Source: a virus (lineage: Duplodnaviria; Caudoviricetes). From it: a DNA stretch of 64,000 nt. This document shows positions 1 to 64,000 of the stretch, in pieces; within the stretch, counting starts at the first letter, position 1; every line of letters begins with the position of its first letter. The position numbers were made by a program, and so were the translations under genes. The DNA lies in IMG/VR virus record IMGVR_UViG_3300028653_000015, positions 15,116-79,115 of that record. The stretch is one strand, 5' to 3'. The notes under the pieces are model-generated. The model was not told the DNA's origin and searched no databases. It was given only the letters and a program-made list of their open reading frames with translations.

Positions 1-1402
1 CCAAGTCAACTACTTCGTTGAAGGACAGGAATCCGCAGTCCTCAGGAATTCCGTAGTGTCCTTCCTCAATCACAGACACCTCCTTCAGACCAGGCACCTT
101 GGTTATGATCAGCTGTTCACCAGTAACAGTGTCACACTTGAACCCAGTGCCCTCTGGGGTCTCAACAGTCGCATGAATGTTGACGGGTACAAATGCGATG
201 GCACCCTCTGGAGTGGCGTAGTAGAAGGAGCCAAAACCCTCTGGGTCTGTGTCCAAAAGGTCTGTGTGCCGACCAAGTGGCACACCAGCAATGTTCTCTT
301 GCATTGCCGACTCGCTACCATTCGTAAACAGCGCCATCGGTAGAAGTGTGCCACTGAAGTCCATGACCTTCGGGAACACCCACCCTACTAGCTCTCGGTT
401 CTCATCCTGTGTCTTCACCTTGTAGAGACCGAATTTGTTGACCACTTCGATCTGAAGATCAAGAAGAGTCTCTTTGACCACAGGTTGAGTAGTGATGGTC
501 GTAGTGCCATCAGCCTCTACTCTGGACACCATGTCTCCACCCAGCGCACCTACTGCTGCTGGACGGGGAATGTCTTGAGAGTCTGGAATGAGTGCTTCTG
601 AATTCGCAGTCTTGATCCTAAAGCCACCTTCGATCTTTTGAATTTGCATGACGTTGGGTATGATGGCTCCAGCTACCTTCCTCAGGTAGTCAGGTCCAGC
701 AGCCTCCGCCAGGCTTGCACTACCCAGCTTGTGAAGGAACTCACCAACTACTGGGTTCTTCGTCACTTGTGCATACACAACAGAGTTGTCTGCACCCATC
801 TTCTCGATAACGTCTGCAGCTTGTTCCTCTGTGATGGTGGGTAGAATGGCATCGAATAGGAATGGTAGCTGGGCGCTACTCTCCTTGCCCATACCGGCAG
901 CACCTATGTCCGCCATCATAGGACCACGAGCACCGCCATACTGCCTGTGCGGTGGGTACAGCTGCTCAATCAAAGAGATGTCCCCAGGACGTTCACGAAT
1001 AGCCTCGAACAGGTTGGGCCGGAACAGGGCCTTCTTCAACCGCTCATCCGTCAGGGGTTCTACCTTCCCATCGTACATCAGAACATCCAGCGGCTTGAGC
1101 TTACCGTCCTGGATGATGACTGGAATCAGAGCCTTTTGTCTACCCTTCAACACCTCGGGAGTATCATCATCCCTAGGATTGATCGCCATCTTGTTGAGTA
1201 GTTCTATCTGACCAAGACCATACCTACGGTCTGCATCAATGGTGCGAAGCACGACCTTCGGCGCATAGTCACTGGCGTAGGGCACCTGTCGATACAGTTC
1301 ATCTAAGATCTGTTGAGGCCAGTCATTGGCATCTTCGCTCAAGCCTGCCTCCATGCCAGTCTTTTCGATCTGAATAGGCTCGTTGTCTAGAAACAGGTCC
1401 AT
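1..1402 (-). CDS. Putative virion protein, partial (runs off the left edge; absent from the ORF track)
   Basis: ATG at 1402 after GAGGAG. The frame reads MDLFLDNEPIQIEKTGMEAGLSEDANDWPQQ... and is open to base 1. Contains K-x-A/G motifs. Confidence 0.75.
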   Translation of the reverse strand, partial: MDLFLDNEPIQIEKTGMEAGLSEDANDWPQQILDELYRQVPYASDYAPKVVLRTIDADRRYGLGQIELLNKMAINPRDDDTPEVLKGRQKALIPVIIQDGKLKPLDVLMYDGKVEPLTDERLKKALFRPNLFEAIRERPGDISLIEQLYPPHRQYGGARGPMMADIGAAGMGKESSAQLPFLFDAILPTITEEQAADVIEKMGADNSVVYAQVTKNPVVGEFLHKLGSASLAEAAGPDYLRKVAGAIIPNVMQIQKIEGGFRIKTANSEALIPDSQDIPRPAAVGALGGDMVSRVEADGTTTITTQPVVKETLLDLQIEVVNKFGLYKVKTQDENRELVGWVFPKVMDFSGTLLPMALFTNGSESAMQENIAGVPLGRHTDLLDTDPEGFGSFYYATPEGAIAFVPVNIHATVETPEGTGFKCDTVTGEQLIITKVPGLKEVSVIEEGHYGIPEDCGFLSFNEVVDL

Positions 1403-1412
1403 GATGAACTCC

Positions 1413-1694
1413 TCACGTGATTTTTCCAGGTAGTGGTCCTGTAGGACCAGCAACCGTGACTATAGCTGCGGATAGTATCTGGTTACATACTGCAGTGGCT
1501 ACCGAGTCTGAGATCAGTCTTGCCAAAGTTGGGTCTAGTGTTACTGGTAGCATGCCCGTGACCGCTGACTTTACATCCACCGTCCCATCTGGTTTTGGTG
1601 TCTGCACAGGGGTCATCACAGGCTGCATGCCGATAGGCTTTGCTATCAGCAGAGTATAGATGGCGTCAGACATTGCGGAGGCAACTAGTGGCAT
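1413..1694 (-). CDS. Small protein downstream of the spike gene, possibly baseplate- or spike-associated
   Basis: 93-aa ORF tightly packed between the spike gene and the next gene. Function inferred from position only. Confidence 0.6.
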   Translation of the reverse strand: MPLVASAMSDAIYTLLIAKPIGMQPVMTPVQTPKPDGTVDVKSAVTGMLPVTLDPTLARLISDSVATAVCNQILSAAIVTVAGPTGPLPGKIT

Positions 1695-1697
1695 GAT

Positions 1698-2942
1698 CTA
1701 TTTAAGCATCACTTTCTTGGATAGAATGGACTGCAATGTTCCCGCCTGTATGGGTGGAGAGTACGGCACATGTGTGTGGGTAGCAAGCCACTCCAACAAC
1801 TTTAACCCAAGAGTGCCCGGCTCGGAAGCGTCAGGACCACCTATTTTTGTGAGGGGAGCATCGATTACCTTGATCTTAGCCCAAGTCTCGGTACTTGCAT
1901 CCGACCCAGTGATGTTATGTTCACCTGTGATGGTCTCAGTAACCTTACCCTGCACAGTTACTGAACGGTCTCCGGTTACCTGAATGGTTTGGTCTCCTTC
2001 AACAGTCAGGGAATCGTTACCCTTCACCTCCACCGTACGATTGCCAGCCTGCATGGAGTAGGAGTGGCCATCCTTAGATATCCTCAGTACGTAAGTTGGG
2101 TCTCCCGACACCTGGCCACTTGCTGGATCTATGTTACTGGGTGCAATCACAACCTCTATGAATGTTTTGTCATCACTAGGTCCGCCAGGAGGCTTAGGTT
2201 CTGAATTCAAAGAACCTACGCTAACCTTGATGGAGGCATTCCTGTCTTGTGCAAACTCCCTGGCCAGTAGGGTGAACTCAGTGGGTGCATTGCCCCCAGG
2301 ATCTTTCTCGACAGGATGAACTAGCCAAGACAAAGAACCGGCCGCTGTGTTGAGCTCGTAGTTCTCACAGAAGTCACGAATGTAATTGGCAATAGGGACA
2401 TAGGCACGCTGGCATACGTTCGTAGATCCTATATGAAGAACTCCACCCCTCTTCAAGATCAAAAAGTTCTCATCCCTACCCTGTATCCATATGTCGCCTG
2501 GATTCATTACAGGACGACCAGCACGATAGCTGGCGTCTGTAGTCTTGGGTGTGGTAGTACCACCTGAGTTGGTGGTCTGAGCAGAAGGCATGTCATCAGG
2601 ACTCTCTACATCCGGGTCCTGCGACTCCTGTTGCACATTTCCAGAGGCAGCCCCTACTATTTCTGGAGCTGTGATGAAGCCCATGACAAAAGGAGACTCC
2701 TCATCAGAGGGCCAGCACAACACGCAAATTGCCCCCACCTCCGGGCAGAAGTTGTACCCCTCCCCATTGTTGTAGTGCAGGTAGGGCGACATCACCTGTA
2801 CTCCAGCCATCTGTTTTCCGCTGTGCTGTGCAGTCCAATCCACCGTCATGTTCTGGACGTTTACGCTGGCTATTACACCGGTCTCGAACCTTGCTGTTCT
2901 GTTACCAGTTCTAGAAGCGGAGTTCTTAAAGGAAGCAGCCAT
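1698..2942 (-). CDS. Baseplate central spike, gp5/gpV/VgrG-like
   Basis: N-terminal OB-fold-like region (PEVGAICVLCW...FVMGF), 8-residue beta-helix repeats (GNRTVEVK GNDSLTVE GDQTIQVT GDRSVTVQ) and a C-terminal THTH metal-binding tip. Confidence 0.8.
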   Translation of the reverse strand: MAASFKNSASRTGNRTARFETGVIASVNVQNMTVDWTAQHSGKQMAGVQVMSPYLHYNNGEGYNFCPEVGAICVLCWPSDEESPFVMGFITAPEIVGAASGNVQQESQDPDVESPDDMPSAQTTNSGGTTTPKTTDASYRAGRPVMNPGDIWIQGRDENFLILKRGGVLHIGSTNVCQRAYVPIANYIRDFCENYELNTAAGSLSWLVHPVEKDPGGNAPTEFTLLAREFAQDRNASIKVSVGSLNSEPKPPGGPSDDKTFIEVVIAPSNIDPASGQVSGDPTYVLRISKDGHSYSMQAGNRTVEVKGNDSLTVEGDQTIQVTGDRSVTVQGKVTETITGEHNITGSDASTETWAKIKVIDAPLTKIGGPDASEPGTLGLKLLEWLATHTHVPYSPPIQAGTLQSILSKKVMLK

Positions 2943-2945
2943 AGA

Positions 2946-5900
2946 TCAGTACCACTCCGGATGTTCTTTAGGTGGCTTGCCTAGCTCGGCGGCGTAAACG
3001 ACCGCAGGAATTGGATGTAGGCCGTGTATATGGCTTCTCCATCCCTGTTGTGCTGCGCTGATCACAGTATCTGCCAAACCCTCGTGGTTGAGCTTGGCCA
3101 TCCAATCTTCCTGCATGTCTAGTGGTAGTACATTCACACCCTTGAGTATGGGCTCATGAACTATAGGCCGTTCTCCCTTAGCCATACTTCTATTCAATGA
3201 GGACACGAATGTAGTGGGCGCAAAGTCACCTCGAATGAAGTGTGTGGAAGAGCCTGCATCCTTTATCTTGGTGAGGTTAGTGAGCGCCTTGATCACTACC
3301 TCATGATTACGTCTACGAATTCCTTGACCTTTGTACATGTCATCCAGATTATCTGCCAACATGACCTGTACTGGTTCAATTCCAGTCAGAGGCAGCATCT
3401 CATGCGGGTTCACCCTACCATCTGAGATGGGCAAGCCCTTCTTGACCTCTGTACCAACTACCAAAGGCTTTTTGTCATAGACTGGTACTCCTCTAGACAG
3501 CGGGATGTAGTGCCGCTCCCCCTCTATGAGTACGTTGTGACCTCCAGCCGTATCCTTTTCTATCTTGGTTACTTTACCAGATACTGTGCTCAGTGTTGCT
3601 GAACCTGGCAAATTCTTCGGGAACAGCAACAGGTCTTGCACCTGTTCAAACTGATCAACAAGTGCCGACTTCGATGAGGCAGTACCACCAGTATGGAATG
3701 CTTTCATGGCTAGCTGTGTTGCACGTTCACCTATAGCCTGACCGGCAAGAATGCCTACGTTCAGTCCCCTCTCCGGTAGAGTTCCATTCTCCGTCAGGCC
3801 ATAGCACATCTGACACAGACCAGGTCCATGCAAACAACGCAGCGGAGATCTAACTACCACCTTACCCACATTGTTGTTCCTGAGAGCACTTCGCAACTCT
3901 GGGGTGATTAGTGTGCCTGACTTTACTATCCTGTTGCCAAGTCTGACATCTGCAGCTGTGAATCTATCTAGAATATCTTTCTCATCTACGGATAGAGCGA
4001 TCCCTTTGTTAGTACCACAGTCATGATCTAGAATGAGGTTATTCATCGTAGAGTTGATAACCTGCTTAGTGATATGACCAGGCTCTCTAACTGCCTGAAC
4101 CTTCTGAATGACACCCTTGCGACCACCACTGGTAGCTGTCCAGTAACCGGCAATGTCTAAGCCCTCAGCATAAGACTTACGTACAGGGTTGGGTATGATC
4201 TCCCCTTTATGATTGGCCATGAGCATAGGTGCAGCTCTAGTCTGTCTTACGGTGTCCGTGCCACCCTTCATACCCGTGTTGTGCAACAACATGAGATTGT
4301 TGCCCTCTTCTGGTACGGCCCTCAAGTGGGCATTTAACTCTTCTGTGGCCTTCGCATAGATCTCAATGGCTTTGGCGTCTCTAGACGGCCCTGACAACTT
4401 CTCTACTCGGGCATCCGCCTTGGCTAGTATTTGATCTCTAATTTCCCGTATAGGAGCTACGTCTTTGAGACCAACTGAAAAGGCAGTCTGAGTGGCCCAC
4501 ATGTTGCCTAGATCTTTGAGCTTGTTGATGGACTGTCCGTACTCGTTCTTGTGCTCCTTCGCGATGCGTGTCATCAGCTCTTCTTGAGCTGATGCATTTA
4601 GAGGGTCCGTCTTCCCAAGATACTCTCCCCTCATAACCTCTGGTAATGCACCAGCGACCATGAACCTGCCAACTGTAGAGTGTATACCTCCAACCTTTAT
4701 TTGGTCTGTGAGCTTTACCTCTCCCTTTCTGACCGCAGCCTCCACATCCTGAATCGTAGAGAATTCATGGCTGGTGACAGCTCCTACACGTGTGAGTCCA
4801 TACAAACCCAGCCTACTCTCTCCGGATGGGGAGTACATCAACTTACCAGTAGCGGGACTGAACAGGTTATTGGAGGGGAACATCTTGTGTGCTTCAGCCA
4901 CGGCCTCTGAGCCTACAGGTACGAAGGCACCCATAGCGTCTCCATCGAAGTCCGCATTGAAACCACTGGTGACTAGTGGGTGGATTTGAACAGCCTTTCC
5001 ACCGACAATACGGGGCTTGAATGCTTGGATACCATACTTGTGAAGCACGGGGTCTCGCTTCAGGAGTATTGGCCTACTGAGGATGACCCTATCTAAAGCT
5101 CGGTCTACTATCTCCCCACCCTCTTGCATTTTCTGCTGTGCCTGCAGAGGAGAGATGCCCATCAAATTTCGTAGTTCTCGAATCACGAAAGGCTTGTACA
5201 GTTCTAGAGCTGCAGACTTTGGTATTCCAACCTCATCTAGGCTGAGTGAGGGCTCTGGGACAATCGTTCCACGCATAGTCATATCCTGTTTGCGTGTGAC
5301 CAATTGCTCCTGGAAGAATCCCTCCTTTGGAGGGCCCACCTTGGCACCAGTACTGGGATCTACACGCTTGCCGGCAATGTAGTCCAAGATGCCTCTACGA
5401 ATACCACGTGGGTAGCTGCCTATGCCCGCCAGCGCACGCAAACCATCATACACTTCTTGTCTCAGCTCCACCTTAGACTGATCATCGTCCGGTATGAGCG
5501 GGGACATTTTTGCGTATCTGGATGCAGTCAGATGCAGATTCTTGTACAGACCATTCAAGTCATCTTCACTTATAGTACCGTTTGGAAGGATGGGCAAAGG
5601 ACGCATGGATGGGGGAAGTACTGGCACACTCTGCATCATGTATGCATCACGGGGGCTGACACCGATCTTATCCAGCACCTTCAAAAACTTGACCCGTTTG
5701 TTTACGTCGTCTAGGTAGGACCCCTTGAGTGTTGGCTTCTGCAACTTATCCAAGGCAGCAACCAGGTCCTTCTTCACATTTATCTTTCCTAGTAGTGCAG
5801 CAAAAGCCTTACCACCCACTAGACCGCCCTTAATCTTCAGCGGGTCACCATACTTACCTGTAATGGGATCATAGGCTAGTGTACCTGCGATCAGTCCATC

Positions 5901-8900
5901 ATACTGATTAGTCTTGAGTCCAGTCAGCTTTACTATGGCTCCCTCAAATACTGGATTCGGGAATGCTTCTGGCAATACGAAGTGACTCCACTTATCCCCC
6001 TCCATACCACCTGTAATCTTCTGATCGAATAGACCACCTGGCTCAGGCCGCATGGTTTTAGCAACAGTCATCTTAGATGGATCTTTGAGCTCACCGTTGC
6101 TCATCTCGTGGACTTGCTTATCTGTCATAGGAGAAAGCGTCAGACTGTTTCCAGTCTTCTCTACATTCACATTCAGACCTTTGATCAGACTGATGAACTT
6201 GTTGTACGCAAATGTAGGCTTTGGGGTAGGGAGCAGTTCTCCTGCTTGTAAAGCAGCCCAAAATTGATCTCCTTGGCCTGCATCACTCTTCAATGTATTC
6301 ATCTCGCGAAGGTTTGCTGTAGCTCCGTGAGCAAGCATAGAGTACAGACCCAACACTCCTAGAGACTGAGCGCCATGTGGACCACCGCCTTTGGGTATCT
6401 TGTTCCTATCGTAGGCGTACCCATAACCCAGGGCTCGAGCACTGAGTTTCTTTTCTACCTGGTGGTGCAATTTGAGGACATGCATAGGCCCTACTAGTGC
6501 ATCTCCCATAGGTCTTCCGTTACTAGGATCGTAGACAGTTTCCTTATCCGTCAAGCCATGCTTAGCCAAATCCTGTGTAACCTGGGCATGTAAGTCTGCG
6601 CCTGGTTTGAAGTTCTTGGTAAAGTATGTCTTGCCTGTCTTTTCCGCAATCTTACCTGCAGCAACCTCCAACACCTGCCCTAGGTTGGTTCTACCAGTAA
6701 CACCCAATGGGTTTAAGATCACATCTATGGGCCTACCATCTTTGGTATGTGGCGCCTCATGGTCAGGTATGATCTTAGTAATGATGCCCTTGTTACCGTG
6801 GCGGCCTGTGATCTTGTCTCCAATCTCTAGAGTCTCTTCTGTCTTCACGTGAACGGCAACATTATGACCAGTCTTAACGACCTCTTTCACAACCCCTGGG
6901 TAGTCGTTGTCCCATGTAACACTGGCATCCTTAAATGGCCGTACAATCGACTTGTGCAGTTTGGATAGCTGCACATCCTCCCGCTTCTCTGACTCATTTG
7001 AAGCGCGTAGAGCAGCTATGAGAGTGTCACCAGGCATAACCACCGTGCCAGGCTTGATAACCCCCTCGTCATCAAGCTTCTCAGCTTGGGCTCTATTCAT
7101 ACCAGTGGGTATGTACGCCTGGAACTTACGCTTATCTAGGACGTGAGCCACATCCCTCTCGATTGAGTGCCTGTGTAAATGCTCTGACGTGAGCTTCTTA
7201 GCGGCACTCTCCGTAACTACAATACCATCTTCGTAGTTGTACCCCTTGTATGGCATGAACCCAACACGAAGATTGGTACCCAAAGCCAACACACCGTTCT
7301 TGGTGTAGTTGGTGTCGGCCACCGTCTGCCCAGCCGTTACCTTATCTCCCACCTTTACTATGGGTGTGGAGTGTAGAAAGGCTTTGTCCTCATTCAACGG
7401 AAAGTGATCATAAATCTGAACTTCGTGCCTCTTCCCATCTGCGCCTTTAATAACTACAGCATCTGATTTGATCTGAGCAACAGTGCCACTATCACGAGTA
7501 TGGTGACTAGCAAAGCCTCCAACAAAGTGATCGAAGCTATGTACACCTGCCAAACTCTGTACAAGTGGGGCCTCTCTGTGCAGTAGAGAGACTGATTGCT
7601 CCATTTGCCGACCGGCCATTGTACTTCTGTTCGGGTGGTCAGCTGGCATGAAAGGGATGAGGTTCGATGCAAACGAGAACATTTGCATCGGGTCCTTCAT
7701 TACATAGTCCGCACTCTTTATGGAGCCGTCATAGATCTCATTCTCAAGACCACTGATCTTTATGGAGGGTCCTATGGGTACTGGTTTGCCTTCTACCCAC
7801 TTGACTTGGTCTGGAAGGACTACATGAGACCTGTAGGCAACTGTTGGGTTGACGTCCTCAGTCTTACCAGTATGTAGATTGTACATACGGATGGTGACAT
7901 CATGGCCGTTCTTGGTAACACCTATGGGCAGTCGTAGAGTGATGCCAGTCTCCTTGCCCTCTGGTGTGTGTATGGGATCCAGGTAGCCCAAATGGGACGG
8001 GTCTATCAGCTTCGCTTCATCAGAGACTGTGTGCTCGCTCTTGATACCACCATCTCCTGTGATGGTGGTCTTGAATTGAGCAGAGATCATTTCAAGAGGA
8101 TTGGTCTGGCTTGGTACTGAAGACAAAGAGTTCTTGGAGAACAGCTGCCGTATATGTCTATTGAAGATGTCCGGAGCTATGATGTCTCTGACCTTGTCCT
8201 TCTTGTCTACCGTATTTCCGATCTTACGTAAGATGTCTCTAGAGCCTCGAGTTATTCTCTCAGCTGCAAAGTCCTCCATCGAGTGAAGGTCCTTGAACAT
8301 GATGGCGTCTCTAGGATCTGGCTTGGCCTCTCCACGAGAAATCTTGAGCAACTTGACGGAAGCATCTAGTAGCGTAGCACCAGTCACGTTGGAGTGTGGC
8401 TTACCCAACGTGAGCATGTTGACGTCTGGATTCATCTTGGTGTTATCCATGACTTGCCAGAAGTGAGCACGCATATCCTCTGAAGTCATGATGGACGCGG
8501 GCTTGAGGCCCGTATCAGACTTGTAGAACTTAGCCAACGCCTTGGGCATGTCTGCGTGATTGGCAGCCGCAATATCCTTACCCCACCTCTTCTCTACCTC
8601 CTCTTCCGGCATTCCCATAGCATGGAGTAAAGGCTTGAGAGGTATGTTGGAGTTACCATACCCCATAGAGAACTCACGAGTAGCTGGGTCAAAGTGGATC
8701 TTGAAACCACCTCCTGGTGCATTGAAGTGCGATTCTAATGCACCGTCAGCCTTGATCATATTGTATACGCCAGGCTTCAAACGCCACTGGTTATCTACTT
8801 GGTACTCCTGACCATCAACTATGCTGCTGTATCGGTTAGTGATCTTAGGCAAGCTCATTAGCTTGATCTTCTGCCTATCTATCACCTTACCCGTAGCATT

Positions 8901-9125
8901 GTCCTTCAAAGAGACCGTAGCCTCCACCGGTACCGCCCACGACTTACCCTCAAGTTTGGCCTCCTTCTGAGACCTGAAGTCACCGCTATCCAGGTTGTCC
9001 CTGACAGCTACGTCGTGAAGCTCTAGCGTGTTCTTCTTCCCTACTATCGGGAAGAGACCGCTGACTGCATTTTGTACTCGGTCTTTGAGGAGATCAAACC
9101 CCTCTGCCGGGACAATACGTGCCAC
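2946..9125 (-). CDS. DNA-directed RNA polymerase, fused beta-beta' single chain
   Basis: Beta motifs: HTPEG, GYNYEDGI, GDKITGRHGNKG, LNPLGVTGRTNLGQ, KLHHQVEKK. Beta' motifs: PVLPPSMRP, LKRDPVLH, NADFDGD, RSPLRC..CQMCYG, GERATQLAMKAFHTGG. GTG start with AGGAG. Confidence 0.95.
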   Translation of the reverse strand: MARIVPAEGFDLLKDRVQNAVSGLFPIVGKKNTLELHDVAVRDNLDSGDFRSQKEAKLEGKSWAVPVEATVSLKDNATGKVIDRQKIKLMSLPKITNRYSSIVDGQEYQVDNQWRLKPGVYNMIKADGALESHFNAPGGGFKIHFDPATREFSMGYGNSNIPLKPLLHAMGMPEEEVEKRWGKDIAAANHADMPKALAKFYKSDTGLKPASIMTSEDMRAHFWQVMDNTKMNPDVNMLTLGKPHSNVTGATLLDASVKLLKISRGEAKPDPRDAIMFKDLHSMEDFAAERITRGSRDILRKIGNTVDKKDKVRDIIAPDIFNRHIRQLFSKNSLSSVPSQTNPLEMISAQFKTTITGDGGIKSEHTVSDEAKLIDPSHLGYLDPIHTPEGKETGITLRLPIGVTKNGHDVTIRMYNLHTGKTEDVNPTVAYRSHVVLPDQVKWVEGKPVPIGPSIKISGLENEIYDGSIKSADYVMKDPMQMFSFASNLIPFMPADHPNRSTMAGRQMEQSVSLLHREAPLVQSLAGVHSFDHFVGGFASHHTRDSGTVAQIKSDAVVIKGADGKRHEVQIYDHFPLNEDKAFLHSTPIVKVGDKVTAGQTVADTNYTKNGVLALGTNLRVGFMPYKGYNYEDGIVVTESAAKKLTSEHLHRHSIERDVAHVLDKRKFQAYIPTGMNRAQAEKLDDEGVIKPGTVVMPGDTLIAALRASNESEKREDVQLSKLHKSIVRPFKDASVTWDNDYPGVVKEVVKTGHNVAVHVKTEETLEIGDKITGRHGNKGIITKIIPDHEAPHTKDGRPIDVILNPLGVTGRTNLGQVLEVAAGKIAEKTGKTYFTKNFKPGADLHAQVTQDLAKHGLTDKETVYDPSNGRPMGDALVGPMHVLKLHHQVEKKLSARALGYGYAYDRNKIPKGGGPHGAQSLGVLGLYSMLAHGATANLREMNTLKSDAGQGDQFWAALQAGELLPTPKPTFAYNKFISLIKGLNVNVEKTGNSLTLSPMTDKQVHEMSNGELKDPSKMTVAKTMRPEPGGLFDQKITGGMEGDKWSHFVLPEAFPNPVFEGAIVKLTGLKTNQYDGLIAGTLAYDPITGKYGDPLKIKGGLVGGKAFAALLGKINVKKDLVAALDKLQKPTLKGSYLDDVNKRVKFLKVLDKIGVSPRDAYMMQSVPVLPPSMRPLPILPNGTISEDDLNGLYKNLHLTASRYAKMSPLIPDDDQSKVELRQEVYDGLRALAGIGSYPRGIRRGILDYIAGKRVDPSTGAKVGPPKEGFFQEQLVTRKQDMTMRGTIVPEPSLSLDEVGIPKSAALELYKPFVIRELRNLMGISPLQAQQKMQEGGEIVDRALDRVILSRPILLKRDPVLHKYGIQAFKPRIVGGKAVQIHPLVTSGFNADFDGDAMGAFVPVGSEAVAEAHKMFPSNNLFSPATGKLMYSPSGESRLGLYGLTRVGAVTSHEFSTIQDVEAAVRKGEVKLTDQIKVGGIHSTVGRFMVAGALPEVMRGEYLGKTDPLNASAQEELMTRIAKEHKNEYGQSINKLKDLGNMWATQTAFSVGLKDVAPIREIRDQILAKADARVEKLSGPSRDAKAIEIYAKATEELNAHLRAVPEEGNNLMLLHNTGMKGGTDTVRQTRAAPMLMANHKGEIIPNPVRKSYAEGLDIAGYWTATSGGRKGVIQKVQAVREPGHITKQVINSTMNNLILDHDCGTNKGIALSVDEKDILDRFTAADVRLGNRIVKSGTLITPELRSALRNNNVGKVVVRSPLRCLHGPGLCQMCYGLTENGTLPERGLNVGILAGQAIGERATQLAMKAFHTGGTASSKSALVDQFEQVQDLLLFPKNLPGSATLSTVSGKVTKIEKDTAGGHNVLIEGERHYIPLSRGVPVYDKKPLVVGTEVKKGLPISDGRVNPHEMLPLTGIEPVQVMLADNLDDMYKGQGIRRRNHEVVIKALTNLTKIKDAGSSTHFIRGDFAPTTFVSSLNRSMAKGERPIVHEPILKGVNVLPLDMQEDWMAKLNHEGLADTVISAAQQGWRSHIHGLHPIPAVVYAAELGKPPKEHPEWY

Positions 9126-9190
9126 GAATCTCTCCTAAATGTGTGTTGTTACCCCACCAAACTACCAGAGATACCCGACTGGTGGGTATG

Positions 9191-9217
9191 AAATTGTAAG
9201 TCGGTAAGCGTTATAAG
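9191..9217 (+). promoter_or_regulatory. Putative phage promoter AAA-N18-TATAAG
   Basis: One of five copies upstream of plus-strand units. Followed by the hairpin CAGAAGTAA-7nt-TTACTTCTG (9225-9249). Confidence 0.55.
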
Positions 9218-9489
9218 GATAGTACAGAAGTAAGATAACTTTACTTCTGGCTGTGTCTAAGGTTGACACAGAGGCAACACCTAAGTACAGGGGTTATGTT
9301 TAGATGCCTGAGTCCGACCACCAAGAAACCAGTGGACCTATGGATGATCTCAAGGACAGCCTTTTCGATGAGATCGAAGGTGGAAAAGAGGAGAACTACT
9401 CCGATGCAGGTCAAGACGAGAAATGATTTGGCACTTTGTCTTCAGCCTTTTGGCGGCATATATGACAGTACTAATGATCCCCAGGAAAC

Positions 9490-9993
9490 ATGCTTGCGCC
9501 GCTAATCATCAGACCGAGCTTTGTCTGTAGAATCTGTTCCTCTCCTATGGAGAACGACGACCCAGATGAACCTCCTGAGCCTATAGGAGCAGAGTTAGTA
9601 GTGATCGAAAATGGCAAGATACTCCCTATGCGCAAAGACCCGAACTTCTTTGTGTTCCACTCGTGGGCAGATGTGCCACCTGGTGAACTACCTGAGGGTA
9701 TACAAGCGGAAGTATCTATCTGGCACAAAGAGTGCTTCGATAATGTCTACAACGAGGTAGATGACAGTGTGCACGCTATAAGCACACGATACTGTGCTGT
9801 GTGTGATGGAGATTTCGATGCCAATCCATACGGCAATCAGATCACATTAGGCAGGCTTGATCTAAGCGAGGAAGTGTTTGTAGAAGACGGCTCTGCCGCA
9901 ACCAGAAAACTGTGTAGGCATTGTCTGCACAGGGTATTGGGAGAGGGAGACCCCGAGGAGGGGGCTGCCCTACTAGAGAACAGTTTGTTGTAA
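9490..9993 (+). CDS. Hypothetical acidic protein with CxxC motifs (Zn-binding)
   Basis: 167-aa ORF containing CRIC, HKEC, CAVC and CRHC. Confidence 0.7.
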   Translation: MLAPLIIRPSFVCRICSSPMENDDPDEPPEPIGAELVVIENGKILPMRKDPNFFVFHSWADVPPGELPEGIQAEVSIWHKECFDNVYNEVDDSVHAISTRYCAVCDGDFDANPYGNQITLGRLDLSEEVFVEDGSAATRKLCRHCLHRVLGEGDPEEGAALLENSLL

Positions 9994-10071
9994 TACGGGA
10001 AGGACGAGGTAGCCCACAAGGTGTGGGCTACCTACCGTCCGACCATCACCACAAAGAAAGGAGGAACAGCT

Positions 10072-10500
10072 TTGCCAAGGTACACTGGAGTCATAGATCC
10101 CACGGTACCAGAAGTCACATGGGAGAATTTCAGAGAGATGTGTTTTATGGTTGTTGAAAACCCACTGAATTTCTACCTAGAACTACATAAGGGCGAATTC
10201 GGAATGCGGCCAGTATACGAACCCAGAGGACACAAAGAAGGACAACCAACAGAAACCTGGTGGTTCCCAAAGTTCATCGCAGAAGGATTCGTAGAGAAGT
10301 ACAAGGCAAACATTCCATCAGTTGATCCGAATTGGCCAGACGAAATGGCGGCTGCAGTATACAAGGACTGCAAGCCGTATGAGGAACACCTGGCACGACA
10401 GAAGACTGCAAGAACCTCGCAACACCAGAAGCGGTGGAGATACATAGTCTCCACAAAGCTGTCTGTGGAACAACAGAATAAGAAGGAAGATAGTGGCTAA
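10072..10500 (+). CDS. Hypothetical protein
   Basis: Track ORF 10021-10500. The TTG at 10072 has an AGGAGG RBS. Confidence 0.65.
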   Translation: MPRYTGVIDPTVPEVTWENFREMCFMVVENPLNFYLELHKGEFGMRPVYEPRGHKEGQPTETWWFPKFIAEGFVEKYKANIPSVDPNWPDEMAAAVYKDCKPYEEHLARQKTARTSQHQKRWRYIVSTKLSVEQQNKKEDSG

Positions 10501-12539
10501 ACCATCGCTGCTTCAGGTCCTCGCTGTGGAGGTCTCTGCATAGGCAGGGCTCTCGCAGACGCGGCTGAGGCAGCGGTGGGGCCATTTGCTCCGCTCATCA
10601 TTAGCCCAACAACCGTATCATGCAACTCTGGGCTGCGTTCTTGTAGACGTCTGAGCGTTACTGGCTTCTCTGCAGGAGTGAGCCTCGATATCTTGTCCGC
10701 CAGTTGTCTAGCCATGTACAGCAAGTCTACATTCATCCCACCCGCGATATCTGTGTTGGTGGCTGTAGCTGGATGTTGTTGAATGCTGCTCAGACTGAGT
10801 GGAGATGTGATCTCTTTTGGAGGTGAAATCAAGGATGGGTCTCTTGGTGTGGGTGCCATGTCTGGAGACTTCTGTGGTGCAGGCTGACCCGTTTGTGCAG
10901 CCGCTTGATCTTGCATCATTCCACTCTGAATCTCTGACTGGAATGTCATCTGTTCCTTGGCCGCTTCTGTCTGTATCGCAGCCTGCTCCACCATGGCCTT
11001 GGCTTGTGCTTTGTTCTGCCACTTGGCTGTGACAAGCATGGCCTCTCCCTCCATCTCCGCCTGTAGCAGTCGCTGCTTCTTCATCGCAGCTACCCTACGA
11101 GAAGCCTCCACTTCCATGATCTTGTCTTCTTTAGCCGAGTCGTAGTCAGCATCTGCCATCAAGGACTCATCAGACATCTTGCCAGCTTGGTTAAGCTGGA
11201 AGAGATATGCCTTCCTCTGTAGATCGTCCGCCATCTTGAACGGCTTGAACCTTGCCCCCACCTTGGGCCAGCTCAAGTAGGATGCTGTCCTGTCAATCAC
11301 CCACCGCAATAGGGATAACTGGTCAGACAAGTAGCCCAAGAACATGTTCTCGAGCATGCGCAAAGACACGTTAGATCCTGAGTAGCTAAGCCCACCAAAG
11401 ATCAATTCGTTGGGTACTCCCATACCAGCAACAATATGCTCAGACCATACCCGAATCTCTTGACTGAGAAGTAGGGCCCTGCCATCGCCGCCTATCGTCT
11501 CTTGACCAATAGGAAGTGGTAGGATGGGTATGTAGTTGTTGTCTGCACGCCACCGACGTAGCTCGCCCGCAATCTGATCATGCCAGTCCTGCAAGTTGAC
11601 TGTGGTGTAGGGGTCACTGGTGGCAGAACCCGACTGTGGGAACAGCATCCTCAGGGGAACGATATGCTCAAGAGCTATGGATTCCTGGGCCTTCCTGAGC
11701 ACCTGCAGATAGAAGGTATCCTTCAGTACTGGCAAAATCATAGGAGTACCCCAGCCTCTATCTTTGCCGGCAAGGGTAGGCCGCTTGAAGTGGTAGATAT
11801 TGTCCCTGCTGAACACGACAGCCTTCCTCAAACGAAGGGCGTCGATGAACAGCTGGGGCACACTCTCTACCGCCGATTTTTTGCCTATTATAATGTCGTT
11901 CTTCAGCTGCACCGGGATCGAATAGTAGTACTCGTACTCCCCGCTGATGTCGTTGTATCGGATGTCAATGTCTTCCGGATTCCATCGTAGTAGCCTGATA
12001 CCCTTGGGTGCCTTGATGTAATGGTCCCGGACCTTGGCTATACCAGAATGATCGCACTGCTCACACTGCCAGTGGAACTCGAAGTTCATGAACCTGTATA
12101 TGGCATCAGATGCCTGCTTCTCGAATCCGCAGCGTGTGCAACGAAGAATCTTCACGAATGGATAAAAGATGCTGACAAGAGCATTCCCGTAGGTGTAATA
12201 GTCCAGACCTATTTCGATCTGAAAAGGACGGTACCTTAGTTGCTCATTGAGAAAGCTGTTCCAGCTCTCCTTCAAATCTTGCTTTTCGGTGTCTAGGATG
12301 ATGTCTGTAATGGGGTAGTCTGCCATCTTGGAGACTACGGCATTGATCAGTGGATTCACCAGGAAGTAGTACCGACACCACCGGAACATCTGCTTGACCG
12401 TAGCTGGCAAGTAGGTCTGTCCGATATCGAAGAACGGGCTAGGGTATTGCAGACCGTAGTCTGAGGAGCTACCGGTACGTCCTCTAGTCCTAGAGAAGCG
12501 GAGAGCAGAGGAATCTGCACCACCTAAACCTGCACTCAT
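10497..12539 (-). CDS. Portal protein with Zn-ribbon insertion
   Basis: Portal-like segments NPLINAVVSKMADYP, DYYTYGNAL, IYHFKR..GWGTP, IVAGMGVPNELIFG..SYS, plus a Q/P-rich tail. Insert CTRC...CEQC. Confidence 0.75.
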   Translation of the reverse strand: MSAGLGGADSSALRFSRTRGRTGSSSDYGLQYPSPFFDIGQTYLPATVKQMFRWCRYYFLVNPLINAVVSKMADYPITDIILDTEKQDLKESWNSFLNEQLRYRPFQIEIGLDYYTYGNALVSIFYPFVKILRCTRCGFEKQASDAIYRFMNFEFHWQCEQCDHSGIAKVRDHYIKAPKGIRLLRWNPEDIDIRYNDISGEYEYYYSIPVQLKNDIIIGKKSAVESVPQLFIDALRLRKAVVFSRDNIYHFKRPTLAGKDRGWGTPMILPVLKDTFYLQVLRKAQESIALEHIVPLRMLFPQSGSATSDPYTTVNLQDWHDQIAGELRRWRADNNYIPILPLPIGQETIGGDGRALLLSQEIRVWSEHIVAGMGVPNELIFGGLSYSGSNVSLRMLENMFLGYLSDQLSLLRWVIDRTASYLSWPKVGARFKPFKMADDLQRKAYLFQLNQAGKMSDESLMADADYDSAKEDKIMEVEASRRVAAMKKQRLLQAEMEGEAMLVTAKWQNKAQAKAMVEQAAIQTEAAKEQMTFQSEIQSGMMQDQAAAQTGQPAPQKSPDMAPTPRDPSLISPPKEITSPLSLSSIQQHPATATNTDIAGGMNVDLLYMARQLADKISRLTPAEKPVTLRRLQERSPELHDTVVGLMMSGANGPTAASAASARALPMQRPPQRGPEAAMV

Positions 12540-13372
12540 CCCACTACTCCTGCGTCAGGTGTAAGAGCTCCAGCACCGCTATTAGGCGCCAGTTGCCCAA
12601 GTGTTCGGCCGACACCCTCTCCTGCTTTCCCCGCCCAATGTCCCAACAGGTAGCTTGGCAAGAGGCCAGAGGGCCCTACTGTGTAGCCCACGGTACTTGC
12701 AGCATCGCCTAGGGTACGTTCTAGCCTGCCAGGCCCACCTGGTTCAGTAGGTCTGGCAGCATCCATAGTTATACCAACGCCGGCAGCACCGGTCAGTCCC
12801 TTCTCGAGCTGACCCATCCTATTCCAGGAATTGTGGAGCAGTTTTCCTGGGTGTGTAACCATGCCGTGTACTGCACCAGGAACAGTCAGCCAGCCCTGTT
12901 GGAATGCTTGTTGGTGGGCTGCATCTCTAGCCAGGTCCTTAGCGTGTGGCTTCTCCGCCAACTCTGGAAGCACCCCTAACTCCCTAGCTTTAGAAAGTTG
13001 TTCTGCTGGATTACCTTCTATACCGTGGCCTGTGAACTGGTACTTAGATCTGTCCCAGAACTTCTTGGTTGCTTTGCTGGCTGCTTCTCTACCACCCTTG
13101 GTAGCCAGCAACCCAGCACCAGTCAAACCACCACCAACTAAAGCCCCTCTAGAAGCGCCCTGAAGCCTTTCACCAGGCTCTGCAGTACCAGCTCCCACTG
13201 CTGCCCCCGCGCCAGCGCCTATCGCAAGCTTCCCACCATAGGTGCCCATCCTATTGCTAAGACCCTCACGCACCGCTGGAATTAGCTTACGAATGCCAGA
13301 CAGCGGAAGAGCAGCCTCCTTCTGGAGCTGCTCAACCAGTGCATGCATGTGGGACTGGGTTATGTGTCTCAT
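12536..13372 (-). CDS. Gly/Ala-rich putative internal virion protein
   Basis: Start at 13372 forms an ATGA overlap with the upstream stop. N-terminal ALVEQLQKEAA and glycine-zipper segments. Confidence 0.7.
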   Translation of the reverse strand: MRHITQSHMHALVEQLQKEAALPLSGIRKLIPAVREGLSNRMGTYGGKLAIGAGAGAAVGAGTAEPGERLQGASRGALVGGGLTGAGLLATKGGREAASKATKKFWDRSKYQFTGHGIEGNPAEQLSKARELGVLPELAEKPHAKDLARDAAHQQAFQQGWLTVPGAVHGMVTHPGKLLHNSWNRMGQLEKGLTGAAGVGITMDAARPTEPGGPGRLERTLGDAASTVGYTVGPSGLLPSYLLGHWAGKAGEGVGRTLGQLAPNSGAGALTPDAGVVG

Positions 13373-14235
13373 GACAACAACAGCAACTGTTCCTTGAGTT
13401 GCTTGTTCCTTAAAGCTTGATAATCCCACGCAACCTTCAGTTTGGCTACCTGTATATCGACGGGGTTCTCCTCCAGCGTCAGACCCTCTGGGGTGCGTAT
13501 TATTTCCCTGTACTTCTGCTGCACCTCTGTGATCATATCTGAGGACTCAAGACCCCTATCACTAAGGTATCTATTGATCTCGCTTTGACAGAACGCTATA
13601 GGGTGTGGTGCGTACATAACATTCTCGTCCAGCACGCTGGCAGCTACAAAACTTTGTGTCTCAAGTACAAATGCCTCACCAGACCTAACCATCTCCGCCG
13701 CATCCACACTGTTGAAGAGCTGTGCGATAGATGGCTTCTGAAGTACCTGCCAATCTGGAATGTTGTTGTTAAGTGCCTGTGTTATCCAACAGAACACTTC
13801 CCAGTTTGTCCAGTACATCTGCCCTATGTGCAGGGTCTTAATCGCTTGAATCTTTGCCTTCGCATGATCTGATATAGATGGTACGTGGAAATCTTCTTTG
13901 ATCTCTTTCCACAGAGTCTCCGATTCCCACTCAAACCAGTCTGTTCCGTACTTACGCAACAGTGCCACGTCAAACACCACAGGATGAGAATCGTGGTGCA
14001 CAAACAGATTCTTAGTTGTGACTGGAGTGGACTTCTTGTTCTGAATGTCTCCCACCATCACAGGAGGAAGACTGGCTACGTCGTTAAGAGTCAGAACGGG
14101 CTTAGTCTTGTCAGTAGTTTCAACCACCAGGTCTGCATCGAGGACAGCGGGTTCACCGGCATCTACGAAGAGAGATGGCTTCTGCTGGCCGACTTTTTCA
14201 AGTACGGCCAGCAGATCTGATTCGTGATCAGCCAT
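13369..14235 (-). CDS. Hypothetical protein in the head gene cluster
   Basis: 288-aa ORF translationally coupled to the downstream gene. Confidence 0.75.
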
Positions 14236-14255
14236 CTTGTACTGCTTACTCCAGA

Positions 14256-15416
14256 CTATTCACCAGCAGCTCCACTTGGTCCAGAAGGTCCACTTGGTCC
14301 AGAAGGTCCACTTGGTCCAGAAGGTCCACTTGGTCCAGAAGGTCCACTTGGTCCAGAGGGTCCTGTAGGTCCATCAAGCTCAACCGTAAGTGGGCTGGTG
14401 AATACACCATTCGATTGAACTCTGACAGCAACCATGTCTCCCGATGCACGAGGAGGATCAACATCCGTCATGTCAGGATTGATGACTACTACACCACTGT
14501 CTATCCAAGCAGCAGCTCCAGCCGTGCCTGTAGTGTTCTTTGGCATGCAGGGGATACCAGCTACGGTCACACCGTTACCGGCATAGTTTCCTACTCCGCC
14601 AGCAAGTGGGGTCACTGGAACTGCAGTAGAAATACCTGTGCCAGCCGCCGTAGCAGCCGCACGAATGATGCCCCGGCAAGGAGAGCCATCAGCATTGATC
14701 AGTGTGGCCACTGCATTGGCTGTGCTACCACCCTGAGCAGGCTGTACAGTCAACAGCCGTACTGACACAAACGCCTTAGGTTCTACTGGTGTGTAGACTC
14801 CACCACCTGCAGTACCAAGAGTAGCAGTGATACCAAATGCAGTTGCATTGATAGCATCAACAACATCTTGAGCAGTGCTTCCACCATCAGCGAATCTGAT
14901 AACCAGTCTGTTGTTTGGCGCATCGAAGGTCACACGCAGGGTTCCACCAGCGCCTGGCTGTATGATCTCAACCTGGAGACCAACCGCACTAGGATCGGTT
15001 GAAACCAGATTGATGACCGATGTTCCAGATGTCAGCACGCAAGTGAGCGTGTCAGAGTAGGCGATGGAGAGTGCACCAGATTCTACTGGGGCAGCAAGTA
15101 TCTGCGCCTTGATGCCACTCTTACCTGGCTTCATAGCAGTCAGCGTAAGGATGGCAGTACCAGAGACCAGAGCCGCATGATCGAAGGTCTGTCCCTGAAG
15201 AAGCTTACGACCAGCCAGTGTAATGACTCCACCGGTAGATACGGGAACAGCCCCCACCATAGCATCGAGCTCGGGGAATCCAACTCGTCCTTCCGAGTTC
15301 TCAAACCCAAGTTCTGTATCAACCCGGAGATCTGCAATCTCCCCCGGCAAACCTGTCTTACCACTGGCTACCAAATGTGGGATCTTTGCGCTAGCGAAAC
15401 CGAATGATTGTGACAT
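14256..15416 (-). CDS. Virion structural protein with C-terminal collagen-like (GPS)n tail
   Basis: 386 aa, rich in G/A/T/V, ending in about ten GPS triplets. GGAGAA RBS. Confidence 0.8.
14271..14360. repeat. 18-bp tandem repeat x5 (TCCACTTGGTCCAGAAGG) encoding collagen-like GPS
   Basis: Directly visible. The last copy has one mismatch. Confidence 0.9.
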
Positions 15417-15431
15417 GTTGTTCTCCTTCTC

Positions 15432-16787
15432 CTACTGCGTATCGTTGAGAATCCTGGCGATAATCCGTTTCGAATCCAGTGGCAGAGAATCGAACACTTC
15501 GCTCGGTTTCTCTACTATCTCACTCGCCAGTTCGGGACCAAACTTTGCTTTTAATGCATGTATTTTCTGACTGTCGTGCACACCCTCCTGTAACTGATCT
15601 TGTGTCAGTCTATCAGCTCCCTGCTCCCATAGCCACTCCGCCCTTTTCTCCATCCCAAACACACATGCTACTGGGTCTACAATGAAGTCATCCCAGTATT
15701 GATCTAGGCCATGCTGCACATCGAATGCCGTAAGATCTATGCAGAACTGGTCTGGAGAAGCACTGGCATACTTATCCAGCATGCCCCTCAGTGCATCCCT
15801 CTCCGGCGCATCATCTACCCAGAACTGCATACGAGTACAGACCGAAGCTCGTACATCATCAGCTGAGGCAAAGTTCTTGCCAGCATACTTCATGATGTTG
15901 TCAGTCACGGAGATATGAAGTTCATCAGCTCTGGCTGCGAGCTTGGTGCAGTACTCCCTACGCTCCTGTGGATGTAGGCTCTTACCATTCTCTTCAAACC
16001 ACTTGTTTGCCTCCAGGACTTCCCCGTAACTGTCGATGGGGAAGCGACCCTGGCCCAGCTTCTCTAGACAGTAGCGTGTGTGAGCCTTCTTCTCGAACTT
16101 CGGAGGTGGAGACTTACCAGTGGTATTCACATACAAATGATCAGCGTCCTTGGGTATGTGCATCTGTACCTTCTTGTCAAAGTCTTTCATGGCATTGAGC
16201 TTGCCAGAAGTGATTCTCATCTTCTTTACTAGATCTGATACTCCAGCTTTCTTCTCATCTGTAGCGTTGAGCTGGCTATCCGCATCAGCCTCTTTGTTAG
16301 GATTGGACTGAAGAGGCATTACTTCTGATCCAGTCAAGTCCGCTGATTTCTTCTTGCCGCCAAACAACTCTTGGGACAGCTCTCTTCGCTCTGCGGATGG
16401 CATAGGCTTACCAGCATGAGTGAGAGTTACATGTTCCGCAGTCTTCTGTAGTTGCCAAGGCGGTTCGATCTCAAAAGCCTGGCAGTACTCCACCAGGTTG
16501 GCAGCAGCTACCTTCTGTGCCTCTTCCGGCAGCTTGTCCTTGTTCTCCAGGAAGTAGAGGGTGGATAGAGCAGTGTTACCCTTGTCCACACAGGCGAACT
16601 TTCTGATCTTATTACCCTGGTCTACCATAACCAAGGCAAAGGCATCATCAGGAAGAGCAGCCAGCTTCTCCTCTGACTGATAGTCAGCTTGCCGGATGTA
16701 GTCCGGGAGCTGAGCGAATGCAAGTTTGGTCTTCAGTACTGTTCCTGAAGGGTCGTCATAGAAATCGATGACCGTGCCTGTTTGCAT
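15432..16787 (-). CDS. Putative head or internal protein rich in K-x-A motifs
   Basis: Likely start is ATG 16787 (MQTGTVIDFYDDP) with a GGAG RBS. About twelve K-x-A/G motifs. Confidence 0.75.
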   Translation of the reverse strand: MQTGTVIDFYDDPSGTVLKTKLAFAQLPDYIRQADYQSEEKLAALPDDAFALVMVDQGNKIRKFACVDKGNTALSTLYFLENKDKLPEEAQKVAAANLVEYCQAFEIEPPWQLQKTAEHVTLTHAGKPMPSAERRELSQELFGGKKKSADLTGSEVMPLQSNPNKEADADSQLNATDEKKAGVSDLVKKMRITSGKLNAMKDFDKKVQMHIPKDADHLYVNTTGKSPPPKFEKKAHTRYCLEKLGQGRFPIDSYGEVLEANKWFEENGKSLHPQERREYCTKLAARADELHISVTDNIMKYAGKNFASADDVRASVCTRMQFWVDDAPERDALRGMLDKYASASPDQFCIDLTAFDVQHGLDQYWDDFIVDPVACVFGMEKRAEWLWEQGADRLTQDQLQEGVHDSQKIHALKAKFGPELASEIVEKPSEVFDSLPLDSKRIIARILNDTQ

Positions 16788-16805
16788 GGGTATCTCCAAG
16801 ACTAG

Positions 16806-16835
16806 ATAGTACGAGCCACAAGGAAGCCGTGTCAA
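16806..16835 (-). promoter_or_regulatory. sigma70-like promoter TTGACA-N18-TACTAT
   Basis: Perfect -35 and a TAnnnT -10, upstream of the minus-strand head operon. Confidence 0.55.
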
Positions 16836-16851
16836 CTCCTATACTAGCGCA

Positions 16852-16879
16852 GCAAAAAGCTCAAAACCACGGGTATAAG
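16852..16879 (+). promoter_or_regulatory. Putative phage promoter GCAAA-N17-TATAAG
   Basis: Motif copy at the start of the replication block. Confidence 0.6.
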
Positions 16880-16902
16880 CAAATCAGTCTATACCCCTGA
16901 TA

Positions 16903-17361
16903 ATGCCTACAGACAAGATTCTCAGAACAACTGCACAGCAAAGGAGATCAATGGGATACGCAGAACGGTTCAATCTGAATGAGACACCAAGGTGCTTCGG
17001 TCACAACGAATGCTATGACGATGATGACACCGATTGCAAAGCCTGCAAACATCTTCATACGTGTCGACAGGAAGTCACCAGACAATCGGCAGCAGCTATG
17101 CCACGAGTAGCAACTGCCTACACACCCTACCGCCCCTCCGCCTCCGCTCCTACACCAATCCGACCAGCCTACACTCCAAGCTACAACTCGAACTATAGGC
17201 ATGGTAGTTATCCAAGTGCTGATGTACCGACCTGGGAACCTGGGCCCATGAACGACAAAGATCCTGCGGTCACACGCTTCTTCAAAGATGGTGCCGCTGG
17301 TGCAGCTCGAGGTCTGTTCTTTGAGTTCTGGAGATTCTGGACCGTGTTCCGCCTCAAGTAA
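16903..17361 (+). CDS. Hypothetical protein with Cys cluster and Pro-rich linker
   Basis: CFG...C...CKAC...C pattern, 152 aa. Confidence 0.65.
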   Translation: MPTDKILRTTAQQRRSMGYAERFNLNETPRCFGHNECYDDDDTDCKACKHLHTCRQEVTRQSAAAMPRVATAYTPYRPSASAPTPIRPAYTPSYNSNYRHGSYPSADVPTWEPGPMNDKDPAVTRFFKDGAAGAARGLFFEFWRFWTVFRLK

Positions 17362-17370
17362 TAGATCAAC

Positions 17371-17412
17371 TTGACACAATGCAATTAGACGCAGTCTAAT
17401 TGCAGCGCATCA
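17371..17412 (+). promoter_or_regulatory. 42-bp element: TTGACA-N18-TCTAAT overlapped by a perfect 11-3-11 palindrome
   Basis: TGCAATTAGAC-GCA-GTCTAATTGCA at 17380-17404. A 40/42 identical inverted copy lies at 54489-54530. Confidence 0.7.
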
Positions 17413-17428
17413 AAATTTAGGAGACAAA

Positions 17429-18877
17429 ATGGCAAACCTGCATTTGATCAAGAGAGATCCTGACAAAGGTTACTTCGGTAGGCAACTGTGGATACCGAAG
17501 AAACATGTGAATGTGAGATCGATCAAGGCAGGGCTAGAGTACCCTGTGATGGGGGATGAGGGTATTGCTTTTCTACAGCTCTGGGAAGAGAACGAAACGC
17601 ACATCATTGTGCCTAGAGAGTTCATTCCCCGGGATCAATACCCGCTCCTTCAGTTTCCCATAGTGCGGGTAGGTCCTACCTCTTTTCCCACCATCAAATT
17701 CAAGAGCAGCATAGAGCTGGATAAGAAGAAACTCCATCTCAATATCCAGCGAGATGCCTTCAAAGCTATGTGCGCTTCTCGCAGTGGTATCTTGAACTTA
17801 AGTTGTGGCCGGGGGAAGACAGTAATAGCCCTGCACCACATAGCCGAGAAAAAAGTACCAGCTCTGATCATAGTGAACAATACCACTCTGATAAACCAGT
17901 GGGGAGAGAGGATCGAACAGTTCCTGGAAGTAGCGGGGGGTGTAGGACTAGTACAAGGTCCTCCAAACACCTGGGACTGGGAAGGTAGGGGCATAGTTAT
18001 AGCCATGCTCCACTCCCTTTCCTTGCGTTACGAGGAACTGCCTGACGGTTTTGATCGATACTTTGGTGGTGTCTACTACGATGAGACTCACCATCTTTCT
18101 GCTCCACTCTTTGTCCGAGCCGCTCCTATGTTCTACGGAGCTAGGTACGGACTGACAGCAACAGTAAACAGAGAAGATGGACTAGAGTCCATCTATCAGT
18201 ACCACATTGGTCCTGTGTTTTATAGAAATCTGATGCAAGACCTGAAGCCTCGCATCTACATCCAGGAGATGCCTGTGCATGTCAACTTCCAGGACCCTGC
18301 GGTCATAAAGGAAATCACAGACAAGCGAGGCATGCCTAGTATCCCTAAGCTCCGGGGCTATCTGTGTACCCGGCCGGAAACTCTTGAGTTCATCTCAAGC
18401 AAGCTGCGTGTTCCTCTACATAAAGGACGTAAGGTCCTGGCACTCAGTCACTGCATCGAACAGCTATGTGCGTTGAACGCTATGTTTCCAGACTCCGGCC
18501 TGTGCATAGGTGATGTGCCACCACATGAAAGAATCGAAACTTTGAGGCATAAGCAAATCACATTTGGGACTCTGCAGTTAGTCAAGGAAGCTCTGGACGA
18601 AGAGACCCTGGATACCATATTCTTCTTGACCCCGTTCGGCAGTGGTGCCGTAGAGATGGGTGGAAAAAACTCTCTACAGCAAGGAATGGGTCGTATCCTA
18701 AGGCCCCTTGAAGGTAAGAGGCATCCTATAGTTGTGATCGTAGACCCCATATACATACCCAAACTCCACAGGATGTGCAGTCAGTTGAAGAAGCTCATCA
18801 ATGCCTGGCCTCAAGATGAGGGCGGGCCTTTTGAGTACACACTTCTAAGTCCATACGAAGGAGCCGAACCGAAATGA
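17429..18877 (+). CDS. Superfamily 2 DExH helicase (UvsW/XPB-like)
   Basis: CGRGKT, YDETHH, GLTATVNREDG, QGMGRILR. Confidence 0.9.
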   Translation: MANLHLIKRDPDKGYFGRQLWIPKKHVNVRSIKAGLEYPVMGDEGIAFLQLWEENETHIIVPREFIPRDQYPLLQFPIVRVGPTSFPTIKFKSSIELDKKKLHLNIQRDAFKAMCASRSGILNLSCGRGKTVIALHHIAEKKVPALIIVNNTTLINQWGERIEQFLEVAGGVGLVQGPPNTWDWEGRGIVIAMLHSLSLRYEELPDGFDRYFGGVYYDETHHLSAPLFVRAAPMFYGARYGLTATVNREDGLESIYQYHIGPVFYRNLMQDLKPRIYIQEMPVHVNFQDPAVIKEITDKRGMPSIPKLRGYLCTRPETLEFISSKLRVPLHKGRKVLALSHCIEQLCALNAMFPDSGLCIGDVPPHERIETLRHKQITFGTLQLVKEALDEETLDTIFFLTPFGSGAVEMGGKNSLQQGMGRILRPLEGKRHPIVVIVDPIYIPKLHRMCSQLKKLINAWPQDEGGPFEYTLLSPYEGAEPK

Positions 18878-19404
18878 TCAGTATGGATGATCTACTTAAC
18901 ATCATATGCACAGAAGCTTTTGAAGGTGGCAACACTAGTTCCTGTATTGATTATGCAAGTCCAGAAGAAGTACACAATCAACATCTAAAAGAGGGCGGAA
19001 TAAAAATGAACCAAGACAACAAACGATTGATCATTCTAGGCAACGGTAACCTTCAACAGATGTACGTGGGGTACACCCTGTTCTCACATGAGCAGATACT
19101 ATACATGCTTAAAGAAGGACACCCCATCGGCCTCACAGAGGCCAGAATCTTTCAACACCTGATCATAAATATGATGAGCCCACAAGGGCCACTCACCAGC
19201 GTGAACACAAAGATCTTACCATTTCCCATAGACATGAGTGGCGGAGAGATTTGGATTAAGGCAACTGAGTACATAGATCCTGACAGTTCTAGAGCCGTAT
19301 CTGAGGCCATCAAGAACCTACTGGGGACGTGCAGCCAGATAGAACAAGATGCGCGACTAAAGGACTCAGGATTAGTCCTAGCTTCCAGCATGCCAAAGGA
19401 CTGA
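18874..19404 (+). CDS. Hypothetical protein
   Basis: ORF within the operon. Alternative start ATG 19006. Confidence 0.6.
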   Translation: MISMDDLLNIICTEAFEGGNTSSCIDYASPEEVHNQHLKEGGIKMNQDNKRLIILGNGNLQQMYVGYTLFSHEQILYMLKEGHPIGLTEARIFQHLIINMMSPQGPLTSVNTKILPFPIDMSGGEIWIKATEYIDPDSSRAVSEAIKNLLGTCSQIEQDARLKDSGLVLASSMPKD

Positions 19405-19411
19405 GTACACG

Positions 19412-20143
19412 ATGAATAAAGAAGAAGCACTCAAGCAATTGAGAGCAGAGTGGGGTGACTGTAGACGTTGCGGTTTATGCAATACACGTAAGAACCTGGT
19501 CTTCGGTAATGGCAATCCCAATGCAGACATATTGATAGTGGGAGAAGGACCTGGGGAAACTGAAGACAAACTTGGTCTGCCCTTCCGGGGATCTAGTGGC
19601 GAGATTCTGAATCGATTCCTAGATGCTGCACAGATAGACAGGAACTCGGAACTGTATCTCACGAATGTGGTGTGCTGTTGGCCATACCAAGTTGTGAAAG
19701 ATGAGAGGACAAACAGGGACCTTCGTGAGACCAGGTCCCCCACCAAGGAAGAAAAGCTGGCATGTAGAGAACGGTTACTGAAGATTCTCTATATTGTAGA
19801 CCCAATGATCATAGTAGCCCTAGGCAAGACAGCCATGCAGTCTCTGACCGGCAAGGGTACTGTAATTACAAAAGCACGTGGCGAGATACTGGTGATGGAA
19901 ATACAGGGTGTGCATACCAAGGTTCGTTACCCAGTCCTTCCCGTTTACCATCCGGCCTACCTAGCCAGAAGCATGGACTACACAGATGATGGTCCATGGC
20001 ATACAACGGAAATGGACTTCGGTCTTCTGTGTCAGGTGGTGGATTGCTTACGAGAAAAGTACTACGGTAAAGTACCCCCAGAAAGAGATCAAAAACATGA
20101 GCAACCGAAAGAAAAAGAAAACGAAGACAGAGACCACGATTGA
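19412..20143 (+). CDS. Uracil-DNA glycosylase, family 4
   Basis: CRRCGLC, VGEGPG..ED..G.PF.G.SG, TNVVCC, YHPAYL. Confidence 0.9.
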   Translation: MNKEEALKQLRAEWGDCRRCGLCNTRKNLVFGNGNPNADILIVGEGPGETEDKLGLPFRGSSGEILNRFLDAAQIDRNSELYLTNVVCCWPYQVVKDERTNRDLRETRSPTKEEKLACRERLLKILYIVDPMIIVALGKTAMQSLTGKGTVITKARGEILVMEIQGVHTKVRYPVLPVYHPAYLARSMDYTDDGPWHTTEMDFGLLCQVVDCLREKYYGKVPPERDQKHEQPKEKENEDRDHD

Positions 20144-20612
20144 CCAGCCACCATCAATGGCCGACAACAGCGCCAAACGGTACAGAGCTGCAGAAGCAGA
20201 ATTAGCGGAGTTCATGAAGGACCCCGACGTTAGGGAGATACTAACAGAACTGTATCAGTTGGTTGATGAGAGGAATGCAACTCTGGATGAGGCCATTCGC
20301 AACATCAAGTCAGAACTACAGCGTTCTGATCAAGCGCAGCTTGTGCTTGGGGGACTAGGTGCACAAAAGAGGCACAAGAGGTGGTATGATACTGACTTCT
20401 TGGCTGAGCATCTGCCACACAACCAAGCACAGCTGGTTCTCACATCACATCTTGAGTGGGAACTCAATCAAACACTACTTGAGCAACTGCTGAGGCAGGG
20501 TGAGGTTGATGCCGAGGTAGTTAAGCAGGCGTTTCATGACGAACCCGATTCTCCTGCGGTACTACCTGGCACACCGAAACCATTCATCCTTCCACCGCTA
20601 CCAGTTGATTAG
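20097..20612 (+). CDS. Hypothetical protein
   Basis: Track ORF 19986-20612. Likely start MSNRKKK at 20097. Confidence 0.65.
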   Translation: MSNRKKKKTKTETTIDQPPSMADNSAKRYRAAEAELAEFMKDPDVREILTELYQLVDERNATLDEAIRNIKSELQRSDQAQLVLGGLGAQKRHKRWYDTDFLAEHLPHNQAQLVLTSHLEWELNQTLLEQLLRQGEVDAEVVKQAFHDEPDSPAVLPGTPKPFILPPLPVD

Positions 20613-20620
20613 AGGGAACT

Positions 20621-21082
20621 ATGAAAAGATATGTGTTGGGTTTTGCATTTGATCCTACCCTGTACAAGGTGTTGCTAATTGAGAAAACCAGACCCGAGTG
20701 GCAGGCCGGACGCATGAATGGTGTGGGCGGGCACATAGAAGAGGGCGAACTCTCTTACGAGGCCATGAGGAGAGAGTTCATTGAGGAGACTAACATTTCG
20801 GCAAATATTGACCCAGCCTGGGTACAGTACGCCAAGCTACATGGAGTTGATAAGAGTGGAGAGCTTTGGGAGATAGACATATACCGAGGGATCATAGACG
20901 AGCTCGGTCCTATCGACAGCTACTATGCTACTACAGATGAGGGTGTTGTATCATTGGTGGCAGTTAAATGTCTAAATACCTGTCCGGTACTTCCAAACCT
21001 GTTGTACCTGATACCAATGGCAATCAACAACATAAATGGCACAGACAAGTGCGCATACTTTGACATCGCGGAAGTTAGGTAA
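20621..21082 (+). CDS. NUDIX hydrolase
   Basis: Nudix box GGHIEEGE..YEAMRREFIEET. Confidence 0.88.
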   Translation: MKRYVLGFAFDPTLYKVLLIEKTRPEWQAGRMNGVGGHIEEGELSYEAMRREFIEETNISANIDPAWVQYAKLHGVDKSGELWEIDIYRGIIDELGPIDSYYATTDEGVVSLVAVKCLNTCPVLPNLLYLIPMAINNINGTDKCAYFDIAEVR

Positions 21083-21084
21083 AC

Positions 21085-21822
21085 ATGGCACAGCTACTGA
21101 CAGAAGATCTTACATGGTGTGTGAGTAGACTACCAAATCTGCTCAGGAAATTGATTAAGGAAAGGCCAAACCAACTGGTTGTGGCCGGGGGCTACATAAG
21201 GTCCTGCATAGCCAATGAAAAAGTAAACGACATAGATGTCTTCTCTCCAAGTGCAGGAGATGCACAACTGTGCGTGAGCATATTGAAACTGGCCGGACCC
21301 GATGTACTGAAGGTGGTAAAGACCGAGAATGCACTCACCATTTGTACGAAACCGTACCCAGTGCAGTTCGTGCACAAGTGGGTGTTCGCAAAACCGGAAG
21401 ATGTAATCCCCAGCTTCGACTTCACCGTGGCTAAAGCAGCCATCTGGTACGATGGAAATAATTGGGTATCCCTGTGCGACGACAGGTTCTACCTAGACCT
21501 AGCTGCCAAGAGATTGGTCTACTGTTGTCCCATTCGAAATGAGTACGCTGGTGGTAGTATGTTGCGGGTGTTGAAGTTCTACCAGCGTGGCTACAGGATA
21601 CCGCTAGACAGTATGGGCGCTGTCATAGCTAGACTGGTGCAAGGTGTGGGTATGCGGATGAACAGTACCCCACCAGAAAGCCAAGAGAAACAACTAGCAA
21701 AAGTACTGACAGGACTACTACGAGAAGTAGACCCTAGCGTCGACCCAGAGCACATAGCCCATCTTCCATCCACAGAACAAACTAAGGAGAGTGATGCCAG
21801 CACTAGTGATACCCGGACGTAA
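21085..21822 (+). CDS. Nucleotidyltransferase (CCA-adding/poly(A) polymerase head-like)
   Basis: VVAGGYIRS...NDIDVF, SFDFTV, RVLKFYQRGY. Confidence 0.75.
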   Translation: MAQLLTEDLTWCVSRLPNLLRKLIKERPNQLVVAGGYIRSCIANEKVNDIDVFSPSAGDAQLCVSILKLAGPDVLKVVKTENALTICTKPYPVQFVHKWVFAKPEDVIPSFDFTVAKAAIWYDGNNWVSLCDDRFYLDLAAKRLVYCCPIRNEYAGGSMLRVLKFYQRGYRIPLDSMGAVIARLVQGVGMRMNSTPPESQEKQLAKVLTGLLREVDPSVDPEHIAHLPSTEQTKESDASTSDTRT

Positions 21823-22165
21823 AGTTATGGCCACTGTAGAAGGACGTGCTCAACAGATAGCCAAAGAAGACAACAACCGAGTACGACGGAAGCAAGAGAT
21901 TCGTGGAGAAGCAGAGCTCAACTTCTTCCCCGGAGATGGGAAAGCTCAAGTAGACAGCACCAGGGGGTTTAAGTCTTGGATCAATGGTCGCAATGGTGGA
22001 CTTACTGTGGAATCTACTGTTCGTGTCAGTGTGGCCTGTAACCAAGACCCAGAGTCCATAGAGGTTGCTATACAAGAGGCTGGGGCAGTAGCAGAGGCAA
22101 TGGCGAAGAAGGGGGCTGAGGAGATGGGAGCATACGTAGATCACTTCGCAGAGGATGTGGGATGA
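21791..22165 (+). CDS. Hypothetical protein
   Basis: Packed ORF with an ATGA overlap to the next gene. Confidence 0.6.
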   Translation: MMPALVIPGRKVMATVEGRAQQIAKEDNNRVRRKQEIRGEAELNFFPGDGKAQVDSTRGFKSWINGRNGGLTVESTVRVSVACNQDPESIEVAIQEAGAVAEAMAKKGAEEMGAYVDHFAEDVG

Positions 22166-22380
22166 AGACTTGTGCCGTATGCGATAATACGTCAGAAGGC
22201 AACTACTCCATCCATAGATACGCAATGGATGTAGGTCGAGAAGTGTGGCTCTGTGATGGGTGTGGATCTAAAACAACACCCACATGCGGACAGATATGGG
22301 ATTGGCTGCGCGATAAGAAGTTGCCAAGGTCTGCCTTCGTCAAGAAACCTAGGAAGCCGAAAGCAAAGAAACGCACATGA
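22162..22380 (+). CDS. Small Zn-finger-like protein
   Basis: CAVC...CDGC and a basic tail. ATGA overlaps on both sides. Confidence 0.6.
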   Translation: MKTCAVCDNTSEGNYSIHRYAMDVGREVWLCDGCGSKTTPTCGQIWDWLRDKKLPRSAFVKKPRKPKAKKRT

Positions 22381-22730
22381 AAATCTGTGATGATGCTTGT
22401 TTGATCAATGCTCTACATGTAGTGGAGATAGCAATCAGCAATACCACCCCATACGTGGGTGGCAAAGGCATGCTCATGACTGCTACCTATGCTCTTGCCA
22501 TAGGAGATCCTAAGAACCAACAAATACAAAGCACGCACGGTAAGTGCACAGCAACACCACAAAACTGGTCAAAAGAAACACTAGAAAAACTAGTCGACTT
22601 GATCGACTCAATGGAACATGACCTACTACCAAGACACTTCGACAGAAACATCAACAACACACTAAGCAAGGGGATGCAAGATGAGACAGGGCCTGAGACT
22701 GGAAGACTCGAAGAAACTCCTCAAATTTGA
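22377..22730 (+). CDS. Hypothetical protein
   Basis: Packed ORF with an ATGA overlap. Confidence 0.6.
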   Translation: MKICDDACLINALHVVEIAISNTTPYVGGKGMLMTATYALAIGDPKNQQIQSTHGKCTATPQNWSKETLEKLVDLIDSMEHDLLPRHFDRNINNTLSKGMQDETGPETGRLEETPQI

Positions 22731-23823
22731 ACTGGTACGACAGGAGGTCGCTGAGGAACACTATCTCAAGAACCCAGACATCGTAGTCAAGATGTCTGAC
22801 TTGAGGATCACACCAGAGCTCCACATGGAAATCCCAAAGTTGGGTACGTTCAGCATGACAGATTGGTCCAAGCATCAGCTCGGTCAAATCCTGGGAATCC
22901 AGTGGAACAAGTGGTTCAATCCTGCCTTTGTCAACCACAGCGTCATTCAGGATGAGTTACAAAAGCGTTTTTCTTGGACCGGCATGAGCCAGAAGCTCAG
23001 GACCAAGCAGTTCCGACCAGGAACTCCAGGGGTCAAAGGAGCCAACGGTTATCTACGTGCCGTTCTATCCCCAACATACGAGCCCATAGATGACGAGAGG
23101 ATCTTTGATAGGTGCGAACGCAGGTTCACATCTCAGCTCAGTGAGCTGGGCTTCATGAAAAATCACCTAACAAAGCATACACGGTGGGGTAATGACCACT
23201 GCAACTACTACACCATGGTTTCCAAACAGGAGATCAACCTTGGGGAGATTGACAGGAATAATCCCAACCCGGAAGTTCGACGTATCTATGACCTGGCGGA
23301 AAGAGAAGGCAGACTCCCAGAAGCTGACTACATCTACCCAGGTCTGTCCCTGCGTAACTCAGAAGTAGGATACACAGCTGTCGTCATAGATGAGTTCACC
23401 TTCCGCCTGGTGTGCTTGAACGGAGCCATCATGTGTGTGGGCGATAGCCGACTCATGTACCGACAACACCGACCCATCGAAGAGGCTTTTCTGGACAAAC
23501 AACTGAACGAGGTATTCAGCAAGGTCGACAAGCGATGGCTTCAGACCAAGAATAACCTCCTCATGCTTTCCGGCATTCCCATCAAAGACCCAGACAATGA
23601 GATCCTCCTGCAGTTGACAAAGCTGGAGGCTTCTAAGAAGTTCATCACCGCTGCTCAAGAAGCATACAAACTCGAGCCCTTGGCAACCATGTACGGTGTG
23701 TTCCAGGCTGTCACACGGGCAGCTCAGAATATCAACGAGGATATGGACAAGCGCTTCGACTTGGAAACTATGGCTGGACGTCTGGTATCTATGGCTCCAA
23801 AGCTTACCGCGTTGGCTGCCTAG
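22681..23823 (+). CDS. DUF932-like protein
   Basis: LRAVLSPTY..IDD, SLRNSEVG, FRLVCLNG, YGVFQAVT. Confidence 0.7.
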   Translation: MRQGLRLEDSKKLLKFELVRQEVAEEHYLKNPDIVVKMSDLRITPELHMEIPKLGTFSMTDWSKHQLGQILGIQWNKWFNPAFVNHSVIQDELQKRFSWTGMSQKLRTKQFRPGTPGVKGANGYLRAVLSPTYEPIDDERIFDRCERRFTSQLSELGFMKNHLTKHTRWGNDHCNYYTMVSKQEINLGEIDRNNPNPEVRRIYDLAEREGRLPEADYIYPGLSLRNSEVGYTAVVIDEFTFRLVCLNGAIMCVGDSRLMYRQHRPIEEAFLDKQLNEVFSKVDKRWLQTKNNLLMLSGIPIKDPDNEILLQLTKLEASKKFITAAQEAYKLEPLATMYGVFQAVTRAAQNINEDMDKRFDLETMAGRLVSMAPKLTALAA

Positions 23824-23836
23824 ACCACAACCTGTT

Positions 23837-23926
23837 GTGGGTGGGGTAGGGGTACACCACAAGCAGTTGGGTTCATCAACACGTCGTTGACAGCCTCACT
23901 GCTTGGGGTACTCTTACCCTTTCCAC
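23837..23926 (+). other. Long imperfect intergenic stem-loop
   Basis: Nested pairings GTGG/CCAC, GGGTAGGGGTAC/GTACTCTTACCC, AAGCAGT/ACTGCTT, TCAAC/GTTGA. Confidence 0.6.
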
Positions 23927-23948
23927 TTCTGTTGCAAGGAGAGATCAA

Positions 23949-24266
23949 ATGGCAGAACGAGGAAGAGCGTCAGGACCCGGTTCCGCACTACTGGGACTAA
24001 CAGAACTGAACAACCGATTCACTGCGCTTCAAAAAGAGTTTGCGGAACTCAGAGATCAACTGAACGTCTTTGAGAATTGGAACTCTGAGATCAAGACGAT
24101 GTACGGTAAGATGGTTGGCATTGACACCACAGATGGCAACTCCCGTACTGGTGTTCTTGTGTGGTCAGACCGCTACAATCTATGCATAGAGCGGGTAGGT
24201 GGAGTTAAAGCGCACAGACAAATCATAAGCAAAGGTGCAATGGTCTCTATAGAGCTAGAGGAGTAA
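23949..24266 (+). CDS. Hypothetical protein (coiled coil plus small beta domain)
   Basis: AAGGAG RBS, 105 aa. Confidence 0.7.
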   Translation: MAERGRASGPGSALLGLTELNNRFTALQKEFAELRDQLNVFENWNSEIKTMYGKMVGIDTTDGNSRTGVLVWSDRYNLCIERVGGVKAHRQIISKGAMVSIELEE

Positions 24267-24269
24267 CCT

Positions 24270-25784
24270 ATGGCAGCCAACAAAGACATATCCTTGATAG
24301 CAAAGATCGCTGACACAGGCGACATCAGAACTGCGTACGATGCTGGTGTACGTGTAGAACGCTTTGCAGATACAGATGCCAGGCTACTATGGGACTATGT
24401 CTATGGATACTGGAGAAACAAAGCTACCAGTGGTGATGTTCCCACCAGAGAGATGCTTCATGAGGCATTTCCCTCGGTAGACATTCCACCAGAGAATCGC
24501 ATAAGCATCAAGTCAGCCGTAGATGAGTTCCTCAAGCACGACACTACAGCAAGACTCAAGAAACTTGGTACGTACATAGACGATTGGGCTGAAAGACCTG
24601 ATGAGGCTATTGCGCATTTAGATCGTGAAATCAGAGAGATGCGTAAGATCCGTAGGAGTAGCACTGATATCATTGTCTCTGCTTCCGGCGAAACCGTAAA
24701 GCGTATGTACGAGGCGAACAAGCAGAAGAACGTACTCAGTGGTATCCCCTATCCGTGGAAGATACTGAATGATGAAACTCGAGGTATGCAGGATGGAGAG
24801 TACATCATCTTCTACGGAAGACCTAAGAGTCTCAAGACTTACCTCGCTCTGTATGTTGCTACGTATGCATACGATTTCGCCAGCTGCAACATATTGATCT
24901 ATACCCGCGAGATGTCTCCAGAACAGATGATGGTCAGAAGTGTGTGCTTCCTAATAGGCGCTCCATACGAGGCATGGAAGCACGGACGACTGAACGAGAT
25001 AGCGCATCCACACGGTGGTAATATGGAAGATCATTTCCATGCCACTATGGATACTATGTACGCAGATGAGAAAACCTGCAGTCTAGAGACTGGCAGAAAC
25101 AAGAAGCTGATCATTACCAGTGACCGAGAGGACCGCAAGTACGGTGGTGCAATAGGTGGTCTACAGCGTAAGATGGAAGACTTCAAGCCAGACATGACTG
25201 TAGTAGACGCCGTATACCTCATGAAAAATGATCGTGATGGAGTAGGACAACGGTCAGTGAAGTGGGGAGACCAGTCCGCCATATCCCAAGATCTAAAGGA
25301 CCTGGCACAAGACACCAAACGAGTAATCCTAGCTACGTTGCAGGCGAATAGGGCCAGTGAAAAACCAGACCAACGAGGACAGTCTACAACTAACCTGGCC
25401 TACTCAGACTCCTACGCACAGGATACCGACTTGGCCATTGAGATCATAAAGAGGTACGTGGATAAAGAGCACAATGAGCTAGCCCTTGCTATCACTGCTT
25501 CCAGAGAAACAAATATAGCTGGGTTTGCCATTCATGGAAATCCATGCTGCGATTTCAGCATGTTGGAGCGAGAAGTTCGTGATGACATGGGTGTCATGAA
25601 GAATCCTGATGGCACCAAGGTCATTCAGCCTGTTATCTTCCAGGACCCAAGAGACATCAAACAATTCTTCTGGAAGAATCACATACCAAGCGTGTTGCCA
25701 AACTACGATGCACCTGAAGAGTCCTCTGGCGATGGAGGACGTAGAATGAAGGGCCCGCCCTCGTTGCATATCCCAGGTAGGTGA
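24270..25784 (+). CDS. DnaB-like replicative helicase
   Basis: YGRPKSLKT, TREMSPEQ, VVDAVYL, LQANR, AYSDSYAQDTD. Confidence 0.88.
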   Translation: MAANKDISLIAKIADTGDIRTAYDAGVRVERFADTDARLLWDYVYGYWRNKATSGDVPTREMLHEAFPSVDIPPENRISIKSAVDEFLKHDTTARLKKLGTYIDDWAERPDEAIAHLDREIREMRKIRRSSTDIIVSASGETVKRMYEANKQKNVLSGIPYPWKILNDETRGMQDGEYIIFYGRPKSLKTYLALYVATYAYDFASCNILIYTREMSPEQMMVRSVCFLIGAPYEAWKHGRLNEIAHPHGGNMEDHFHATMDTMYADEKTCSLETGRNKKLIITSDREDRKYGGAIGGLQRKMEDFKPDMTVVDAVYLMKNDRDGVGQRSVKWGDQSAISQDLKDLAQDTKRVILATLQANRASEKPDQRGQSTTNLAYSDSYAQDTDLAIEIIKRYVDKEHNELALAITASRETNIAGFAIHGNPCCDFSMLEREVRDDMGVMKNPDGTKVIQPVIFQDPRDIKQFFWKNHIPSVLPNYDAPEESSGDGGRRMKGPPSLHIPGR

Positions 25785-25787
25785 GTC

Positions 25788-26855
25788 GTGGCACTACGTG
25801 AGGTCGTACTAGAATACGCTACTAAGTATCTGCGGTACGTAAGAACTTCAGGAACGGTTAACGTAGGTGGTCCTTGCCCTTTCCATAAGGGAGGGCAAGA
25901 ACGCACACCATCCTTCTACATCAATACCCAGAATGGGTTGTACTTCTGCCATGCGTGTGGCGAGAAGGGTACGTTCGCGCAGTTCATGAAGCTAATGGGG
26001 GCTAGTGCTGAGAAGGTAGACCTAGTTCTCGAGCTAGCCAGACAAGAGCAACCGAAGAGACCGCCTAAGGCATCAGACCTTCATGGTGACCACTACCTGA
26101 ACGAAAGCTTGTTGGGTGTCTTTGACTATTGCCCCGTAAAGCTGGTAGAAGATGGATTCGATGAGGTACTACTCCACAAAATGGATGTGGGGTTTGATAA
26201 AGAGTACGAACGGATCACATTTCCTCTCCGCGACTTGTATGGGAATTTGGTGGGGTTTTCAGGAAGAACGGTGACGGATGGTTACCCGCGATACTTGGTA
26301 TACAAGAAAGAAGACCTGAAGAGGTTTTGCTCAGACAGACCAGAGGACATGGCCAAGTATGATTCGTATGACATCAAGAATCATGAGCATCTGTGGAACA
26401 TGCACAACGTGTTCCCCAGTCTGTTCTATACCGAGCTGGATACTGTGATAGTGGTTGAGGGATTCAAGGCGTGTCTATGGATGATACAGCATGGGTTCGA
26501 GAATACCGTAGCTTTGCAAGGGAGCCGAATGACGGCAAAACAAGAGGCCATACTTTGCAAGTTTGGTGGGAGTGTGCTCTTCTTTCTAGACAACAACAAG
26601 GCAGGAAGGGATGGTACTAATGACGCAGGACCAAGACTAAAGTGTAGAGGACAGCAGTTCAAGGTTTGCTCCTACCCGGACTCTGTAGAAGAAGGAGCAC
26701 AGCCAGACAATCTCACACAAGAAGAAATACAGAACAGTCTGGACACAGCAAAAACACTGAATGAATGGAGAACTGAAAATGGAATACTCCCCAAATCGAA
26801 GAATCTCAATAGGGCAAAGAATCCATGGGTACATGGCAACGCACAGCACAGGTAA
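25788..26855 (+). CDS. DNA primase (CHC2 zinc finger plus TOPRIM)
   Basis: CPFH..ERTPSF..YFCHAC, FPLRD..G.LVGFSGR, VVEG, FLDNNKAG. Confidence 0.9.
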   Translation: MALREVVLEYATKYLRYVRTSGTVNVGGPCPFHKGGQERTPSFYINTQNGLYFCHACGEKGTFAQFMKLMGASAEKVDLVLELARQEQPKRPPKASDLHGDHYLNESLLGVFDYCPVKLVEDGFDEVLLHKMDVGFDKEYERITFPLRDLYGNLVGFSGRTVTDGYPRYLVYKKEDLKRFCSDRPEDMAKYDSYDIKNHEHLWNMHNVFPSLFYTELDTVIVVEGFKACLWMIQHGFENTVALQGSRMTAKQEAILCKFGGSVLFFLDNNKAGRDGTNDAGPRLKCRGQQFKVCSYPDSVEEGAQPDNLTQEEIQNSLDTAKTLNEWRTENGILPKSKNLNRAKNPWVHGNAQHR

Positions 26856-27924
26856 GAGCAGCGGTTTCAAACGAAGCAGAGGCTCTTCCCTCAACATCAG
26901 GTGGGGTGCTAGGTGGAGGCCGCCGAAGGCACCAGCCACAGCTAAGATCCGACTGATACCAGGGAACTACAAGGGACTGGATGGAAACGAGTACTCATAC
27001 TTCCAGTACGTTGAGTTCTACAGCGTGAGGGCCAACAGGAACTTCATCAGTTCCGCTGATTGGAAGATCGATGATGAGGGTAAGCTCATCAAGGTTGGTG
27101 GGAATTGCCTTGGTCAAGATGCAATGGATACGGAGATTGCAGAGGGTATAGACAGGGACCACCGTTCGATCTCTCGTAGACTTATGCATGTGTTCAATGC
27201 AATACACCTGGCATGGTACCACCTGGTACCAGTAGAACGTGGAGATGGCTCACCAGCCATCTATGAGAATGGCAAGAACAAAGGTGAGCAGATACTGCAG
27301 AAGGTACCTTGTGATGGTCGCAAGTGTGACATGTGCCAAGAAAAACTCCCAAAGACATTTGGCAAGAAGTCACACTGGAGTCTGGGGTTCAATCACCTCG
27401 TGAATCTGTCCGGGTTCATTGACGAGATTGAAAAGGACTGTTCAGAGTGTGGTGGCAAGGGCACCATAGAGAAGGTTACCTACGACTGCGGTGGATGTGG
27501 CACACCAATCGTTGTGTGTGCTGACTTCGATCTCCGGGATGAGAAGCAGGCAAATGAGTACGACAGGTTGATTGGTAGACCATACGTCTGCAAGTGTGGC
27601 CTTACTGATATACCTGTGGCTCAGCTTGAGTGCACTGGCTGCAGAGACCCCAAGCCACTGGACATCTTTGACTGTGACATAGAGGTCAAGAGGCAAGGTG
27701 AGGGTACTGCCTCCACAGTACAGGTTGCTCGATGGGTGCCTACCGTGCTTACAGATGAATTGAAGGAAATGGCCAAGCCGTGGAACTTCAGTGAGATCTT
27801 TGCACCTGACCCATTGAACATACAAGCAGACATCCTGAAGTGCAGGAATCCATATGCTACCGGCGGTGCCGAAGCCGGTAAAGAACATGCCCGTGAATAC
27901 GGTACAGCCGACTACAACAAGTAG
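26779..27924 (+). CDS. Putative ssDNA-binding protein with multiple Zn ribbons
   Basis: Lies between primase and polymerase. KIRLIPG and DIEVKRQGEG resemble gp32-like SSBs. Several CxxC pairs. Confidence 0.5.
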   Translation: MEYSPNRRISIGQRIHGYMATHSTGKSSGFKRSRGSSLNIRWGARWRPPKAPATAKIRLIPGNYKGLDGNEYSYFQYVEFYSVRANRNFISSADWKIDDEGKLIKVGGNCLGQDAMDTEIAEGIDRDHRSISRRLMHVFNAIHLAWYHLVPVERGDGSPAIYENGKNKGEQILQKVPCDGRKCDMCQEKLPKTFGKKSHWSLGFNHLVNLSGFIDEIEKDCSECGGKGTIEKVTYDCGGCGTPIVVCADFDLRDEKQANEYDRLIGRPYVCKCGLTDIPVAQLECTGCRDPKPLDIFDCDIEVKRQGEGTASTVQVARWVPTVLTDELKEMAKPWNFSEIFAPDPLNIQADILKCRNPYATGGAEAGKEHAREYGTADYNK

Positions 27925-27939
27925 TGACTGAGTCTGTAG

Positions 27940-27979
27940 TCCCACCCTCCCTTCTGCCGGGGAGGGTGGGATTTTCTTT
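27940..27979 (+). terminator. Rho-independent terminator
   Basis: TCCCACCCTCCC/GGGAGGGTGGGA stem followed by TTTTCTTT. Confidence 0.8.
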
Positions 27980-28002
27980 GTAGGCACACTCAGGAGAATT
28001 CT

Positions 28003-29952
28003 TTGCAGCGCATACTACAGTTGAAACCGCCGGTTACCTACGTGGATAACCCCGAAGAGATGATGAAATTCGTCAAACACGTACAAGCCACCAAGGAGTG
28101 CGCACTAGATACTGAGACGACAGGACTCAACAGGTGGAAAGATCATGTGGTTGTGTGGTCTGCTTGTCCATCTGAAGACGCCCGATACTGCTTTACCCGG
28201 CCTATGCTTCGCATCTACAACGAGGAGCTAGCCCAAGATACCAGCCTCACCTGGTACTTCACCAACCAAACATTCGATTTCTGCATGCTTGCAAATTCTG
28301 GTGTCCTACCTCCTATGGGTGACTCCTATTGCACGCTGGCCATGGACTGGCTACACAACGAGAACCGACAAGGACGCCACGGTCTGAAGGACACCACGCT
28401 GGACTACACAGGTGCCGGCATGGAAGAGTTCAATACCGCTTTCCCAGGTCTGAAAGAAGAGAGTACGGAGGTACGCATACTCAGAGCTCTGGAAGTAGAT
28501 TTCCGTAGGGCGATCAGTTATGCGTCTGATGATGCGTACGCAACCTTCAGAGTCTTCCATATTCTCCGCGACTTCCTAGACAAGGAAGAGATGGTTTATG
28601 AGAAGTCCTTGTGGGAGTACTTCCAAGAAGTAGAAATGCCATTCACTAGGGTCTTGTTCAATATGATCCGAAGAGGGATTATGATTGATACAGGGTACCT
28701 AGAAGATCTGAAGCCGCAGCTGCATGGAAATATACAGCTGCTAGAGCGGAAGATTGTGAAGATGGCCGGTAAGGAGCTGAATCTCAAGAGCACTAAGCAG
28801 CTGGCATGGTTGCTCTTTGAGAAACTTGGTCTTAAACCGATCAAAAAGACAAAGAAAGGTGGCAAGCCATCTACGGATGAGGACACTCTACAGCGGTACG
28901 CTGATGATGGTATAGAGATATGCAAGGAGATCATAAAGCTTCGTAAGCTCTCAAAGTTCAACAGCACCTACGTCGAGGGTCTGTCCAAGTGGTTAGATCC
29001 TGTGGGTCGTGTGCACCCCACACTCACCCAGCACGTGACAGTTACTGGACGGTTGAGCTCTGTAGATCCGAATCTCCAGAATATTCCGCGACCTGACAAC
29101 GACGTGTTCCATATCCGTGAAGCATTCATTCCCAAAGAAGGTTATGCCTTCTGCGTCTTTGACTACGAGCAACTGGAGATGAGAATACTGGCTCATATTT
29201 CTGGTGAGCCTAACATGATCCAAGTGATCAATAACGGGTGGGATATTCACACAGGCACTGCCAGCCTGATGTACAACTACCCGTACGAAGAAATCATAGC
29301 TGCTGTGAAGAGGAAGAAGTCAGCATCCAAAGAAGGCAGCAACATCAAGCTCACGGAACTCGAGCTAGCGATGTGCTTTGGTAGACAAGCCAGTAAGACA
29401 ATAGGCTTCGGACTGCTGTTTGGTGAGGGGCCGAAGAAGCTGGCCAATACCCTAGGCGTGTCTATACCAGAGGCAAAGAGACTGATAGAGAAATACTTCG
29501 CACCATATCCCGGTGTTCGAGAGCACATCAACAATGTGCACAGACTGATCAGAGAGGATTGTGTATACCGCACACTTATGGGAAGGCCCCGTAGATTCCC
29601 AGAGATGTCTCAGATAGGTGATAGACCCTATTGGGATTTGACCGGTGGTGAGAAGCTAGTTGTATCGCAGAGTGAGCGTCAATCGGTCAACTTCGGTACG
29701 CAAGGTGGGGCTGCTGACATACTCAAGAGGGCTATGATCTTGTGTGAGTTCGATCCACACCTCCGAGATCTAGGTGTGGAGATGCTACTTCAGATTCACG
29801 ATGAGTTGATTTTCGAAGTGCCTATCGAATCCGTACAGGAGGCTATGCCAGCCATCAAACAACTTATGGAGCATCCACTTGGTTACGAACTGGCAGTTCC
29901 ATTGGCTTGTGATGGAGGTTCTGGAAACTCCTGGATGTCCGCGAAAGGCTAG
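28003..29952 (+). CDS. polA: Family A DNA polymerase with 3'-5' exonuclease
   Basis: ALDTETTG, YASDDA, TGRLSS..PNLQNIP, DYEQLEMR, KTIGFGLLFG, LQIHDEL. Confidence 0.95.
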   Translation: MQRILQLKPPVTYVDNPEEMMKFVKHVQATKECALDTETTGLNRWKDHVVVWSACPSEDARYCFTRPMLRIYNEELAQDTSLTWYFTNQTFDFCMLANSGVLPPMGDSYCTLAMDWLHNENRQGRHGLKDTTLDYTGAGMEEFNTAFPGLKEESTEVRILRALEVDFRRAISYASDDAYATFRVFHILRDFLDKEEMVYEKSLWEYFQEVEMPFTRVLFNMIRRGIMIDTGYLEDLKPQLHGNIQLLERKIVKMAGKELNLKSTKQLAWLLFEKLGLKPIKKTKKGGKPSTDEDTLQRYADDGIEICKEIIKLRKLSKFNSTYVEGLSKWLDPVGRVHPTLTQHVTVTGRLSSVDPNLQNIPRPDNDVFHIREAFIPKEGYAFCVFDYEQLEMRILAHISGEPNMIQVINNGWDIHTGTASLMYNYPYEEIIAAVKRKKSASKEGSNIKLTELELAMCFGRQASKTIGFGLLFGEGPKKLANTLGVSIPEAKRLIEKYFAPYPGVREHINNVHRLIREDCVYRTLMGRPRRFPEMSQIGDRPYWDLTGGEKLVVSQSERQSVNFGTQGGAADILKRAMILCEFDPHLRDLGVEMLLQIHDELIFEVPIESVQEAMPAIKQLMEHPLGYELAVPLACDGGSGNSWMSAKG

Positions 29953-29956
29953 AACA

Positions 29957-30145
29957 ATGAACAAAAAGCTAAGTGAGATACAGGCATTCGTAAAGGCTGA
30001 GATGGCCAAAATAGACACTGACGAAAGGTATCATAACGAACCGGCACTGTTGCAAGTAAATGCACCCCTAACTTTGATCCAGCTTGAAATGAGTGCCAAG
30101 ATGTTAATCCTAAAGAAGGTAAAGGCACTTCTAGACCAGCCATGA
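29957..30145 (+). CDS. Small hypothetical protein
   Basis: MNKKLSEIQ... fills the gap and overlaps the next gene by ATGA. Confidence 0.55.
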   Translation: MNKKLSEIQAFVKAEMAKIDTDERYHNEPALLQVNAPLTLIQLEMSAKMLILKKVKALLDQP

Positions 30146-30621
30146 CCTACCAGCAATTGATCGTGCACGTTGCAGAAGGCTCGAGCTACACAAAGCGTGA
30201 ACTACGTAAGATCTTACGCCTTGTTAGCTCCGCCATCTGCAACGAGCTTGCTGGTGGTGGAGAGGTTGTGTGGAACGGTCTTGGTGCACTCAAGAACGTA
30301 CCTAAAGCCCCACACCTCGTACGCAATGTCTTCACAGGAGAGCACTACAAAACTAAACCTAGTAGACGAGTCAAGTTCACTCCAAGTGCAAAGGTTAGGA
30401 AGCAGGTGAGAGCATCTATACACCTGTTCCAGGAACCTGACTTGGTTCAGCGCTATCTACCAAAGGAGAACAGTGGAAAAATACGCAGTACAGATAGACC
30501 CAACAAAAGTGGACAAGGAGAAGGAGAAGAACGCAGAGAAGGGGAAGACGTTGGACGACCCCAACTGCAATGTACCCCTAGATCCAATCGAGGGCTCAAA
30601 GCCTTTCGAAAAGGAAGCTGA
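30142..30621 (+). CDS. HU/IHF-like DNA-binding protein
   Basis: LI..VAE, ICNELAGGGEVVWNGLG, RNVFTGE, RVKFTPS. Confidence 0.8.
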   Translation: MTYQQLIVHVAEGSSYTKRELRKILRLVSSAICNELAGGGEVVWNGLGALKNVPKAPHLVRNVFTGEHYKTKPSRRVKFTPSAKVRKQVRASIHLFQEPDLVQRYLPKENSGKIRSTDRPNKSGQGEGEERREGEDVGRPQLQCTPRSNRGLKAFRKGS

Positions 30622-30649
30622 GAAAGGCGCAAATGCCAAAGCCAAGTAA
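30473..30649 (+). CDS. 58-aa small protein overlapping the HU tail (absent from the track)
   Basis: AAAGGAG RBS plus GTG. Reads (M)EKYAVQIDPTKVDKEKEKNAEK...EGSKPFEKEAEKGANAKAK. Confidence 0.55.
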   Translation: MEKYAVQIDPTKVDKEKEKNAEKGKTLDDPNCNVPLDPIEGSKPFEKEAEKGANAKAK

Positions 30650-31976
30650 GACACCAGTCAAGAAGCCTACGTACACAGGGCCTGTGTACGTAGACCCCAA
30701 TTCTATCCCGCGAGCTGATGCAAATGAGCTTCTGGATGTTCTCCAAGCCACGCTTGGCGGCGATGGTGTAATCCTGCAGCAGGGTATAGAGGTAGAAGGT
30801 CGCTTAGATCTAAGACGACCAAGTGGAATCACCCAACTAGATATCGCGTGTGGTGGTGGTCTGCCAGCTGGTGGACTTTCTCAGATAGATGGGGCTGATG
30901 GGGTGGGAAAGAACCTGCTGATGAACTACTACTTTGCCAAGCAGCAGTCCATTCATGGAGCCGCCACCAACCTGGCCATGGTGTGCCTAGAGAGTGGTTA
31001 TGACAAGCTGTTTGGCAGGGCGGTAGGAGTCAAGGTAGCACTATCTCCATACGAGATTGAGGCAGAGGGCAGGCGTAGGCGCATGAAGGGAGAGCCTGAG
31101 CTCACAGTTGAGGAAGTAGCAGAGCTACAGTCTCAGGTAGGCAACTTCCACATCTTCCGTGGTGCCGCATCAGAAAAGATACTGGAGGCTGTGGTGCACT
31201 GTGTGTCATCCAACTCCTATCAGATCATAGGCATTGACTCTTGGGATGCCATGCTCACCGCAGCAGAGGAGGGTAAGGAGCTCGAGGACAACGCGAAAGT
31301 AGCCGATGCTTCGGGTATACAGACTAGATGGATGCGCAAGGTGTTTGGTGCCTTATCTCCCCAAAAGATCTGCCCGGACTGCTTTGGTAGGCCACTGGGA
31401 TTCAAGCAGTATGGCAAAGGGAACTTCGACTACATCTGCCCAGAAAGCAAGTGCGGTTGGAAGGGTAAGAAACCCTACATGTGGGAGAACGAAACTACCC
31501 TCATAGGCATTCGGCAGATACGCGCCAACCTGAATAAGATGGGCATGCATGCTCGGGAGTACAAAGTCGGAGGTGCATATGCTCTTCGTCACGGCAAGAT
31601 GATCGATATTGCCCTCAGGCGAGGCAAACCGATAGAGCTCAGCAATAACAACATCGGAAAAGAGATCAACTGGGAGCTTACAAAGGGCAAGGCAGGTACA
31701 CACGAGGGTCTGAAAGGAGCATACGAATACTACTACGCTCCGCCAGGCATCGACCTGTCTTCAGATCTAGTCAACTACTGCTCGGCCAACAACATCATCC
31801 AGTATGGTGGACCAAAGGTTGGGTTCTACGTGACGTCTATGGATGGTAGTGAACAGGTTAAGTTGGGGACCAAGGAAGAGATGCAAAGGCGGGTAGAGGA
31901 AGACAAAGACATTGAGCACCTTCTTCGTGTTCTCAGCTTCAGAGAGGCCGGGCTAGGGAGAGTGCGGTTCAAGTGA
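30633..31976 (+). CDS. RecA-like recombinase with Zn-ribbon insertion
   Basis: PSGITQLDIACGGGLPAG, GADGVGKN, IIGIDS, IRQIR, GGAYALRH, TKGK. Confidence 0.88.
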   Translation: MPKPSKTPVKKPTYTGPVYVDPNSIPRADANELLDVLQATLGGDGVILQQGIEVEGRLDLRRPSGITQLDIACGGGLPAGGLSQIDGADGVGKNLLMNYYFAKQQSIHGAATNLAMVCLESGYDKLFGRAVGVKVALSPYEIEAEGRRRRMKGEPELTVEEVAELQSQVGNFHIFRGAASEKILEAVVHCVSSNSYQIIGIDSWDAMLTAAEEGKELEDNAKVADASGIQTRWMRKVFGALSPQKICPDCFGRPLGFKQYGKGNFDYICPESKCGWKGKKPYMWENETTLIGIRQIRANLNKMGMHAREYKVGGAYALRHGKMIDIALRRGKPIELSNNNIGKEINWELTKGKAGTHEGLKGAYEYYYAPPGIDLSSDLVNYCSANNIIQYGGPKVGFYVTSMDGSEQVKLGTKEEMQRRVEEDKDIEHLLRVLSFREAGLGRVRFK

Positions 31977-32515
31977 ACACCATCAAATTAGAGCTGGCTG
32001 TACGATATGTAGGGTTCGGAAAGTCCTGTAGCAGTTGCGGACAGGTGAGGGAAACCACACACTATGCCCTCCAGAATACAGTGAGTGGTGATGTGCTACA
32101 GGACTTCCGACTCTGCGATAAGTGTCAAGACAAGGGGCACGTGATACGATTTGAAGTGGTGGGCTCTGCTGACACCAATAGAGCCAGAGGAGCGCGTAGA
32201 GTACGAATATCCAGAGAGCTGGAGAGGGGCCTTGCCAGGGATGTAGGAGGCAAGGTGCAGCCAGGATCTGGAAACCAAGATGATAAAGACGATGTGCGGG
32301 TGTTCGGAGAGTGGCGATTCGAACACAAGTACACGGACAACTGCAAGGACTACATACTGCACGCTTCAGATCTAATGGCGGTGGTACGACATGCCAAACT
32401 GTCTGGAGAGTGGCCAGCATTCGTTCTGAACTTCCGCAAGCTCGGTAGGAAGTTTGTCACAATTCCATACGAGCTATTCCTCGAACTAATGGAGAGACTG
32501 CGTGCCAATAGATAA
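31973..32515 (+). CDS. Zn finger plus PD-(D/E)xK nuclease (Hjc-like resolvase)
   Basis: CSSC...CDKC, then ELERGLAR..GG..QPGSG...DD...FEHK. Confidence 0.7.
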   Translation: MNTIKLELAVRYVGFGKSCSSCGQVRETTHYALQNTVSGDVLQDFRLCDKCQDKGHVIRFEVVGSADTNRARGARRVRISRELERGLARDVGGKVQPGSGNQDDKDDVRVFGEWRFEHKYTDNCKDYILHASDLMAVVRHAKLSGEWPAFVLNFRKLGRKFVTIPYELFLELMERLRANR

Positions 32516-33383
32516 GCTGATGAGCGTAAAAGATCTGAGCACCTGCTCAAAGAAGGTGTTCCAAGAAATAACAGTAGTGAACAGAATCGAATCTCTGCTG
32601 GAAGACATGAATGTCAAGGCAAGTTCGATGTCTGATCAGTTAATGATTGGAGACATGGTACGCATGACTCATGTGTTCCATGCCTCCGAAATTGGAAGAA
32701 CCACAGGTAGGTCGCCTAGTGGCAAGTACCCTATGGGTTGTGCTAGAGCCCTATACTACAGTTACATAAATGCACCAGCTGAGGGTTCTTGGACTCCCAG
32801 AAACAGACGCATACTAGACACTGGTACTGCAATCCACAGTCAGCTACAGATGTACTTAGCGGAGGTAGCAAAGAAGAGGAAGAAGACAGAGTCGTTCGAG
32901 AAGGAAGCTCTCATCTCTCCAGAGACAAACCCAGTAGCCGATGTCTTAGATCTATCCGGACATACTGATGGCATCTACAACATCACTCTTCCGCACTTGC
33001 AAGTACGTTTTGGAATAGAAATCAAATCCATCAATGATGCTGGATTCAAGGCCACCAAATCAGTACACCCAGAGCACGCAGTACAAGGTACCATCTATCA
33101 AGCATGCTTGGATTTGCCGGTTATGCTGTTCCTGTACTACAGCAAGAACGATTCCAACATGGCCGAGTTCCTTCAGGTATTTGATCCCAACATATGGGAA
33201 GAGATCAAAACAAAAATCAACTGGGTTAGGGAGTGTGTGTACAAAGGGGTAAGCCCCCAACAAGAGATAGGGTTTGGTTGCAAGACCTGCAAGTACAAAG
33301 CGATCTGTAAGCCACCACAAAGGACAAGAAGGCCCATGGCAGTGAATGCATTCAGAACAAAGGGAGGTATGGCATGCGGATAA
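32502..33383 (+). CDS. Cas4-like PD-(D/E)xK exonuclease
   Basis: ASEIG..CARALYY, GTAIH, GHTDG, EIKS, Q..IY, CKTCKYKAIC. Confidence 0.8.
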   Translation: MPIDKLMSVKDLSTCSKKVFQEITVVNRIESLLEDMNVKASSMSDQLMIGDMVRMTHVFHASEIGRTTGRSPSGKYPMGCARALYYSYINAPAEGSWTPRNRRILDTGTAIHSQLQMYLAEVAKKRKKTESFEKEALISPETNPVADVLDLSGHTDGIYNITLPHLQVRFGIEIKSINDAGFKATKSVHPEHAVQGTIYQACLDLPVMLFLYYSKNDSNMAEFLQVFDPNIWEEIKTKINWVRECVYKGVSPQQEIGFGCKTCKYKAICKPPQRTRRPMAVNAFRTKGGMACG

Positions 33384-34012
33384 TCAGACCTGGTGTAGAG
33401 CTAGTATCCTGCTCTACAAATCCAGAGAAATTGATCGAGCGTATGGGAAGAATTTGCTACAAGAGTGAGGACATGATCACAGAAGATTCTGCCCCCAAGT
33501 TCATCAGAATGATCATGCAGCGGGGTCATGAATCTGTACTAGAGCATGCCGTTGCTAGCTTCATCATCACAACAGACCGTGGGGTTACCCACGAAATAGT
33601 ACGGCACAGGCTTGCTAGCTACTCTCAGGAGAGCACAAGATACTGTAACTTCTCGCAGGATCGTTTCGGGGGAGAGATTACTGTTATCGAACCACCCGGT
33701 CTAGGTGAAAGTATGGCTTGGGGTTTCTGGCATAGCGCTGTAGCAGTAGCTGAAGCCCAGTACTTAGCGATGCTCAATGAAGGCATGTCACCACAGATTG
33801 CTCGATCTGTTCTTCCGAATTGCCTGAAGTCTGACATAGGGATGACAGCGAACTTTCGAGAGTGGCGTCACTTCCTCAAGCTGAGGACTAGCCCAGCAGC
33901 ACATCCGCAGATGAGAGAAATAGCGAATCTGATAGCACAAATACTATGCGTCCTGTCTGCAACATGCTTCGGGGAATTCTTGGAGAAGACTGATGCCAAT
34001 ACTGGAGGCTAA
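33374..34012 (+). CDS. thyX: Flavin-dependent thymidylate synthase
   Basis: GHESVLEH, RHRLASYSQESTRY, ARSVLP, NFREWRHF..LR...AAHPQ. Confidence 0.95.
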   Translation: MRIIRPGVELVSCSTNPEKLIERMGRICYKSEDMITEDSAPKFIRMIMQRGHESVLEHAVASFIITTDRGVTHEIVRHRLASYSQESTRYCNFSQDRFGGEITVIEPPGLGESMAWGFWHSAVAVAEAQYLAMLNEGMSPQIARSVLPNCLKSDIGMTANFREWRHFLKLRTSPAAHPQMREIANLIAQILCVLSATCFGEFLEKTDANTGG

Positions 34013-34616
34013 CTACGAACAAGGCATGGCTGCCTATGAACAAGCAGCCGACAAGGGTGATGCGGAACTGATCAAGATGGGCTTCCCTAGGTCCCAAAGA
34101 CCTATGGTAACTGTCGAGGGTGTGCAGCAGTTCGCAGATAGACCTACCCTACCTGAACGTCTCAGCGACTTGTCGATGTCAGACCTGCAGGACTTGCTTG
34201 GCTGGTTCACTGCCTGGCACTCGTATGCTGTGGAGCAGGTACCTCCAATGCGCATCATGAGAAACACAACAGAAGCTGCTCGCGACTTTGCGTGGGCTAA
34301 GATCCGAAAAGAAAAGAAGGGTACAGTATCTGATAAGAACGATAACACCCGTACGGATATGAGGTACGTCCAGGCAAACACCGCCTATGAGACCTCAGAC
34401 TACATGTACAATATGATCAAGGCCATAACAGATGGCCTGTACAGAGAGATTGAAACCATATCCAGAGCCATCTCAGGACTGGAACAAAAATTCGGTGCAG
34501 AAGGACATCGTTTTTCAGGAGAGCGTCGCGGTGTTGGTGCACACTCTGGCCCCTCCTTCAAAACACCGTTCAAAGCTGATGTCATGGCACGATTCCGTAC
34601 AGGGACCAAGCGATGA
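33993..34616 (+). CDS. Hypothetical helical protein, possibly UvsY-like
   Basis: Long helical pattern within the recombination cluster. The UvsY resemblance is weak. Confidence 0.55.
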   Translation: MPILEANYEQGMAAYEQAADKGDAELIKMGFPRSQRPMVTVEGVQQFADRPTLPERLSDLSMSDLQDLLGWFTAWHSYAVEQVPPMRIMRNTTEAARDFAWAKIRKEKKGTVSDKNDNTRTDMRYVQANTAYETSDYMYNMIKAITDGLYREIETISRAISGLEQKFGAEGHRFSGERRGVGAHSGPSFKTPFKADVMARFRTGTKR

Positions 34617-35122
34617 GCTTGGTGATCCCAAAATCGAAGAAAGTGCAAGAGGTTAGACATGTAGCAGGACTACATGTGTGGGTACCCTTCCTGCCGCCAT
34701 CCTCAAATGGCATCTACGTGAACATACCGGGCCACGGTAGAACTCTATCTACCCAGGCTCGGGCGTTCAAGGTGAAGGCCATGCGAGAGATTCAACAGAA
34801 AGGTAGGGTGGCCTTTCTGCAACTGAAACCCAATGTACCCTACCAACTGAACCTCACAGTATTCTTCGATCATATTGAAATCAAAAAATCAGCAAAGGGA
34901 AACAGGTACATAGTTAGAGACTTGAGCAACGTAGTGAAGTTGATAGAAGACACGGTGTCAGAGGCAGTAGGGATAGGAGATGAGCACAACTTCAGACTGG
35001 TTCTAGAGAAGCACTGTGATCCTGAGAACCCCGGTATGTATGTAGACCTAATTCAAATATCTGAGAAGAGTGTAGGTCTGACAAAGAAGGAGTACGATCT
35101 TGGTCACACCACTAGTACCTAA
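34613..35122 (+). CDS. RusA-like Holliday junction resolvase
   Basis: PPSSNGIY, RDLSNVVKLIEDTV, GIGDE. Confidence 0.78.
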   Translation: MSLVIPKSKKVQEVRHVAGLHVWVPFLPPSSNGIYVNIPGHGRTLSTQARAFKVKAMREIQQKGRVAFLQLKPNVPYQLNLTVFFDHIEIKKSAKGNRYIVRDLSNVVKLIEDTVSEAVGIGDEHNFRLVLEKHCDPENPGMYVDLIQISEKSVGLTKKEYDLGHTTST

Positions 35123-35480
35123 AGTCGATGCAAACGACTTCTCACGTACGAACATCACAGAGTTGATTACTCTGTGCCAGCATGCCGGTATCCTTGGAGC
35201 ACACAGGGGCATACCGCGCAAAACACTTATCGCACTGCTGAGAGGAGAGACAACAGCCAGAGCAGTAGACATGCCGGACCCTGTGGACAACTACAGGGAG
35301 ATGATGCTCTATCTACAAGAGTCCATGCCAGACATTATCAAAGGGCAACTGAAGTGCAGTACTGATCACTACTTCTGCCCGGCTTGTCCGCCAGCAAGAG
35401 TGGTAGCATGTGCACTCGTGAACTTTGATGAAGGGTTCAGAGAGCAAATCTTGAAAGAGATGAAGATGGGGCAAGGATGA
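35100..35480 (+). CDS. Hypothetical protein
   Basis: Packed ORF with an HeH-like N-terminus and a Cys cluster. Confidence 0.6.
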   Translation: MVTPLVPKVDANDFSRTNITELITLCQHAGILGAHRGIPRKTLIALLRGETTARAVDMPDPVDNYREMMLYLQESMPDIIKGQLKCSTDHYFCPACPPARVVACALVNFDEGFREQILKEMKMGQG

Positions 35481-35719
35481 ACCTCAAGAGTTGTGTAAGC
35501 TGTGACCGGCTTACCACCTGTCACGTCGTAGATGCAGACAAGTTGGAAATGGGGTATTGTTGCGATTCATGGGCCAAGACAAGCTCAAGTATCTTGTCAG
35601 GCCGCCTTCAAATTGCTAAAAGGTTCGGACCTTGGGCACTCAGGTACGAAACCATTCGACTGCAACCAGTAGGTGAGAGTGCTGGACCAAAAATCAGGAG
35701 ACGACACAAAAATGGCTGA
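35477..35719 (+). CDS. Small Cys-rich hypothetical protein
   Basis: ATGA overlap. CVSC..C...CC. Confidence 0.55.
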   Translation: MNLKSCVSCDRLTTCHVVDADKLEMGYCCDSWAKTSSSILSGRLQIAKRFGPWALRYETIRLQPVGESAGPKIRRRHKNG

Positions 35720-36272
35720 CACGTACACTCGCGAAGATCTAGGAAAACTGAAGCGCTCTGAGCTGCGGGCCTTGGCTGTAAGTGACAAGGTGGGCATGAC
35801 GTTCCAAGAAGCAAGCACCGCACGATCTGAAGACATGGTGGAGATTATCCTCAAGAAGCTCGGAGGAGCAGGAGCTAAGAAGGGAGCACCCGCTCCCAAG
35901 GGAAAGCCAGCTGGTAAGCCAGCACCTACCCCAGAACCCGAACCGGAAGAGACACCAGAAGAAGAGGCCCCTGCGGAAGAAGAAGCTCCTGCAGAAGAAC
36001 CCGAAGAAGTGCCGGAAAAGAAGAAGGGTGGCAGGGCCCTGAAGGAAGAGAATACGGTCATCCAACGGGTAGATACAATCGGCCTGTTGGTCGAGGAAAC
36101 ATCCAAGAACGTGGTAGGTCTGACTGAGAAGTTGGGTGCCCTGCAGAAGCAGTCCTATGTTGCACTCAGCTTGCTCAAACTGCTGTTGGGTGCCAACATG
36201 GAACCTGATGAGGTGGACAAGGCTATCGACGAAGCCTCCACAGAATTCGATGGTGGCGAGGGAAAAGAGTAA
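35712..36272 (+). CDS. Protein with Rho-N/HeH-like N-terminus, acidic linker and coiled coil
   Basis: AGGAG RBS before ATG 35712. YTREDLGKLKRSELRALA...RSEDMVEIIL. Ends just after a slippery site. Confidence 0.75.
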   Translation: MADTYTREDLGKLKRSELRALAVSDKVGMTFQEASTARSEDMVEIILKKLGGAGAKKGAPAPKGKPAGKPAPTPEPEPEETPEEEAPAEEEAPAEEPEEVPEKKKGGRALKEENTVIQRVDTIGLLVEETSKNVVGLTEKLGALQKQSYVALSLLKLLLGANMEPDEVDKAIDEASTEFDGGEGKE

Positions 36273-36451
36273 AGGGGATAGACCCCATACCTCCGTCTGC
36301 TGAAGACGTAGTCACATTCAGCTTCAGCAGCCTAGAGAGAATGAGTGTCAAAGAACTTCTGATGGTGATCGAGTCTGTTGTATCTGACCGACCACCACCA
36401 GGAGCTACTAAAGAGCAGCTCCTGCACTTCATTCATCTCAACTCGATCTAG
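36260..36451 (+). other. Candidate -1 programmed frameshift (G GGA AAA) with ~61-aa extension
   Basis: In-phase slippery heptamer with the hairpin GGGG-ATAGA-CCCC 7 nt downstream. The -1 frame is open to TAG 36451. Confidence 0.65.
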
Positions 36452-36459
36452 TTTCGAGT

Positions 36460-36492
36460 AGAAGGGAGCCCACCGGGGGCTCCCTTTCTTTT
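36460..36492 (+). terminator. Rho-independent terminator
   Basis: AAGGGAGCCC/GGGCTCCCTT stem plus a T tract. Confidence 0.85.
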
Positions 36493-36494
36493 GC

Positions 36495-36522
36495 CAAAAT
36501 ACATACCCTACGAGGGTATAAG
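36495..36522 (+). promoter_or_regulatory. Putative phage promoter CAAAA-N17-TATAAG
   Basis: Motif copy directly after a terminator and upstream of 36568. Confidence 0.6.
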
Positions 36523-36567
36523 GATTATGAGTAGGAAGATCTAACCCACAAACCGAAAGGATCAGCC

Positions 36568-36927
36568 ATGAGTATGCTAATGCCGAAAGACATCCGAAGT
36601 GATGTGCGGAGAATTCTAGCCAGTGCTGCCACTGGAAAGCCCGTAGGATGGAAGCCTCAGTATGTTACTGCCTATCAGATCTTTCGACGGCTTCCCTCCG
36701 CAATCAGACACAGACTGGTAGCTGAAAGGGGGAAGCCTGGGAAGGGTAGCGGCAACGAGTTTGCAGCGGCGAGTGTTGTTGCCATGGCATGCAGGGGCAT
36801 GCCTGACGTACGTATCCGACGTCTGGACACCGAAGGTATCACCTTCGAAACCGGCACAAACAGAATCGCGAAAGCAGGGTACAAGGTGTGTGGCATCTAC
36901 AGACTGCTACCACACCAGAACAACTAG
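36568..36927 (+). CDS. Basic hypothetical protein
   Basis: AAAGGA RBS, 119 aa. Confidence 0.7.
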   Translation: MSMLMPKDIRSDVRRILASAATGKPVGWKPQYVTAYQIFRRLPSAIRHRLVAERGKPGKGSGNEFAAASVVAMACRGMPDVRIRRLDTEGITFETGTNRIAKAGYKVCGIYRLLPHQNN

Positions 36928-36945
36928 CACAGGAAGGATTGGAGG

Positions 36946-37194
36946 ATGACAGAGAACGGGAAGACGTATTGGGTACACAAGTCAGAAGAGCGGACGTGGT
37001 GCAAGTTGTTGCCGCAACAATGGTCATTGCATGTAGAGCCCTCATTCCTAGCCAGGTACATCTACACTGGCTATGTGGCGATCAGAAACGAGAAGGTAAT
37101 ACAAAACATCGGCGCTGACGATGTGACCGAGTGTCAGCAACTGGTAGAGCAGAAAGCTAAAGAGTATCTGACAGCACTGCTGTCTGCTCTATAA
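36946..37194 (+). CDS. Hypothetical protein
   Basis: 82 aa with a purine-rich RBS. Confidence 0.6.
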   Translation: MTENGKTYWVHKSEERTWCKLLPQQWSLHVEPSFLARYIYTGYVAIRNEKVIQNIGADDVTECQQLVEQKAKEYLTALLSAL

Positions 37195-37304
37195 TGGTAA
37201 TGACCTTTGAAAAAAAAAAGAACGGAGGGACATGCGCGAAAGACTCTTGGCTGTGGTAGCAGTACAGAGATCGGTGCGTACACAACTGTAGACTTGCGCT
37301 AGAC

Positions 37305-37333
37305 CCCTCTCCCCGCTGCTGGCGGGGAGAGGG
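37305..37333. terminator. GC-rich hairpin between convergent genes
   Basis: CCCTCTCCCCGC-TGCTG-GCGGGGAGAGGG. No clear T tract. Confidence 0.65.
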
Positions 37334-37353
37334 ACCATACGCTAAACCTTAGC

Positions 37354-38655
37354 CTACAGAGGTATCTGACCCTTCTCTAGCTTCCGCACTATGTTCAGCA
37401 CTCTGCGTATTCCTCGAACATCCTGACTGGCCTCAAAAACAGGATTGGTGGGCTGCACAGTAGGCGCACCTGGAGCAGGAGCAACAGGTGCTGGTGGCCG
37501 AATATCAAGAGCCCCCACCTTCCGAAGACTCGCAGGCATCTTGAACTTGGGTACCCTTGGCTCCTTCCCGAATACCTCAGGACCTGCCTCTAGAACCGCA
37601 TCAGCTCGCTTCTGTAGGGCGTTTGCTATCTTGACCAGCTTCCCCTTCTCCTTAGCCAACTCACGCAGCCTGTCCATGGATATCTCCACCATGCTACCAA
37701 AGAACTTGGGGTTGTCGTAGTGGTCCAGGTATGCCTCTTTGGCGTCTTCAGCAGTGTCCCAGCCAAGCAATATCTTGTCCTCGTCGTACTTGCCTGTGTC
37801 TGGCCTCTGCTGGTGTACTACGAAAGCCTTCTCCGCATCCGGGTTGGGCCCTACAAAGACATCCAGGCCCTCTCCGTCCGCTCCCTTGGTGCCTCTGATG
37901 TAGCCATAGGCATATCTGAAAGTGGTAGCCCACTCGTGGCCGTCCTTGTCTTTACCTCTCCGTACACTACCCGCTGTGTGCTCTATGTCTAGTGGCAAGC
38001 CTTGGAACTCCATCTGTGAATCTAGCTTGTAGGCTGCTGTCTTTGCCTTCAGCCACAACTCTGCCATCCCACGCTTGTCCAGGCCCTTAGCCTGACGTAC
38101 TCGGGCATCCTGTGGCTCTTGTGGCTCTACCTCTGTGGTGGGGTTATCATCAGTGTCACCGGAACCAAGACCAGTGTCCCTGGTAGCCACATCAGAGTCA
38201 TGCTTCATGTCACGGGCAGGAGGATTGAAACTGTTCTGATCAACTACTGGCACACTCCCAGGCAGGTCTGTGGGACTGCCTGTGTGTTTATTTGCTCCTC
38301 GGCCTACAAACTCTGGCGAGCTCTTCTCTTCCGGCTTTTGATCTTGGGTTGGTGGGTTCAATCTACTCTGATACATGGCTCCGGTATCTTCGATGTCAAA
38401 GTTGGAGTAGTCAGCTCGCTTTACTACCGACCCGATTTTGAAAATGCGATTCAGATGGGGTTGAAGCTTAGTCCCATCACCCATGAATCCGCCGCCATCG
38501 TAATCAGACATCTTCTCCTCCCCGGTTTGGGTGGGGTCCATACGAGTACCTTGGAGTTGATGGCCAGAGATTTCTCTGGCCTGCTCCTCGTTATCACCGT
38601 TGGGACCGTCCAGCTTCCCTAGAAGCTTTTTGTCCTGGGAGGGGTCTTCTATCAC
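37354..38655 (-). CDS. Putative virion protein with inorganic pyrophosphatase-like (InPase) domain
   Basis: FQGLPLDIE..GSVRRG...YGYIRGTKGADGEGLDVFVGP...YDEDKILLG. Alternative start ATG 38511 with a GGAGGAG RBS. Confidence 0.78.
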   Translation of the reverse strand: MIEDPSQDKKLLGKLDGPNGDNEEQAREISGHQLQGTRMDPTQTGEEKMSDYDGGGFMGDGTKLQPHLNRIFKIGSVVKRADYSNFDIEDTGAMYQSRLNPPTQDQKPEEKSSPEFVGRGANKHTGSPTDLPGSVPVVDQNSFNPPARDMKHDSDVATRDTGLGSGDTDDNPTTEVEPQEPQDARVRQAKGLDKRGMAELWLKAKTAAYKLDSQMEFQGLPLDIEHTAGSVRRGKDKDGHEWATTFRYAYGYIRGTKGADGEGLDVFVGPNPDAEKAFVVHQQRPDTGKYDEDKILLGWDTAEDAKEAYLDHYDNPKFFGSMVEISMDRLRELAKEKGKLVKIANALQKRADAVLEAGPEVFGKEPRVPKFKMPASLRKVGALDIRPPAPVAPAPGAPTVQPTNPVFEASQDVRGIRRVLNIVRKLEKGQIPL

Positions 38656-39074
38656 TTTGCCTTTGAGGGAGTTACTGGTTTTGGTGCTGGATGTGTGAGA
38701 CGTACTGGAGGGGTAACGTGTGTGGGCATTGGTCGTGGCATTCCTGGGTGGCCTGTACGCATAGCTGGTGGTACGGAGTTGACTAGTGCGCCCACCTCTA
38801 CAGCCAGAGGGTCTGTAGCAGACACACGTGACAGTGCCCTACACATCTGCCCGGCCGCCATGGCGGAGAGGGTCAAGGTCTGTGGGGTAAGAGGCTTCCC
38901 AGCTGCAATAGCCGCTGCGGCATCAAGTAAACCCAACTCCTTCAATGCTGCTACAGCAGCTAGCGTAGGCGCATTGATTTGGATAAGTCTCTGCTGTACT
39001 GCTGTACTCAGTGTGACAGTCACCTGTGCCTTAACTACTGCTTTAGGGGTGGGTGGGGTCGGTGTAGTTGCCAT
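38652..39074 (-). CDS. Pro/Ala-rich hypothetical protein
   Basis: AAGGAG RBS, 140 aa. Confidence 0.65.
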   Translation of the reverse strand: MATTPTPPTPKAVVKAQVTVTLSTAVQQRLIQINAPTLAAVAALKELGLLDAAAAIAAGKPLTPQTLTLSAMAAGQMCRALSRVSATDPLAVEVGALVNSVPPAMRTGHPGMPRPMPTHVTPPVRLTHPAPKPVTPSKAK

Positions 39075-39083
39075 ATGATCTCC

Positions 39084-40955
39084 TTAAACTGTTCTTGCTA
39101 CGTGTCCCTCTGTATGCATCTCTGCATAATCCAGATAGACGGAACTAGTAAAAAAGCCCCCAGTTTTATGAAGTCTCATAGGTTGGAAACTCCACACAGC
39201 GGAGGGGTCGGGGTTGAATGCTGGTACTACGTTTGTAACTTCTCCGTTGATCGTTAACGTAAGCTGTCCAAACCCAAACGAGATCTTACAGTCGTAGTAC
39301 TCGTTTGGATTCAGTTCTGTTGAAATGTCGTCAGCCCCTGTAGTAGCTACCCCATCAGAGTAGTACAACTTTATGAACAGATCATCCGTGATACTTATGA
39401 ACGCATAGACTGGTCCACTATCCAGGTTGAATCCCGCTTTGATCACAAAGGCTTCACCTGTTGTATCAGACAATAGGGGCATATCAAAACCCACACTGGC
39501 CGACAATTTGGCAGCATCCACATTTTGCATGGTAGGTCCTACCAAAGTTACCTGATCGCCACCTGTGTTACCGCCGAGTTGGATGACAGTAGAACGACCG
39601 TCTACGACATCCGCCGTGCTGATGAATGAGTCTCCACCTGCTTGGACAACCAGATTACCAATGAATGTGGCGCTTGATACATCATACAAACTGGAAAATC
39701 CGAAATCCTCCATGAAGGAGTAGTCTACTACTGGCTTCAGAAGTGGTATCTGATAATCACCATCAAGAATCTGGTGATTAACATGCATCTGATCAGACAT
39801 CATATTCAGATCAGATACCCATAGGTGATTCCATGGACTGACCTCGAGTCCCAGATCTAACTGAGCTCCAGTACCTGGGCTCAATGATGCCGTACCTGCA
39901 TCCAGTATGACCAAGTACTCCAGCTCACGGATGGGGTCAAATAATTCGATCTTCAGTGCAGGGCTGCTAGTGCCATAAGTCAAAAGCTGGATGTAGGAAG
40001 AGCTACTGGTGCTCGCATCTAACCAGCACACCCCAAAGATTTCCGACTCTGATGTGGGCGGTATGAGTGTCAACGTACTGAAGTTATACAAGCCAGAGGC
40101 AGAGCCATCAAAGCCATCGGTAGCATATACTGGGCCATGGCCGCTGTTGTTTATGCCTATGAATCCAACAAGGCCATATACAGATCTAGCGTCTAGTGTG
40201 TCTTCTACCAGAACCCCATATTCCTCATTGCTGATGCTGGCACAAGATACAAGATCGTGCCCCCCTAGACTCAAGTCCCCGGCCATTGGCAAAGAACCAT
40301 CTAGCAGTAGAACACCAGATGGAATCTCCTCACCTGACATCACTTTGTACCTGGTGAATGCATCAACAGGCAGGTCTTCTAGTGAGCTAGCCACACCATA
40401 TGCGATACGCACTACTTGTGCAGAAGGAATTGGATATGGGTCTGATACTACCGCGCCAGTACTAGGGTTTACTGTGCAGAAGTGTACCCATGGAGACTGC
40501 ACAAACCCTGTACCATAAGCTGGGCTCGTATCAGTGGTCTCCATTACCTGGCTTACTCGTACCTCATTGCCATTCTCATCTGTCAGAGCATTGTACTGAT
40601 CATCCAGCACAGAGAACAGTAGCATCAGACCCTCAGCTGCAGTAGGAGGGTAGCTAACGTCCCCACAGAACACGAGAGTGCTCAAGTGATAACTGCTGTC
40701 GCCTGCAGACGTAAACTTATCCACCTGAGGTACAGCTATCGCAGAAGCGTACTTCTGGTAGATATAATCTATGTTCAGCGACAGGGCCCAAGCCGATCTA
40801 TTAGCTATGGCAGAGGTTGCATTTTCGCCAAACCCTATGAACCTACCACCCGCGTACCCTGGGGTGTCATGCTCATCGTAGTTGTTGCCATTCGCAATCT
40901 GCCCTGGCCCTGAACCGTGAGGAAATGGTAGATGGGAAACAAATGGGATTGACAT
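39084..40955 (-). CDS. Tail fibre or baseplate appendage protein
   Basis: LLLDGSLPMAGDLSLGG fibre-type motif and a beta-rich C-terminus. Position in the tail operon. Confidence 0.65.
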   Translation of the reverse strand: MSIPFVSHLPFPHGSGPGQIANGNNYDEHDTPGYAGGRFIGFGENATSAIANRSAWALSLNIDYIYQKYASAIAVPQVDKFTSAGDSSYHLSTLVFCGDVSYPPTAAEGLMLLFSVLDDQYNALTDENGNEVRVSQVMETTDTSPAYGTGFVQSPWVHFCTVNPSTGAVVSDPYPIPSAQVVRIAYGVASSLEDLPVDAFTRYKVMSGEEIPSGVLLLDGSLPMAGDLSLGGHDLVSCASISNEEYGVLVEDTLDARSVYGLVGFIGINNSGHGPVYATDGFDGSASGLYNFSTLTLIPPTSESEIFGVCWLDASTSSSSYIQLLTYGTSSPALKIELFDPIRELEYLVILDAGTASLSPGTGAQLDLGLEVSPWNHLWVSDLNMMSDQMHVNHQILDGDYQIPLLKPVVDYSFMEDFGFSSLYDVSSATFIGNLVVQAGGDSFISTADVVDGRSTVIQLGGNTGGDQVTLVGPTMQNVDAAKLSASVGFDMPLLSDTTGEAFVIKAGFNLDSGPVYAFISITDDLFIKLYYSDGVATTGADDISTELNPNEYYDCKISFGFGQLTLTINGEVTNVVPAFNPDPSAVWSFQPMRLHKTGGFFTSSVYLDYAEMHTEGHVARTV

Positions 40956-40964
40956 ATTGATCTC

Positions 40965-41672
40965 CTAGAATTCTAGATCCCAGCGGAACTCGAGTGAAAC
41001 TGTAGGTGTCTTGGTTATGGGTGCGAAGTTGTTGTAGGCAATGATACGCTGCCTATTAGCATCCCCTATGTATGGAGGGGTGCTGTAGTCATAGACGGCA
41101 CCTGTTACCTGAGACATGACTTGGTCTGAGAGTACCATACCAACCTCACTAATGGGTATGGCTGGATACGCGCCTCCGAGATGCAAGTCTGTCTGCTGTA
41201 GAGTCACTTGAAACTCTACCACTGACGAAATCCCATTCAACTGTGCTGGAAATGCCGGAGGTATGATATCCAGCTGCTGCCCCCATACCCCCATAGATGT
41301 GTGGCTTGGTGGGTTATCTGGAGTTCCTGATACCATCACTGGCCTCTCCAGGTACAGTGTTTCGTGGGTACCCTTATCGTAGGTGTTACCGCCTGGATAA
41401 ACTTGATCTAGTGTGGGGTAGAAACTGGAGATGTTTACTGTCTGCTTGTTTCCGCCGATCCCAAATGTAAAGTACTGAACCCAGTTTGGACATACCGGTC
41501 CTGTAACATCCCCAGAAAGAATAGCCGAAGGAGATATCACTCTAGGAAGATACCATCTTCCTAGATTTACCCAGATGTTGTGACTCTCCCTGCACATGCT
41601 CGGTACCCTCTTACCACGCTCGTACGCGGTGATGAACATGTTCGATTTTGCTTGTATACGATCAGTAAACAT
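40965..41672 (-). CDS. Baseplate- or tail-associated protein
   Basis: ESHN.WVNLG, ISEVG and F.PITKT....LEFRW resemble fibre-attachment domains. ATG 41672 has a GAGG RBS. Confidence 0.6.
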   Translation of the reverse strand: MFTDRIQAKSNMFITAYERGKRVPSMCRESHNIWVNLGRWYLPRVISPSAILSGDVTGPVCPNWVQYFTFGIGGNKQTVNISSFYPTLDQVYPGGNTYDKGTHETLYLERPVMVSGTPDNPPSHTSMGVWGQQLDIIPPAFPAQLNGISSVVEFQVTLQQTDLHLGGAYPAIPISEVGMVLSDQVMSQVTGAVYDYSTPPYIGDANRQRIIAYNNFAPITKTPTVSLEFRWDLEF

Positions 41673-41710
41673 GCTGTTCCTCTCTACGCATTGTAGAACG
41701 AAATCGTGAC

Positions 41711-44700
41711 CTAAAGATACCACCCTCTTGAGTAAATGCCGTCAGTCAAACCAGCCAGCCCTCCAGGTAGACCCATATCGAATGATAGCAGGCCCACCAA
41801 CGGACCATAAGGCGGCGGAGGTGGGGTAGGTGCTGGACCACTCAAAGGGACTATATCCATGCCTCCTCCATCATCAAATGCCCAGATGGAGTCAAACTTG
41901 GGAGTTCCAGATAGAGGCTCAGCAACATAGACTGACAACTCATCTGTGGCTGGAAATAGGAGGGGTCTGTCGTGCGCAAAATATACTGGATCATATAGGT
42001 GGGCATTAGCTAGTGCGCCTATGGCCCAATCTATGCCGCCCACTATAAGTACATTGCCATCTAGAAGAACAGATGCAGCATTGCCAGAATTGGCTACTGT
42101 GGTTTGATCTACTATGATGAACCGACCAGAACTCGGTTCATAGAGCTCCACAACTGGGGTGCTGCCTCCCACCACATCACCACCAACGACAAGCACTGAA
42201 CCGTCCTGCAGCAGAGATGCTGTGAAATCCCCTCTTGCCACATTCAAATCCCCAGTGGCGCTGAACGTGCCTGTGCTGGGATCATACAGTTCAGATGTAC
42301 CAACAGGTCCGGACATACTCCAGCCACCAGTAATGAGCACCTTGCCGCTCTGTAGCAGTGTAGCTGTATGATAGCATCTACTAGTCAGCATTGAGCCAGT
42401 AGCTACAAACTCATTTGTAGCTGGGTCATACAGCTCAGCGGTGTCTGTGATCGTCGATCCGTCAAAACCACCAGTGAGCAATACCATGCCGTTTGGTAGT
42501 AGTACGGAGGCAAACAAATCCCTATAGAATATCGTAGAGCCTACGCTAGAAAAGGTGCGGGTATTGGGGTCGTACAGATCTGCACTTCCTGAACCTGCAA
42601 CCAATACCATGCCATCATCTAGTACGGTAGCAGTGGGCGACCCTCGATAATCAGTCATGTCACCCACGGATTGAAACAGCCCAGTCACAGTGCTGTACAA
42701 CTCCGCAGAGTTGACTGGCGATGTACTGCCGTCCGTACCACCAGCTATCAACACATACCCCGCACCAACCATAACAGCTGCTGCTTGGTACCTCTGTACT
42801 ATGGGCTCTGCGGCACTATGAAACGTCTTAGTTCTTGGATCATACAGTTCTGCTGCCCTAGCCTCTATGGATTGGGCCCCACCAACAACGAGCACCTTTC
42901 CACTGGGTAGCAGGGTAGACGTTGGCCATATGCGAAGCCCAGAGGAGCTCAGCTCCTTAACAGAGGTATTCACTGCATCAAAGTGTTGCTGGCATTCCCC
43001 ATCTGTATACAGTGAATCATGTGGAGGATCAAACGCCTCTCCAGAAACGTCATCATCGTATCTGTACGCACCGATGTTCTTGGTGTCTGGAGTAGATACG
43101 ATCAACTTACGTACCGTAGTCGTTAACTCATCCACCACATCTATGGTGTCTGGCGGAGTTGCAACATTCTTCAGAATGATAAATGTTGGATAGGTGTAGT
43201 GGGGCTTGAACTTCAGCATGAAGTCAATCGCAAACGTGAGGTTTGCGATATCGAAAGCATCCACATTGGCTCTGATGGCAAAGCGAAAGAACTTCTCTAC
43301 CTCTGAGAAGACAGAACCATACACAGACCCCCACTCAGCACCATTCAACCAGTCCAATACCTCTACACCGGTACTGAGTGGTGCAAATTGATCTATCTTA
43401 TCCCCCACAGCTATGGTCTTATGTGTCTCCTGATTTATGGCTAAGCCTAGGTGACTGGTGGTGGGGTAGTAGTACCCACGAACAAGCGCTGGGTTACTTG
43501 CATCCTGTATAAAGATCCTACCTTGCTTGGCACTGAAGTTTTGGTTGATGTCCTTTACGATTCCTGCCTCTTCCGAAAATGGAAGACCTAGAAGTATATG
43601 AATGCCTACACGTATGTTCTCAATAGAGGGGCCACCAAAGTAGGCGTACCAAAGTCCTCGAACAGCAGACAGATAGTCCAAAGACTCTGAGATACCTGTA
43701 GACTCAGATGCTGTGAATGATACCAGCGTACCAAAGTTGGCCTCTATAGCTGGGCTGTTATCTAGATATGTGATCTCCGCCCACAGTCTGTCTGGAGGAG
43801 GGTCTCCTATGGAGTATGTGCCAGGAGCAAACTGTATGGTGTTCTGCCCAGCAATCTTAGTGATGGTGTAATCTTTGTTGCCTACGAGGCGAGACTGTGG
43901 GTCTTTGATCACCTCCTGCAGACAGGGTATATCTACTACCAGTGCATCTACCGGCACGTTCTTGAGTCTGCTCACACCTACAAATGTAGTAGTGAAGTCC
44001 TCAGGCTTACCGTTGTAGTACATCAACAGCGGAGCAGGGTTAAAGCCCAACCTCTCATGAGCTACACCCACTACCGGGCAATGGACGATGGTAGGCACTC
44101 CAGTTGCAATGGGGGTGACTTCAAATCTAGCCAGGTCCCCTACTGAGATCAGTTGAGCAGTGAAGTCATTGACCTCCGATACCACAACTGATGGTATCAA
44201 CCAATCCCTAAATATCACAACACGACCAATTGCTGGATCTACAGGCACGTATTTGGCAGGTATGGGATCTAACAGCACAACATCGAGGTATACTGGTGAC
44301 ACTCTTTGATAAACTGGGCGCAGACCTATGTCTTTGATCCTAAGTGCTATCCTATCTTGTGGCACATTGGGTGGGTAAATGATTGTTCCCGTGAACACAT
44401 CTTCGGGGCCTACTCCGTAGTACGATAGATCATAGGTAGGTAATCCAGGATCGTTATTTACTCCTTGATCAAAAGTGGAATGTATCTCGATATTAACTTG
44501 GGGCCCTGGAGGAAAGCTGCGGAATTCAGGAGTATATGCAAACGAGTAGATCTCGTAGGGAGTGTATGTATCAACTGCTCGTAGATCATTCTGCATATAC
44601 GCAGTAGAAAAGAAGCCAAAACTGGAATTTGCCGTTCCATTTGGCGTGAGTCTCAGCAATCTATTAGGGTAATCAAAAGCGAGTATCCAATCGTTACGAA

Positions 44701-46483
44701 CATTAGCTAGTGGTGTGTCTGTCGTAGAGAAACCCAGCTGTTCATTTACTTGCCGGGCCAACTCCTCTGGAGACAGTGGATTACCTGGTGTTCCAATGAA
44801 TGTAACTGTCTCAATCTTTCCATTGTCAAATACGAACTCCAATGTTAAGCCAGCCACATCCTTCGGGCCACCCCAGGGGCATAGGATACCCCCACGTAGG
44901 ATTCGAATGGTGGATGTAGTAGGATCGTCTGTAAGGAATGTATTGTACTCCAGCCATCTACGTTGAAAGACCCTCTGAATGTCTTTCAAGCTCTTGTTGT
45001 AGTCTATCTGCCAAACTGTCATCAGGATGTTGGCTGCAGCCTGAGCGAACCCTGACCACACTGTCTCTATCTTATCTTTGTCCTCCAGTAGGTTCCAAAA
45101 GTCGGATAGGTGCCTCCAGATGAAGGAGACATCTGGAATCTCTCCCAGTGTCAAGGATGTCTGGGACACGTTCAGAAGTGCGAACTCCGGTATGCTATCC
45201 AGTTCTCCATCGTTCACCACCAGCTGTGGTTCATACAAACCAGCGGCATCTGGAGTAGCATCTGGAGTGGCGTGTGTCTGGTCGCTGAAGAATGTGGCAG
45301 AGTGACATATGACCCAAGCCTGGTTGCTCAAGTTATCCGGCAGTAGCTCCGCTGTTATAGCTATGGTGTTGTCATCAATCCAACCGCCCCCAACAATGTT
45401 ACGCACCCACTTGCTGGTGCGCAGATCTAATGTCCACATTGGTGTCTGACCAACGACACCAACGGCTACTGTGTACTGTTGGCCACCTACTAGTAGTGTG
45501 TCCCCAGGCTGAAGTACCGGAGCTTTGTCAACACTGAAAGACCCCTCTGAGTCGTAGAAAAAGTAGGTGAATCCATCAGCATTGAAGTCAGGGCTGGTAC
45601 TGCCAGCTACGCTAGATATCTTGAACTGTGATCCATCTGGTGCATCAATCAAAGACCAGAAGTAGGTAAGAGGCGAGCCCTCAGGATCGTAGCTGCCAGA
45701 GCCATCAAACCGAACAGTAGCTCCTACAGATACACCCTGATCTGTACCTGGTACTGCTACAGGCCGCTGATTGGGCACCATCATCGCGTGCCCGTTAAAT
45801 CTGACAGTTTGCACTGTGATCTGAGCTGGTATAGACCCAGTACCCAGTGTGGCTATGACTACCCCATTACTAGAGTCTGGCGGTGACTGAATCGCACCGG
45901 TGGTGAATCGTAGTTGATGGCCCTTTATAGGTATCAGATCAGTCTTGGTAACATAGATGTTTGTTACATCCAGTTCTGCGCTCACTGCTATACGAATGGT
46001 GTAGTAGTCACTACCTTCCGGGATCAAAGACTGGCTTCCTGGAATAGGAAAGGCGGCACCTGTTGGGGCGGATACGATAGCAAGACCTGCTCTGGAGATA
46101 ACAAGACCACAACCTGGGCCCTGCATATCGTACGCACCTATGAAGAGCCTATAGATATCCAGGTTGCTCAAGTCTGGTGGCAGTCTATCTGGTCGGAATG
46201 TAACCTCGAGTGTCCAGGACTCACTAGTCTCAAGATCTATGCTGATGGCTGTTTCAGCATTTCCATCATCCATGATCCTGAGCCCTAGGGCTGTAGGATC
46301 ATACACAATCCAAGGAGCGCCCTTAGTAGCGCTTACCTCTATATAGTCCGGCAAAATGGCTATCGTACTAGCGCTGTCTACATCAGCGCTAGGGAACTCT
46401 GGGGATGTGGGTATGTGCTCACTTGGAGAACCAACAGAACCCCAATGTGCACTACCCCACGGACTATTTCCCCAGCCAGCCAT
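41711..46483 (-). CDS. Large baseplate/tail protein with PKD-like domain and Kelch beta-propeller
   Basis: NQRPVA..FDGSGSYDPEGSPLTYFWSL (PKD-like) and about six Kelch repeats (TATLLQSGKVLITGG...ELYDP). Confidence 0.8.
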   Translation of the reverse strand: MAGWGNSPWGSAHWGSVGSPSEHIPTSPEFPSADVDSASTIAILPDYIEVSATKGAPWIVYDPTALGLRIMDDGNAETAISIDLETSESWTLEVTFRPDRLPPDLSNLDIYRLFIGAYDMQGPGCGLVISRAGLAIVSAPTGAAFPIPGSQSLIPEGSDYYTIRIAVSAELDVTNIYVTKTDLIPIKGHQLRFTTGAIQSPPDSSNGVVIATLGTGSIPAQITVQTVRFNGHAMMVPNQRPVAVPGTDQGVSVGATVRFDGSGSYDPEGSPLTYFWSLIDAPDGSQFKISSVAGSTSPDFNADGFTYFFYDSEGSFSVDKAPVLQPGDTLLVGGQQYTVAVGVVGQTPMWTLDLRTSKWVRNIVGGGWIDDNTIAITAELLPDNLSNQAWVICHSATFFSDQTHATPDATPDAAGLYEPQLVVNDGELDSIPEFALLNVSQTSLTLGEIPDVSFIWRHLSDFWNLLEDKDKIETVWSGFAQAAANILMTVWQIDYNKSLKDIQRVFQRRWLEYNTFLTDDPTTSTIRILRGGILCPWGGPKDVAGLTLEFVFDNGKIETVTFIGTPGNPLSPEELARQVNEQLGFSTTDTPLANVRNDWILAFDYPNRLLRLTPNGTANSSFGFFSTAYMQNDLRAVDTYTPYEIYSFAYTPEFRSFPPGPQVNIEIHSTFDQGVNNDPGLPTYDLSYYGVGPEDVFTGTIIYPPNVPQDRIALRIKDIGLRPVYQRVSPVYLDVVLLDPIPAKYVPVDPAIGRVVIFRDWLIPSVVVSEVNDFTAQLISVGDLARFEVTPIATGVPTIVHCPVVGVAHERLGFNPAPLLMYYNGKPEDFTTTFVGVSRLKNVPVDALVVDIPCLQEVIKDPQSRLVGNKDYTITKIAGQNTIQFAPGTYSIGDPPPDRLWAEITYLDNSPAIEANFGTLVSFTASESTGISESLDYLSAVRGLWYAYFGGPSIENIRVGIHILLGLPFSEEAGIVKDINQNFSAKQGRIFIQDASNPALVRGYYYPTTSHLGLAINQETHKTIAVGDKIDQFAPLSTGVEVLDWLNGAEWGSVYGSVFSEVEKFFRFAIRANVDAFDIANLTFAIDFMLKFKPHYTYPTFIILKNVATPPDTIDVVDELTTTVRKLIVSTPDTKNIGAYRYDDDVSGEAFDPPHDSLYTDGECQQHFDAVNTSVKELSSSGLRIWPTSTLLPSGKVLVVGGAQSIEARAAELYDPRTKTFHSAAEPIVQRYQAAAVMVGAGYVLIAGGTDGSTSPVNSAELYSTVTGLFQSVGDMTDYRGSPTATVLDDGMVLVAGSGSADLYDPNTRTFSSVGSTIFYRDLFASVLLPNGMVLLTGGFDGSTITDTAELYDPATNEFVATGSMLTSRCYHTATLLQSGKVLITGGWSMSGPVGTSELYDPSTGTFSATGDLNVARGDFTASLLQDGSVLVVGGDVVGGSTPVVELYEPSSGRFIIVDQTTVANSGNAASVLLDGNVLIVGGIDWAIGALANAHLYDPVYFAHDRPLLFPATDELSVYVAEPLSGTPKFDSIWAFDDGGGMDIVPLSGPAPTPPPPPYGPLVGLLSFDMGLPGGLAGLTDGIYSRGWYL

Positions 46484-46523
46484 TAGCTTGCTCCTGTTGT
46501 CGTGTGGTACTCACTTACGTAGG

Positions 46524-46553
46524 ATTGTACGAGTGTACAGCGCTCTAGGTCAA
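46524..46553 (-). promoter_or_regulatory. sigma70-like promoter TTGACC-N18-TACAAT
   Basis: Upstream of the 1590-aa gene. Shares CTCGTAC(A/T)AT with the 16806-16835 promoter. Confidence 0.55.
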
Positions 46554-46591
46554 CTGTTGCCGCAAAGTTACTATTGGCGTAGTGTATCACC

Positions 46592-46909
46592 ATGGACCTG
46601 AAACCCGCTGACCCCCGCGTCATTCTTAAACTGTTGGAAGGTAAGAGGGATGTCATAACTCCTCTAGCTGAAAAAAGAGATGCGTTCTACTTGGGCCAGA
46701 CATGTATCAGGTGTGGTGGCACAGCCCTGACCAAAGTGGCCAATGCTGCTACGCTTTTTCGAGCCAATGATCCTATGCCACGCTACCTGCTGCAGTGCCA
46801 GGACTGTACGTGTCTGTTTGATCCGCATACTGGTCTACTCTTGTCTATGGGTAACCTTGGAAAAGCCTTCTTACCTGCTGTTCCTCTTCTTGACGGCCCA
46901 GAGGACTAG
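46592..46909 (+). CDS. Zn-ribbon hypothetical protein
   Basis: CIRC...CQDC. A lone plus-strand gene, possibly leaderless after TTGCCG-N17-TAGTGT. Confidence 0.7.
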   Translation: MDLKPADPRVILKLLEGKRDVITPLAEKRDAFYLGQTCIRCGGTALTKVANAATLFRANDPMPRYLLQCQDCTCLFDPHTGLLLSMGNLGKAFLPAVPLLDGPED

Positions 46910-49900
46910 CCTCTAGATGAATCCTGGATGATATTGATGCTGCCCTCAAAGAAGGTAGACAGCTTTCCCTTGGACACGGAGTTGTAAGATCTGTCGACAG
47001 AGATGTTCCTGTATTCGTCGTATGCTACAGCCAACAGTGTGATAGGACTGGTGACAGAAGAGGCCCCACGTCTGGAAGCTTTATCCTGAATGACAGAGGC
47101 TACTACTCTCTCATTTGGGGTGAGAGCATCTAGATAGGACAAAACGTCCGCAGTGACTACATCTGCACTAGAACCGCCTACATAGTGCATATCGAAGTTG
47201 ATGTAGGTTGGGAACAGATGACGAACAAGGATACTGGCGGTAAGAACTCTATCTAGATCTGAGGAGGCGAAGGATTGTATGTCTGCCACTATGCCGGCCT
47301 GCTCGTATTCGATCTGAATGTTACTGCCAGCAAGTTGTATCTTGTTCTCTGGACTGTCTGTCTCACCCACCTCCAGCATGCTGGGAGTGAGGATCATACT
47401 TAGTTGCTCCTGTGTGGAGTAGGACAGGTTACTGTCTGCTACCTCCAGTCTGTAGCCATCGGATGTGTGACCAGTGACAAAGAACACGAGACCTTCTGGT
47501 ATGTTCCATAGGTCACCAGAACCATCCGAGATCAACTCGATATCAACGTATCTAAGCCCACTCTCTACCTGCTTGCTCATGTCTGTAGAGGAGATTCGTT
47601 GTACTCCCTGACGTAGTACTCGAAAGTGGTTGGCCTGCTCAAAGTATCCGGTAGTTGGTACGAGTGGTGGGTTACTATCCATATCCTGTATCTCAATCTG
47701 AAATCCCCTAGTCGGATCATAGGGGTTTGCATTGAGACTGATTACCTTGTACAAGCCCTGTGTGTTGCTTTGATGAAAGAAGGACTCGTTATTTACAGTT
47801 GTTTGACCAGGTGGAGGTGTGAACCCCAGTATAGAGTTAGCCGTTCCAGTAGACAGTATGACTATGGGCACGTCTGCCTCAAGCATCAAGTACTGTGAAT
47901 CACTGTAGTTCGTGATGAAGGCTATATCTACACCAACAGCTTTATTGATCTCGCTAGCAACCACATCGGTTGTGGTTGCATTGACGGAGAATGTGATCGT
48001 AGTTTTCTTGTCATCTACCTTTAGTATGAGTGTGTAGTTAACGAGTGCAGTAGGAGTGTCCGCTAGCAAAGCCTTAACATCGGTCACACCCTGTAGAGGC
48101 TGATACGTTATCTGGATCAAGTCTCCTACTTGCACGCCCATAGCTACAAAGTCTATCACTGGGCTTCTGTTGTCATATCCCAGAATGCTTGCAAGCACTT
48201 CCGATGTTACAAAGCCAGAAGTTGGTCCTGAGGTGATGGTCAGGTTGTTGGGTATTACGGTGTTTCCGGCTTCTGGAATCAGGGTATGCCTCAGCGAAGG
48301 GTCTGGAATGAATCCCAACTCCGCCCCATTGATCGTAGTGGTAAAGCGAGTTACGGCTGGTTCATTTTCCGCTATGGTACCGCCATCTATACTTGTACCT
48401 ACAGCAGCTGCATTTGCTGGGAAAACCGAAGAGCTCTTCAGAGCAGGTCTGTACGCACCACGAGCTTCGAATGAGGTTGGGTCCAAGAAGTAGACTCTGG
48501 CTGTACCTGTAGATCTACTGCCGATGCTCAGCTCCACACCCATATCTGGCTGCAGGAAACGAACAGTACCAGTTGTCTCATCGAAACCAGTGACCATGAT
48601 CTTATGGTTCACATCGTCAATCACCACAAAGTAGTAGTTGCCGACATTCAGACCTGAGGTTATGGACACTACGTCGAGTGCTGGACGAAGGTCATACTCA
48701 GGGGCTTCCCATGGAAAGGACAAATCTGATGCATGACGTATCTGGCGGCTGTCATCTCCGCCAGTTAGGCCCAAAGAGACACCAGCTGTAGTTGTGATTC
48801 GTATCCATCTATCACTTGAACGCAGAGTCAGATATTGCTCTTCATTATCTCCGATGAAAGTCCCAGCTAGATGTGGGGTTGCAGTATTGATGGCCTGTAA
48901 GATGGCACCTGGATTGGCACAACCATCTAACACCACATGTGCAGAATCAGTGCCAGTAGAAGATGTCCACTCTACATCAATAGAGCAAGGGTCTAGAGGA
49001 TACGCCAGGGTATTGAGATCTACTGGCCAACCCACTATTCCCAGTAATCCATCTGTGATCGAAAGCTTCACTCCATTTCCGGCGTTGGAGAACGTAGTAG
49101 ACCTAGCATCCACAGGGTCTGCTCTAGGTATGCTACTACCTGTGGGACTGCCCGAACTGTCTAGTATGTTCACGGAGTCAATTCGAATCATTGGAAGCTG
49201 TAAACCAGTCTGTGCCTTGAATACCTGCCACGACAATTCCGTAGTTGCAGTGGTTGTGGACCTAGACAAAGACAGGTTCCTACCATTGGTGCCGGAGATG
49301 CCAGTGATAGTGTAGTCACCAGCATCCGGCCCAGTCAGTATGCGAAGAGTGTCACCTACCTCAACACCGAATGATACGAAGTCCACCAAGTCTACAGTAG
49401 TAAAGATATTTCCAAGCTGTAGCGTTCTACCACGTAGACCTGTATCTCTGATTGTCTTTGGATGGATCAAATCTATGGTCAAGTTCCCCACTATGTCGTA
49501 CTGGACACTTTCAATGGTGTCGTTGCTAAACTGTGAGTCCACCTGCAGATAGTTGGCATTCGGTGCACCAGTCTGATCTATACCCACCCTAACGATGCGC
49601 CTGGTACGAGCATCGGTTCCCAGGAATGTCACAAGACTCATACCAGTAGTAACACCTGCAGCTACAAAATCTACTCGGTCGTCCCGGAAATACCAACTAC
49701 TGGCACCTCCGCCAACACCATTGGTCGTTCCTGTAGCACTGGTAACCAGGGGTTTCTCATCCTCTACTGCAGATAGAGTCAAATCTAGCGTCTGTGTACC
49801 AGCACCGCGTGCATAGAAATCTGTACAGCCGCCTATGTGCACTTGATCAGCTTGGATAGACACTGCTTGTGCATCTGCAGAGAACACAATGCCCCCAGGC

Positions 49901-51282
49901 ATGTTCGAGATAGTCAGTTCCTTCTTCCGTATAGTCCATGACATCAAATTACGACTGCGCGGAATAGGGGTAGCTAGCTTCAACTCCGTAGAAGCCATCA
50001 AAGCCGCTATCTGGGTCTGTCTTTGTGCCCGGAGAAGTGCCCAAGCGATGCCACTGGCCACCACCCCCACAAAAGGAAGTCCTGTAATAGGATCTATCAG
50101 AGTCACTGTGGTTGGTGATACTCGCGACCCTATCTTGTACAGCCCATTGTTTGCTGAACCACCACTGAGGCTGATCAAACTGCCCACATCATCAGCTGTG
50201 AATGCTGCAGAGGCACTGCTCAACCTGTTGAGTGACGGAGTGGCTATGGCTCCATCCGTGCCATATGCCATCTCATTGGTCAGCAGGTAGGTGTCTTCGA
50301 CAGGACCGATAGAGAACGCCTGGCTAAGGTTATGATCTAGGTAGGTTATGAACCTAGTGGTTGTAGTTCCTCCCAGGCCATCGTCCTCTACGTAACCATC
50401 ATTACCCATGGCTATGGGAGCACCCAAGTCACCACCAGTCAGTACATCTCTGTGCATTTCAGGATCGAACATCCCTATAATCTGCAGCTGCTCGAGGTCA
50501 TTAAACTGATCAAAGAGTCTAGCAGTCACCCCGCGAGGCACTACCAAGGACCGCTCAGTGATACTCTCTGAAGCTCTCTGGATTAGATCTAAAGTAGTCT
50601 CCTGGTCCAGTCCCTTCTCGAACTTCGATAGATTTGTAGCCCTTACAGCCACATTCAGGTTTGTGATTCCTATGATGGCCTGGGGATCTATGTTGTACTG
50701 GGCCCCTGGGGATTCCGCTGTGACACTGATGTCAAAGTAGTACAGGCTTCCGGTCTGGTTGAAGACCATAGCCTCCGCAGATATGCTCTGGATGGTGGTG
50801 GGCAAGAATCGAAGACCATCAGCTGTATAGCAGACGTTGCCTACAGATACATTGATTGCGATGGGTGCATTGAAGAACAGTCTCACCCTTCCCACAGATA
50901 AGAAGCCCAGATTTCTGGACACGAAGAAGTTGGCCACCAGTGCATCCGCCTCTGTGTCTGCCAGCAAGTCCGGATTAGCTAGAGACTGACCCTGCTTGAT
51001 CAGTTGTACTTCCCGCGAGATGGGGTCTAGCAGCACCTGGTCTGGCTTTACCAGTAGGTCCCGCACCCCGGTTCCCTCCTGGATGCTCATAGTGGGTATC
51101 TCTTGCTTCAGCCGAGCATCAATGAAATCTTCGATGCTCATCTCGAATGGGTCAGGCTGGAAGCGACGTACAATGGGGTCCACCACTTGATCTTGTGCCG
51201 GCGAGCCGTCACTCAGATCTATGGTTGGGTCAAAAGCACGCAGTCTGGCCTGTACAAAGTCTTGCAATGTATCTGTCGACAT
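46906..51282 (-). CDS. Baseplate wedge protein (gpJ/gp6-like) with large insertions
   Basis: N-terminal GTGVRDLLV, AESPGAQYNI, GLDQET..L..R. Adjacent to the gp25-like gene. Confidence 0.7.
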   Translation of the reverse strand: MSTDTLQDFVQARLRAFDPTIDLSDGSPAQDQVVDPIVRRFQPDPFEMSIEDFIDARLKQEIPTMSIQEGTGVRDLLVKPDQVLLDPISREVQLIKQGQSLANPDLLADTEADALVANFFVSRNLGFLSVGRVRLFFNAPIAINVSVGNVCYTADGLRFLPTTIQSISAEAMVFNQTGSLYYFDISVTAESPGAQYNIDPQAIIGITNLNVAVRATNLSKFEKGLDQETTLDLIQRASESITERSLVVPRGVTARLFDQFNDLEQLQIIGMFDPEMHRDVLTGGDLGAPIAMGNDGYVEDDGLGGTTTTRFITYLDHNLSQAFSIGPVEDTYLLTNEMAYGTDGAIATPSLNRLSSASAAFTADDVGSLISLSGGSANNGLYKIGSRVSPTTVTLIDPITGLPFVGVVASGIAWALLRAQRQTQIAALMASTELKLATPIPRSRNLMSWTIRKKELTISNMPGGIVFSADAQAVSIQADQVHIGGCTDFYARGAGTQTLDLTLSAVEDEKPLVTSATGTTNGVGGGASSWYFRDDRVDFVAAGVTTGMSLVTFLGTDARTRRIVRVGIDQTGAPNANYLQVDSQFSNDTIESVQYDIVGNLTIDLIHPKTIRDTGLRGRTLQLGNIFTTVDLVDFVSFGVEVGDTLRILTGPDAGDYTITGISGTNGRNLSLSRSTTTATTELSWQVFKAQTGLQLPMIRIDSVNILDSSGSPTGSSIPRADPVDARSTTFSNAGNGVKLSITDGLLGIVGWPVDLNTLAYPLDPCSIDVEWTSSTGTDSAHVVLDGCANPGAILQAINTATPHLAGTFIGDNEEQYLTLRSSDRWIRITTTAGVSLGLTGGDDSRQIRHASDLSFPWEAPEYDLRPALDVVSITSGLNVGNYYFVVIDDVNHKIMVTGFDETTGTVRFLQPDMGVELSIGSRSTGTARVYFLDPTSFEARGAYRPALKSSSVFPANAAAVGTSIDGGTIAENEPAVTRFTTTINGAELGFIPDPSLRHTLIPEAGNTVIPNNLTITSGPTSGFVTSEVLASILGYDNRSPVIDFVAMGVQVGDLIQITYQPLQGVTDVKALLADTPTALVNYTLILKVDDKKTTITFSVNATTTDVVASEINKAVGVDIAFITNYSDSQYLMLEADVPIVILSTGTANSILGFTPPPGQTTVNNESFFHQSNTQGLYKVISLNANPYDPTRGFQIEIQDMDSNPPLVPTTGYFEQANHFRVLRQGVQRISSTDMSKQVESGLRYVDIELISDGSGDLWNIPEGLVFFVTGHTSDGYRLEVADSNLSYSTQEQLSMILTPSMLEVGETDSPENKIQLAGSNIQIEYEQAGIVADIQSFASSDLDRVLTASILVRHLFPTYINFDMHYVGGSSADVVTADVLSYLDALTPNERVVASVIQDKASRRGASSVTSPITLLAVAYDEYRNISVDRSYNSVSKGKLSTFFEGSINIIQDSSRG

Positions 51283-51933
51283 CTATGGCTCCATATTGAC
51301 GATGGCACGTTTGCCGGACTGAGTATACAACGCTACTCTCACTAGGAGACCTGGCAGGTCTGGGTCATATCTTAGCCCCAGCATCTCTGTGGTCAACAAC
51401 CTCTCATCATCCGGCAACCTGGTTTGCCGAGCTTGGATAGCTAGGACCTGATTCGTGGTCTGTTGAACTGCGATGGCAAAAGAGGCACTGATAGCGGAGC
51501 TCATGCTGGCTGTATATGAGCTCCCAACGTACTGCTGTGCTCCTCCGCCCAAGTTCTTGACGAAGGCATCATATCCAGGTGTGGTCATAAGGATCTTGAG
51601 CCACAGCTGCATCAGTGCTTTTATCCCTGAAACCTTCTTGGGGTTATCCCCTATCTCAAATGAGATCAAACTCCTTAGGGAGGCTGTGAATTCTGAGCTG
51701 ACGGCCACTACATCATTGATCACTTGACCAACGGCACTTGTTGGTATCTGAGCTATAATCTTTGCAGGACCTGCCACTACGAACGAAGGAGTCTTGCTCC
51801 CATTGATCCTAACTTCGATGACACTGGTCAGGTCTGGTCCTGATATCTGAACGGAGGGTGGCATGAAGTCGGGAATGATAGATACTTCTGTCAAATGCAC
51901 AGCATCGTTGAACTGGATGAACTGGATATCCAT
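51283..51933 (-). CDS. Baseplate gp25/gpW-like protein with N-terminal IPT-like domain
   Basis: VSGIKALMQLWLKILMTTPG...GGG...DERL pattern. Confidence 0.6.
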   Translation of the reverse strand: MDIQFIQFNDAVHLTEVSIIPDFMPPSVQISGPDLTSVIEVRINGSKTPSFVVAGPAKIIAQIPTSAVGQVINDVVAVSSEFTASLRSLISFEIGDNPKKVSGIKALMQLWLKILMTTPGYDAFVKNLGGGAQQYVGSSYTASMSSAISASFAIAVQQTTNQVLAIQARQTRLPDDERLLTTEMLGLRYDPDLPGLLVRVALYTQSGKRAIVNMEP

Positions 51934-51935
51934 GT

Positions 51936-52292
51936 CTACCCCTCTTCCGGCGTGTTTACACTGTCATCCGGCTGTACTGCATCTGCATTGTTGGCTACCC
52001 AGGCACTAGCGGGCTTGGCTTTGATGGTGTCAACTGCTGAAGTTAGATCATTTTTGATCTTGGCTATCCTCTGCAGCTTGGTTGACCGCACATTCCCAGT
52101 GTCGGTAGGCGTACCTTCAATTCTACCTATGGCAGCATCCAGCAACTCTTCGTAGGTGATGTTGGCAACCGTCTGGTTGTAGTCACACCCACGAACGAAA
52201 GCATAGGCGTCATTTAAGATCTGACGCATGTTCTGGTTCATGGCAGCATGCGGGTCTTGCTGCTGACCGCTTACGGGTGTGCTGATGGCCAT
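51936..52292 (-). CDS. Hypothetical protein
   Basis: 118 aa, first gene of the baseplate operon. Confidence 0.65.
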   Translation of the reverse strand: MAISTPVSGQQQDPHAAMNQNMRQILNDAYAFVRGCDYNQTVANITYEELLDAAIGRIEGTPTDTGNVRSTKLQRIAKIKNDLTSAVDTIKAKPASAWVANNADAVQPDDSVNTPEEG

Positions 52293-52358
52293 CGACGGTT
52301 ACCTAGTCTACCACTATAGCCTTGTTCTTGGTCTGAGAAAAGAGGTCTGTTTCTAGGC

Positions 52359-52386
52359 GCAAATCAGGTGCCCATACGGGTATAAG
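52359..52386 (+). promoter_or_regulatory. Putative phage promoter GCAAA-N17-TATAAG
   Basis: Motif copy followed by the hairpin AAGAGAA-GCAA-TTCTCTT. Confidence 0.6.
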
Positions 52387-52444
52387 AATAGTAGATCAAG
52401 AGAAGCAATTCTCTTTGTCTAACCCCGAAACAAAGGAGAACCCT

Positions 52445-53320
52445 ATGAAATCTACACTGCTTGCCCTCTCCGTCATCCTGCTTGGATGCGACATAGACCC
52501 CTACGGTATAACCCCAGCCAACACTCAACCAGACACCCAGGCAGTCTCTGCCCCGGATACCAGCCTTCCAAAGACTGATACCCAGTCCTCTTCCATGACT
52601 GTCACCAGCACTGATACGCATACCGTCTCGGAGACGGTCACTACTACCAGTGTCACCACCAAGACTGAAACCACTCCTGATGCTGGAACTCCTGACTCTC
52701 TCCCTCCGCAGATTACTCCTGATGCCCTGGTCCAGGTTGCTCAGCCTGATGCTCTTCCAGTGGCCCAGGACACTCTCCCGGCAGCTCAGGATACCCTTCC
52801 GCAAGTCACTCCAGACACTCTTCCTGCCCAGCAGCCTGATGCTCTGCCGATGACTGTGGATGCCAAACCAGCTACTCCAGACACTATGGTCCTGGTGGAC
52901 ACCAAGCCGGCCACTCCTGATGTTCTTCCCGCGATTGATACAAAGCCGGCGGAAGACAGCAAGCCAGTCACTACTGATACCCTGACTACAGCACCAGATA
53001 CAGTCCCGGCGGGAAAGGCGTGTGGTGGGGATGGTCAGTCGTGTTGTATCACACAGGCTGTAGACAGGGCTGACGCATGGATTCACACTTGTGTGGATTC
53101 AGTCAAGGGCACATTCGATTGCACTATCAACCTGAGCATTGGAACAACACCTGGGCCCAGTGGTACATGCATGACCTGCGGGTACAGAGGGTATCCTGGT
53201 TGTACACACTTGAACCTTGGGATGTTCTCTTGGAAGTGGGGAGACATACCAGGTGCATTTTGTGATCATGACTACAACCAAATCCCAGTGTATTCTGGGG
53301 ATGTGGGTGTCTGTCCATGA
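52445..53320 (+). CDS. Lipoprotein with T/P/D-rich repeats and Cys-rich C-terminal domain
   Basis: AAGGAG RBS. MKSTLLALSVILLG-C lipobox, D(A/T)LP repeats, CGGDGQSCC. Confidence 0.8.
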   Translation: MKSTLLALSVILLGCDIDPYGITPANTQPDTQAVSAPDTSLPKTDTQSSSMTVTSTDTHTVSETVTTTSVTTKTETTPDAGTPDSLPPQITPDALVQVAQPDALPVAQDTLPAAQDTLPQVTPDTLPAQQPDALPMTVDAKPATPDTMVLVDTKPATPDVLPAIDTKPAEDSKPVTTDTLTTAPDTVPAGKACGGDGQSCCITQAVDRADAWIHTCVDSVKGTFDCTINLSIGTTPGPSGTCMTCGYRGYPGCTHLNLGMFSWKWGDIPGAFCDHDYNQIPVYSGDVGVCP

Positions 53321-53334
53321 TCTGAAGTTCTACT

Positions 53335-53361
53335 CCCTCCGCCCATCAGTAGGGCGGAGGG
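53335..53361 (+). terminator. Terminator-like hairpin
   Basis: CCCTCCGCCC-ATCAGTA-GGGCGGAGGG after the lipoprotein stop. Confidence 0.65.
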
Positions 53362-53399
53362 TAGGTCAATCTGATCTCATTTAGCCCCAACTCACCACA

Positions 53400-53427
53400 G
53401 CAAAAGGGGGCAATAGGCTGGTATAAA
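53400..53427 (+). promoter_or_regulatory. Putative phage promoter GCAAA-N17-TATAAA
   Basis: Motif variant followed by the hairpin GCTAGG-GAGTA-CCTAGC. Confidence 0.55.
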
Positions 53428-53459
53428 GATCATATCTAAGCTAGGGAGTACCTAGCCAA

Positions 53460-53486
53460 AATTGCATCACAAATTGTGATGCAATT
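53460..53486. promoter_or_regulatory. Perfect 27-bp palindrome, operator-like
   Basis: AATTGCATCACA-AAT-TGTGATGCAATT lies between the promoter motif and the start codon. Confidence 0.7.
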
Positions 53487-53518
53487 ATCAACCAGGCAGA
53501 ATCAGGAGAAGAGCACTA

Positions 53519-54130
53519 ATGAAGTTTCACATGTATACGGGATTCAACCTAAGCTACCCAGTGTTGGAAATTGATGGTGAAGTATATGGCACCATCCAAA
53601 GTGTGGCGGGAGAACTGGGCGTTTCTGCAGCTGTGATCCGCAATGCAATGCATAGGCACAAAGACCTATTCCCATCAAACAAGTGCGTAACAGATTGTTA
53701 CGCACTTACGTTCCTACAAGAGTTGCCCGAACATGGCAGGGAATTTGGGTTAAAGAACCTAAAGGGAAATGTACGATTGCTACCGAAAAAAGAAATGCGC
53801 CAAGCAGCCAGACTTGTACACTCCAAAAAGGCACGCGAATACCAAGAGAAACTGGACGAAGTTATTGAGGCACACTGGAGTCTGAATACCGTACCCAAAG
53901 AAGTGTTTGAACAGGAGCATGCCCTTCGGATAGAGGCTGAAGAGCAAGCTGCACAAGCGGAAGAAGACAGAGCTGAGATGCGGAGGGAGTTGTGCTCAGT
54001 AAGGGGTGAACTCTCAGATCTACGGAACGAGTTGTATGATGCAGCACCATATCTCAAAGAGACTGCAAGTGCTGCTGGCAAGTTACTCCAAGCCCAAAAG
54101 GGTACCAAGAGCGTAAGAAGCACCAACTGA
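53519..54130 (+). CDS. Putative DNA-binding regulator (ORF6N/Bro-N/antirepressor-like N-terminus plus coiled coil)
   Basis: VLEIDGEVYGTIQSVAGELGVS..VIRNA..RH...F, later SKKAREYQ, then a coiled coil. AGGAG RBS. Confidence 0.65.
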   Translation: MKFHMYTGFNLSYPVLEIDGEVYGTIQSVAGELGVSAAVIRNAMHRHKDLFPSNKCVTDCYALTFLQELPEHGREFGLKNLKGNVRLLPKKEMRQAARLVHSKKAREYQEKLDEVIEAHWSLNTVPKEVFEQEHALRIEAEEQAAQAEEDRAEMRRELCSVRGELSDLRNELYDAAPYLKETASAAGKLLQAQKGTKSVRSTN

Positions 54131-54134
54131 CCAA

Positions 54135-54285
54135 AGAGTTTCGAGCTGATGAGTATTAGAACATCATCCACAGTCCAAAGCCGCGAACTGTCTCTAAGCC
54201 TCTTTAGTCCAAACTCTCCCTTTCGATCTTTGAGAAACTCCTTACTATCAGTATTCCTGATAGTAAGAAATGACAGTCGGTACAA
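54135..54285 (-). pseudogene. Inverted fragment of a paralog of the 53519-54130 gene
   Basis: LTIRNTDSKEFLKDRKGEFGLKRLRDSSRLW aligns by eye with KCVTDCYALTFLQELPEHGREFGLKNLKGNVRLL. An in-frame stop lies just upstream (54289-54291). Confidence 0.65.
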
Positions 54286-54422
54286 AGCTCAATTGGGAGA
54301 GATTCGACGTCTTACGAATCGTAAGACGTTGGAGCCGAGAACTTGAAGCTCGAGGACGAAGAGAACTTAGGAAAGCACTGCAAGAGGGAAGACCGTACAT
54401 TCCTACCGTAAGCGCTAACTGA
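54270..54422 (+). CDS. Possible 50-aa basic protein
   Basis: MTVGTKLNWERFDVLRIVRRWSRELEARGRRELRKALQEGRPYIPTVSAN. Weak RBS. Confidence 0.3.
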   Translation: MTVGTKLNWERFDVLRIVRRWSRELEARGRRELRKALQEGRPYIPTVSAN

Positions 54423-54451
54423 TCTCAATGTCACAAATTGTGACATTGGGG

Positions 54452-54481
54452 AGAAAAGAGGGTAGCTACCCTCTTTTCTTT
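54452..54481. terminator. Bidirectional terminator
   Basis: AGAAAAGAGGGTAG/CTACCCTCTTTTCT perfect inverted repeat between convergent genes. Confidence 0.8.
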
Positions 54482-54488
54482 AGCCAAA

Positions 54489-54530
54489 TGATGCGTTGCA
54501 ATTAGACTGCGTCTAATTGCACTGTGTCAA
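54489..54530 (-). repeat. Second, inverted copy of the 42-bp TTGACA/palindrome element
   Basis: The reverse complement matches 17371-17412 at 40/42 positions. Confidence 0.85.
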
Positions 54531-57454
54531 CCTAGAGATGTCTTGGTGTAGTTTGCAGGAACACTGGGGTCTGAGGCATCAGGTACTGGCGCATTTCCGA
54601 TCAAACTGATATTCTCGTCCTTGTCTCCGTCACTGTAGTCATAGTTGGCATTGGTGGTAGTGGAAGAGGACTGGAGTGAGGTATCATCCATAGTGTTGTT
54701 TGACTTTGAAACCGCCAGATCATTTTGGGCCAGAGACCTCATAGTCTTCAGCATGTTTGCTCCGCTGGCTGCTTCATCTTTGTCATAGCCAAAGAAGCTG
54801 ACCAGGTCTCCATCCATCAGAGTATTGTAGGCTCTATCAAAACCGCGCTCCTGGAGCATCTTGATGGCAGCATCAATCCTGGGGCTGGTACGGGCCACAA
54901 ACTTGGTCAGGGCATCACGAAGCTGTGGAAGTATTTGTAAGTAGCCTGGTCTATGATCTGTAGCTAGAGGCCATGTACCATCCTGCCAAGCAGCATTGAT
55001 CTGACCTTGGGAAGGATTGGTATTCACCAGTAGTGGGTTCATCACCCTATCCAACTCTTGAATATCCTTGCTGTACTTGCTTCCGGCCACTGCTGTTTGC
55101 CAGGCAGTCATGTCCTCTACGAACTGCTTGTAGGCAATGAAGTCAGCACTGATGATGGAGAAGGTCTGCGGGTCAGTAGAAGCTGGAGGTAATTCCTGTC
55201 CCTCTCCTTCCGCCGACATCTCTAGCTGTGTAGGGTTGCCTTTGGGGTCAAGAGTAAATGAGGCTACTGTACAGGTATAGGAGCCAACTACTATTCGATC
55301 TCCTATCTCTACATCCGCCAGAGAGAAGTCCTGTGAAGCTCCAGACTTCTTCACCATGAAGCCAGTAGTTGTTCCTCCGGCTATTCCTACAGATAAGCCT
55401 AGAACACTGTTGGCTGAGGCATCTCTGATGTCTATGGCTGTAGTCAGGTCCGCAGCCTTTGACTCCAGCTCTACTGTTTCCCGAACTACTGACCAGCTTA
55501 TGCCCGGTGCACCGGGCATAAGGTAAGACTCGATAGTGACATCTATATAGATTTGGTCATAGATGCCATAGTTGTAAATGGCATCTATCCTATAGTAGCC
55601 TGCATTGGTCCCGTTCAAAACGTAGAGCATATCTCCGGAATGGCTATCTAGATTAGGTATCAATCCAGCGGGTACTCGGAAGACGTTAGAACCTAGGGCA
55701 GTACCTGTATTGCCACGTGCAAACGTCTGTACAACAGCAATTGCCTTCAACTTGCCTATACTATTGATCTTATCTACTACATCCGCAGCTGTTACATCCA
55801 AGCGCTCATCCGACTGTCCCTCAAAGAACCCTAGAGTTGCATATGCCCGCAGTATTATGTCCTTTTCGGTATACTTGGCTGTCATAGTGATGGACCGTGC
55901 CCCATTGCCATTGTTCACTATATTGATCGTAGTTGGGGTATTGCCAGCACTATATGGGATGCTTATGGCTGCAAACCAGGCATTCAGTTGGGTTGCGATG
56001 TAGAGAGGAGAGCCTGTAGTTAAGGCCGGAGACAGGTTTCCATCAATCTCTATGAGGTTATTGGCATTCACACCAGTGTTCGATGGGTTACCTGTGAATC
56101 CCAGAGGAGTGGTGTAAGGTTCGGTTGCTGGATTGAACTCTCCAACCATAAGGGTGTGTACCCCAGCATTGATGCAGGTGAACTGCACATGACCTGAGCC
56201 ATCATCGGCCACATTCACCAAGGTAGACAGTGGGACACTGCTTGCATTCTGAAGGTTCTGCAGGAATGGGAGGAGGGTAGGCAGGTCATATGTACCAGCT
56301 GGTATAGGGCCTGAGAACGGAACACTATCCACAGCCACTTCGAACACACAACCTGGGACATCTGGAATGGTGAATGGAGCCACTCCTCCGCCAATCAAGG
56401 TAGCTGCAGTAGCATCATGTAGGTCATAGGTTGTTGCTGTTCCCATACTCTCCACACTAGGCTGAGTAGGTACTGGGATGGTGTAGGTTGTGGGAGCATT
56501 CCCATCTTCAGCTATCACCAACTGATCGTTTATGCCGGTTGTAATAGCCCAAGGTGCTGACCTAGAGCACATAACAGCTGCTGGGCCCAGAGTACCTGAG
56601 GGGCCTGGTGGAACCAGGTATCCGGCCACAGCAGGTGTTGTATTTGTGGCTACAGCCGACTGCATTCGTGGGGCCAGTGGGTCCCTCGTCGCAGACAGAT
56701 TATTGACTACAGCTTGACCTGCAGTGATACGGAGATAGGCATCCTTTGTCAGGGCTATCTTCTGGTTCTGGGTAGTGGTTGGGTCCTCAAAGGACTTCTG
56801 AAGACTGATCAAATCTGCTCGTGCTTGAATGAGTGATTCCTGAAGGGCTATGGCCTGTAGATTCAAGCTCTTGAATTGCCCTCCGCCGGCTAGAGGAAGG
56901 ATAGTCATCAGCTGTGCAGCCCAGGCCAGTATGTCAGTGTACATGGGTGCCAGGCTAGCTAGGTCTGACTTGGCGGCTACCTGGGCAGCCTGTGGTGGTC
57001 TTACTATGGCTCCGTTCTTCCTGATATTCGGTGCCAGTGTGGCTTTGACGAAGTTGTCTACAGCCTTGTTGTACTGCCCTAGGGGCTTTGCACTTACTGC
57101 TGCATTCTGGGTCAAGATGTTGTTAGTTGTCAGTAGTGCGGCAGCTGCATTTCCAAGCTGTCCTGTGTTGGTGATGGGGGTAGACGTGTTGGACATCTCC
57201 TGAATGGCTTTGTCGATGTCTTGAACCAGGTCTATTGCCTGCCGGACTTCTGCACACAGTTTGTTGGTAGCCAGATAGATGAGATAATAGATCGAATTGG
57301 GGTCTAAGATCAGAGTAGCTGAGAAGAGCTGGAGTGTCTCTTCATACTTGGCCGACACGTCTGTAGGCCCAAGTGCATCCTTTGTAACCGTGATGCTGCT
57401 CTTGATGAACTTAGAGACGGCAGCTGATATCTCATCCTGAGTGTAGTTAGCCAT
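54527..57454 (-). CDS. Large virion structural protein
   Basis: 975 aa with helical termini and a beta-rich middle resembling segments of the baseplate proteins. Confidence 0.75.
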   Translation of the reverse strand: MANYTQDEISAAVSKFIKSSITVTKDALGPTDVSAKYEETLQLFSATLILDPNSIYYLIYLATNKLCAEVRQAIDLVQDIDKAIQEMSNTSTPITNTGQLGNAAAALLTTNNILTQNAAVSAKPLGQYNKAVDNFVKATLAPNIRKNGAIVRPPQAAQVAAKSDLASLAPMYTDILAWAAQLMTILPLAGGGQFKSLNLQAIALQESLIQARADLISLQKSFEDPTTTQNQKIALTKDAYLRITAGQAVVNNLSATRDPLAPRMQSAVATNTTPAVAGYLVPPGPSGTLGPAAVMCSRSAPWAITTGINDQLVIAEDGNAPTTYTIPVPTQPSVESMGTATTYDLHDATAATLIGGGVAPFTIPDVPGCVFEVAVDSVPFSGPIPAGTYDLPTLLPFLQNLQNASSVPLSTLVNVADDGSGHVQFTCINAGVHTLMVGEFNPATEPYTTPLGFTGNPSNTGVNANNLIEIDGNLSPALTTGSPLYIATQLNAWFAAISIPYSAGNTPTTINIVNNGNGARSITMTAKYTEKDIILRAYATLGFFEGQSDERLDVTAADVVDKINSIGKLKAIAVVQTFARGNTGTALGSNVFRVPAGLIPNLDSHSGDMLYVLNGTNAGYYRIDAIYNYGIYDQIYIDVTIESYLMPGAPGISWSVVRETVELESKAADLTTAIDIRDASANSVLGLSVGIAGGTTTGFMVKKSGASQDFSLADVEIGDRIVVGSYTCTVASFTLDPKGNPTQLEMSAEGEGQELPPASTDPQTFSIISADFIAYKQFVEDMTAWQTAVAGSKYSKDIQELDRVMNPLLVNTNPSQGQINAAWQDGTWPLATDHRPGYLQILPQLRDALTKFVARTSPRIDAAIKMLQERGFDRAYNTLMDGDLVSFFGYDKDEAASGANMLKTMRSLAQNDLAVSKSNNTMDDTSLQSSSTTTNANYDYSDGDKDENISLIGNAPVPDASDPSVPANYTKTSLG

Positions 57455-57746
57455 AGGGGTCTACCATGTCATACTTGTGCACATCCGTCTTCTTCAGTTT
57501 CAAGGTGTTCTGTCGAAACTGAGTGGGATTCTGATTCAAGAAGTAGCAGAGATTCAGGAAGGAGTTGAGGTTCTCTGTATCGTCTGCGAACATCCAACGA
57601 TAAGCCTCATCACCCCACCTACGGAACTTCAGTCTTCTATCATTCTTGTACAGCGCGATATCGTAGGCAGCTCTTCTTAGGACAGCTGCCCACAGAAGCA
57701 TCTCCGAATGGCCGTCTGGATTGATTGGTCGGATGCTGAGTATCAT
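57447..57746 (-). CDS. Hypothetical protein
   Basis: LWAAVLRRA..D...A.RWMF...SF..LC..L. Packed in the operon. Confidence 0.7.
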   Translation of the reverse strand: MILSIRPINPDGHSEMLLWAAVLRRAAYDIALYKNDRRLKFRRWGDEAYRWMFADDTENLNSFLNLCYFLNQNPTQFRQNTLKLKKTDVHKYDMVDPYG

Positions 57747-57755
57747 TACAACCTT

Positions 57756-58712
57756 TCAAGCTACGATTATGATGACTGGGGCAGAGAGCAGATTATTGGA
57801 GGGAATCTTGACGATGCTCTGATCTTTCCGCACAGCAGTCAACTGTGTAGTACCTGGGTTCACTCCTACCAGAAACAGATTATCCATAGTGACGCTGATT
57901 CCTGCCACACTCTTATCCAGGACATCATAGTACACATCTTCGCAAGCTGTACCCACCAATGTACGTCCATCATCTGCGGTAACCACGACGCTAGGATTGA
58001 CGGCTTGGTTGAGGGCTAGGGCTATTGGGTTTGGAGAGACATCCACATTGCTGACGATTGGGAACAGCAAGTTCACCAGATTGGCAGAGCCCTGATCTGG
58101 GATGACCATATTCCTTGGAAAGCCCAATGCATGTTCACTGTTGCCATCAGCAGCCTGCACACCTGCTACCCAAGCCATGTACTGACCATTTCTATACAGG
58201 TCTATGCAGCCATAACCATACTGGTCTGTTTTGAAGTAGATGCCCTCTCCCATCACTGCATTACCATCGACCACGGAGGGACCGAACTCATTGATGAATT
58301 TGATCTCAAGGCCGGGAAGAGGTTTGCCAGTGATATCCTTGAAGAAGCCACTGCACCTACACAGTCTCAAGTCTGGGGATACTGGCCGTACGAAAGTCTC
58401 TCCTTTGATATCGAAGCTATTGCCCCCTGGTACAGCTGATGGAGGACTGAAGACAGTGATGAGCAGTGGGGTCTTGCTGGCACTTCCTAGGGAGCCATCG
58501 AAGGCTGCACCAGTTTTAGACATGCGGATGGTATAGGGGATAGCTGGATTATTTCCTGCCAGGCCATCTATTTCAGCCACACCATTCACATCTGTATACT
58601 GCTGTGTTTGGAAGACAGCACCAGCAGCATCATACACACGTATCAAGACACCGACTATAGGGTTGTTATCTTGATCTGATACGTTGAAGACTACAGTTTC
58701 TGGATTAGACAT
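57756..58712 (-). CDS. Structural protein with Ig-like/transthyretin-like domains
   Basis: VSDQDNNPIVGVLIRVY..TDVNG and a C-terminal Ig-like segment (GVNPGTTQLTA). Confidence 0.7.
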   Translation of the reverse strand: MSNPETVVFNVSDQDNNPIVGVLIRVYDAAGAVFQTQQYTDVNGVAEIDGLAGNNPAIPYTIRMSKTGAAFDGSLGSASKTPLLITVFSPPSAVPGGNSFDIKGETFVRPVSPDLRLCRCSGFFKDITGKPLPGLEIKFINEFGPSVVDGNAVMGEGIYFKTDQYGYGCIDLYRNGQYMAWVAGVQAADGNSEHALGFPRNMVIPDQGSANLVNLLFPIVSNVDVSPNPIALALNQAVNPSVVVTADDGRTLVGTACEDVYYDVLDKSVAGISVTMDNLFLVGVNPGTTQLTAVRKDQSIVKIPSNNLLSAPVIIIVA

Positions 58713-60597
58713 GCGTACACTCCTTGAGAGCCTGTGCAGCTAGTGCTCGCATAGTGCTAGCTGTCTTTTCTTGAAATCCCAATGCCTCAGCTACAGGTCT
58801 AGTCTTGGTATTGAACCGTTCCAGCTTTTCCTCTGGCGAGTATTTCCAGTTACTCTTCAGGGATGACTTCCTTCTTCCGATCATTTGACCCAGAGTTTTC
58901 ACCTTACCTGGGTCCAGAAGAATCTTGTGTCGTGCCATCCTCATCAGGCCCTGATTGACCTGGTAGGCATCCACCACAATGGGCTTGCAAGACATCACAC
59001 CATCCTGAAGAGCTTTCTCCCAATTGATCGAAACAGTACCATCCTTGAGCTTGGTTGCATACTTGTCGCTGTGGAGGATGAAGAACTTATCTTCTGGGTA
59101 GTGTTCCTTCACATAGGTAGTCTTACCCGCGCCTGATGGGCCGATGACATAGGCTTCCACATCTAGATTATCTCCGGCCACTTTACCCTTCTCTATATGC
59201 CATTCGGAGAAGGAGGGGGCTCTAAGGCGGCCACTAGGGAAGACCTGTTGGGTTTTCACCTTAGCGAATCTGCCAATGAACAGGCTGGGATCTTTTGCAA
59301 TTTCATCCCGCAACGCATCTGATAGACCTGTTCCCACATTCGTGATGGCTTCTCGTCCAGGAAGTCGGACTCTGAGAGCTCCAACTCTTCCGGTATGCTT
59401 TCCTTGTCCAGGAGTGACTCCCACGACCTCAGCGTCGACATCGGGTCTGAATTTTGCTTTGGTAGGTCTGGGGCTATCGAGTTTCCAAACAACCACGCCC
59501 TCATTAGTAAGAGGATGCTTGCCACCTTGGATCTGAGAAAACAGATCAATCTTCTCATCGGAACTCCTGGCCGTGGGTGGTATGGTCAGTCTCGGAACCT
59601 TGCTCTGTACTTCCTCGAGTACCTTCAGCTTCTCCGCGTAAGGAGCTTGCTCCATCAGCTTACCCTTGTAACGGACAACATCAAAGATGACTGGGCGCAG
59701 CTCAGCACCCAATGTCTCCTGCTTCTCCCTACTGTTCCACACAGTTGCGTTGAGAAGCCCACCTGTAGTCTCAGCCGGTAGGGCTTTGCCAGTCTTCTTG
59801 TCCACACCTATCAACTCACCCCGTAGAACCGTACCATCGAGCCCAGGCGGGGCTTTCAGAGCTCGGTAGTCTGGTAGCTTGTGGGTGTGCTCGAGCACGC
59901 CAGAGGCCCTCTCAGTGGGCCGGTAGGAGAAGAACTTGACTGGCCTGTCCGCTCTTAGATGCACCGTCACATGGGCCCCATCTAGCTTGGCCTGGTGCAC
60001 CTCGTTGGGGTCATCGAACTTGACCTCACTGGTCTGTATCTCCTTGTAGTCCGGCTTGGCATTGGGAATTGGATATCCACCCTGCCCGCGAACACCTGAC
60101 TCAGCAGTGGAGGTGATGTTGTGGAGCAGAGTACCTTTGGGTGTTTCGATCAGATTGTACTCCTGCACCCCCTCTTTGTTCCCGCCGTAGGTGTTGAACC
60201 TGATGTGGCCTGGCTGGGAACGAACTACCTCTGCTGGAAGTAGGCCGGAAGACTCAACTGTACCTTTCCCATATCCCTCTTCGATCTGAAAAGTACCCTT
60301 CCTGGCCGCGTAATCCTTGGTGTGGGTCGGTTGCTGTATAGCTAGTACCTTCTCACCCGGCCCAGGTAGCTTGACTGCTGGTATAGCCCAAGAATGTGCC
60401 AAACCATTTGGGTCTACCAGTCTTAGATCTAAGTGCTTCCCAGCTACATCAGCATCGTGCAACTGGGTGCTGATGTGCCATACCTCCGGTTTCTCATGAT
60501 GAACGCGGGGGATGGGGTGAATCTGTTTGGATGAGGGTATCCCTGGGGCGAACTCGCCCCTGTTCAATACCTGCTCAGCCAACTTCCTCAAGAACAT
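58705..60597 (-). CDS. Fusion of LigD-type 3'-phosphoesterase, ATP-dependent DNA ligase and P-loop kinase
   Basis: PE: QLHDA...HLDLRL...SWAIP...AIQQPTH..DY..GYGKG. Ligase: KLDG, GEL, FDV, EGVV, KAK, VGTG, LRAPSF. Kinase: GPSGAGKTT. Confidence 0.85.
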   Translation of the reverse strand: MFLRKLAEQVLNRGEFAPGIPSSKQIHPIPRVHHEKPEVWHISTQLHDADVAGKHLDLRLVDPNGLAHSWAIPAVKLPGPGEKVLAIQQPTHTKDYAARKGTFQIEEGYGKGTVESSGLLPAEVVRSQPGHIRFNTYGGNKEGVQEYNLIETPKGTLLHNITSTAESGVRGQGGYPIPNAKPDYKEIQTSEVKFDDPNEVHQAKLDGAHVTVHLRADRPVKFFSYRPTERASGVLEHTHKLPDYRALKAPPGLDGTVLRGELIGVDKKTGKALPAETTGGLLNATVWNSREKQETLGAELRPVIFDVVRYKGKLMEQAPYAEKLKVLEEVQSKVPRLTIPPTARSSDEKIDLFSQIQGGKHPLTNEGVVVWKLDSPRPTKAKFRPDVDAEVVGVTPGQGKHTGRVGALRVRLPGREAITNVGTGLSDALRDEIAKDPSLFIGRFAKVKTQQVFPSGRLRAPSFSEWHIEKGKVAGDNLDVEAYVIGPSGAGKTTYVKEHYPEDKFFILHSDKYATKLKDGTVSINWEKALQDGVMSCKPIVVDAYQVNQGLMRMARHKILLDPGKVKTLGQMIGRRKSSLKSNWKYSPEEKLERFNTKTRPVAEALGFQEKTASTMRALAAQALKECTHV

Positions 60598-60609
60598 CTA
60601 GATACCGAA

Positions 60610-61107
60610 TCACAGGGTCTGGCTCATAGGAATGTTCTGCTCCAGAGCCTCCATAGCCCTACGATAGCGTTCTGGAAGTGCTTCAATCTTCTTCTGCTCT
60701 GAATAGATCATAGGAGCCCGCTTGACAACGCCTTCCAGTAGCTCGGAAGCCGCACTGGCCATCTTTCCTATGGGACTTCTGGCTCTATCTAGCAAGTGCT
60801 CTGCACCTACACCACCTATAAGGCCACCCAGACCAATCGGTGCTGCTTCGATCAACTTCCTGGCAAGAGGATTTGCCTGACCCCACGCACCACCAGTGAC
60901 GTTCTTGTGGAGGTAGTGGGCACCCAATACACCCGCCCCTATACCAGCAGCTGCACCTAGGCCAGTGCCCACCAATCCCTTAACTCCATGACTTTTGAGA
61001 CCACTGTACATGGCCCCAGGTACTCCTAGAGCCTCTGTCATGGTAGCTGTGTCTAGAGCCAGCTTCTCAGTCTCTTCGAAGAATCCTTGTAGTGTTCTCT
61101 TGTCCAT
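60610..61107 (-). CDS. Glycine-zipper putative internal virion protein
   Basis: N-terminal GFFEETEKLA and GxxxG repeats. Confidence 0.7.
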   Translation of the reverse strand: MDKRTLQGFFEETEKLALDTATMTEALGVPGAMYSGLKSHGVKGLVGTGLGAAAGIGAGVLGAHYLHKNVTGGAWGQANPLARKLIEAAPIGLGGLIGGVGAEHLLDRARSPIGKMASAASELLEGVVKRAPMIYSEQKKIEALPERYRRAMEALEQNIPMSQTL

Positions 61108-61589
61108 TACATTCCTGCCTCTCTCAAGGCTTGTTGTCCTGCAAGTGTTCTACCACCCATCATTCCGCCAGCACCCATATTAGCAACTCCTCGTCCCACT
61201 GTCTGTGTAATAGCTGTGGGAACTTTTGCCCCCATGTGTGCCATCAACTTTGCTCCACCACCAGCCAGTCCACCAGCTATGGCAAGTGGTGCTACCACCT
61301 TCCTGCCAAACCAGCCCATACCATCCTTCTCCATCTGATCTAATTCATCAAAGAAGGCGGCGAGCATGGCGGTCTTCCTGTACTCCGACTTAGGTGCATT
61401 GTACTTCTGCTTTGCTTCTCGCATACCCTTCTCCGTCTTGAAGTCTTTTGGAGTCTTGTCGACCTTATGCCCCTGCTGAGTGGCTAGAGCGTATGCAATA
61501 TGCTTTGGGACATCACCCTCAGCCATAATCCTGTGGGCCCTATCATGCACCCATTTACCAGCTGGGCCGTATCCATGTGATCCTGGCAT
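61107..61589 (-). CDS. Putative internal virion protein
   Basis: RKTAMLAAFFDELDQMEKDG and a Gly-rich C-terminus. AGGA RBS. Confidence 0.7.
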   Translation of the reverse strand: MPGSHGYGPAGKWVHDRAHRIMAEGDVPKHIAYALATQQGHKVDKTPKDFKTEKGMREAKQKYNAPKSEYRKTAMLAAFFDELDQMEKDGMGWFGRKVVAPLAIAGGLAGGGAKLMAHMGAKVPTAITQTVGRGVANMGAGGMMGGRTLAGQQALREAGM

Positions 61590-61608
61590 TGTATTCCTCT
61601 ATCTGAAT

Positions 61609-63063
61609 TCAAACACTAGCACTGTACAGGTTACGCCAACCGCTTGTCGTGCTTCCTAGGGCCACCACACAGAAAAGATTGTAGCCGGCACCCGTACCTG
61701 CTGAGCTTACTGGAACTGAGGCTTGTAGGTGACAGTGGTTGATGTTGGCAAACACCCCATCTGGAACGCCATCCTGGTCTACGATGATACACCTACCATT
61801 AGGGCCATCTTCCGGGCCGCCAGGTCCTCCAGAACCCATGTACGAATTTCTGACTACCGTTCCATCTAGTTGCCGCAAGTCAATGTGACCACCAATGCCC
61901 GTCAATGCGTAGGACTCCGACCATAGATTAGTTACTAGAAAGCCACCGTTTCTACGCTCACCAGACGTATTGTATGCCTCGATTATTGGGCCGGAAGGAA
62001 CATTCATATTACACATAATGTCCCATATTTGGGTGTCGTAGAAGGTTGTCCCCGCCATGGTCAACAGCTTTGATTGACCACCAGTTATGTGCAGGTCTTT
62101 AAGCCGATTGTAGGAGGTGTCACCCCCAACAAATACAACACGTGATTCGTTAGGAGGCGAGATATAAAGACTGTCTACGTGGTTGTATCCAGAGAATTGA
62201 AAAAGATTGCAGCCAGAGAAATTCAAACGAACCATCTCTCTGTCAGTCGCACCCATAACAGTCACATAGGCTGGAAGGGTAATCATTACAATGATGTCGT
62301 ATCTACCAGGCCAAACCATAACCACTGCACGACAGTCGAATGATGGGGGCACTGGATCGGCATTTATTGCATCAATCGCCGATTGAATTGTTCTGTACAT
62401 TCCTGCCCCGCTGCCGACATGCCATACACGTGCGCCAGCAAAGCCCAAACCACTAACCCCTGAAGGTCCTGAGGGTCCTGAAACTCCTGAGAGTCCTGAT
62501 GGGCCCGAAGCGCCTGATGGTCCTGATGATCCTTGAGCTCCCGAAGGTCCAGAAGCTCCCGATGGACCAGGCGCTCCCGATGGACCAGGCGCTCCTGACG
62601 GACCAGCAGCTCCTGATGGACCAGAAGCTCCTGATGGACCAGAGGGCCCTACAAAATCAGTAGCATCTGTTGCACGCATGAATTGTGTTAGCGCCGCATG
62701 CCAACCCTTTGCATTTCCTCCACCCGTATATCCCAAAGTTTCAGAGAAGGCAGGAATACGAGCACCAGTACGGAGTAAGGGAGCGGCTAGTATCTCTACA
62801 TCAGAAGAGACTCCATCTACCGTACAACTGATCTCATAGGAACCAGTCACATCAGGACTAAATGTGCACGTAGCACTGGTGGAGTCTACGATATTCGTGT
62901 GAGAACCGATTGGTGTGTCGATAAAAGACCACTGATAGTTATGACCCGTGTTGTCTGTATTGATATCCGTACATTGTACAGTTTCTGATACAACAAGATC
63001 ATTGCGACCTTGACCATCTACTGTAACTGCGTGTGCTACGCTTCTAATGGTAGGAATTGCCAT
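61609..63063 (-). CDS. Collagen-like fibre protein with C-terminal beta-helix (pectin-lyase-like) domain
   Basis: PKD-like N-terminus, a G-X-Y run, then YRTIQSAIDA..VMVWPGRY. Confidence 0.75.
   Translation of the reverse strand: MAIPTIRSVAHAVTVDGQGRNDLVVSETVQCTDINTDNTGHNYQWSFIDTPIGSHTNIVDSTSATCTFSPDVTGSYEISCTVDGVSSDVEILAAPLLRTGARIPAFSETLGYTGGGNAKGWHAALTQFMRATDATDFVGPSGPSGASGPSGAAGPSGAPGPSGAPGPSGASGPSGAQGSSGPSGASGPSGLSGVSGPSGPSGVSGLGFAGARVWHVGSGAGMYRTIQSAIDAINADPVPPSFDCRAVVMVWPGRYDIIVMITLPAYVTVMGATDREMVRLNFSGCNLFQFSGYNHVDSLYISPPNESRVVFVGGDTSYNRLKDLHITGGQSKLLTMAGTTFYDTQIWDIMCNMNVPSGPIIEAYNTSGERRNGGFLVTNLWSESYALTGIGGHIDLRQLDGTVVRNSYMGSGGPGGPEDGPNGRCIIVDQDGVPDGVFANINHCHLQASVPVSSAGTGAGYNLFCVVALGSTTSGWRNLYSASV
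62536..62619. repeat. 84-bp exact direct repeat shared with 63883-63966
   Basis: Identical collagen-coding DNA in two adjacent fibre genes. Confidence 0.85.
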
Positions 63064-63093
63064 TAGCGTCCCCCTTGATGCTAAAGTAAGAAG

Positions 63094-64000
63094 TCATGCT
63101 GCCTTAGGAGTGATAAACAAAAAGTCATCCACGTAGACTTGACGATCAGCACCGTTGTCCTCATTCAGAGCCAAGATACTCGGCAACACTACAGCCGATA
63201 TACCCCCCGTAGCAAAGGGCCGCGAAACTGTCGTACCCGAAGGTCCGTTCACACGCGCAAACAAAGTGCCAGACGCATCTGACCACATCTCAAAGTAGTG
63301 ATAATTACCATCCGCAACCACCCCTAAATCCAGGAATCCATTGCCACTGCTGCCGCTGTCGTCGGATATGCCAAAGTGTGTGGTACTGTAATAACCATGG
63401 AATCCCATGACTACGTTATGATTTGCTCCATCATCCACGCAAATACCTATAACGGCGTGCGTTCCATATACCAGCTTCATACGAGCAGACACGTACCACT
63501 TAACAGCACTGCGTATCCCAGGCATCAAAGCACCTGGCGATACCTTACCAACACTACTAACGGTAACACCCGTACCAACAACAATCACTCCTCCCGCTAC
63601 TCCACTGACCAAGTTGTTATATCCAGTGCCAGATGTTAATGTGGTTACATTCATCTCCAAGCTGACAGTAGTACTGCCTGGATTATGCATCATGAGACTA
63701 GAGTACCAAACTGAGTACTCTGGAGGTGCAAGCCCCAAAAGTGCTGCACCTACAGCGGAAAAGTATCCGTTAAAATCCATTAGCCCACCAGCTGCCCCTG
63801 AAGGACCAGAAGCTCCTGACGGTCCTTGGGCCCCTGAAGGACCGGGTGCTCCTGCTGCTCCTGATGCTCCTGATGACCCAGCAGCTCCCGAAGGTCCAGA
63901 AGCTCCCGATGGACCAGGCGCTCCCGATGGACCAGGCGCTCCTGACGGACCAGCAGCTCCTGATGGTCCAGAAGCTCCCGATGGACCAGGCGCTCCCGAT
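63094..64000 (-). CDS. Collagen-like fibre protein, 5'-partial, with C-terminal beta-sandwich/lectin-like domain
   Basis: The track ORF 63094-63780 continues upstream in frame (…GPSGAAGGL-MDFNG) through G-X-Y repeats to the window edge. Confidence 0.8.
   Translation of the reverse strand, partial: SGAPGPSGASGPSGAAGPSGAPGPSGAPGPSGASGPSGAAGSSGASGAAGAPGPSGAQGPSGASGPSGAAGGLMDFNGYFSAVGAALLGLAPPEYSVWYSSLMMHNPGSTTVSLEMNVTTLTSGTGYNNLVSGVAGGVIVVGTGVTVSSVGKVSPGALMPGIRSAVKWYVSARMKLVYGTHAVIGICVDDGANHNVVMGFHGYYSTTHFGISDDSGSSGNGFLDLGVVADGNYHYFEMWSDASGTLFARVNGPSGTTVSRPFATGGISAVVLPSILALNEDNGADRQVYVDDFLFITPKAA

Follow-up and report, generated by a model that had tools for sequence, protein, structure and literature searches.

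A fused, cysteine-poor beta-beta' RNA polymerase encoded among the particle genes of an uncultured tailed phage

Can one phage polypeptide carry the whole core of a bacterial-type RNA polymerase (RNAP), and with which partners and at which stage of infection would such an enzyme work? The question is raised by a gene at 2946..9125 (minus strand, as are all polymerase features given below; GTG start, 2059 aa and a TGA stop) in a window of 64,000 nucleotides, that is, the whole stretch of DNA analysed here, which belongs to a 79-kb phage contig of about 43% completeness. The initial annotation, which did not give the strand, proposed a distinct phage RNAP type, probably packaged in the virion and possibly independent of both sigma and alpha. 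PMC7598289 counts the latter among the core subunits common to every bacterial RNAP.

Judged from its sequence, the gene encodes the entire catalytic core of a bacterial-type RNAP as a single polypeptide. Pfam matches follow one another in the order Rpb2_3, Rpb2_6 (PF00562, 4e-62), Rpb1_1 (below cut-off), Rpb1_2 (PF00623, 1e-25), Rpb1_3 (PF04983) and Rpb1_5 (PF04998, 5e-20), and this order together with the E. coli alignment bears out the earlier statement that beta motifs are followed by beta' motifs in one 2059-aa ORF. In a family profile alignment the beta module (approximately residues 1-1003; 6117..9125) is equivalent to E. coli beta 51-1338 without two lineage-specific insertions, which we take to be SI1 and SI2. 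The beta' module (approximately residues 1004-2059; 2949..6116), placed with the help of the AF2 model as well, covers the equivalent of E. coli beta' 30-1347 but lacks the zinc-binding domain, SI3 and residues 117-141, and at most about 15 unaligned residues separate the two modules. The start is accompanied by AGGAG 7 nt upstream of GTG, and the N-terminus agrees with the homologue consensus MARLxPxEGF. The chain is indeed shorter than bacterial beta plus beta', as had been noticed at first sight, since the minimum in 57 sampled loci, measured stop to stop, is 2284 aa. All catalytic elements, including the bridge helix, are kept, as are the clamp helices, the flap region and the second zinc site. 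The catalytic-barrel motif of beta, GRHGNKG (residues 774-780; 6786..6806), is identical in 60 of 77 homologues and the catalytic Mg site NADFDGD (residues 1390-1396; 4938..4958) in 75 of 77; the trigger-loop FHTGG with the catalytic His (residues 1810-1814; 3684..3698) was placed by E. coli alignment and motif counts. The last two motifs had been picked out in the initial annotation and both are intact.

The N-terminal zinc-binding domain of beta' had been described as apparently deleted, and this holds: six residues, MEGDKW (residues 1041-1046; 5988..6005), stand in its place in the alignment and the AF2 model, just 21 family-profile positions match E. coli beta' 64-141, and none of the 77 intein-free homologues has a Cys in the 45 residues equivalent to the zinc-domain region. 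The enzyme contains four Cys in total (1703, 1764, 1771 and 1774; 3804..4019), all of them at the second zinc site, which aligns with the four-Cys site of E. coli. Exactly four Cys are found in 59 of the 77 homologues, whereas 57 bacterial beta/beta' pairs have at least 13 (median 19), and Cys content amounts to 0.19% in the RNAP versus 1.3% in the remaining proteins of the contig. In the rifampicin-pocket equivalent (residues 339-360; 8046..8111, by E. coli alignment) the positions of E. coli D516, H526 and S531, presumably the rifampicin-resistance positions in that numbering, are occupied by S, A and T, and transcription insensitive to rifampicin would be predicted from a pocket substituted in this way. 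AF2 modelling covered the rear 1200 residues (860-2059) and gave a pLDDT of 75 and a pTM of 0.59, with a match to bacterial beta' chains at E 1e-54 and TM 0.63-0.68. Confidence is poor near the active-site barrel (pLDDT 34-57, model residues 491-570), the 45-residue stretch equivalent to the zinc-domain region reaches pLDDT 90-94, and the beta-beta' junction is modelled as ordered (pLDDT 80-94, model residues 121-160).

The fused form is widespread. All of the best 120 protein clusters listed are fused. A length of 2025-2085 aa is found in 77 of these, and inserts make 39 others longer; at least 77 intein-free clusters from metagenomes share the form of about 2050 aa, and fused-form clusters come from contigs as long as 199 kb. 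The lineage is a large group of uncultured phages of about 170-200 kb, with Salmonella phage Arash and Vibrio phage D69 as cultured cousins. A quick tree search, for which SH-aLRT is the sole support measure, places 16 fused rows in a single clade (99), sister to Arash and D69 (99), with which the RNAP makes up an 18-row phage clade (99). All 27 sampled bacteria, which are skewed to Actinomycetota and Bacillota because they were drawn from the best 80 matches listed and which do not include Helicobacter and Wolbachia, stand on the opposite side (100), and the RNAPs of YerA41 and Carin-5 form a distinct long branch. It would be possible to suspect an artefact, namely a mis-assembled rpoB-rpoC join or a gene recently captured from a bacterium, but the same length and junction recur in 77 independent clusters, the phage clade lies apart from every sampled bacterium, the best 80 bacterial beta' matches among those listed have 27-32% identity and a genome_contigs search gave no close relative of the fused RNAP; the chance of such an origin is practically negligible. 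A distinct phage RNAP type, as proposed, is thus upheld, although it is already present in databases; the literature searched yielded no description of a fused beta-beta' phage architecture.

Cellular beta-beta' fusions occur in Helicobacter and Wolbachia, and Candidatus Paceibacterota genome L062 has a fused beta-beta' ORF of 2284 aa with the same ends joined. The cellular fusions are longer than the phage enzyme, and descent from a cellular fused rpoBC was rejected, as L062 groups with Saccharibacteria inside bacteria and not with the phage clade. The closest known systems are the RNAPs of Arash (gp206 and gp216, sigma gp10; OQ632216) and of Vibrio phages D69, D148 and D181. Arash and D69 share with the fused enzyme the tree clade, a beta module fused ahead of beta' and a portal-adjacent gene, and with its lineage one RNAP per genome and the lack of alpha. 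Their enzymes, of about 31-34% identity to the fused RNAP, nevertheless consist of two chains, the break falling inside beta' near residue 1475 (the ORF spans positions 8-1472 of the family profile in Arash and D69 and its full length here), the two pieces of Arash lie about 5 kb apart with nine genes between them, and a second sigma of gp196 type is present in Arash and D69 but not in the complete 202-kb relative G001. Rpb2_6 has exactly one match in each of these three complete genomes and one in the whole contig, and this RNAP is the only one of the phage lineage. YerA41 and Cobetia phage Carin-5 also carry bacterial-type beta and beta' genes, in Carin-5 with an adjoining sigma gene, but there beta' precedes beta as a gene of its own, in YerA41 a split one, and the setting is a replication neighbourhood. 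N4 vRNAP is T7-like, and the enzymes of crAss-like phages and P23-45 are too divergent for detection by sequence and use no sigma, whereas the fused RNAP aligns directly to bacterial beta and beta'. These three (N4 vRNAP, crAss-like gp66 and the tape-measure-fused vRNAP of P23-45) are, in part according to PMC10770324, large packaged single-chain polymerases for the first round of transcription, and the same role is proposed here.

Two further groups invite comparison. The mReC, an RNAP-encoding Caudovirales clade of Weinheimer and Aylward 2020 (PMC7481178), was selected by NADxDGD and by matches to COG0085 and COG0086 that span 800 aa or more, branches deeply outside cells and has a T4-type capsid (PF07068), as far as its main text goes. 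The fused family resembles it in being found on an IMG/VR phage contig, in the NADxDGD motif and in a branch apart from cellular RNAPs, and would pass its filters (COG0085, COG0086, NADxDGD); the 202-aa capsid fragment of the present contig, however, matched no Pfam family. The main text of PMC7481178 describes no beta-beta' fusion (the words “fused” and “fusion” occur there solely about crAssphage) and is silent on sigma, virion packaging and loss of the zinc domain. With phiKZ and AR9, whose RNAPs lack alpha and omega (PMC7598289), the enzyme has in common that it is a phage-encoded two-barrel RNAP, likewise one that would do without these subunits. According to the available portions of PMC7598289 and PMC4666361, one RNAP set of these phages is packaged and injected and infection is rifampicin-resistant. 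The former source also depicts their RNAPs as very divergent, made of four to five polypeptides, present as two paralogous sets and devoid of a sigma homologue, in contrast to one chain, one enzyme, a clear bacterial-type sequence and relatives with a sigma-70-family partner.

The RNAP gene lies between portal and central spike, inside a leftward block of particle genes. The portal gene (10497..12539, minus strand; 680 aa) is upstream, identified by Arash/D69 homology (32% identity to Arash gp204 and to the D69 homologue) and a weak PHROG portal match, with three small opposite-strand ORFs between it and the RNAP gene. Downstream is a gene for a Gp5-like central spike or baseplate hub (1698..2942, minus strand; 414 aa; Gp5_C, Gp5 trimerisation and baseplate-hub matches), and the junction reads TGA-TCT-ATG, so the 3-nt spacer before the spike gene had been noted correctly. 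The portal-RNAP-spike order is collinear in G001, and the portal adjoins the RNAP gene in Arash and D69 too. The proposal of virion packaging is supported indirectly, by this position and by the published particle proteome of Arash, the one phage of the lineage for which detection in particles is known; its two-piece enzyme has about 34% identity, and packaging of the fused form is probable by analogy. In the accessible part of PMC10585845, where the pieces are annotated just as beta and beta', gp206 accounts for 3516 spectra, the most of any protein, gp216 for 1210, sigma gp10 for 467 and the portal for 877.

Sigma independence fares worse. Several sensitive searches found no sigma gene in the window or in the 79-kb contig, and no alpha gene either, in agreement with the earlier remark about the window; with a contig only about 43% complete, however, the absence of a sigma gene proves little. 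All three complete relatives (G001, Arash and D69) encode a gp10-type sigma-70-family protein, with Sigma70_r3 above the Pfam cut-off and weaker matches to region 2 and the C-terminal HTH, from a family of 60 clusters. A complex model of G001 RNAP residues 985-1420 with the G001 sigma scored 0.72, the best of three controls 0.17; among solved complexes 58 of 80 reach the mark applied to this score, among mismatched pairs 2 of 110. Runs shared at least 31% of contacts, partner pLDDT was at least 65 and the interface sets the clamp helices against sigma residues 41-55, which when mapped onto the present enzyme gives the helices at residues 1195-1224 (5454..5543) as the predicted docking site of sigma region 2. 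As RNAP and sigma are a textbook pair, such a pass may reflect resemblance to solved holoenzymes, and for this phage we infer sigma use from its relatives. The intergenic region upstream of the RNAP gene (9126..9262) holds, besides the AGGAG ribosome site, a 9-bp inverted repeat and a GTTATAAG box (9210-9217, plus strand) directed away from the RNAP gene toward small rightward ORFs. GTATAAG has six copies in the contig, four of them within the intergenic 4.8%, and boxes that are exact or have one mismatch are all directed at downstream plus-strand genes; no TATAAG-type box precedes the RNAP gene on its own strand. Conserved GGTATAAG promoters before rightward non-virion genes would be the likely targets of the enzyme.

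It can be said that an alpha-less, cysteine-stripped core, dependent on a phage sigma and probably delivered by the virion, is the reading we hold to be rather probable. In it the covalent beta-beta' link would stand in for the assembly role of the alpha dimer, and the enzyme would be made alongside virion proteins, packed in the particle and delivered with the DNA. Initiation would take place with a small cysteine-free phage sigma-70-family factor of Arash gp10 type, whose gene in this phage would lie outside the sequenced 43%. The opposite view of initiation is that the core reads promoters itself or with a non-sigma factor, as in phiKZ and AR9. The contig without a sigma gene speaks for it, as does the deleted zinc-binding domain, which in bacterial holoenzymes touches sigma and promoter DNA; it is nevertheless a very unlikely view in the face of the sigma family of the relatives, the kept clamp helices with a complex model that beat its controls, the gp10 found in Arash particles, and promoter-like boxes built of two parts, one of them a TATAAG element similar to a -10 box. 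Dependence on host subunits deserves more weight. The fused chain may still need a host alpha dimer, perhaps omega as well, as do engineered or natural cellular fusions: at 27-32% identity to bacterial beta and beta' the alpha-contact surfaces could survive, and cellular fusions, L062 among them, coexist with alpha, as does the Helicobacter fusion. PF01000 and PF01193 gave no match in four records (the contig itself and the three complete relatives), though. A particle-delivered enzyme would also have to act before host alpha is recruited, and jumbo-phage multisubunit RNAPs are active without alpha or omega (PMC7598289, available text). Need for host subunits is accordingly seen as a minority reading to be taken seriously, and alpha independence, to which the three alpha-less complete genomes have now been added, as plausible on gene content.

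With respect to the stage of action, the polymerase might be made with particle genes but transcribe middle or late genes only within the infected cell, with the Arash signal as carry-over. The Arash preparation held 116 of about 270 proteins, including ribonucleotide reductases and nicotinamide phosphoribosyltransferase, so that carry-over from the lysate is possible (PMC10585845, in its accessible part); many spectra are expected from large proteins, and with one RNAP per genome late transcription must fall to this enzyme as well unless host RNAP is used. By our own arithmetic from the counts in that part of PMC10585845, however, the RNAP pieces reach about 2.0-2.3 spectra per residue and the portal 1.5, the portal-RNAP linkage is kept among relatives only 31-46% identical, and Cys depletion is common to the RNAP and its sigma (Cys is entirely lacking in 53 of 60 sigma relatives) and absent from the replication proteins of the same contig, which together leave a purely intracellular role unlikely. 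Another thought is that the single chain is a precursor, from which a head protease, or some other maturation step, would release a beta-like and a beta'-like piece. Processing is common among proteins that other large phages package, and the Arash/D69 branch does use two chains, yet there is no evidence of cleavage, the junction is short and modelled as ordered, and it is still fused in that split branch, whose break lies inside beta'; little credence is given to such processing.

Returning to the virion-delivered, sigma-dependent core, its boldest form would be a holoenzyme of two polypeptides, a 230-kDa chain without alpha or omega and a sigma of about 250 aa that contains no cysteine, both packed in the capsid, delivered with the DNA and firing TATAAG early promoters without the host polymerase; this is a tentative and rather doubtful extension. 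The single-chain phage RNAP type is common in metagenomes and its biochemistry has never been studied. If the two-polypeptide form were true, it would be the smallest known sigma-dependent transcription machine of the multisubunit type, and the enzyme would have shed its zinc ribbon and every free cysteine as an adaptation to storage in, and exit from, the phage particle.

The polymerase of the window (P0001) is a single chain of 2059 residues in which beta is fused to beta', encoded on the minus strand at window positions 2946..9125 with a GTG start, an AGGAG 7 nt 5' of it and an N-terminus that agrees with the family consensus. In the Pfam search the matches run from Rpb2 domains 3 and 6 to Rpb1 domains 1, 2, 3 and 5, of which Rpb1 domain 1 is below the cut-off, and a sequence search of the PDB returns bacterial beta' chains (E 1e-104). 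Three bases, TCT, separate the stop codon of the polymerase gene from the ATG of a 414-aa gene, which matches the Gp5 C-terminal repeat, the Gp5 trimerisation domain and the baseplate hub. The description of this ORF in the initial annotation was borne out in every element.

The anatomy of the enzyme was read from a family profile of 77 intein-free homologues aligned to E. coli RpoB and RpoC. The beta module aligns to E. coli beta 51-227, 422-932 and 1048-1338; the stretches without a counterpart in the profile, 228-421 and 933-1047, hold the insertions SI1 and SI2. At most 15 profile positions lie between the last beta-aligned and the first beta'-aligned residue. The beta' module aligns to E. 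coli beta' 30-63, 142-974 and 1131-1347, and E. coli residues 64-141 have shrunk to 21 profile positions, so that the four-cysteine zinc ribbon and residues 117-141 are gone; the E. coli trigger-loop insertion is missing as well. The lid, clamp helices, NADFDGD motif, bridge helix, second zinc site, trigger loop and jaw region are kept. Among 57 sampled bacterial loci the shortest pair of beta and beta' totals 2284 residues, so that the whole chain is shorter than all of them by at least 225. Residues 860-2059 were modelled with AlphaFold2 from 34 alignment rows (mean pLDDT 75.1, pTM 0.59); the model reaches pLDDT 80-94 over the junction and the former zinc-ribbon site and is poor at the active-site barrel, whose usual packing partner is beta. 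In Foldseek the model falls on bacterial beta' chains (E 1e-54, TM 0.63-0.68). At the positions equivalent to D516, H526 and S531 of the E. coli rifampicin pocket the chain reads S, A and T, and because of these substitutions insensitivity to rifampicin is predicted.

A fusion of this kind could be an artefact of assembly or a recent capture of a cellular gene, and this one is neither. The search of 5.8 billion proteins with P0001 gave 2215 hits at E <=1e-10; each of the best 120 clusters is a fused form, 45-91% identical, and the contigs that carry them reach 199 kb, which argues against an artefact. The best 80 of the bacterial beta' matches listed are 27-32% identical to the phage protein, and no close relative was found in bacterial contigs covering one genome per species, a search sensitive to close relatives only; both speak against a recent capture. 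The phylogeny suggested by the initial annotation was built with IQ-TREE (quick search; LG+C20+F+G4, PMSF) on an alignment of 47 rows and 1523 columns anchored to the profile, with SH-aLRT as the sole support measure and hand-picked bacterial rows: 24 of 57 usable loci, two more under a relaxed length filter, and E. coli. In this tree the 16 rows of fused phage enzymes fall together in a single clade (SH-aLRT 99), whose sister group is the Salmonella phage Arash plus the Vibrio phage D69 (99), and all 27 bacteria lie beyond a branch of length 1.13 (SH-aLRT 100). The phage enzymes are thus not nested in a cellular clade among the bacteria sampled, and the proposal of a distinct phage RNAP type holds. 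YerA41 and Carin-5, other phages with their own RNAP, stand on a long branch of their own. In a Candidatus Paceibacterota contig (candidate phyla radiation; L062:163-7014) rpoB and rpoC also share one frame, of 2284 aa; in the tree this fused gene groups with Saccharibacteria, apart from the phages.

In both Arash and D69 one ORF spans beta and beta' up to about residue 1472, and therefore all of the phage clade shares the beta-beta' fusion; the break within beta' seems to be a secondary trait of the branch of these two phages. The D69 pieces are 640 bp apart (L001:12504-13141) with two tiny ORFs in between, and an Rfam search of this gap for an intron gave nothing credible (best E-value 0.085). 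In D148 and D181 a homing endonuclease sits at the corresponding place. Among the best 120 clusters of fused homologues, 77 are 2025-2085 aa long and 39 exceed 2150 aa owing to 54 large inserts, and in many of the long forms Pfam detects intein or homing-endonuclease domains. These inserts cluster on catalytic motifs, in about six hot spots near residues 390, 775, 945, 1400 (NADFDGD), 1770 (zinc site) and 1815 (trigger loop) in P0001 numbering; the copy in the window has none of them.

The phage contig is 79,115 bp long in IMG/VR, without end repeats and 43% complete by CheckV; the window covers its bases 15116-79115. It is collinear with bases 116,500-199,200 of a relative, G001 (201,921 bp, rated 100% complete). 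With Arash (180.8 kb) the contig has several proteins in common at about 20-37% identity, namely the RNAP, the portal, the capsid, the terminase and some structural proteins, and D69 (186.7 kb) shows the same sharing as far as the two stretches compared reach. The RNAP gene belongs to a leftward block together with portal, spike and, farther along, an intein-bearing terminase, and within this block it is closely coupled to the spike gene. The large terminase (contig bases L010:9746-12826, minus strand, upstream of the window) is 1026 aa long on account of an intein that contains a LAGLIDADG endonuclease, with matches to Intein_splicing, LAGLIDADG_3 and Hint. A 630-aa protein encoded among the particle genes (window 58705-60597, minus) unites three activities, a LigD-type 3'-phosphoesterase, an ATP-dependent ligase and its OB domain, and a P-loop kinase-like domain; it appears to be an enzyme that heals and seals nucleic-acid ends. 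The 484-aa protein at window 61609-63063 (minus), which has a PKD-like domain as well as collagen triple-helix repeats, is probably a fibre or decoration protein.

Purified Arash particles have been analysed by tandem mass spectrometry, and in the portions of that paper covered here (PMC10585845) the RNAP piece gp206, comprising beta and the front of beta', has 3516 spectra, the highest count of all proteins. The rear of beta' (gp216) follows with 1210, the helicase of the adjoining gene (gp217) with 1148, the portal gp204 with 877 and the sigma gp10 with 467; the second sigma, gp196, is not mentioned in this text. Computed here from annotated lengths, these counts correspond to 2.0-2.3 spectra per residue for the RNAP pieces and 1.5 for the portal. 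Carry-over into the preparation is possible because 116 proteins are listed in it, some of them plainly metabolic (PMC10585845). Given these spectra and the position of the gene among particle genes next to the spike, the polymerase is probably virion-linked, as initially proposed.

The protein is also depleted in cysteine. Its four cysteines are all ligands of the second zinc site; exactly four are found in 59 of 77 homologues, and the G001 enzyme has none, compared with 13-36 (median 19) in 57 bacterial beta plus beta' pairs. Cysteine makes up 0.19% of the RNAP versus a mean of 1.3% in the other proteins of the contig. The large particle proteins of 1590, 1458 and 975 aa are likewise cysteine-poor (0.27-0.51%; window 41711-51282 and 54527-57454, minus strand), the replication proteins have 1.5-1.8%, and 53 of 60 sigma relatives are cysteine-free. 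Such depletion would fit a protein stored in the particle and expelled from it.

The absence of an alpha gene, noted initially for the window, was confirmed for the contig, G001, Arash and D69, none of which has a match to PF01000 or PF01193 at E <=1, with 14 of 14 control genomes positive. Each complete relative has a single polymerase of this type, with exactly one Rpb2_6 match; a T7-like RNAP (PF00940) was not detected in four records, a result of little information as the controls also gave no signal. The suggested independence of sigma is, on the other hand, wrong or at least unsupported. G001 encodes a 229-aa sigma with 30% identity to Arash gp10 over its full length (E 2e-32), and this type is also present in D69. 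It belongs to a family of 60 clusters, usually about 255 aa long, with Sigma70_r3 above the cut-off and weak matches for region 2 and the C-terminal HTH. A second sigma, of gp196 type, occurs in Arash and D69 and is missing from G001. A complex model of G001 RNAP residues 985-1420 with the G001 sigma scored 0.72 (best control 0.17), passing a mark that 58 of 80 solved complexes attain, as against 2 of 110 mismatched pairs; the agreement in contacts between runs is 31% or more, and partner pLDDT is 65 or more. The modelled interface joins the clamp helices (P0001 1195-1224) to sigma residues 41-55. The clamp helices are the textbook contact of sigma region 2, and for this reason the pass may reflect only likeness to solved holoenzymes.

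Both sigma types are missing from the present contig fragment, where no match was obtained with Pfam Sigma70_r2 (E <=1), with the G001 sigma, by tblastn with the sigmas of three relatives or with a three-sequence sigma profile with filters off. A 228-aa ORF at the position of the G001 sigma (window 63094-63780) was rejected, being glycine- and valine-rich, with no Pfam hit and no sigma similarity. The gp10-type gene may lie just off the end of the contig, because in G001 it is found about 2 kb past the last gene in common and the contig stops at the corresponding place, 220 bp past an unrelated ORF.

Promoter-like boxes accompany the rightward genes. The sequence GGTATAAG occurs exactly at window 16872-16879, 36515-36522 and 52379-52386 and with one mismatch at 9210-9217 and 53420-53427, and a further site of this type lies upstream of the window (contig bases 8431-8568). 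Each of them occupies an intergenic position on the plus strand, 24-92 nt ahead of a non-virion gene of that strand, and a GCAAA-rich box often stands about 17-20 nt farther 5'. Four of the six copies of GTATAAG in the contig are intergenic, and intergenic sequence is 4.8% of it. The phage RNAP with its own sigma would, by hypothesis, read these boxes. The one beside the RNAP gene is directed away from it, and a 9-bp perfect inverted repeat, CAGAAGTAA ... TTACTTCTG (window 9225-9250), is present in the divergent stretch between this gene and small rightward ORFs. A sigma-70 consensus scan found no convincing promoter for the RNAP gene; upstream of it there is one weak site (TAGACA-16-TATCTT, 9/12), and no promoter is claimed because the whole region has five sites, below the shuffle mean of 9.4. 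No motif common to the leftward particle operons could be derived from their few upstream regions.

According to passages of a 2020 review (PMC7598289), the multisubunit RNAPs of phages come without alpha or omega and without a sigma homologue, and jumbo phages have either sigmas without an RNAP or their own multisubunit RNAP without a sigma; in contrast, the present lineage appears to have both. The family probably falls within the RNAP-encoding Caudovirales clade mReC, described from IMG/VR phage contigs with deep-branching beta and beta' (PMC7481178), however the main text of that paper mentions no beta-beta' fusion in mReC. The Arash paper calls the pieces beta and beta', without analysis in the portions covered (PMC10585845). 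A fused bacterial-type beta-beta' phage RNAP is not described in passages of PMC7824862 and PMC7598289, and no description of a fused, zinc-ribbon-less, sigma-partnered one was found in the literature on phage multisubunit RNAPs, Arash and mReC, with subscription journals and supplements outside this scope. The family is a widespread and biochemically untouched member of the phage-encoded multisubunit-type RNAPs. For the question of where phage RNAPs came from the tree is relevant, with a branch outside the sampled bacteria and a fusion shared throughout the phage clade. Metagenomes contain the lineage in abundance and some of its cousins are in culture, hence it can be tested now. A single bacterial-type chain working without alpha would be a minimal system from nature in which to study the true need for alpha, omega and the beta' zinc ribbon, and it could serve as a compact orthogonal transcription tool.

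Follow-up and report, generated by a model that had tools for sequence, protein, structure and literature searches.

The closest precedents for the locus described here are the BstA-aba system and the lambda O/ori-lambda arrangement. BstA (bioRxiv 10.1101/2020.07.13.199331) is a prophage-encoded abortive-infection protein with a KilA-N domain and a cognate anti-BstA DNA element, aba; the latter is described there as DNA-based, allele-specific and 63 bp long, of which 29 bp precede the bstA ORF and 34 bp are its start. For the lambda initiator O, PMC4488673 places ori-lambda inside the initiator's own gene, with four 19-bp iterons and an A+T-rich segment. The locus that we analysed is part of a stretch of 64,000 nt (the window; positions 15,116 to 79,115 of the IMG/VR virus record IMGVR_UViG_3300028653_000015, Caudoviricetes). 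It is like BstA-aba in that a locus for a KilA-N-type phage protein includes a short, allele-specific cis DNA element overlapping the protein's own coding sequence, and in that the two travel together. The element differs, as aba has terminal direct repeats and spans 63 bp at the 5' end of the gene, whereas here it is a 27-bp palindrome in codons 55-63; the protein differs as well, BstA being larger and having a second domain, whereas the window protein yields no match to the BstA model. The likeness to lambda O is that the (here putative) sites of the protein lie within its own coding sequence, in a protein stretch that tolerates variation. Unlike ori-lambda, however, the ORF has a single palindrome and lacks an array of direct repeats, the 2-kb windows have a G+C fraction of 0.48-0.51, and the module was found at four places in five relatives, which would be odd for an origin.

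Auxiliary operators inside genes are found in the lac and gal systems, where O2 lies within lacZ and OI within galE and both cooperate with an upstream operator by looping. The candidate pair of an internal and an upstream site, 221 bp apart in the window and 225 bp in the related locus L001, is comparable, but lac O2 and gal OI sit in the regulated gene and not in that of the regulator, and they are not known to be palindromes that covary throughout a protein family. Rickettsia palindromic elements, like other small palindromic repeats that have entered genes in frame, are selfish insertions of 100-150 bp at many unrelated sites. They share with the present element that a palindrome is translated as part of a protein and that copies occur both in and between genes; the element here is, however, 27 bp long and occupies a single homologous position throughout the family, and is therefore old and inherited with the gene. 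Unlike the Gin/Hin/Cin inversion systems and the shufflons, the genome gave no recombinase match, neither in the record (G000, 43% complete) nor in the relative G001. Like the homogenisation of quasipalindromes by template switching, as three sources describe it (PMC8604942, PMC13100816, PMC7202029), both arms change together, coding DNA included; this is a mutational process rather than a function and does not account for the survival of the family's signature in copies that are not translated. In the literature that we searched, no KilA-N/Bro-N gene was found described as containing a covarying palindrome, which is no proof of absence.

Palindromes in and around the gene

Perfect palindromes (loop of at most 5 nt) were counted over the whole 79,115-bp record: with arms of at least 9, 10 and 11 bp there were 26, 16 and 14, respectively, against means of 1.9, 0.3 and 0.07 and maxima of 4, 2 and 1 in 30 order-2 Markov shuffles. 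Half of those with arms of at least 11 bp (7 of 14) fall in 53460-54521 (1,062 bp). An earlier note on this DNA had listed six palindromes here. Their density is far above that of shuffled sequence, and all six were found where the note had placed them, including the mismatch in the innermost pair of the one at 54241; five are of the kind found inside the gene, and the sixth, at 54497, belongs to a 42-nt repeated unit and has a background motif score. The peptides that the note had read from the palindromes, centred, were also correct. Long perfect palindromes were observed within unrelated genes of this genome as well. One of these (30667) differs in L001 by a change from G:C to A:T on both arms, i.e. 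a compensatory change. In the complete 190-kb relative G001 there was no palindrome excess and the internal palindrome has decayed to 6 of 13 pairs.

Upstream of the module lies a predicted lipoprotein gene (52415..53320, + strand), read from the sequence by its lipobox (LLGC), Thr/Pro-rich linker and Cys-rich end, that had no Pfam or PHROG match and is followed by a hairpin (53335-53361); a lipoprotein gene is also found 5' of the family gene in L005. The region 53398..53459 (+ strand) is common to the window and L003 (blastn, L003 112-174, 82.5%). It contains an extended -10-like element, TGGTATAAA (53419-53427, + strand), that may act as a promoter, and a small inverted repeat, GCTAGG-N5-CCTAGC (53440-53456); a sigma-70 scan of the upstream region that requires a -35 element found no promoter. 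The homology to L003 stops exactly at 53459, where in the window a palindrome of the family type begins (53460..53486; 13-bp arms, 1-nt centre; read as NCITNCDAI), with its centre 46 nt 5' of the ATG and the internal copy 221 bp away. L003 has no palindrome at this place, an indel of about 29 bp, and a contig of run X4 has a different one, with at least 12 of 13 pairs, in which the centre and the inner part of both arms are altered (its right arm was taken from the loose-end consensus and its left arm was read in part).

The ORF of the family gene (53519..54130, + strand) encodes a protein of 203 aa. The internal palindrome (53681..53707) has 12-bp arms around a 3-nt centre, GAT, with the middle base of codon D59 as its midpoint, and encodes K55-L63 (KCVTDCYAL). 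Behind the gene, on the opposite strand, a six-frame hmmsearch with the family profile recovered the relic of a second, P0044-like family gene (54151..54279, - strand; domain E 3e-10), of which profile positions 51-93 alone remain (129 nt, 43 codons), antisense to the intact gene. The relic retains its motif palindrome (54241..54267, - strand; 11-bp arms, 5-nt centre; LTIRNTDSK). Two palindromes stand alone: 54307..54329 (11-bp arms, 1-nt centre), with AAT at its centre, and the family-type 54426..54448 (11-bp arms, 1-nt centre; NVTNCDI), which has the core TCACAAATTGTGA in common with 53460. An ORF at 54270-54422 was rejected as a real gene, as it overlaps the relic and two palindromes and had no credible match to the family. 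A further hairpin, not among the six listed earlier (54452..54479; 14-bp arms), is likely the terminator of the module, judged from its composition and context, because it is G+C-rich, has no loop and is followed by TTTCTTTAGCC, i.e. TTTCTTT; the same arrangement of hairpin and tail is found 3' of the family gene in L003 and L004. The palindromes are irregularly spaced (221, 560, 64, 119, 29 and 43 bp from centre to centre) and a CRISPR-like array was therefore rejected.

DNA symmetry throughout the family

A search with the 203-aa protein gave 140 relatives at E ≤ 0.001. Covariation was analysed on the 124 of 141 proteins that could be placed on the centre column, all representatives being less than 50% identical. 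Residue pairs compatible with reverse-complementary codons occurred at 1, 2, 3 and 4 codons from the centre in 84, 91, 96 and 74 of the 124, respectively (60-77%), against 15-19% at other centres of the same proteins and against maxima of 58, 48, 83 and 53 in 1000 column shuffles. The signal fell to that of the background at 5 or more codons from the centre and whenever the centre was displaced by at least one residue. At least three of the four pairs were compatible in 85 representatives (null 2.1%) and all four in 40 (null 0.11%); two or fewer were so in 39. The peptide at this position varies widely among the 124, and the distinct types of compatible pairs numbered 26, 27, 11 and 13 at the four distances. 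Among 43 sister pairs on a tree from which the motif had been left out, 104 of 172 cells had changed on both sides, and 45 of the 104 stayed compatible in both sisters, while cross-pairing between sisters was compatible in 44 of 208. The excess of compatible pairs, the variable peptide and the 45 compensatory double changes together indicate that the symmetry of the DNA is kept and that the peptide follows; the selected trait is the DNA symmetry, not the encoded peptide. That a conserved peptide motif merely happens to be encodable as a palindrome is already contradicted and retains scarcely any probability: the common residues A(+3), V(-2) and L(-4) could give some complementarity, but column shuffles that keep their frequencies never reach the observed pairing, the 45 double changes are independent, and untranslated copies exist. 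Moreover, residue -3 is S, R or C in 41, 38 and 18 of the 124, and these chemically unrelated residues alternate because they have the codon form NGC in common.

Direct DNA evidence for the internal palindrome came from five distinct gene copies and the relic. With differing arm sequences, 12 of 13 pairs were found in the window, L001, L004 and the relic, 9 in L003 (7-bp arms) and 6 in L005. The view of the earlier note, that the palindrome is a nucleic-acid element and, in addition, a variable protein segment, thus holds family-wide. The homologs in L003 and L004 keep a palindrome at this position in spite of other sequences, and L005 has the 6 of 13 pairs. The note had further taken the symmetric arm differences between 53460 and 53681 as a sign that palindromy is being preserved. 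This symmetry is true by definition because both copies are perfect palindromes, and the argument draws its weight from the relatives instead. The decayed palindrome of G001 and the 39 representatives with two or fewer pairs show the element to be dispensable.

Whether the flanking palindromes are akin to the internal one was judged by a family-motif score calibrated on 20,000 random palindromes (99th percentile 7.2). The upstream palindrome 53460 scored 19.1, above all of the random ones, and high scores were also obtained for other non-coding copies (L005-down 14.2, L001-up 13.8, L003-down1 10.3). The relic's palindrome (54241) scored 8.3 (P=0.005), 54426 scored 6.3 (P=0.015) and 54307 scored 5.5 (P=0.02); background scores were found for the terminators (54452 included), the 54497/17380 twin and seven other palindromes of the genome. 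As untranslated palindromes carry the family signature, the constraint acts on the nucleic acid without any need for coding. The pattern GCRTMA-N7-TKAYGC occurs without mismatch at 53464 and 53685 alone in the 64 kb, and in L001, which has the same DNA-binding domain, a different upstream palindrome, 225 bp from the internal one, fits it too; as the three or four sites that fit it are those from which the pattern was derived, the fit is partly circular. The flanking palindromes of L003 and L004 are unlike the internal one of the same locus.

As RNA, every palindrome has a folding energy of -13 to -19 kcal/mol (z -4 to -7). If G-U pairs are allowed, three stems grow longer on the strand taken as sense (54307 and 54426, +; 54241, -), that of 54307 by 4 pairs on the + strand. 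A larger fold around the internal palindrome was not significant (z -1.4), and the Rfam 15 covariance models gave two matches alone, with E 0.58 and 0.69, far below the gathering scores. There was no strand-specific tolerance of G-U across the family and all perfect arms are strictly Watson-Crick, with no G-U pair within, which fits duplex DNA better than a single RNA strand.

The encoded protein and its module

The earlier note had compared the protein with those of the ORF6N/Bro-N/Rha type, and structure comparison, a few Pfam matches among relatives and atlas neighbours agree with a DNA-binding fold like that of KilA-N/Bro-N/ORF6N. The protein consists of a KilA-N/Bro-N-like domain (residues 1 to ~122), a long helix (127-195) and a conserved C-terminal tail. 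In the AF2 model (mean pLDDT 94.1) strands come first in the N-terminal domain, then a helix-turn-helix-like pair and a wing, and the modelled fold is that of a KilA-N/Bro-N/Dachshund-type winged helix with a 69-residue helix. The best structure matches in BFVD were almost all KilA-N, Bro-N, 'repressor domain' and antirepressor proteins (probability 0.97-1.00, but E 1.2e-3 or weaker). VIA-align of residues 1-122 gave the Dachshund DHD (Z 8.0), the DdrC N-domain (Z 7.8) and a Ski-like domain (Z 7.5), where a Z near 8 can reflect a common arrangement. The protein itself had no Pfam match below E 0.07, none to the KilA-N, Bro-N, ORF6N or Rha families, and no PHROG match; of 53 family members, three matched Bro-N (best E 1.5e-4) and two ORF6N (best E 9.9e-5). 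The atlas neighbours of the family are Ant, Rha, ORF6N and Bro-N clusters. A Cys-x3-Cys metal site was rejected, because the cysteines result from codon pairing with Thr and Ala, and so were a small terminase with an internal pac site and a partition site, as fold and context fit neither.

The family is unnamed, is known from metagenomes alone and moves between sites among related large phages. By tblastn with four of its proteins it is absent from 50,697 GenBank phage records, and the 4 kb around the locus gave no blastn match to GenBank phages. A metagenome scan for family DNA recovered four loci; a search of the viral contigs with a single protein recovered none, sub-alignment A5 found one locus in viral contigs and none in genome contigs, and sub-alignment A4 found none in either. 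The family gene lies at four different places in five relatives, and both orientations of the module relative to its neighbours were found; the module is small, self-contained, mobile and moron-like. Relics of family genes adjoin intact ones in the window and in L004. The internal palindrome is identical in L001 and L002, within a stretch of 92 nt free of differences (53621-53712) that ends 5 nt past it; overall, the window gene differs from L001/L002 at 61 of 488 nt. The gene is a mosaic, its N-terminal part being closest to L001 and its last ~130 nt to L003, and break points were seen at about 54006, away from the palindrome.

Possible roles of the palindromes

We tentatively favour the reading that the palindrome is a gene-linked cognate site of the encoded protein that serves self-recognition or autoregulation, and give it a little less than an even chance. 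The observations behind it are the excess of palindromes, the family-wide symmetry with compensatory change, the kinship of the flanking palindromes, the mobility of the gene and the fold. The module would combine a KilA-N/Bro-N-like DNA-binding domain with a long helix that may be a dimerising coiled coil, and the 27-bp palindrome in codons 55-63 and the second one, 46 nt before the start, would be the protein's own sites, each presumably bound by one dimer. From these sites, 221 bp apart and both fitting GCRTMA-N7-TKAYGC, the protein might repress its own transcription by roadblock or by looping. With one site inside the gene, protein and site would be inseparable when the module moves between phages. 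The differing downstream palindromes may be sites left by displaced paralogs, one of which keeps 129 nt of its gene. Against a cognate site count the flanking palindromes of L003 and L004, which are unlike the internal one, and the perfect palindromes in unrelated genes together with the compensatory change at 30667, as these suggest that palindromes may be perfected here by some general process. The dispensability of the element, seen in G001 and in 39 of the 124, weighs against it too. Should the palindrome prove to be the protein's own site, the module would be a compact, portable pair of protein and site with allele-specific recognition, and a natural system for the co-evolution of DNA-binding specificity and target; it may follow BstA-aba as a second case in which a DNA tag within the gene of a KilA-N protein serves self-recognition. 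The conserved protein 'motif' of the family is the shadow of a DNA palindrome, which shows that cis-elements can hide in domain alignments and shape protein sequences.

A dimer site needs no palindromic centre where it is uncontacted, yet covariation at the innermost codon pair (84 of 124, shuffle maximum 58) is no weaker than at the outer ones, which favours a hairpin or cruciform. The palindromes could then serve by structure only, as RNA hairpins (in processing, stability or pausing) or as DNA hairpins or cruciforms (as a replication or recombination signal) that are read by host or other phage factors, which we consider unlikely, though likelier than the readings that follow. Every palindrome folds stably, three have G-U extensions on the presumed sense strand, and all copies are in transcribed parts of the module (5' leader, ORF or 3' trailer); owing to the strict symmetry, a transcript from either strand contains the hairpin, as would suit a module that occurs in both orientations. 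The family, however, shows no strand-specific enrichment of G-U and no G-U inside perfect arms, no Rfam family matched, the surroundings of the internal copy gave no larger significant fold, and the non-coding 53460 sits at the sequence consensus of the family and is not just any hairpin. A self-immunity function like that of BstA/aba, in which the protein would be a factor for exclusion between phages, attacking replicating phage DNA without the cognate palindrome, and its own palindrome would spare the carrier, seems rather improbable to us. The variant palindromes, that of the dead paralog included, would be immunity tags collected against rival alleles; a tag within the gene would make cheating impossible, and the stealing of tags would drive a fast and symmetric turnover of the arms. 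Between close relatives the arms do diverge quickly and symmetrically, the palindrome of the relic has outlasted most of its gene, and the moron-like, mobile module adjoins a lipoprotein gene in two phages. BstA moreover has a KilA-N domain and an allele-specific, DNA-based aba that overlaps its own ORF. Of the 53 family members, four matched PDC-S05, a candidate defence family, and three weakly matched the PADLOC BstA model (best E 8.6e-4), the latter probably through the shared N-domain. The window protein, on the other hand, gave no match to this model at E ≤ 0.1 and the six frames of the record none at E ≤ 1; with 203 aa against 292 model positions it is without BstA's second domain; aba has terminal direct repeats, lies at the gene start and is not a palindrome; and BstA serves prophages, whereas no integrase was found in the partial record or in the complete G001.

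The palindromes could also be without function and perpetuate themselves, with template switching copying arm onto arm, the clustered copies being the debris of repeated replacement of family genes and the palindromes acting as hot spots of breakage and recombination; this we hold to be decidedly improbable. Such homogenisation of arms is described in the three sources cited at the outset. Long perfect palindromes, among them the one changed on both arms at 30667, lie in unrelated genes, relics adjoin intact genes in the window and in L004, the homology to L003 ends at the edge of 53460 and the 92-nt tract of L001 ends 5 nt past the internal palindrome. Yet the position is kept in the 85 of 124 representatives, at less than 50% identity and with two sets of codons bearing the cost, the non-coding copies retain the sequence signature and not symmetry alone, and G001 shows no such drive; phage genomes, moreover, rarely retain useless DNA. 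Very improbable, finally, is a programmed exchange or inversion in which recombination at the palindrome centres swaps cassettes and diversifies the protein, as the earlier note had envisaged. The palindrome of the antisense relic is some 12 nt from where the relic begins, so that the two genes would be joined in frame at the motif by an inversion between 53681 and 54241, and the gene is a mosaic of parts nearest to L001 and to L003. The note's exchangeable cassettes nevertheless found no backing: the contigs of the four runs X4, X6, X8 and X10 contained no inversion or swap joints at palindromes (contigs drop rare forms and uncovered parts are uninformative), and neither the 43% complete record nor the complete 190-kb G001 had a Resolvase or Phage_integrase match at E ≤ 0.1, i.e. 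a serine or tyrosine recombinase. The relic, furthermore, is just 43 codons long, and the mosaic break points (~54006) are not at the palindrome.

The palindrome at 54497-54521 (11-bp arms, 3-nt centre) is part of a 42-nt repeated unit (54489..54530, - strand), which by alignment with its twin is composed of TTGACACAR, the palindrome and RCGCATCA. The twin lies ahead of a helicase gene (17371-17412, + strand) and a partial third copy near 9250-9272; the exact 54497/17380 palindrome was not found in the viral contigs. In the bin of 54489..54530 the read depth was 32.2 in run X4 and 12.2 in run X6, against about 7 and 4 alongside, and in both runs the loose ends differed on both sides of this bin.

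Palindromes at the locus

All six palindromes reported at this locus in the earlier note (53460, 53681, 54241, 54307, 54426 and 54497) were recovered when the sequence was re-read, and a seventh (54452-54479), rich in G+C and with a run of T after it, is a likely terminator hairpin. The virus record is a single sequence of 79,115 bp (the window comprises bases 15116-79115) and contains 14 perfect palindromes (arms ≥ 11, loops ≤ 5), 7 of which lie within 1,062 bp here. In thirty order-2 Markov shuffles the mean count was 0.07 and no shuffle had more than 1, so that the excess is far beyond chance. Further long perfect palindromes (arms 10-13), not of the type described below, occur elsewhere (30667-30693, 41541-41565 and 55497-55522 in the window; 9190-9211 and 13509-13531 in genome coordinates), and three of these fall within the coding sequences of unrelated proteins.

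The palindrome at 53681 encodes residues K55-L63 of a 203-aa protein, and the palindromes were scored, in the centred frames of either strand, against a position matrix built from the corresponding nine columns of the protein family (20,000 random perfect palindromes: 95th percentile 3.3, 99th 7.2, maximum 15.8). Nearest to the family consensus was the untranslated copy at 53460 (19.1), followed by the internal one (15.4), those downstream of the family gene in relative L005 (14.2) and upstream in L001 (13.8), the first downstream of L003 (10.3), 54241 (8.3), 54426 (6.3), the one upstream of L003 (5.6) and 54307 (5.5). Scores of -13.9 to -1.1 were obtained for the terminators, for the 54497/17380 pair and for seven further genomic palindromes. 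The six palindromes had been taken as one set; given these scores, five belong to one element family, present in coding and non-coding DNA, and 54497-54521 stands apart. At every locus with flanking DNA at least one family-type palindrome occurs within ~100 nt of the gene.

The separate palindrome is the core of a 42-nt unit, TTGACACAR-palindrome (25 nt)-RCGCATCA, found at 54489-54530 (-), at 17371-17412 (+) ahead of a helicase gene and in part at ~9250-9272 (+), and its copies sit at operon boundaries. In metagenome contigs the bin of this unit is several-fold deeper than its neighbours and has many different flanks, and the unit is therefore a widespread, regulatory-looking repeat of the phage group that is distinct from the family palindromes; it may be a promoter with operator, or a terminator.

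The protein family and its covarying codons

The 203-aa product matched neither Pfam nor PHROG. A word-index search recovered 4 relatives and a full HMMER search with their profile (E ≤ 0.001) 140 representatives, mostly of 160-220 aa; four family proteins had no tblastn hit in 50,697 GenBank phage records. The AlphaFold2 model (53-row alignment) is confident (mean pLDDT 94.1) and comprises: three strands, helices 26-33 and 37-46, short helices at 57-75, strand 86-89, helices up to 119 and one helix spanning 127-195. The viral models retrieved with Foldseek were nearly all KilA-N, Bro-N, 'repressor domain' or antirepressor proteins (probability ~1, but E 1.2e-3 or weaker). Among solved structures, residues 1-122 resemble the Dachshund/Ski DNA-binding domain and the DdrC N-domain (Z 7.5-8.0), and the remainder compares as a generic long helix. 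Pfam Bro-N was matched by 3 and ORF6N by 2 of 53 family members. The kinship with ORF6N/Bro-N/Rha proteins proposed in the earlier note thus holds at the level of the fold; judged by the model, the protein is an unnamed, distant branch of the KilA-N/Bro-N type. The search also returned some long proteins (302-1168 aa; P0022, P0030, P0083, P0089, P0117, P0132, P0133 and P0137) that match only the first 30-50 profile positions, 3-8 times each, and in which the N-terminal strand-helix module is thus repeated in tandem.

The segment K55-L63 is highly variable in the alignment (KCVTDCYAL, LSVGESNAK, LRYDEIVSK, NCVTDSDAI and many more). For 124 of the 141 proteins (17 were dropped for lying outside 100-260 aa, lacking a centre-column residue or being near an end) we determined whether the residues equally far before and after the centre can be encoded by reverse-complementary codons. 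Such compatible pairs were found in 84, 91, 96 and 74 of the 124 proteins at distances of 1, 2, 3 and 4 codons, against 15-19% at other centres and maxima of 58, 48, 83 and 53 in 1000 column shuffles. Compatibility fell to background from distance 5 outward and was lost when the centre was shifted by one residue. At least three compatible pairs were present in 85/124 proteins (null 2.1%) and all four in 40/124 (null 0.11%), with 26, 27, 11 and 13 distinct compatible pair types at distances 1 to 4. Shared ancestry was controlled for with a tree built without the nine motif residues, whose 43 sister pairs give 172 pair-cells: both sides had changed in 104 of these, 45 of which were compatible in both sisters, and cross-pairing of the left side of one sister with the right side of the other was compatible in 44/208. 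At position -3, 97 of the 124 proteins have Ser, Arg or Cys, which are chemically unrelated and share the common codon form NGC, facing Ala (GCN) at +3.

These statistics argue that the peptide follows the 27-nt symmetric element and not vice versa, and the family-wide covariation excludes the reading in which a peptide motif is palindromic as an incidental by-product. The claim that the palindrome doubles as a variable protein segment with its symmetry preserved is thereby borne out across the family; the segment proved hypervariable as had been expected, but not always palindromic, since 39/124 proteins have two compatible pairs or fewer.

The DNA could be read for five distinct gene copies and one antisense relic of a second family gene, with the same central codon in all. 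Out of 13 pairs, 12 are formed in the window copy (taken as reference), in L001 (27 nt identical; protein identity 92% across the 168 matched residues and 84% for the full length), in L004 (28% identical, arms wholly different, ACC/GGT vs. GTA/TAC in the window) and in the relic (perfect 11-bp arms), 9 in L003 (53% identical; perfect core with 7-bp arms, ATG/CAT) and 6 in L005, from a complete 190-kb phage, where only the outer GCGT/ACGC is left. The window and L001 genes differ at 61/488 nt, mostly third positions, with zero differences between the window and L001/L002 over the 92 nt of 53621-53712 (P ~5e-5 for an even spread), a tract that ends 5 nt past the palindrome and may be due to a constraint reaching beyond it or to a recent conversion event that stopped there.

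Genomic surroundings and mobility

The record (43% complete according to CheckV) is that of a tailed phage with large structural genes on the - strand and a + strand replication block encoding helicases, a primase, a family-A polymerase, a UvsX-like recombinase, a resolvase and a Cas4-like nuclease. A single ORF of 2059 aa (2946-9125, -) matches several RNA polymerase beta subunit PHROGs in different regions (best E 2.1e-30), as well as two large families without an assigned function (E 3e-115 and 7.5e-84), and may be a fused multisubunit-type phage RNA polymerase.

The palindrome locus is the sole + strand island among the structural genes. It contains a predicted lipoprotein gene (52415-53320, +; signal peptide with lipobox Cys, long Thr-rich linker, Cys-rich end), the family gene (53519-54130, +) and then ~400 nt without a convincing gene, and abuts the stop of a - strand gene of 975 aa. 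A predicted lipoprotein gene also precedes the family gene in the 190-kb relative (L005 1062-1847). The linkers of both lipoproteins are Thr/Pro- or Thr/Gly-rich, the Cys-rich end being found in the window copy; neither Pfam nor PHROG gave a family match. Both genes lie antisense amid tail and baseplate genes, a layout that we take to be reminiscent of the receptor-blocking lipoproteins of lytic phages.

Searching the six-frame translation with the family profile located the relic at 54279-54151 (-; profile positions 51-93, E 3e-10); it is nearly identical to family protein P0044 over RLSFLT...VLILI, and the 54241 palindrome is its own motif palindrome. Directly before an intact, different paralog, L004 carries a stump of a window-like gene (76-190), in which ~18 N-terminal codons run directly into a segment like residues ~118-133 and a stop, by its sequence a second case of a family gene displaced by another. 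The gene occupies varied places: L001 and L002 have a 733-bp insert (palindrome and gene) that separates the homologs of two adjoining genes of the window's replication block (33993-34616 and 34613-35122), the L003 gene lies in tandem, not divergent, with a homolog of a 118-aa gene, and in L005 the family and lipoprotein genes lie between homologs of a 1458-aa and a 216-aa gene. Upstream homology with L003, which lacks the palindrome there, ends exactly at 53459, and a contig from metagenome run X4 has another palindrome (at least 12/13 pairs) in place of 53460, which shares its outer arms but differs in the inner arms and at the centre. Such varied placement, loss and replacement show that the palindromes are gained, lost and changed as units, and that the gene moves as a module which brings along its upstream region and likely terminator.

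An antisense ORF of 195 aa (53698-54285, -), probably not a real gene, opens with the paralog relic (~43 residues), covers the entire 3' part of the family gene and reaches its stop codon within the internal palindrome. After an inversion between the 53681 and 54241 palindromes, translation would continue into this ORF.

Possible roles of the palindrome

The arms are all strictly Watson-Crick, and G-U rescue of non-compatible family pairs was not commoner on the sense than on the antisense strand, which favours a function as duplex DNA, or as a hairpin needed on both strands. Other observations point the other way: three stems are extended by G-U on the presumed sense strand, and covariation at the innermost pair is no weaker than at the others, although the site of a dimer would not require this. 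Perfect palindromes also occur in unrelated genes, and the one in the UvsX-like gene (30667-30693) has G:C changed to A:T on both arms in L001, with decayed inner arms; template switching between repeat arms is described as a cause of such paired changes (PMC8604942, PMC13100816, PMC7202029). The complete relative, finally, has no palindrome excess (2 with arms ≥ 10 vs. 0-4 in ten shuffles).

The reading we favour, at slightly less than even odds, is that the palindrome is a cognate site for the protein its gene encodes: the model combines a DNA-binding fold with a long helix that could serve for dimerisation, and the site is symmetric. Perfect matches to GCRTMA-N7-TKAYGC occur in the 64 kb only at the 53460 and 53681 palindromes, and L001 has an equivalent pair of sites 225 bp apart. 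The protein, as a dimer via its long helix, would bind the palindromes as its own sites, and a site inside the gene would tie binding specificity to its target as the module moves. Autoregulation would be the most economical role of such sites and is likelier than immunity. Sites within the gene of their own binding protein, as proposed here, are already known: lambda O with its ori (PMC4488673), and BstA, a KilA-N protein for which a DNA tag (aba) overlapping its own gene provides self-immunity (bioRxiv 10.1101/2020.07.13.199331). In the literature searched we found no account of a family-wide covarying palindrome that dictates a protein motif in a KilA-N-like domain and is accompanied by stray copies and relics near a mobile gene module. 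BstA was matched neither by the window protein nor in the six frames of the record; weak matches to BstA and to a candidate defence family were obtained for a few other members of the protein family.
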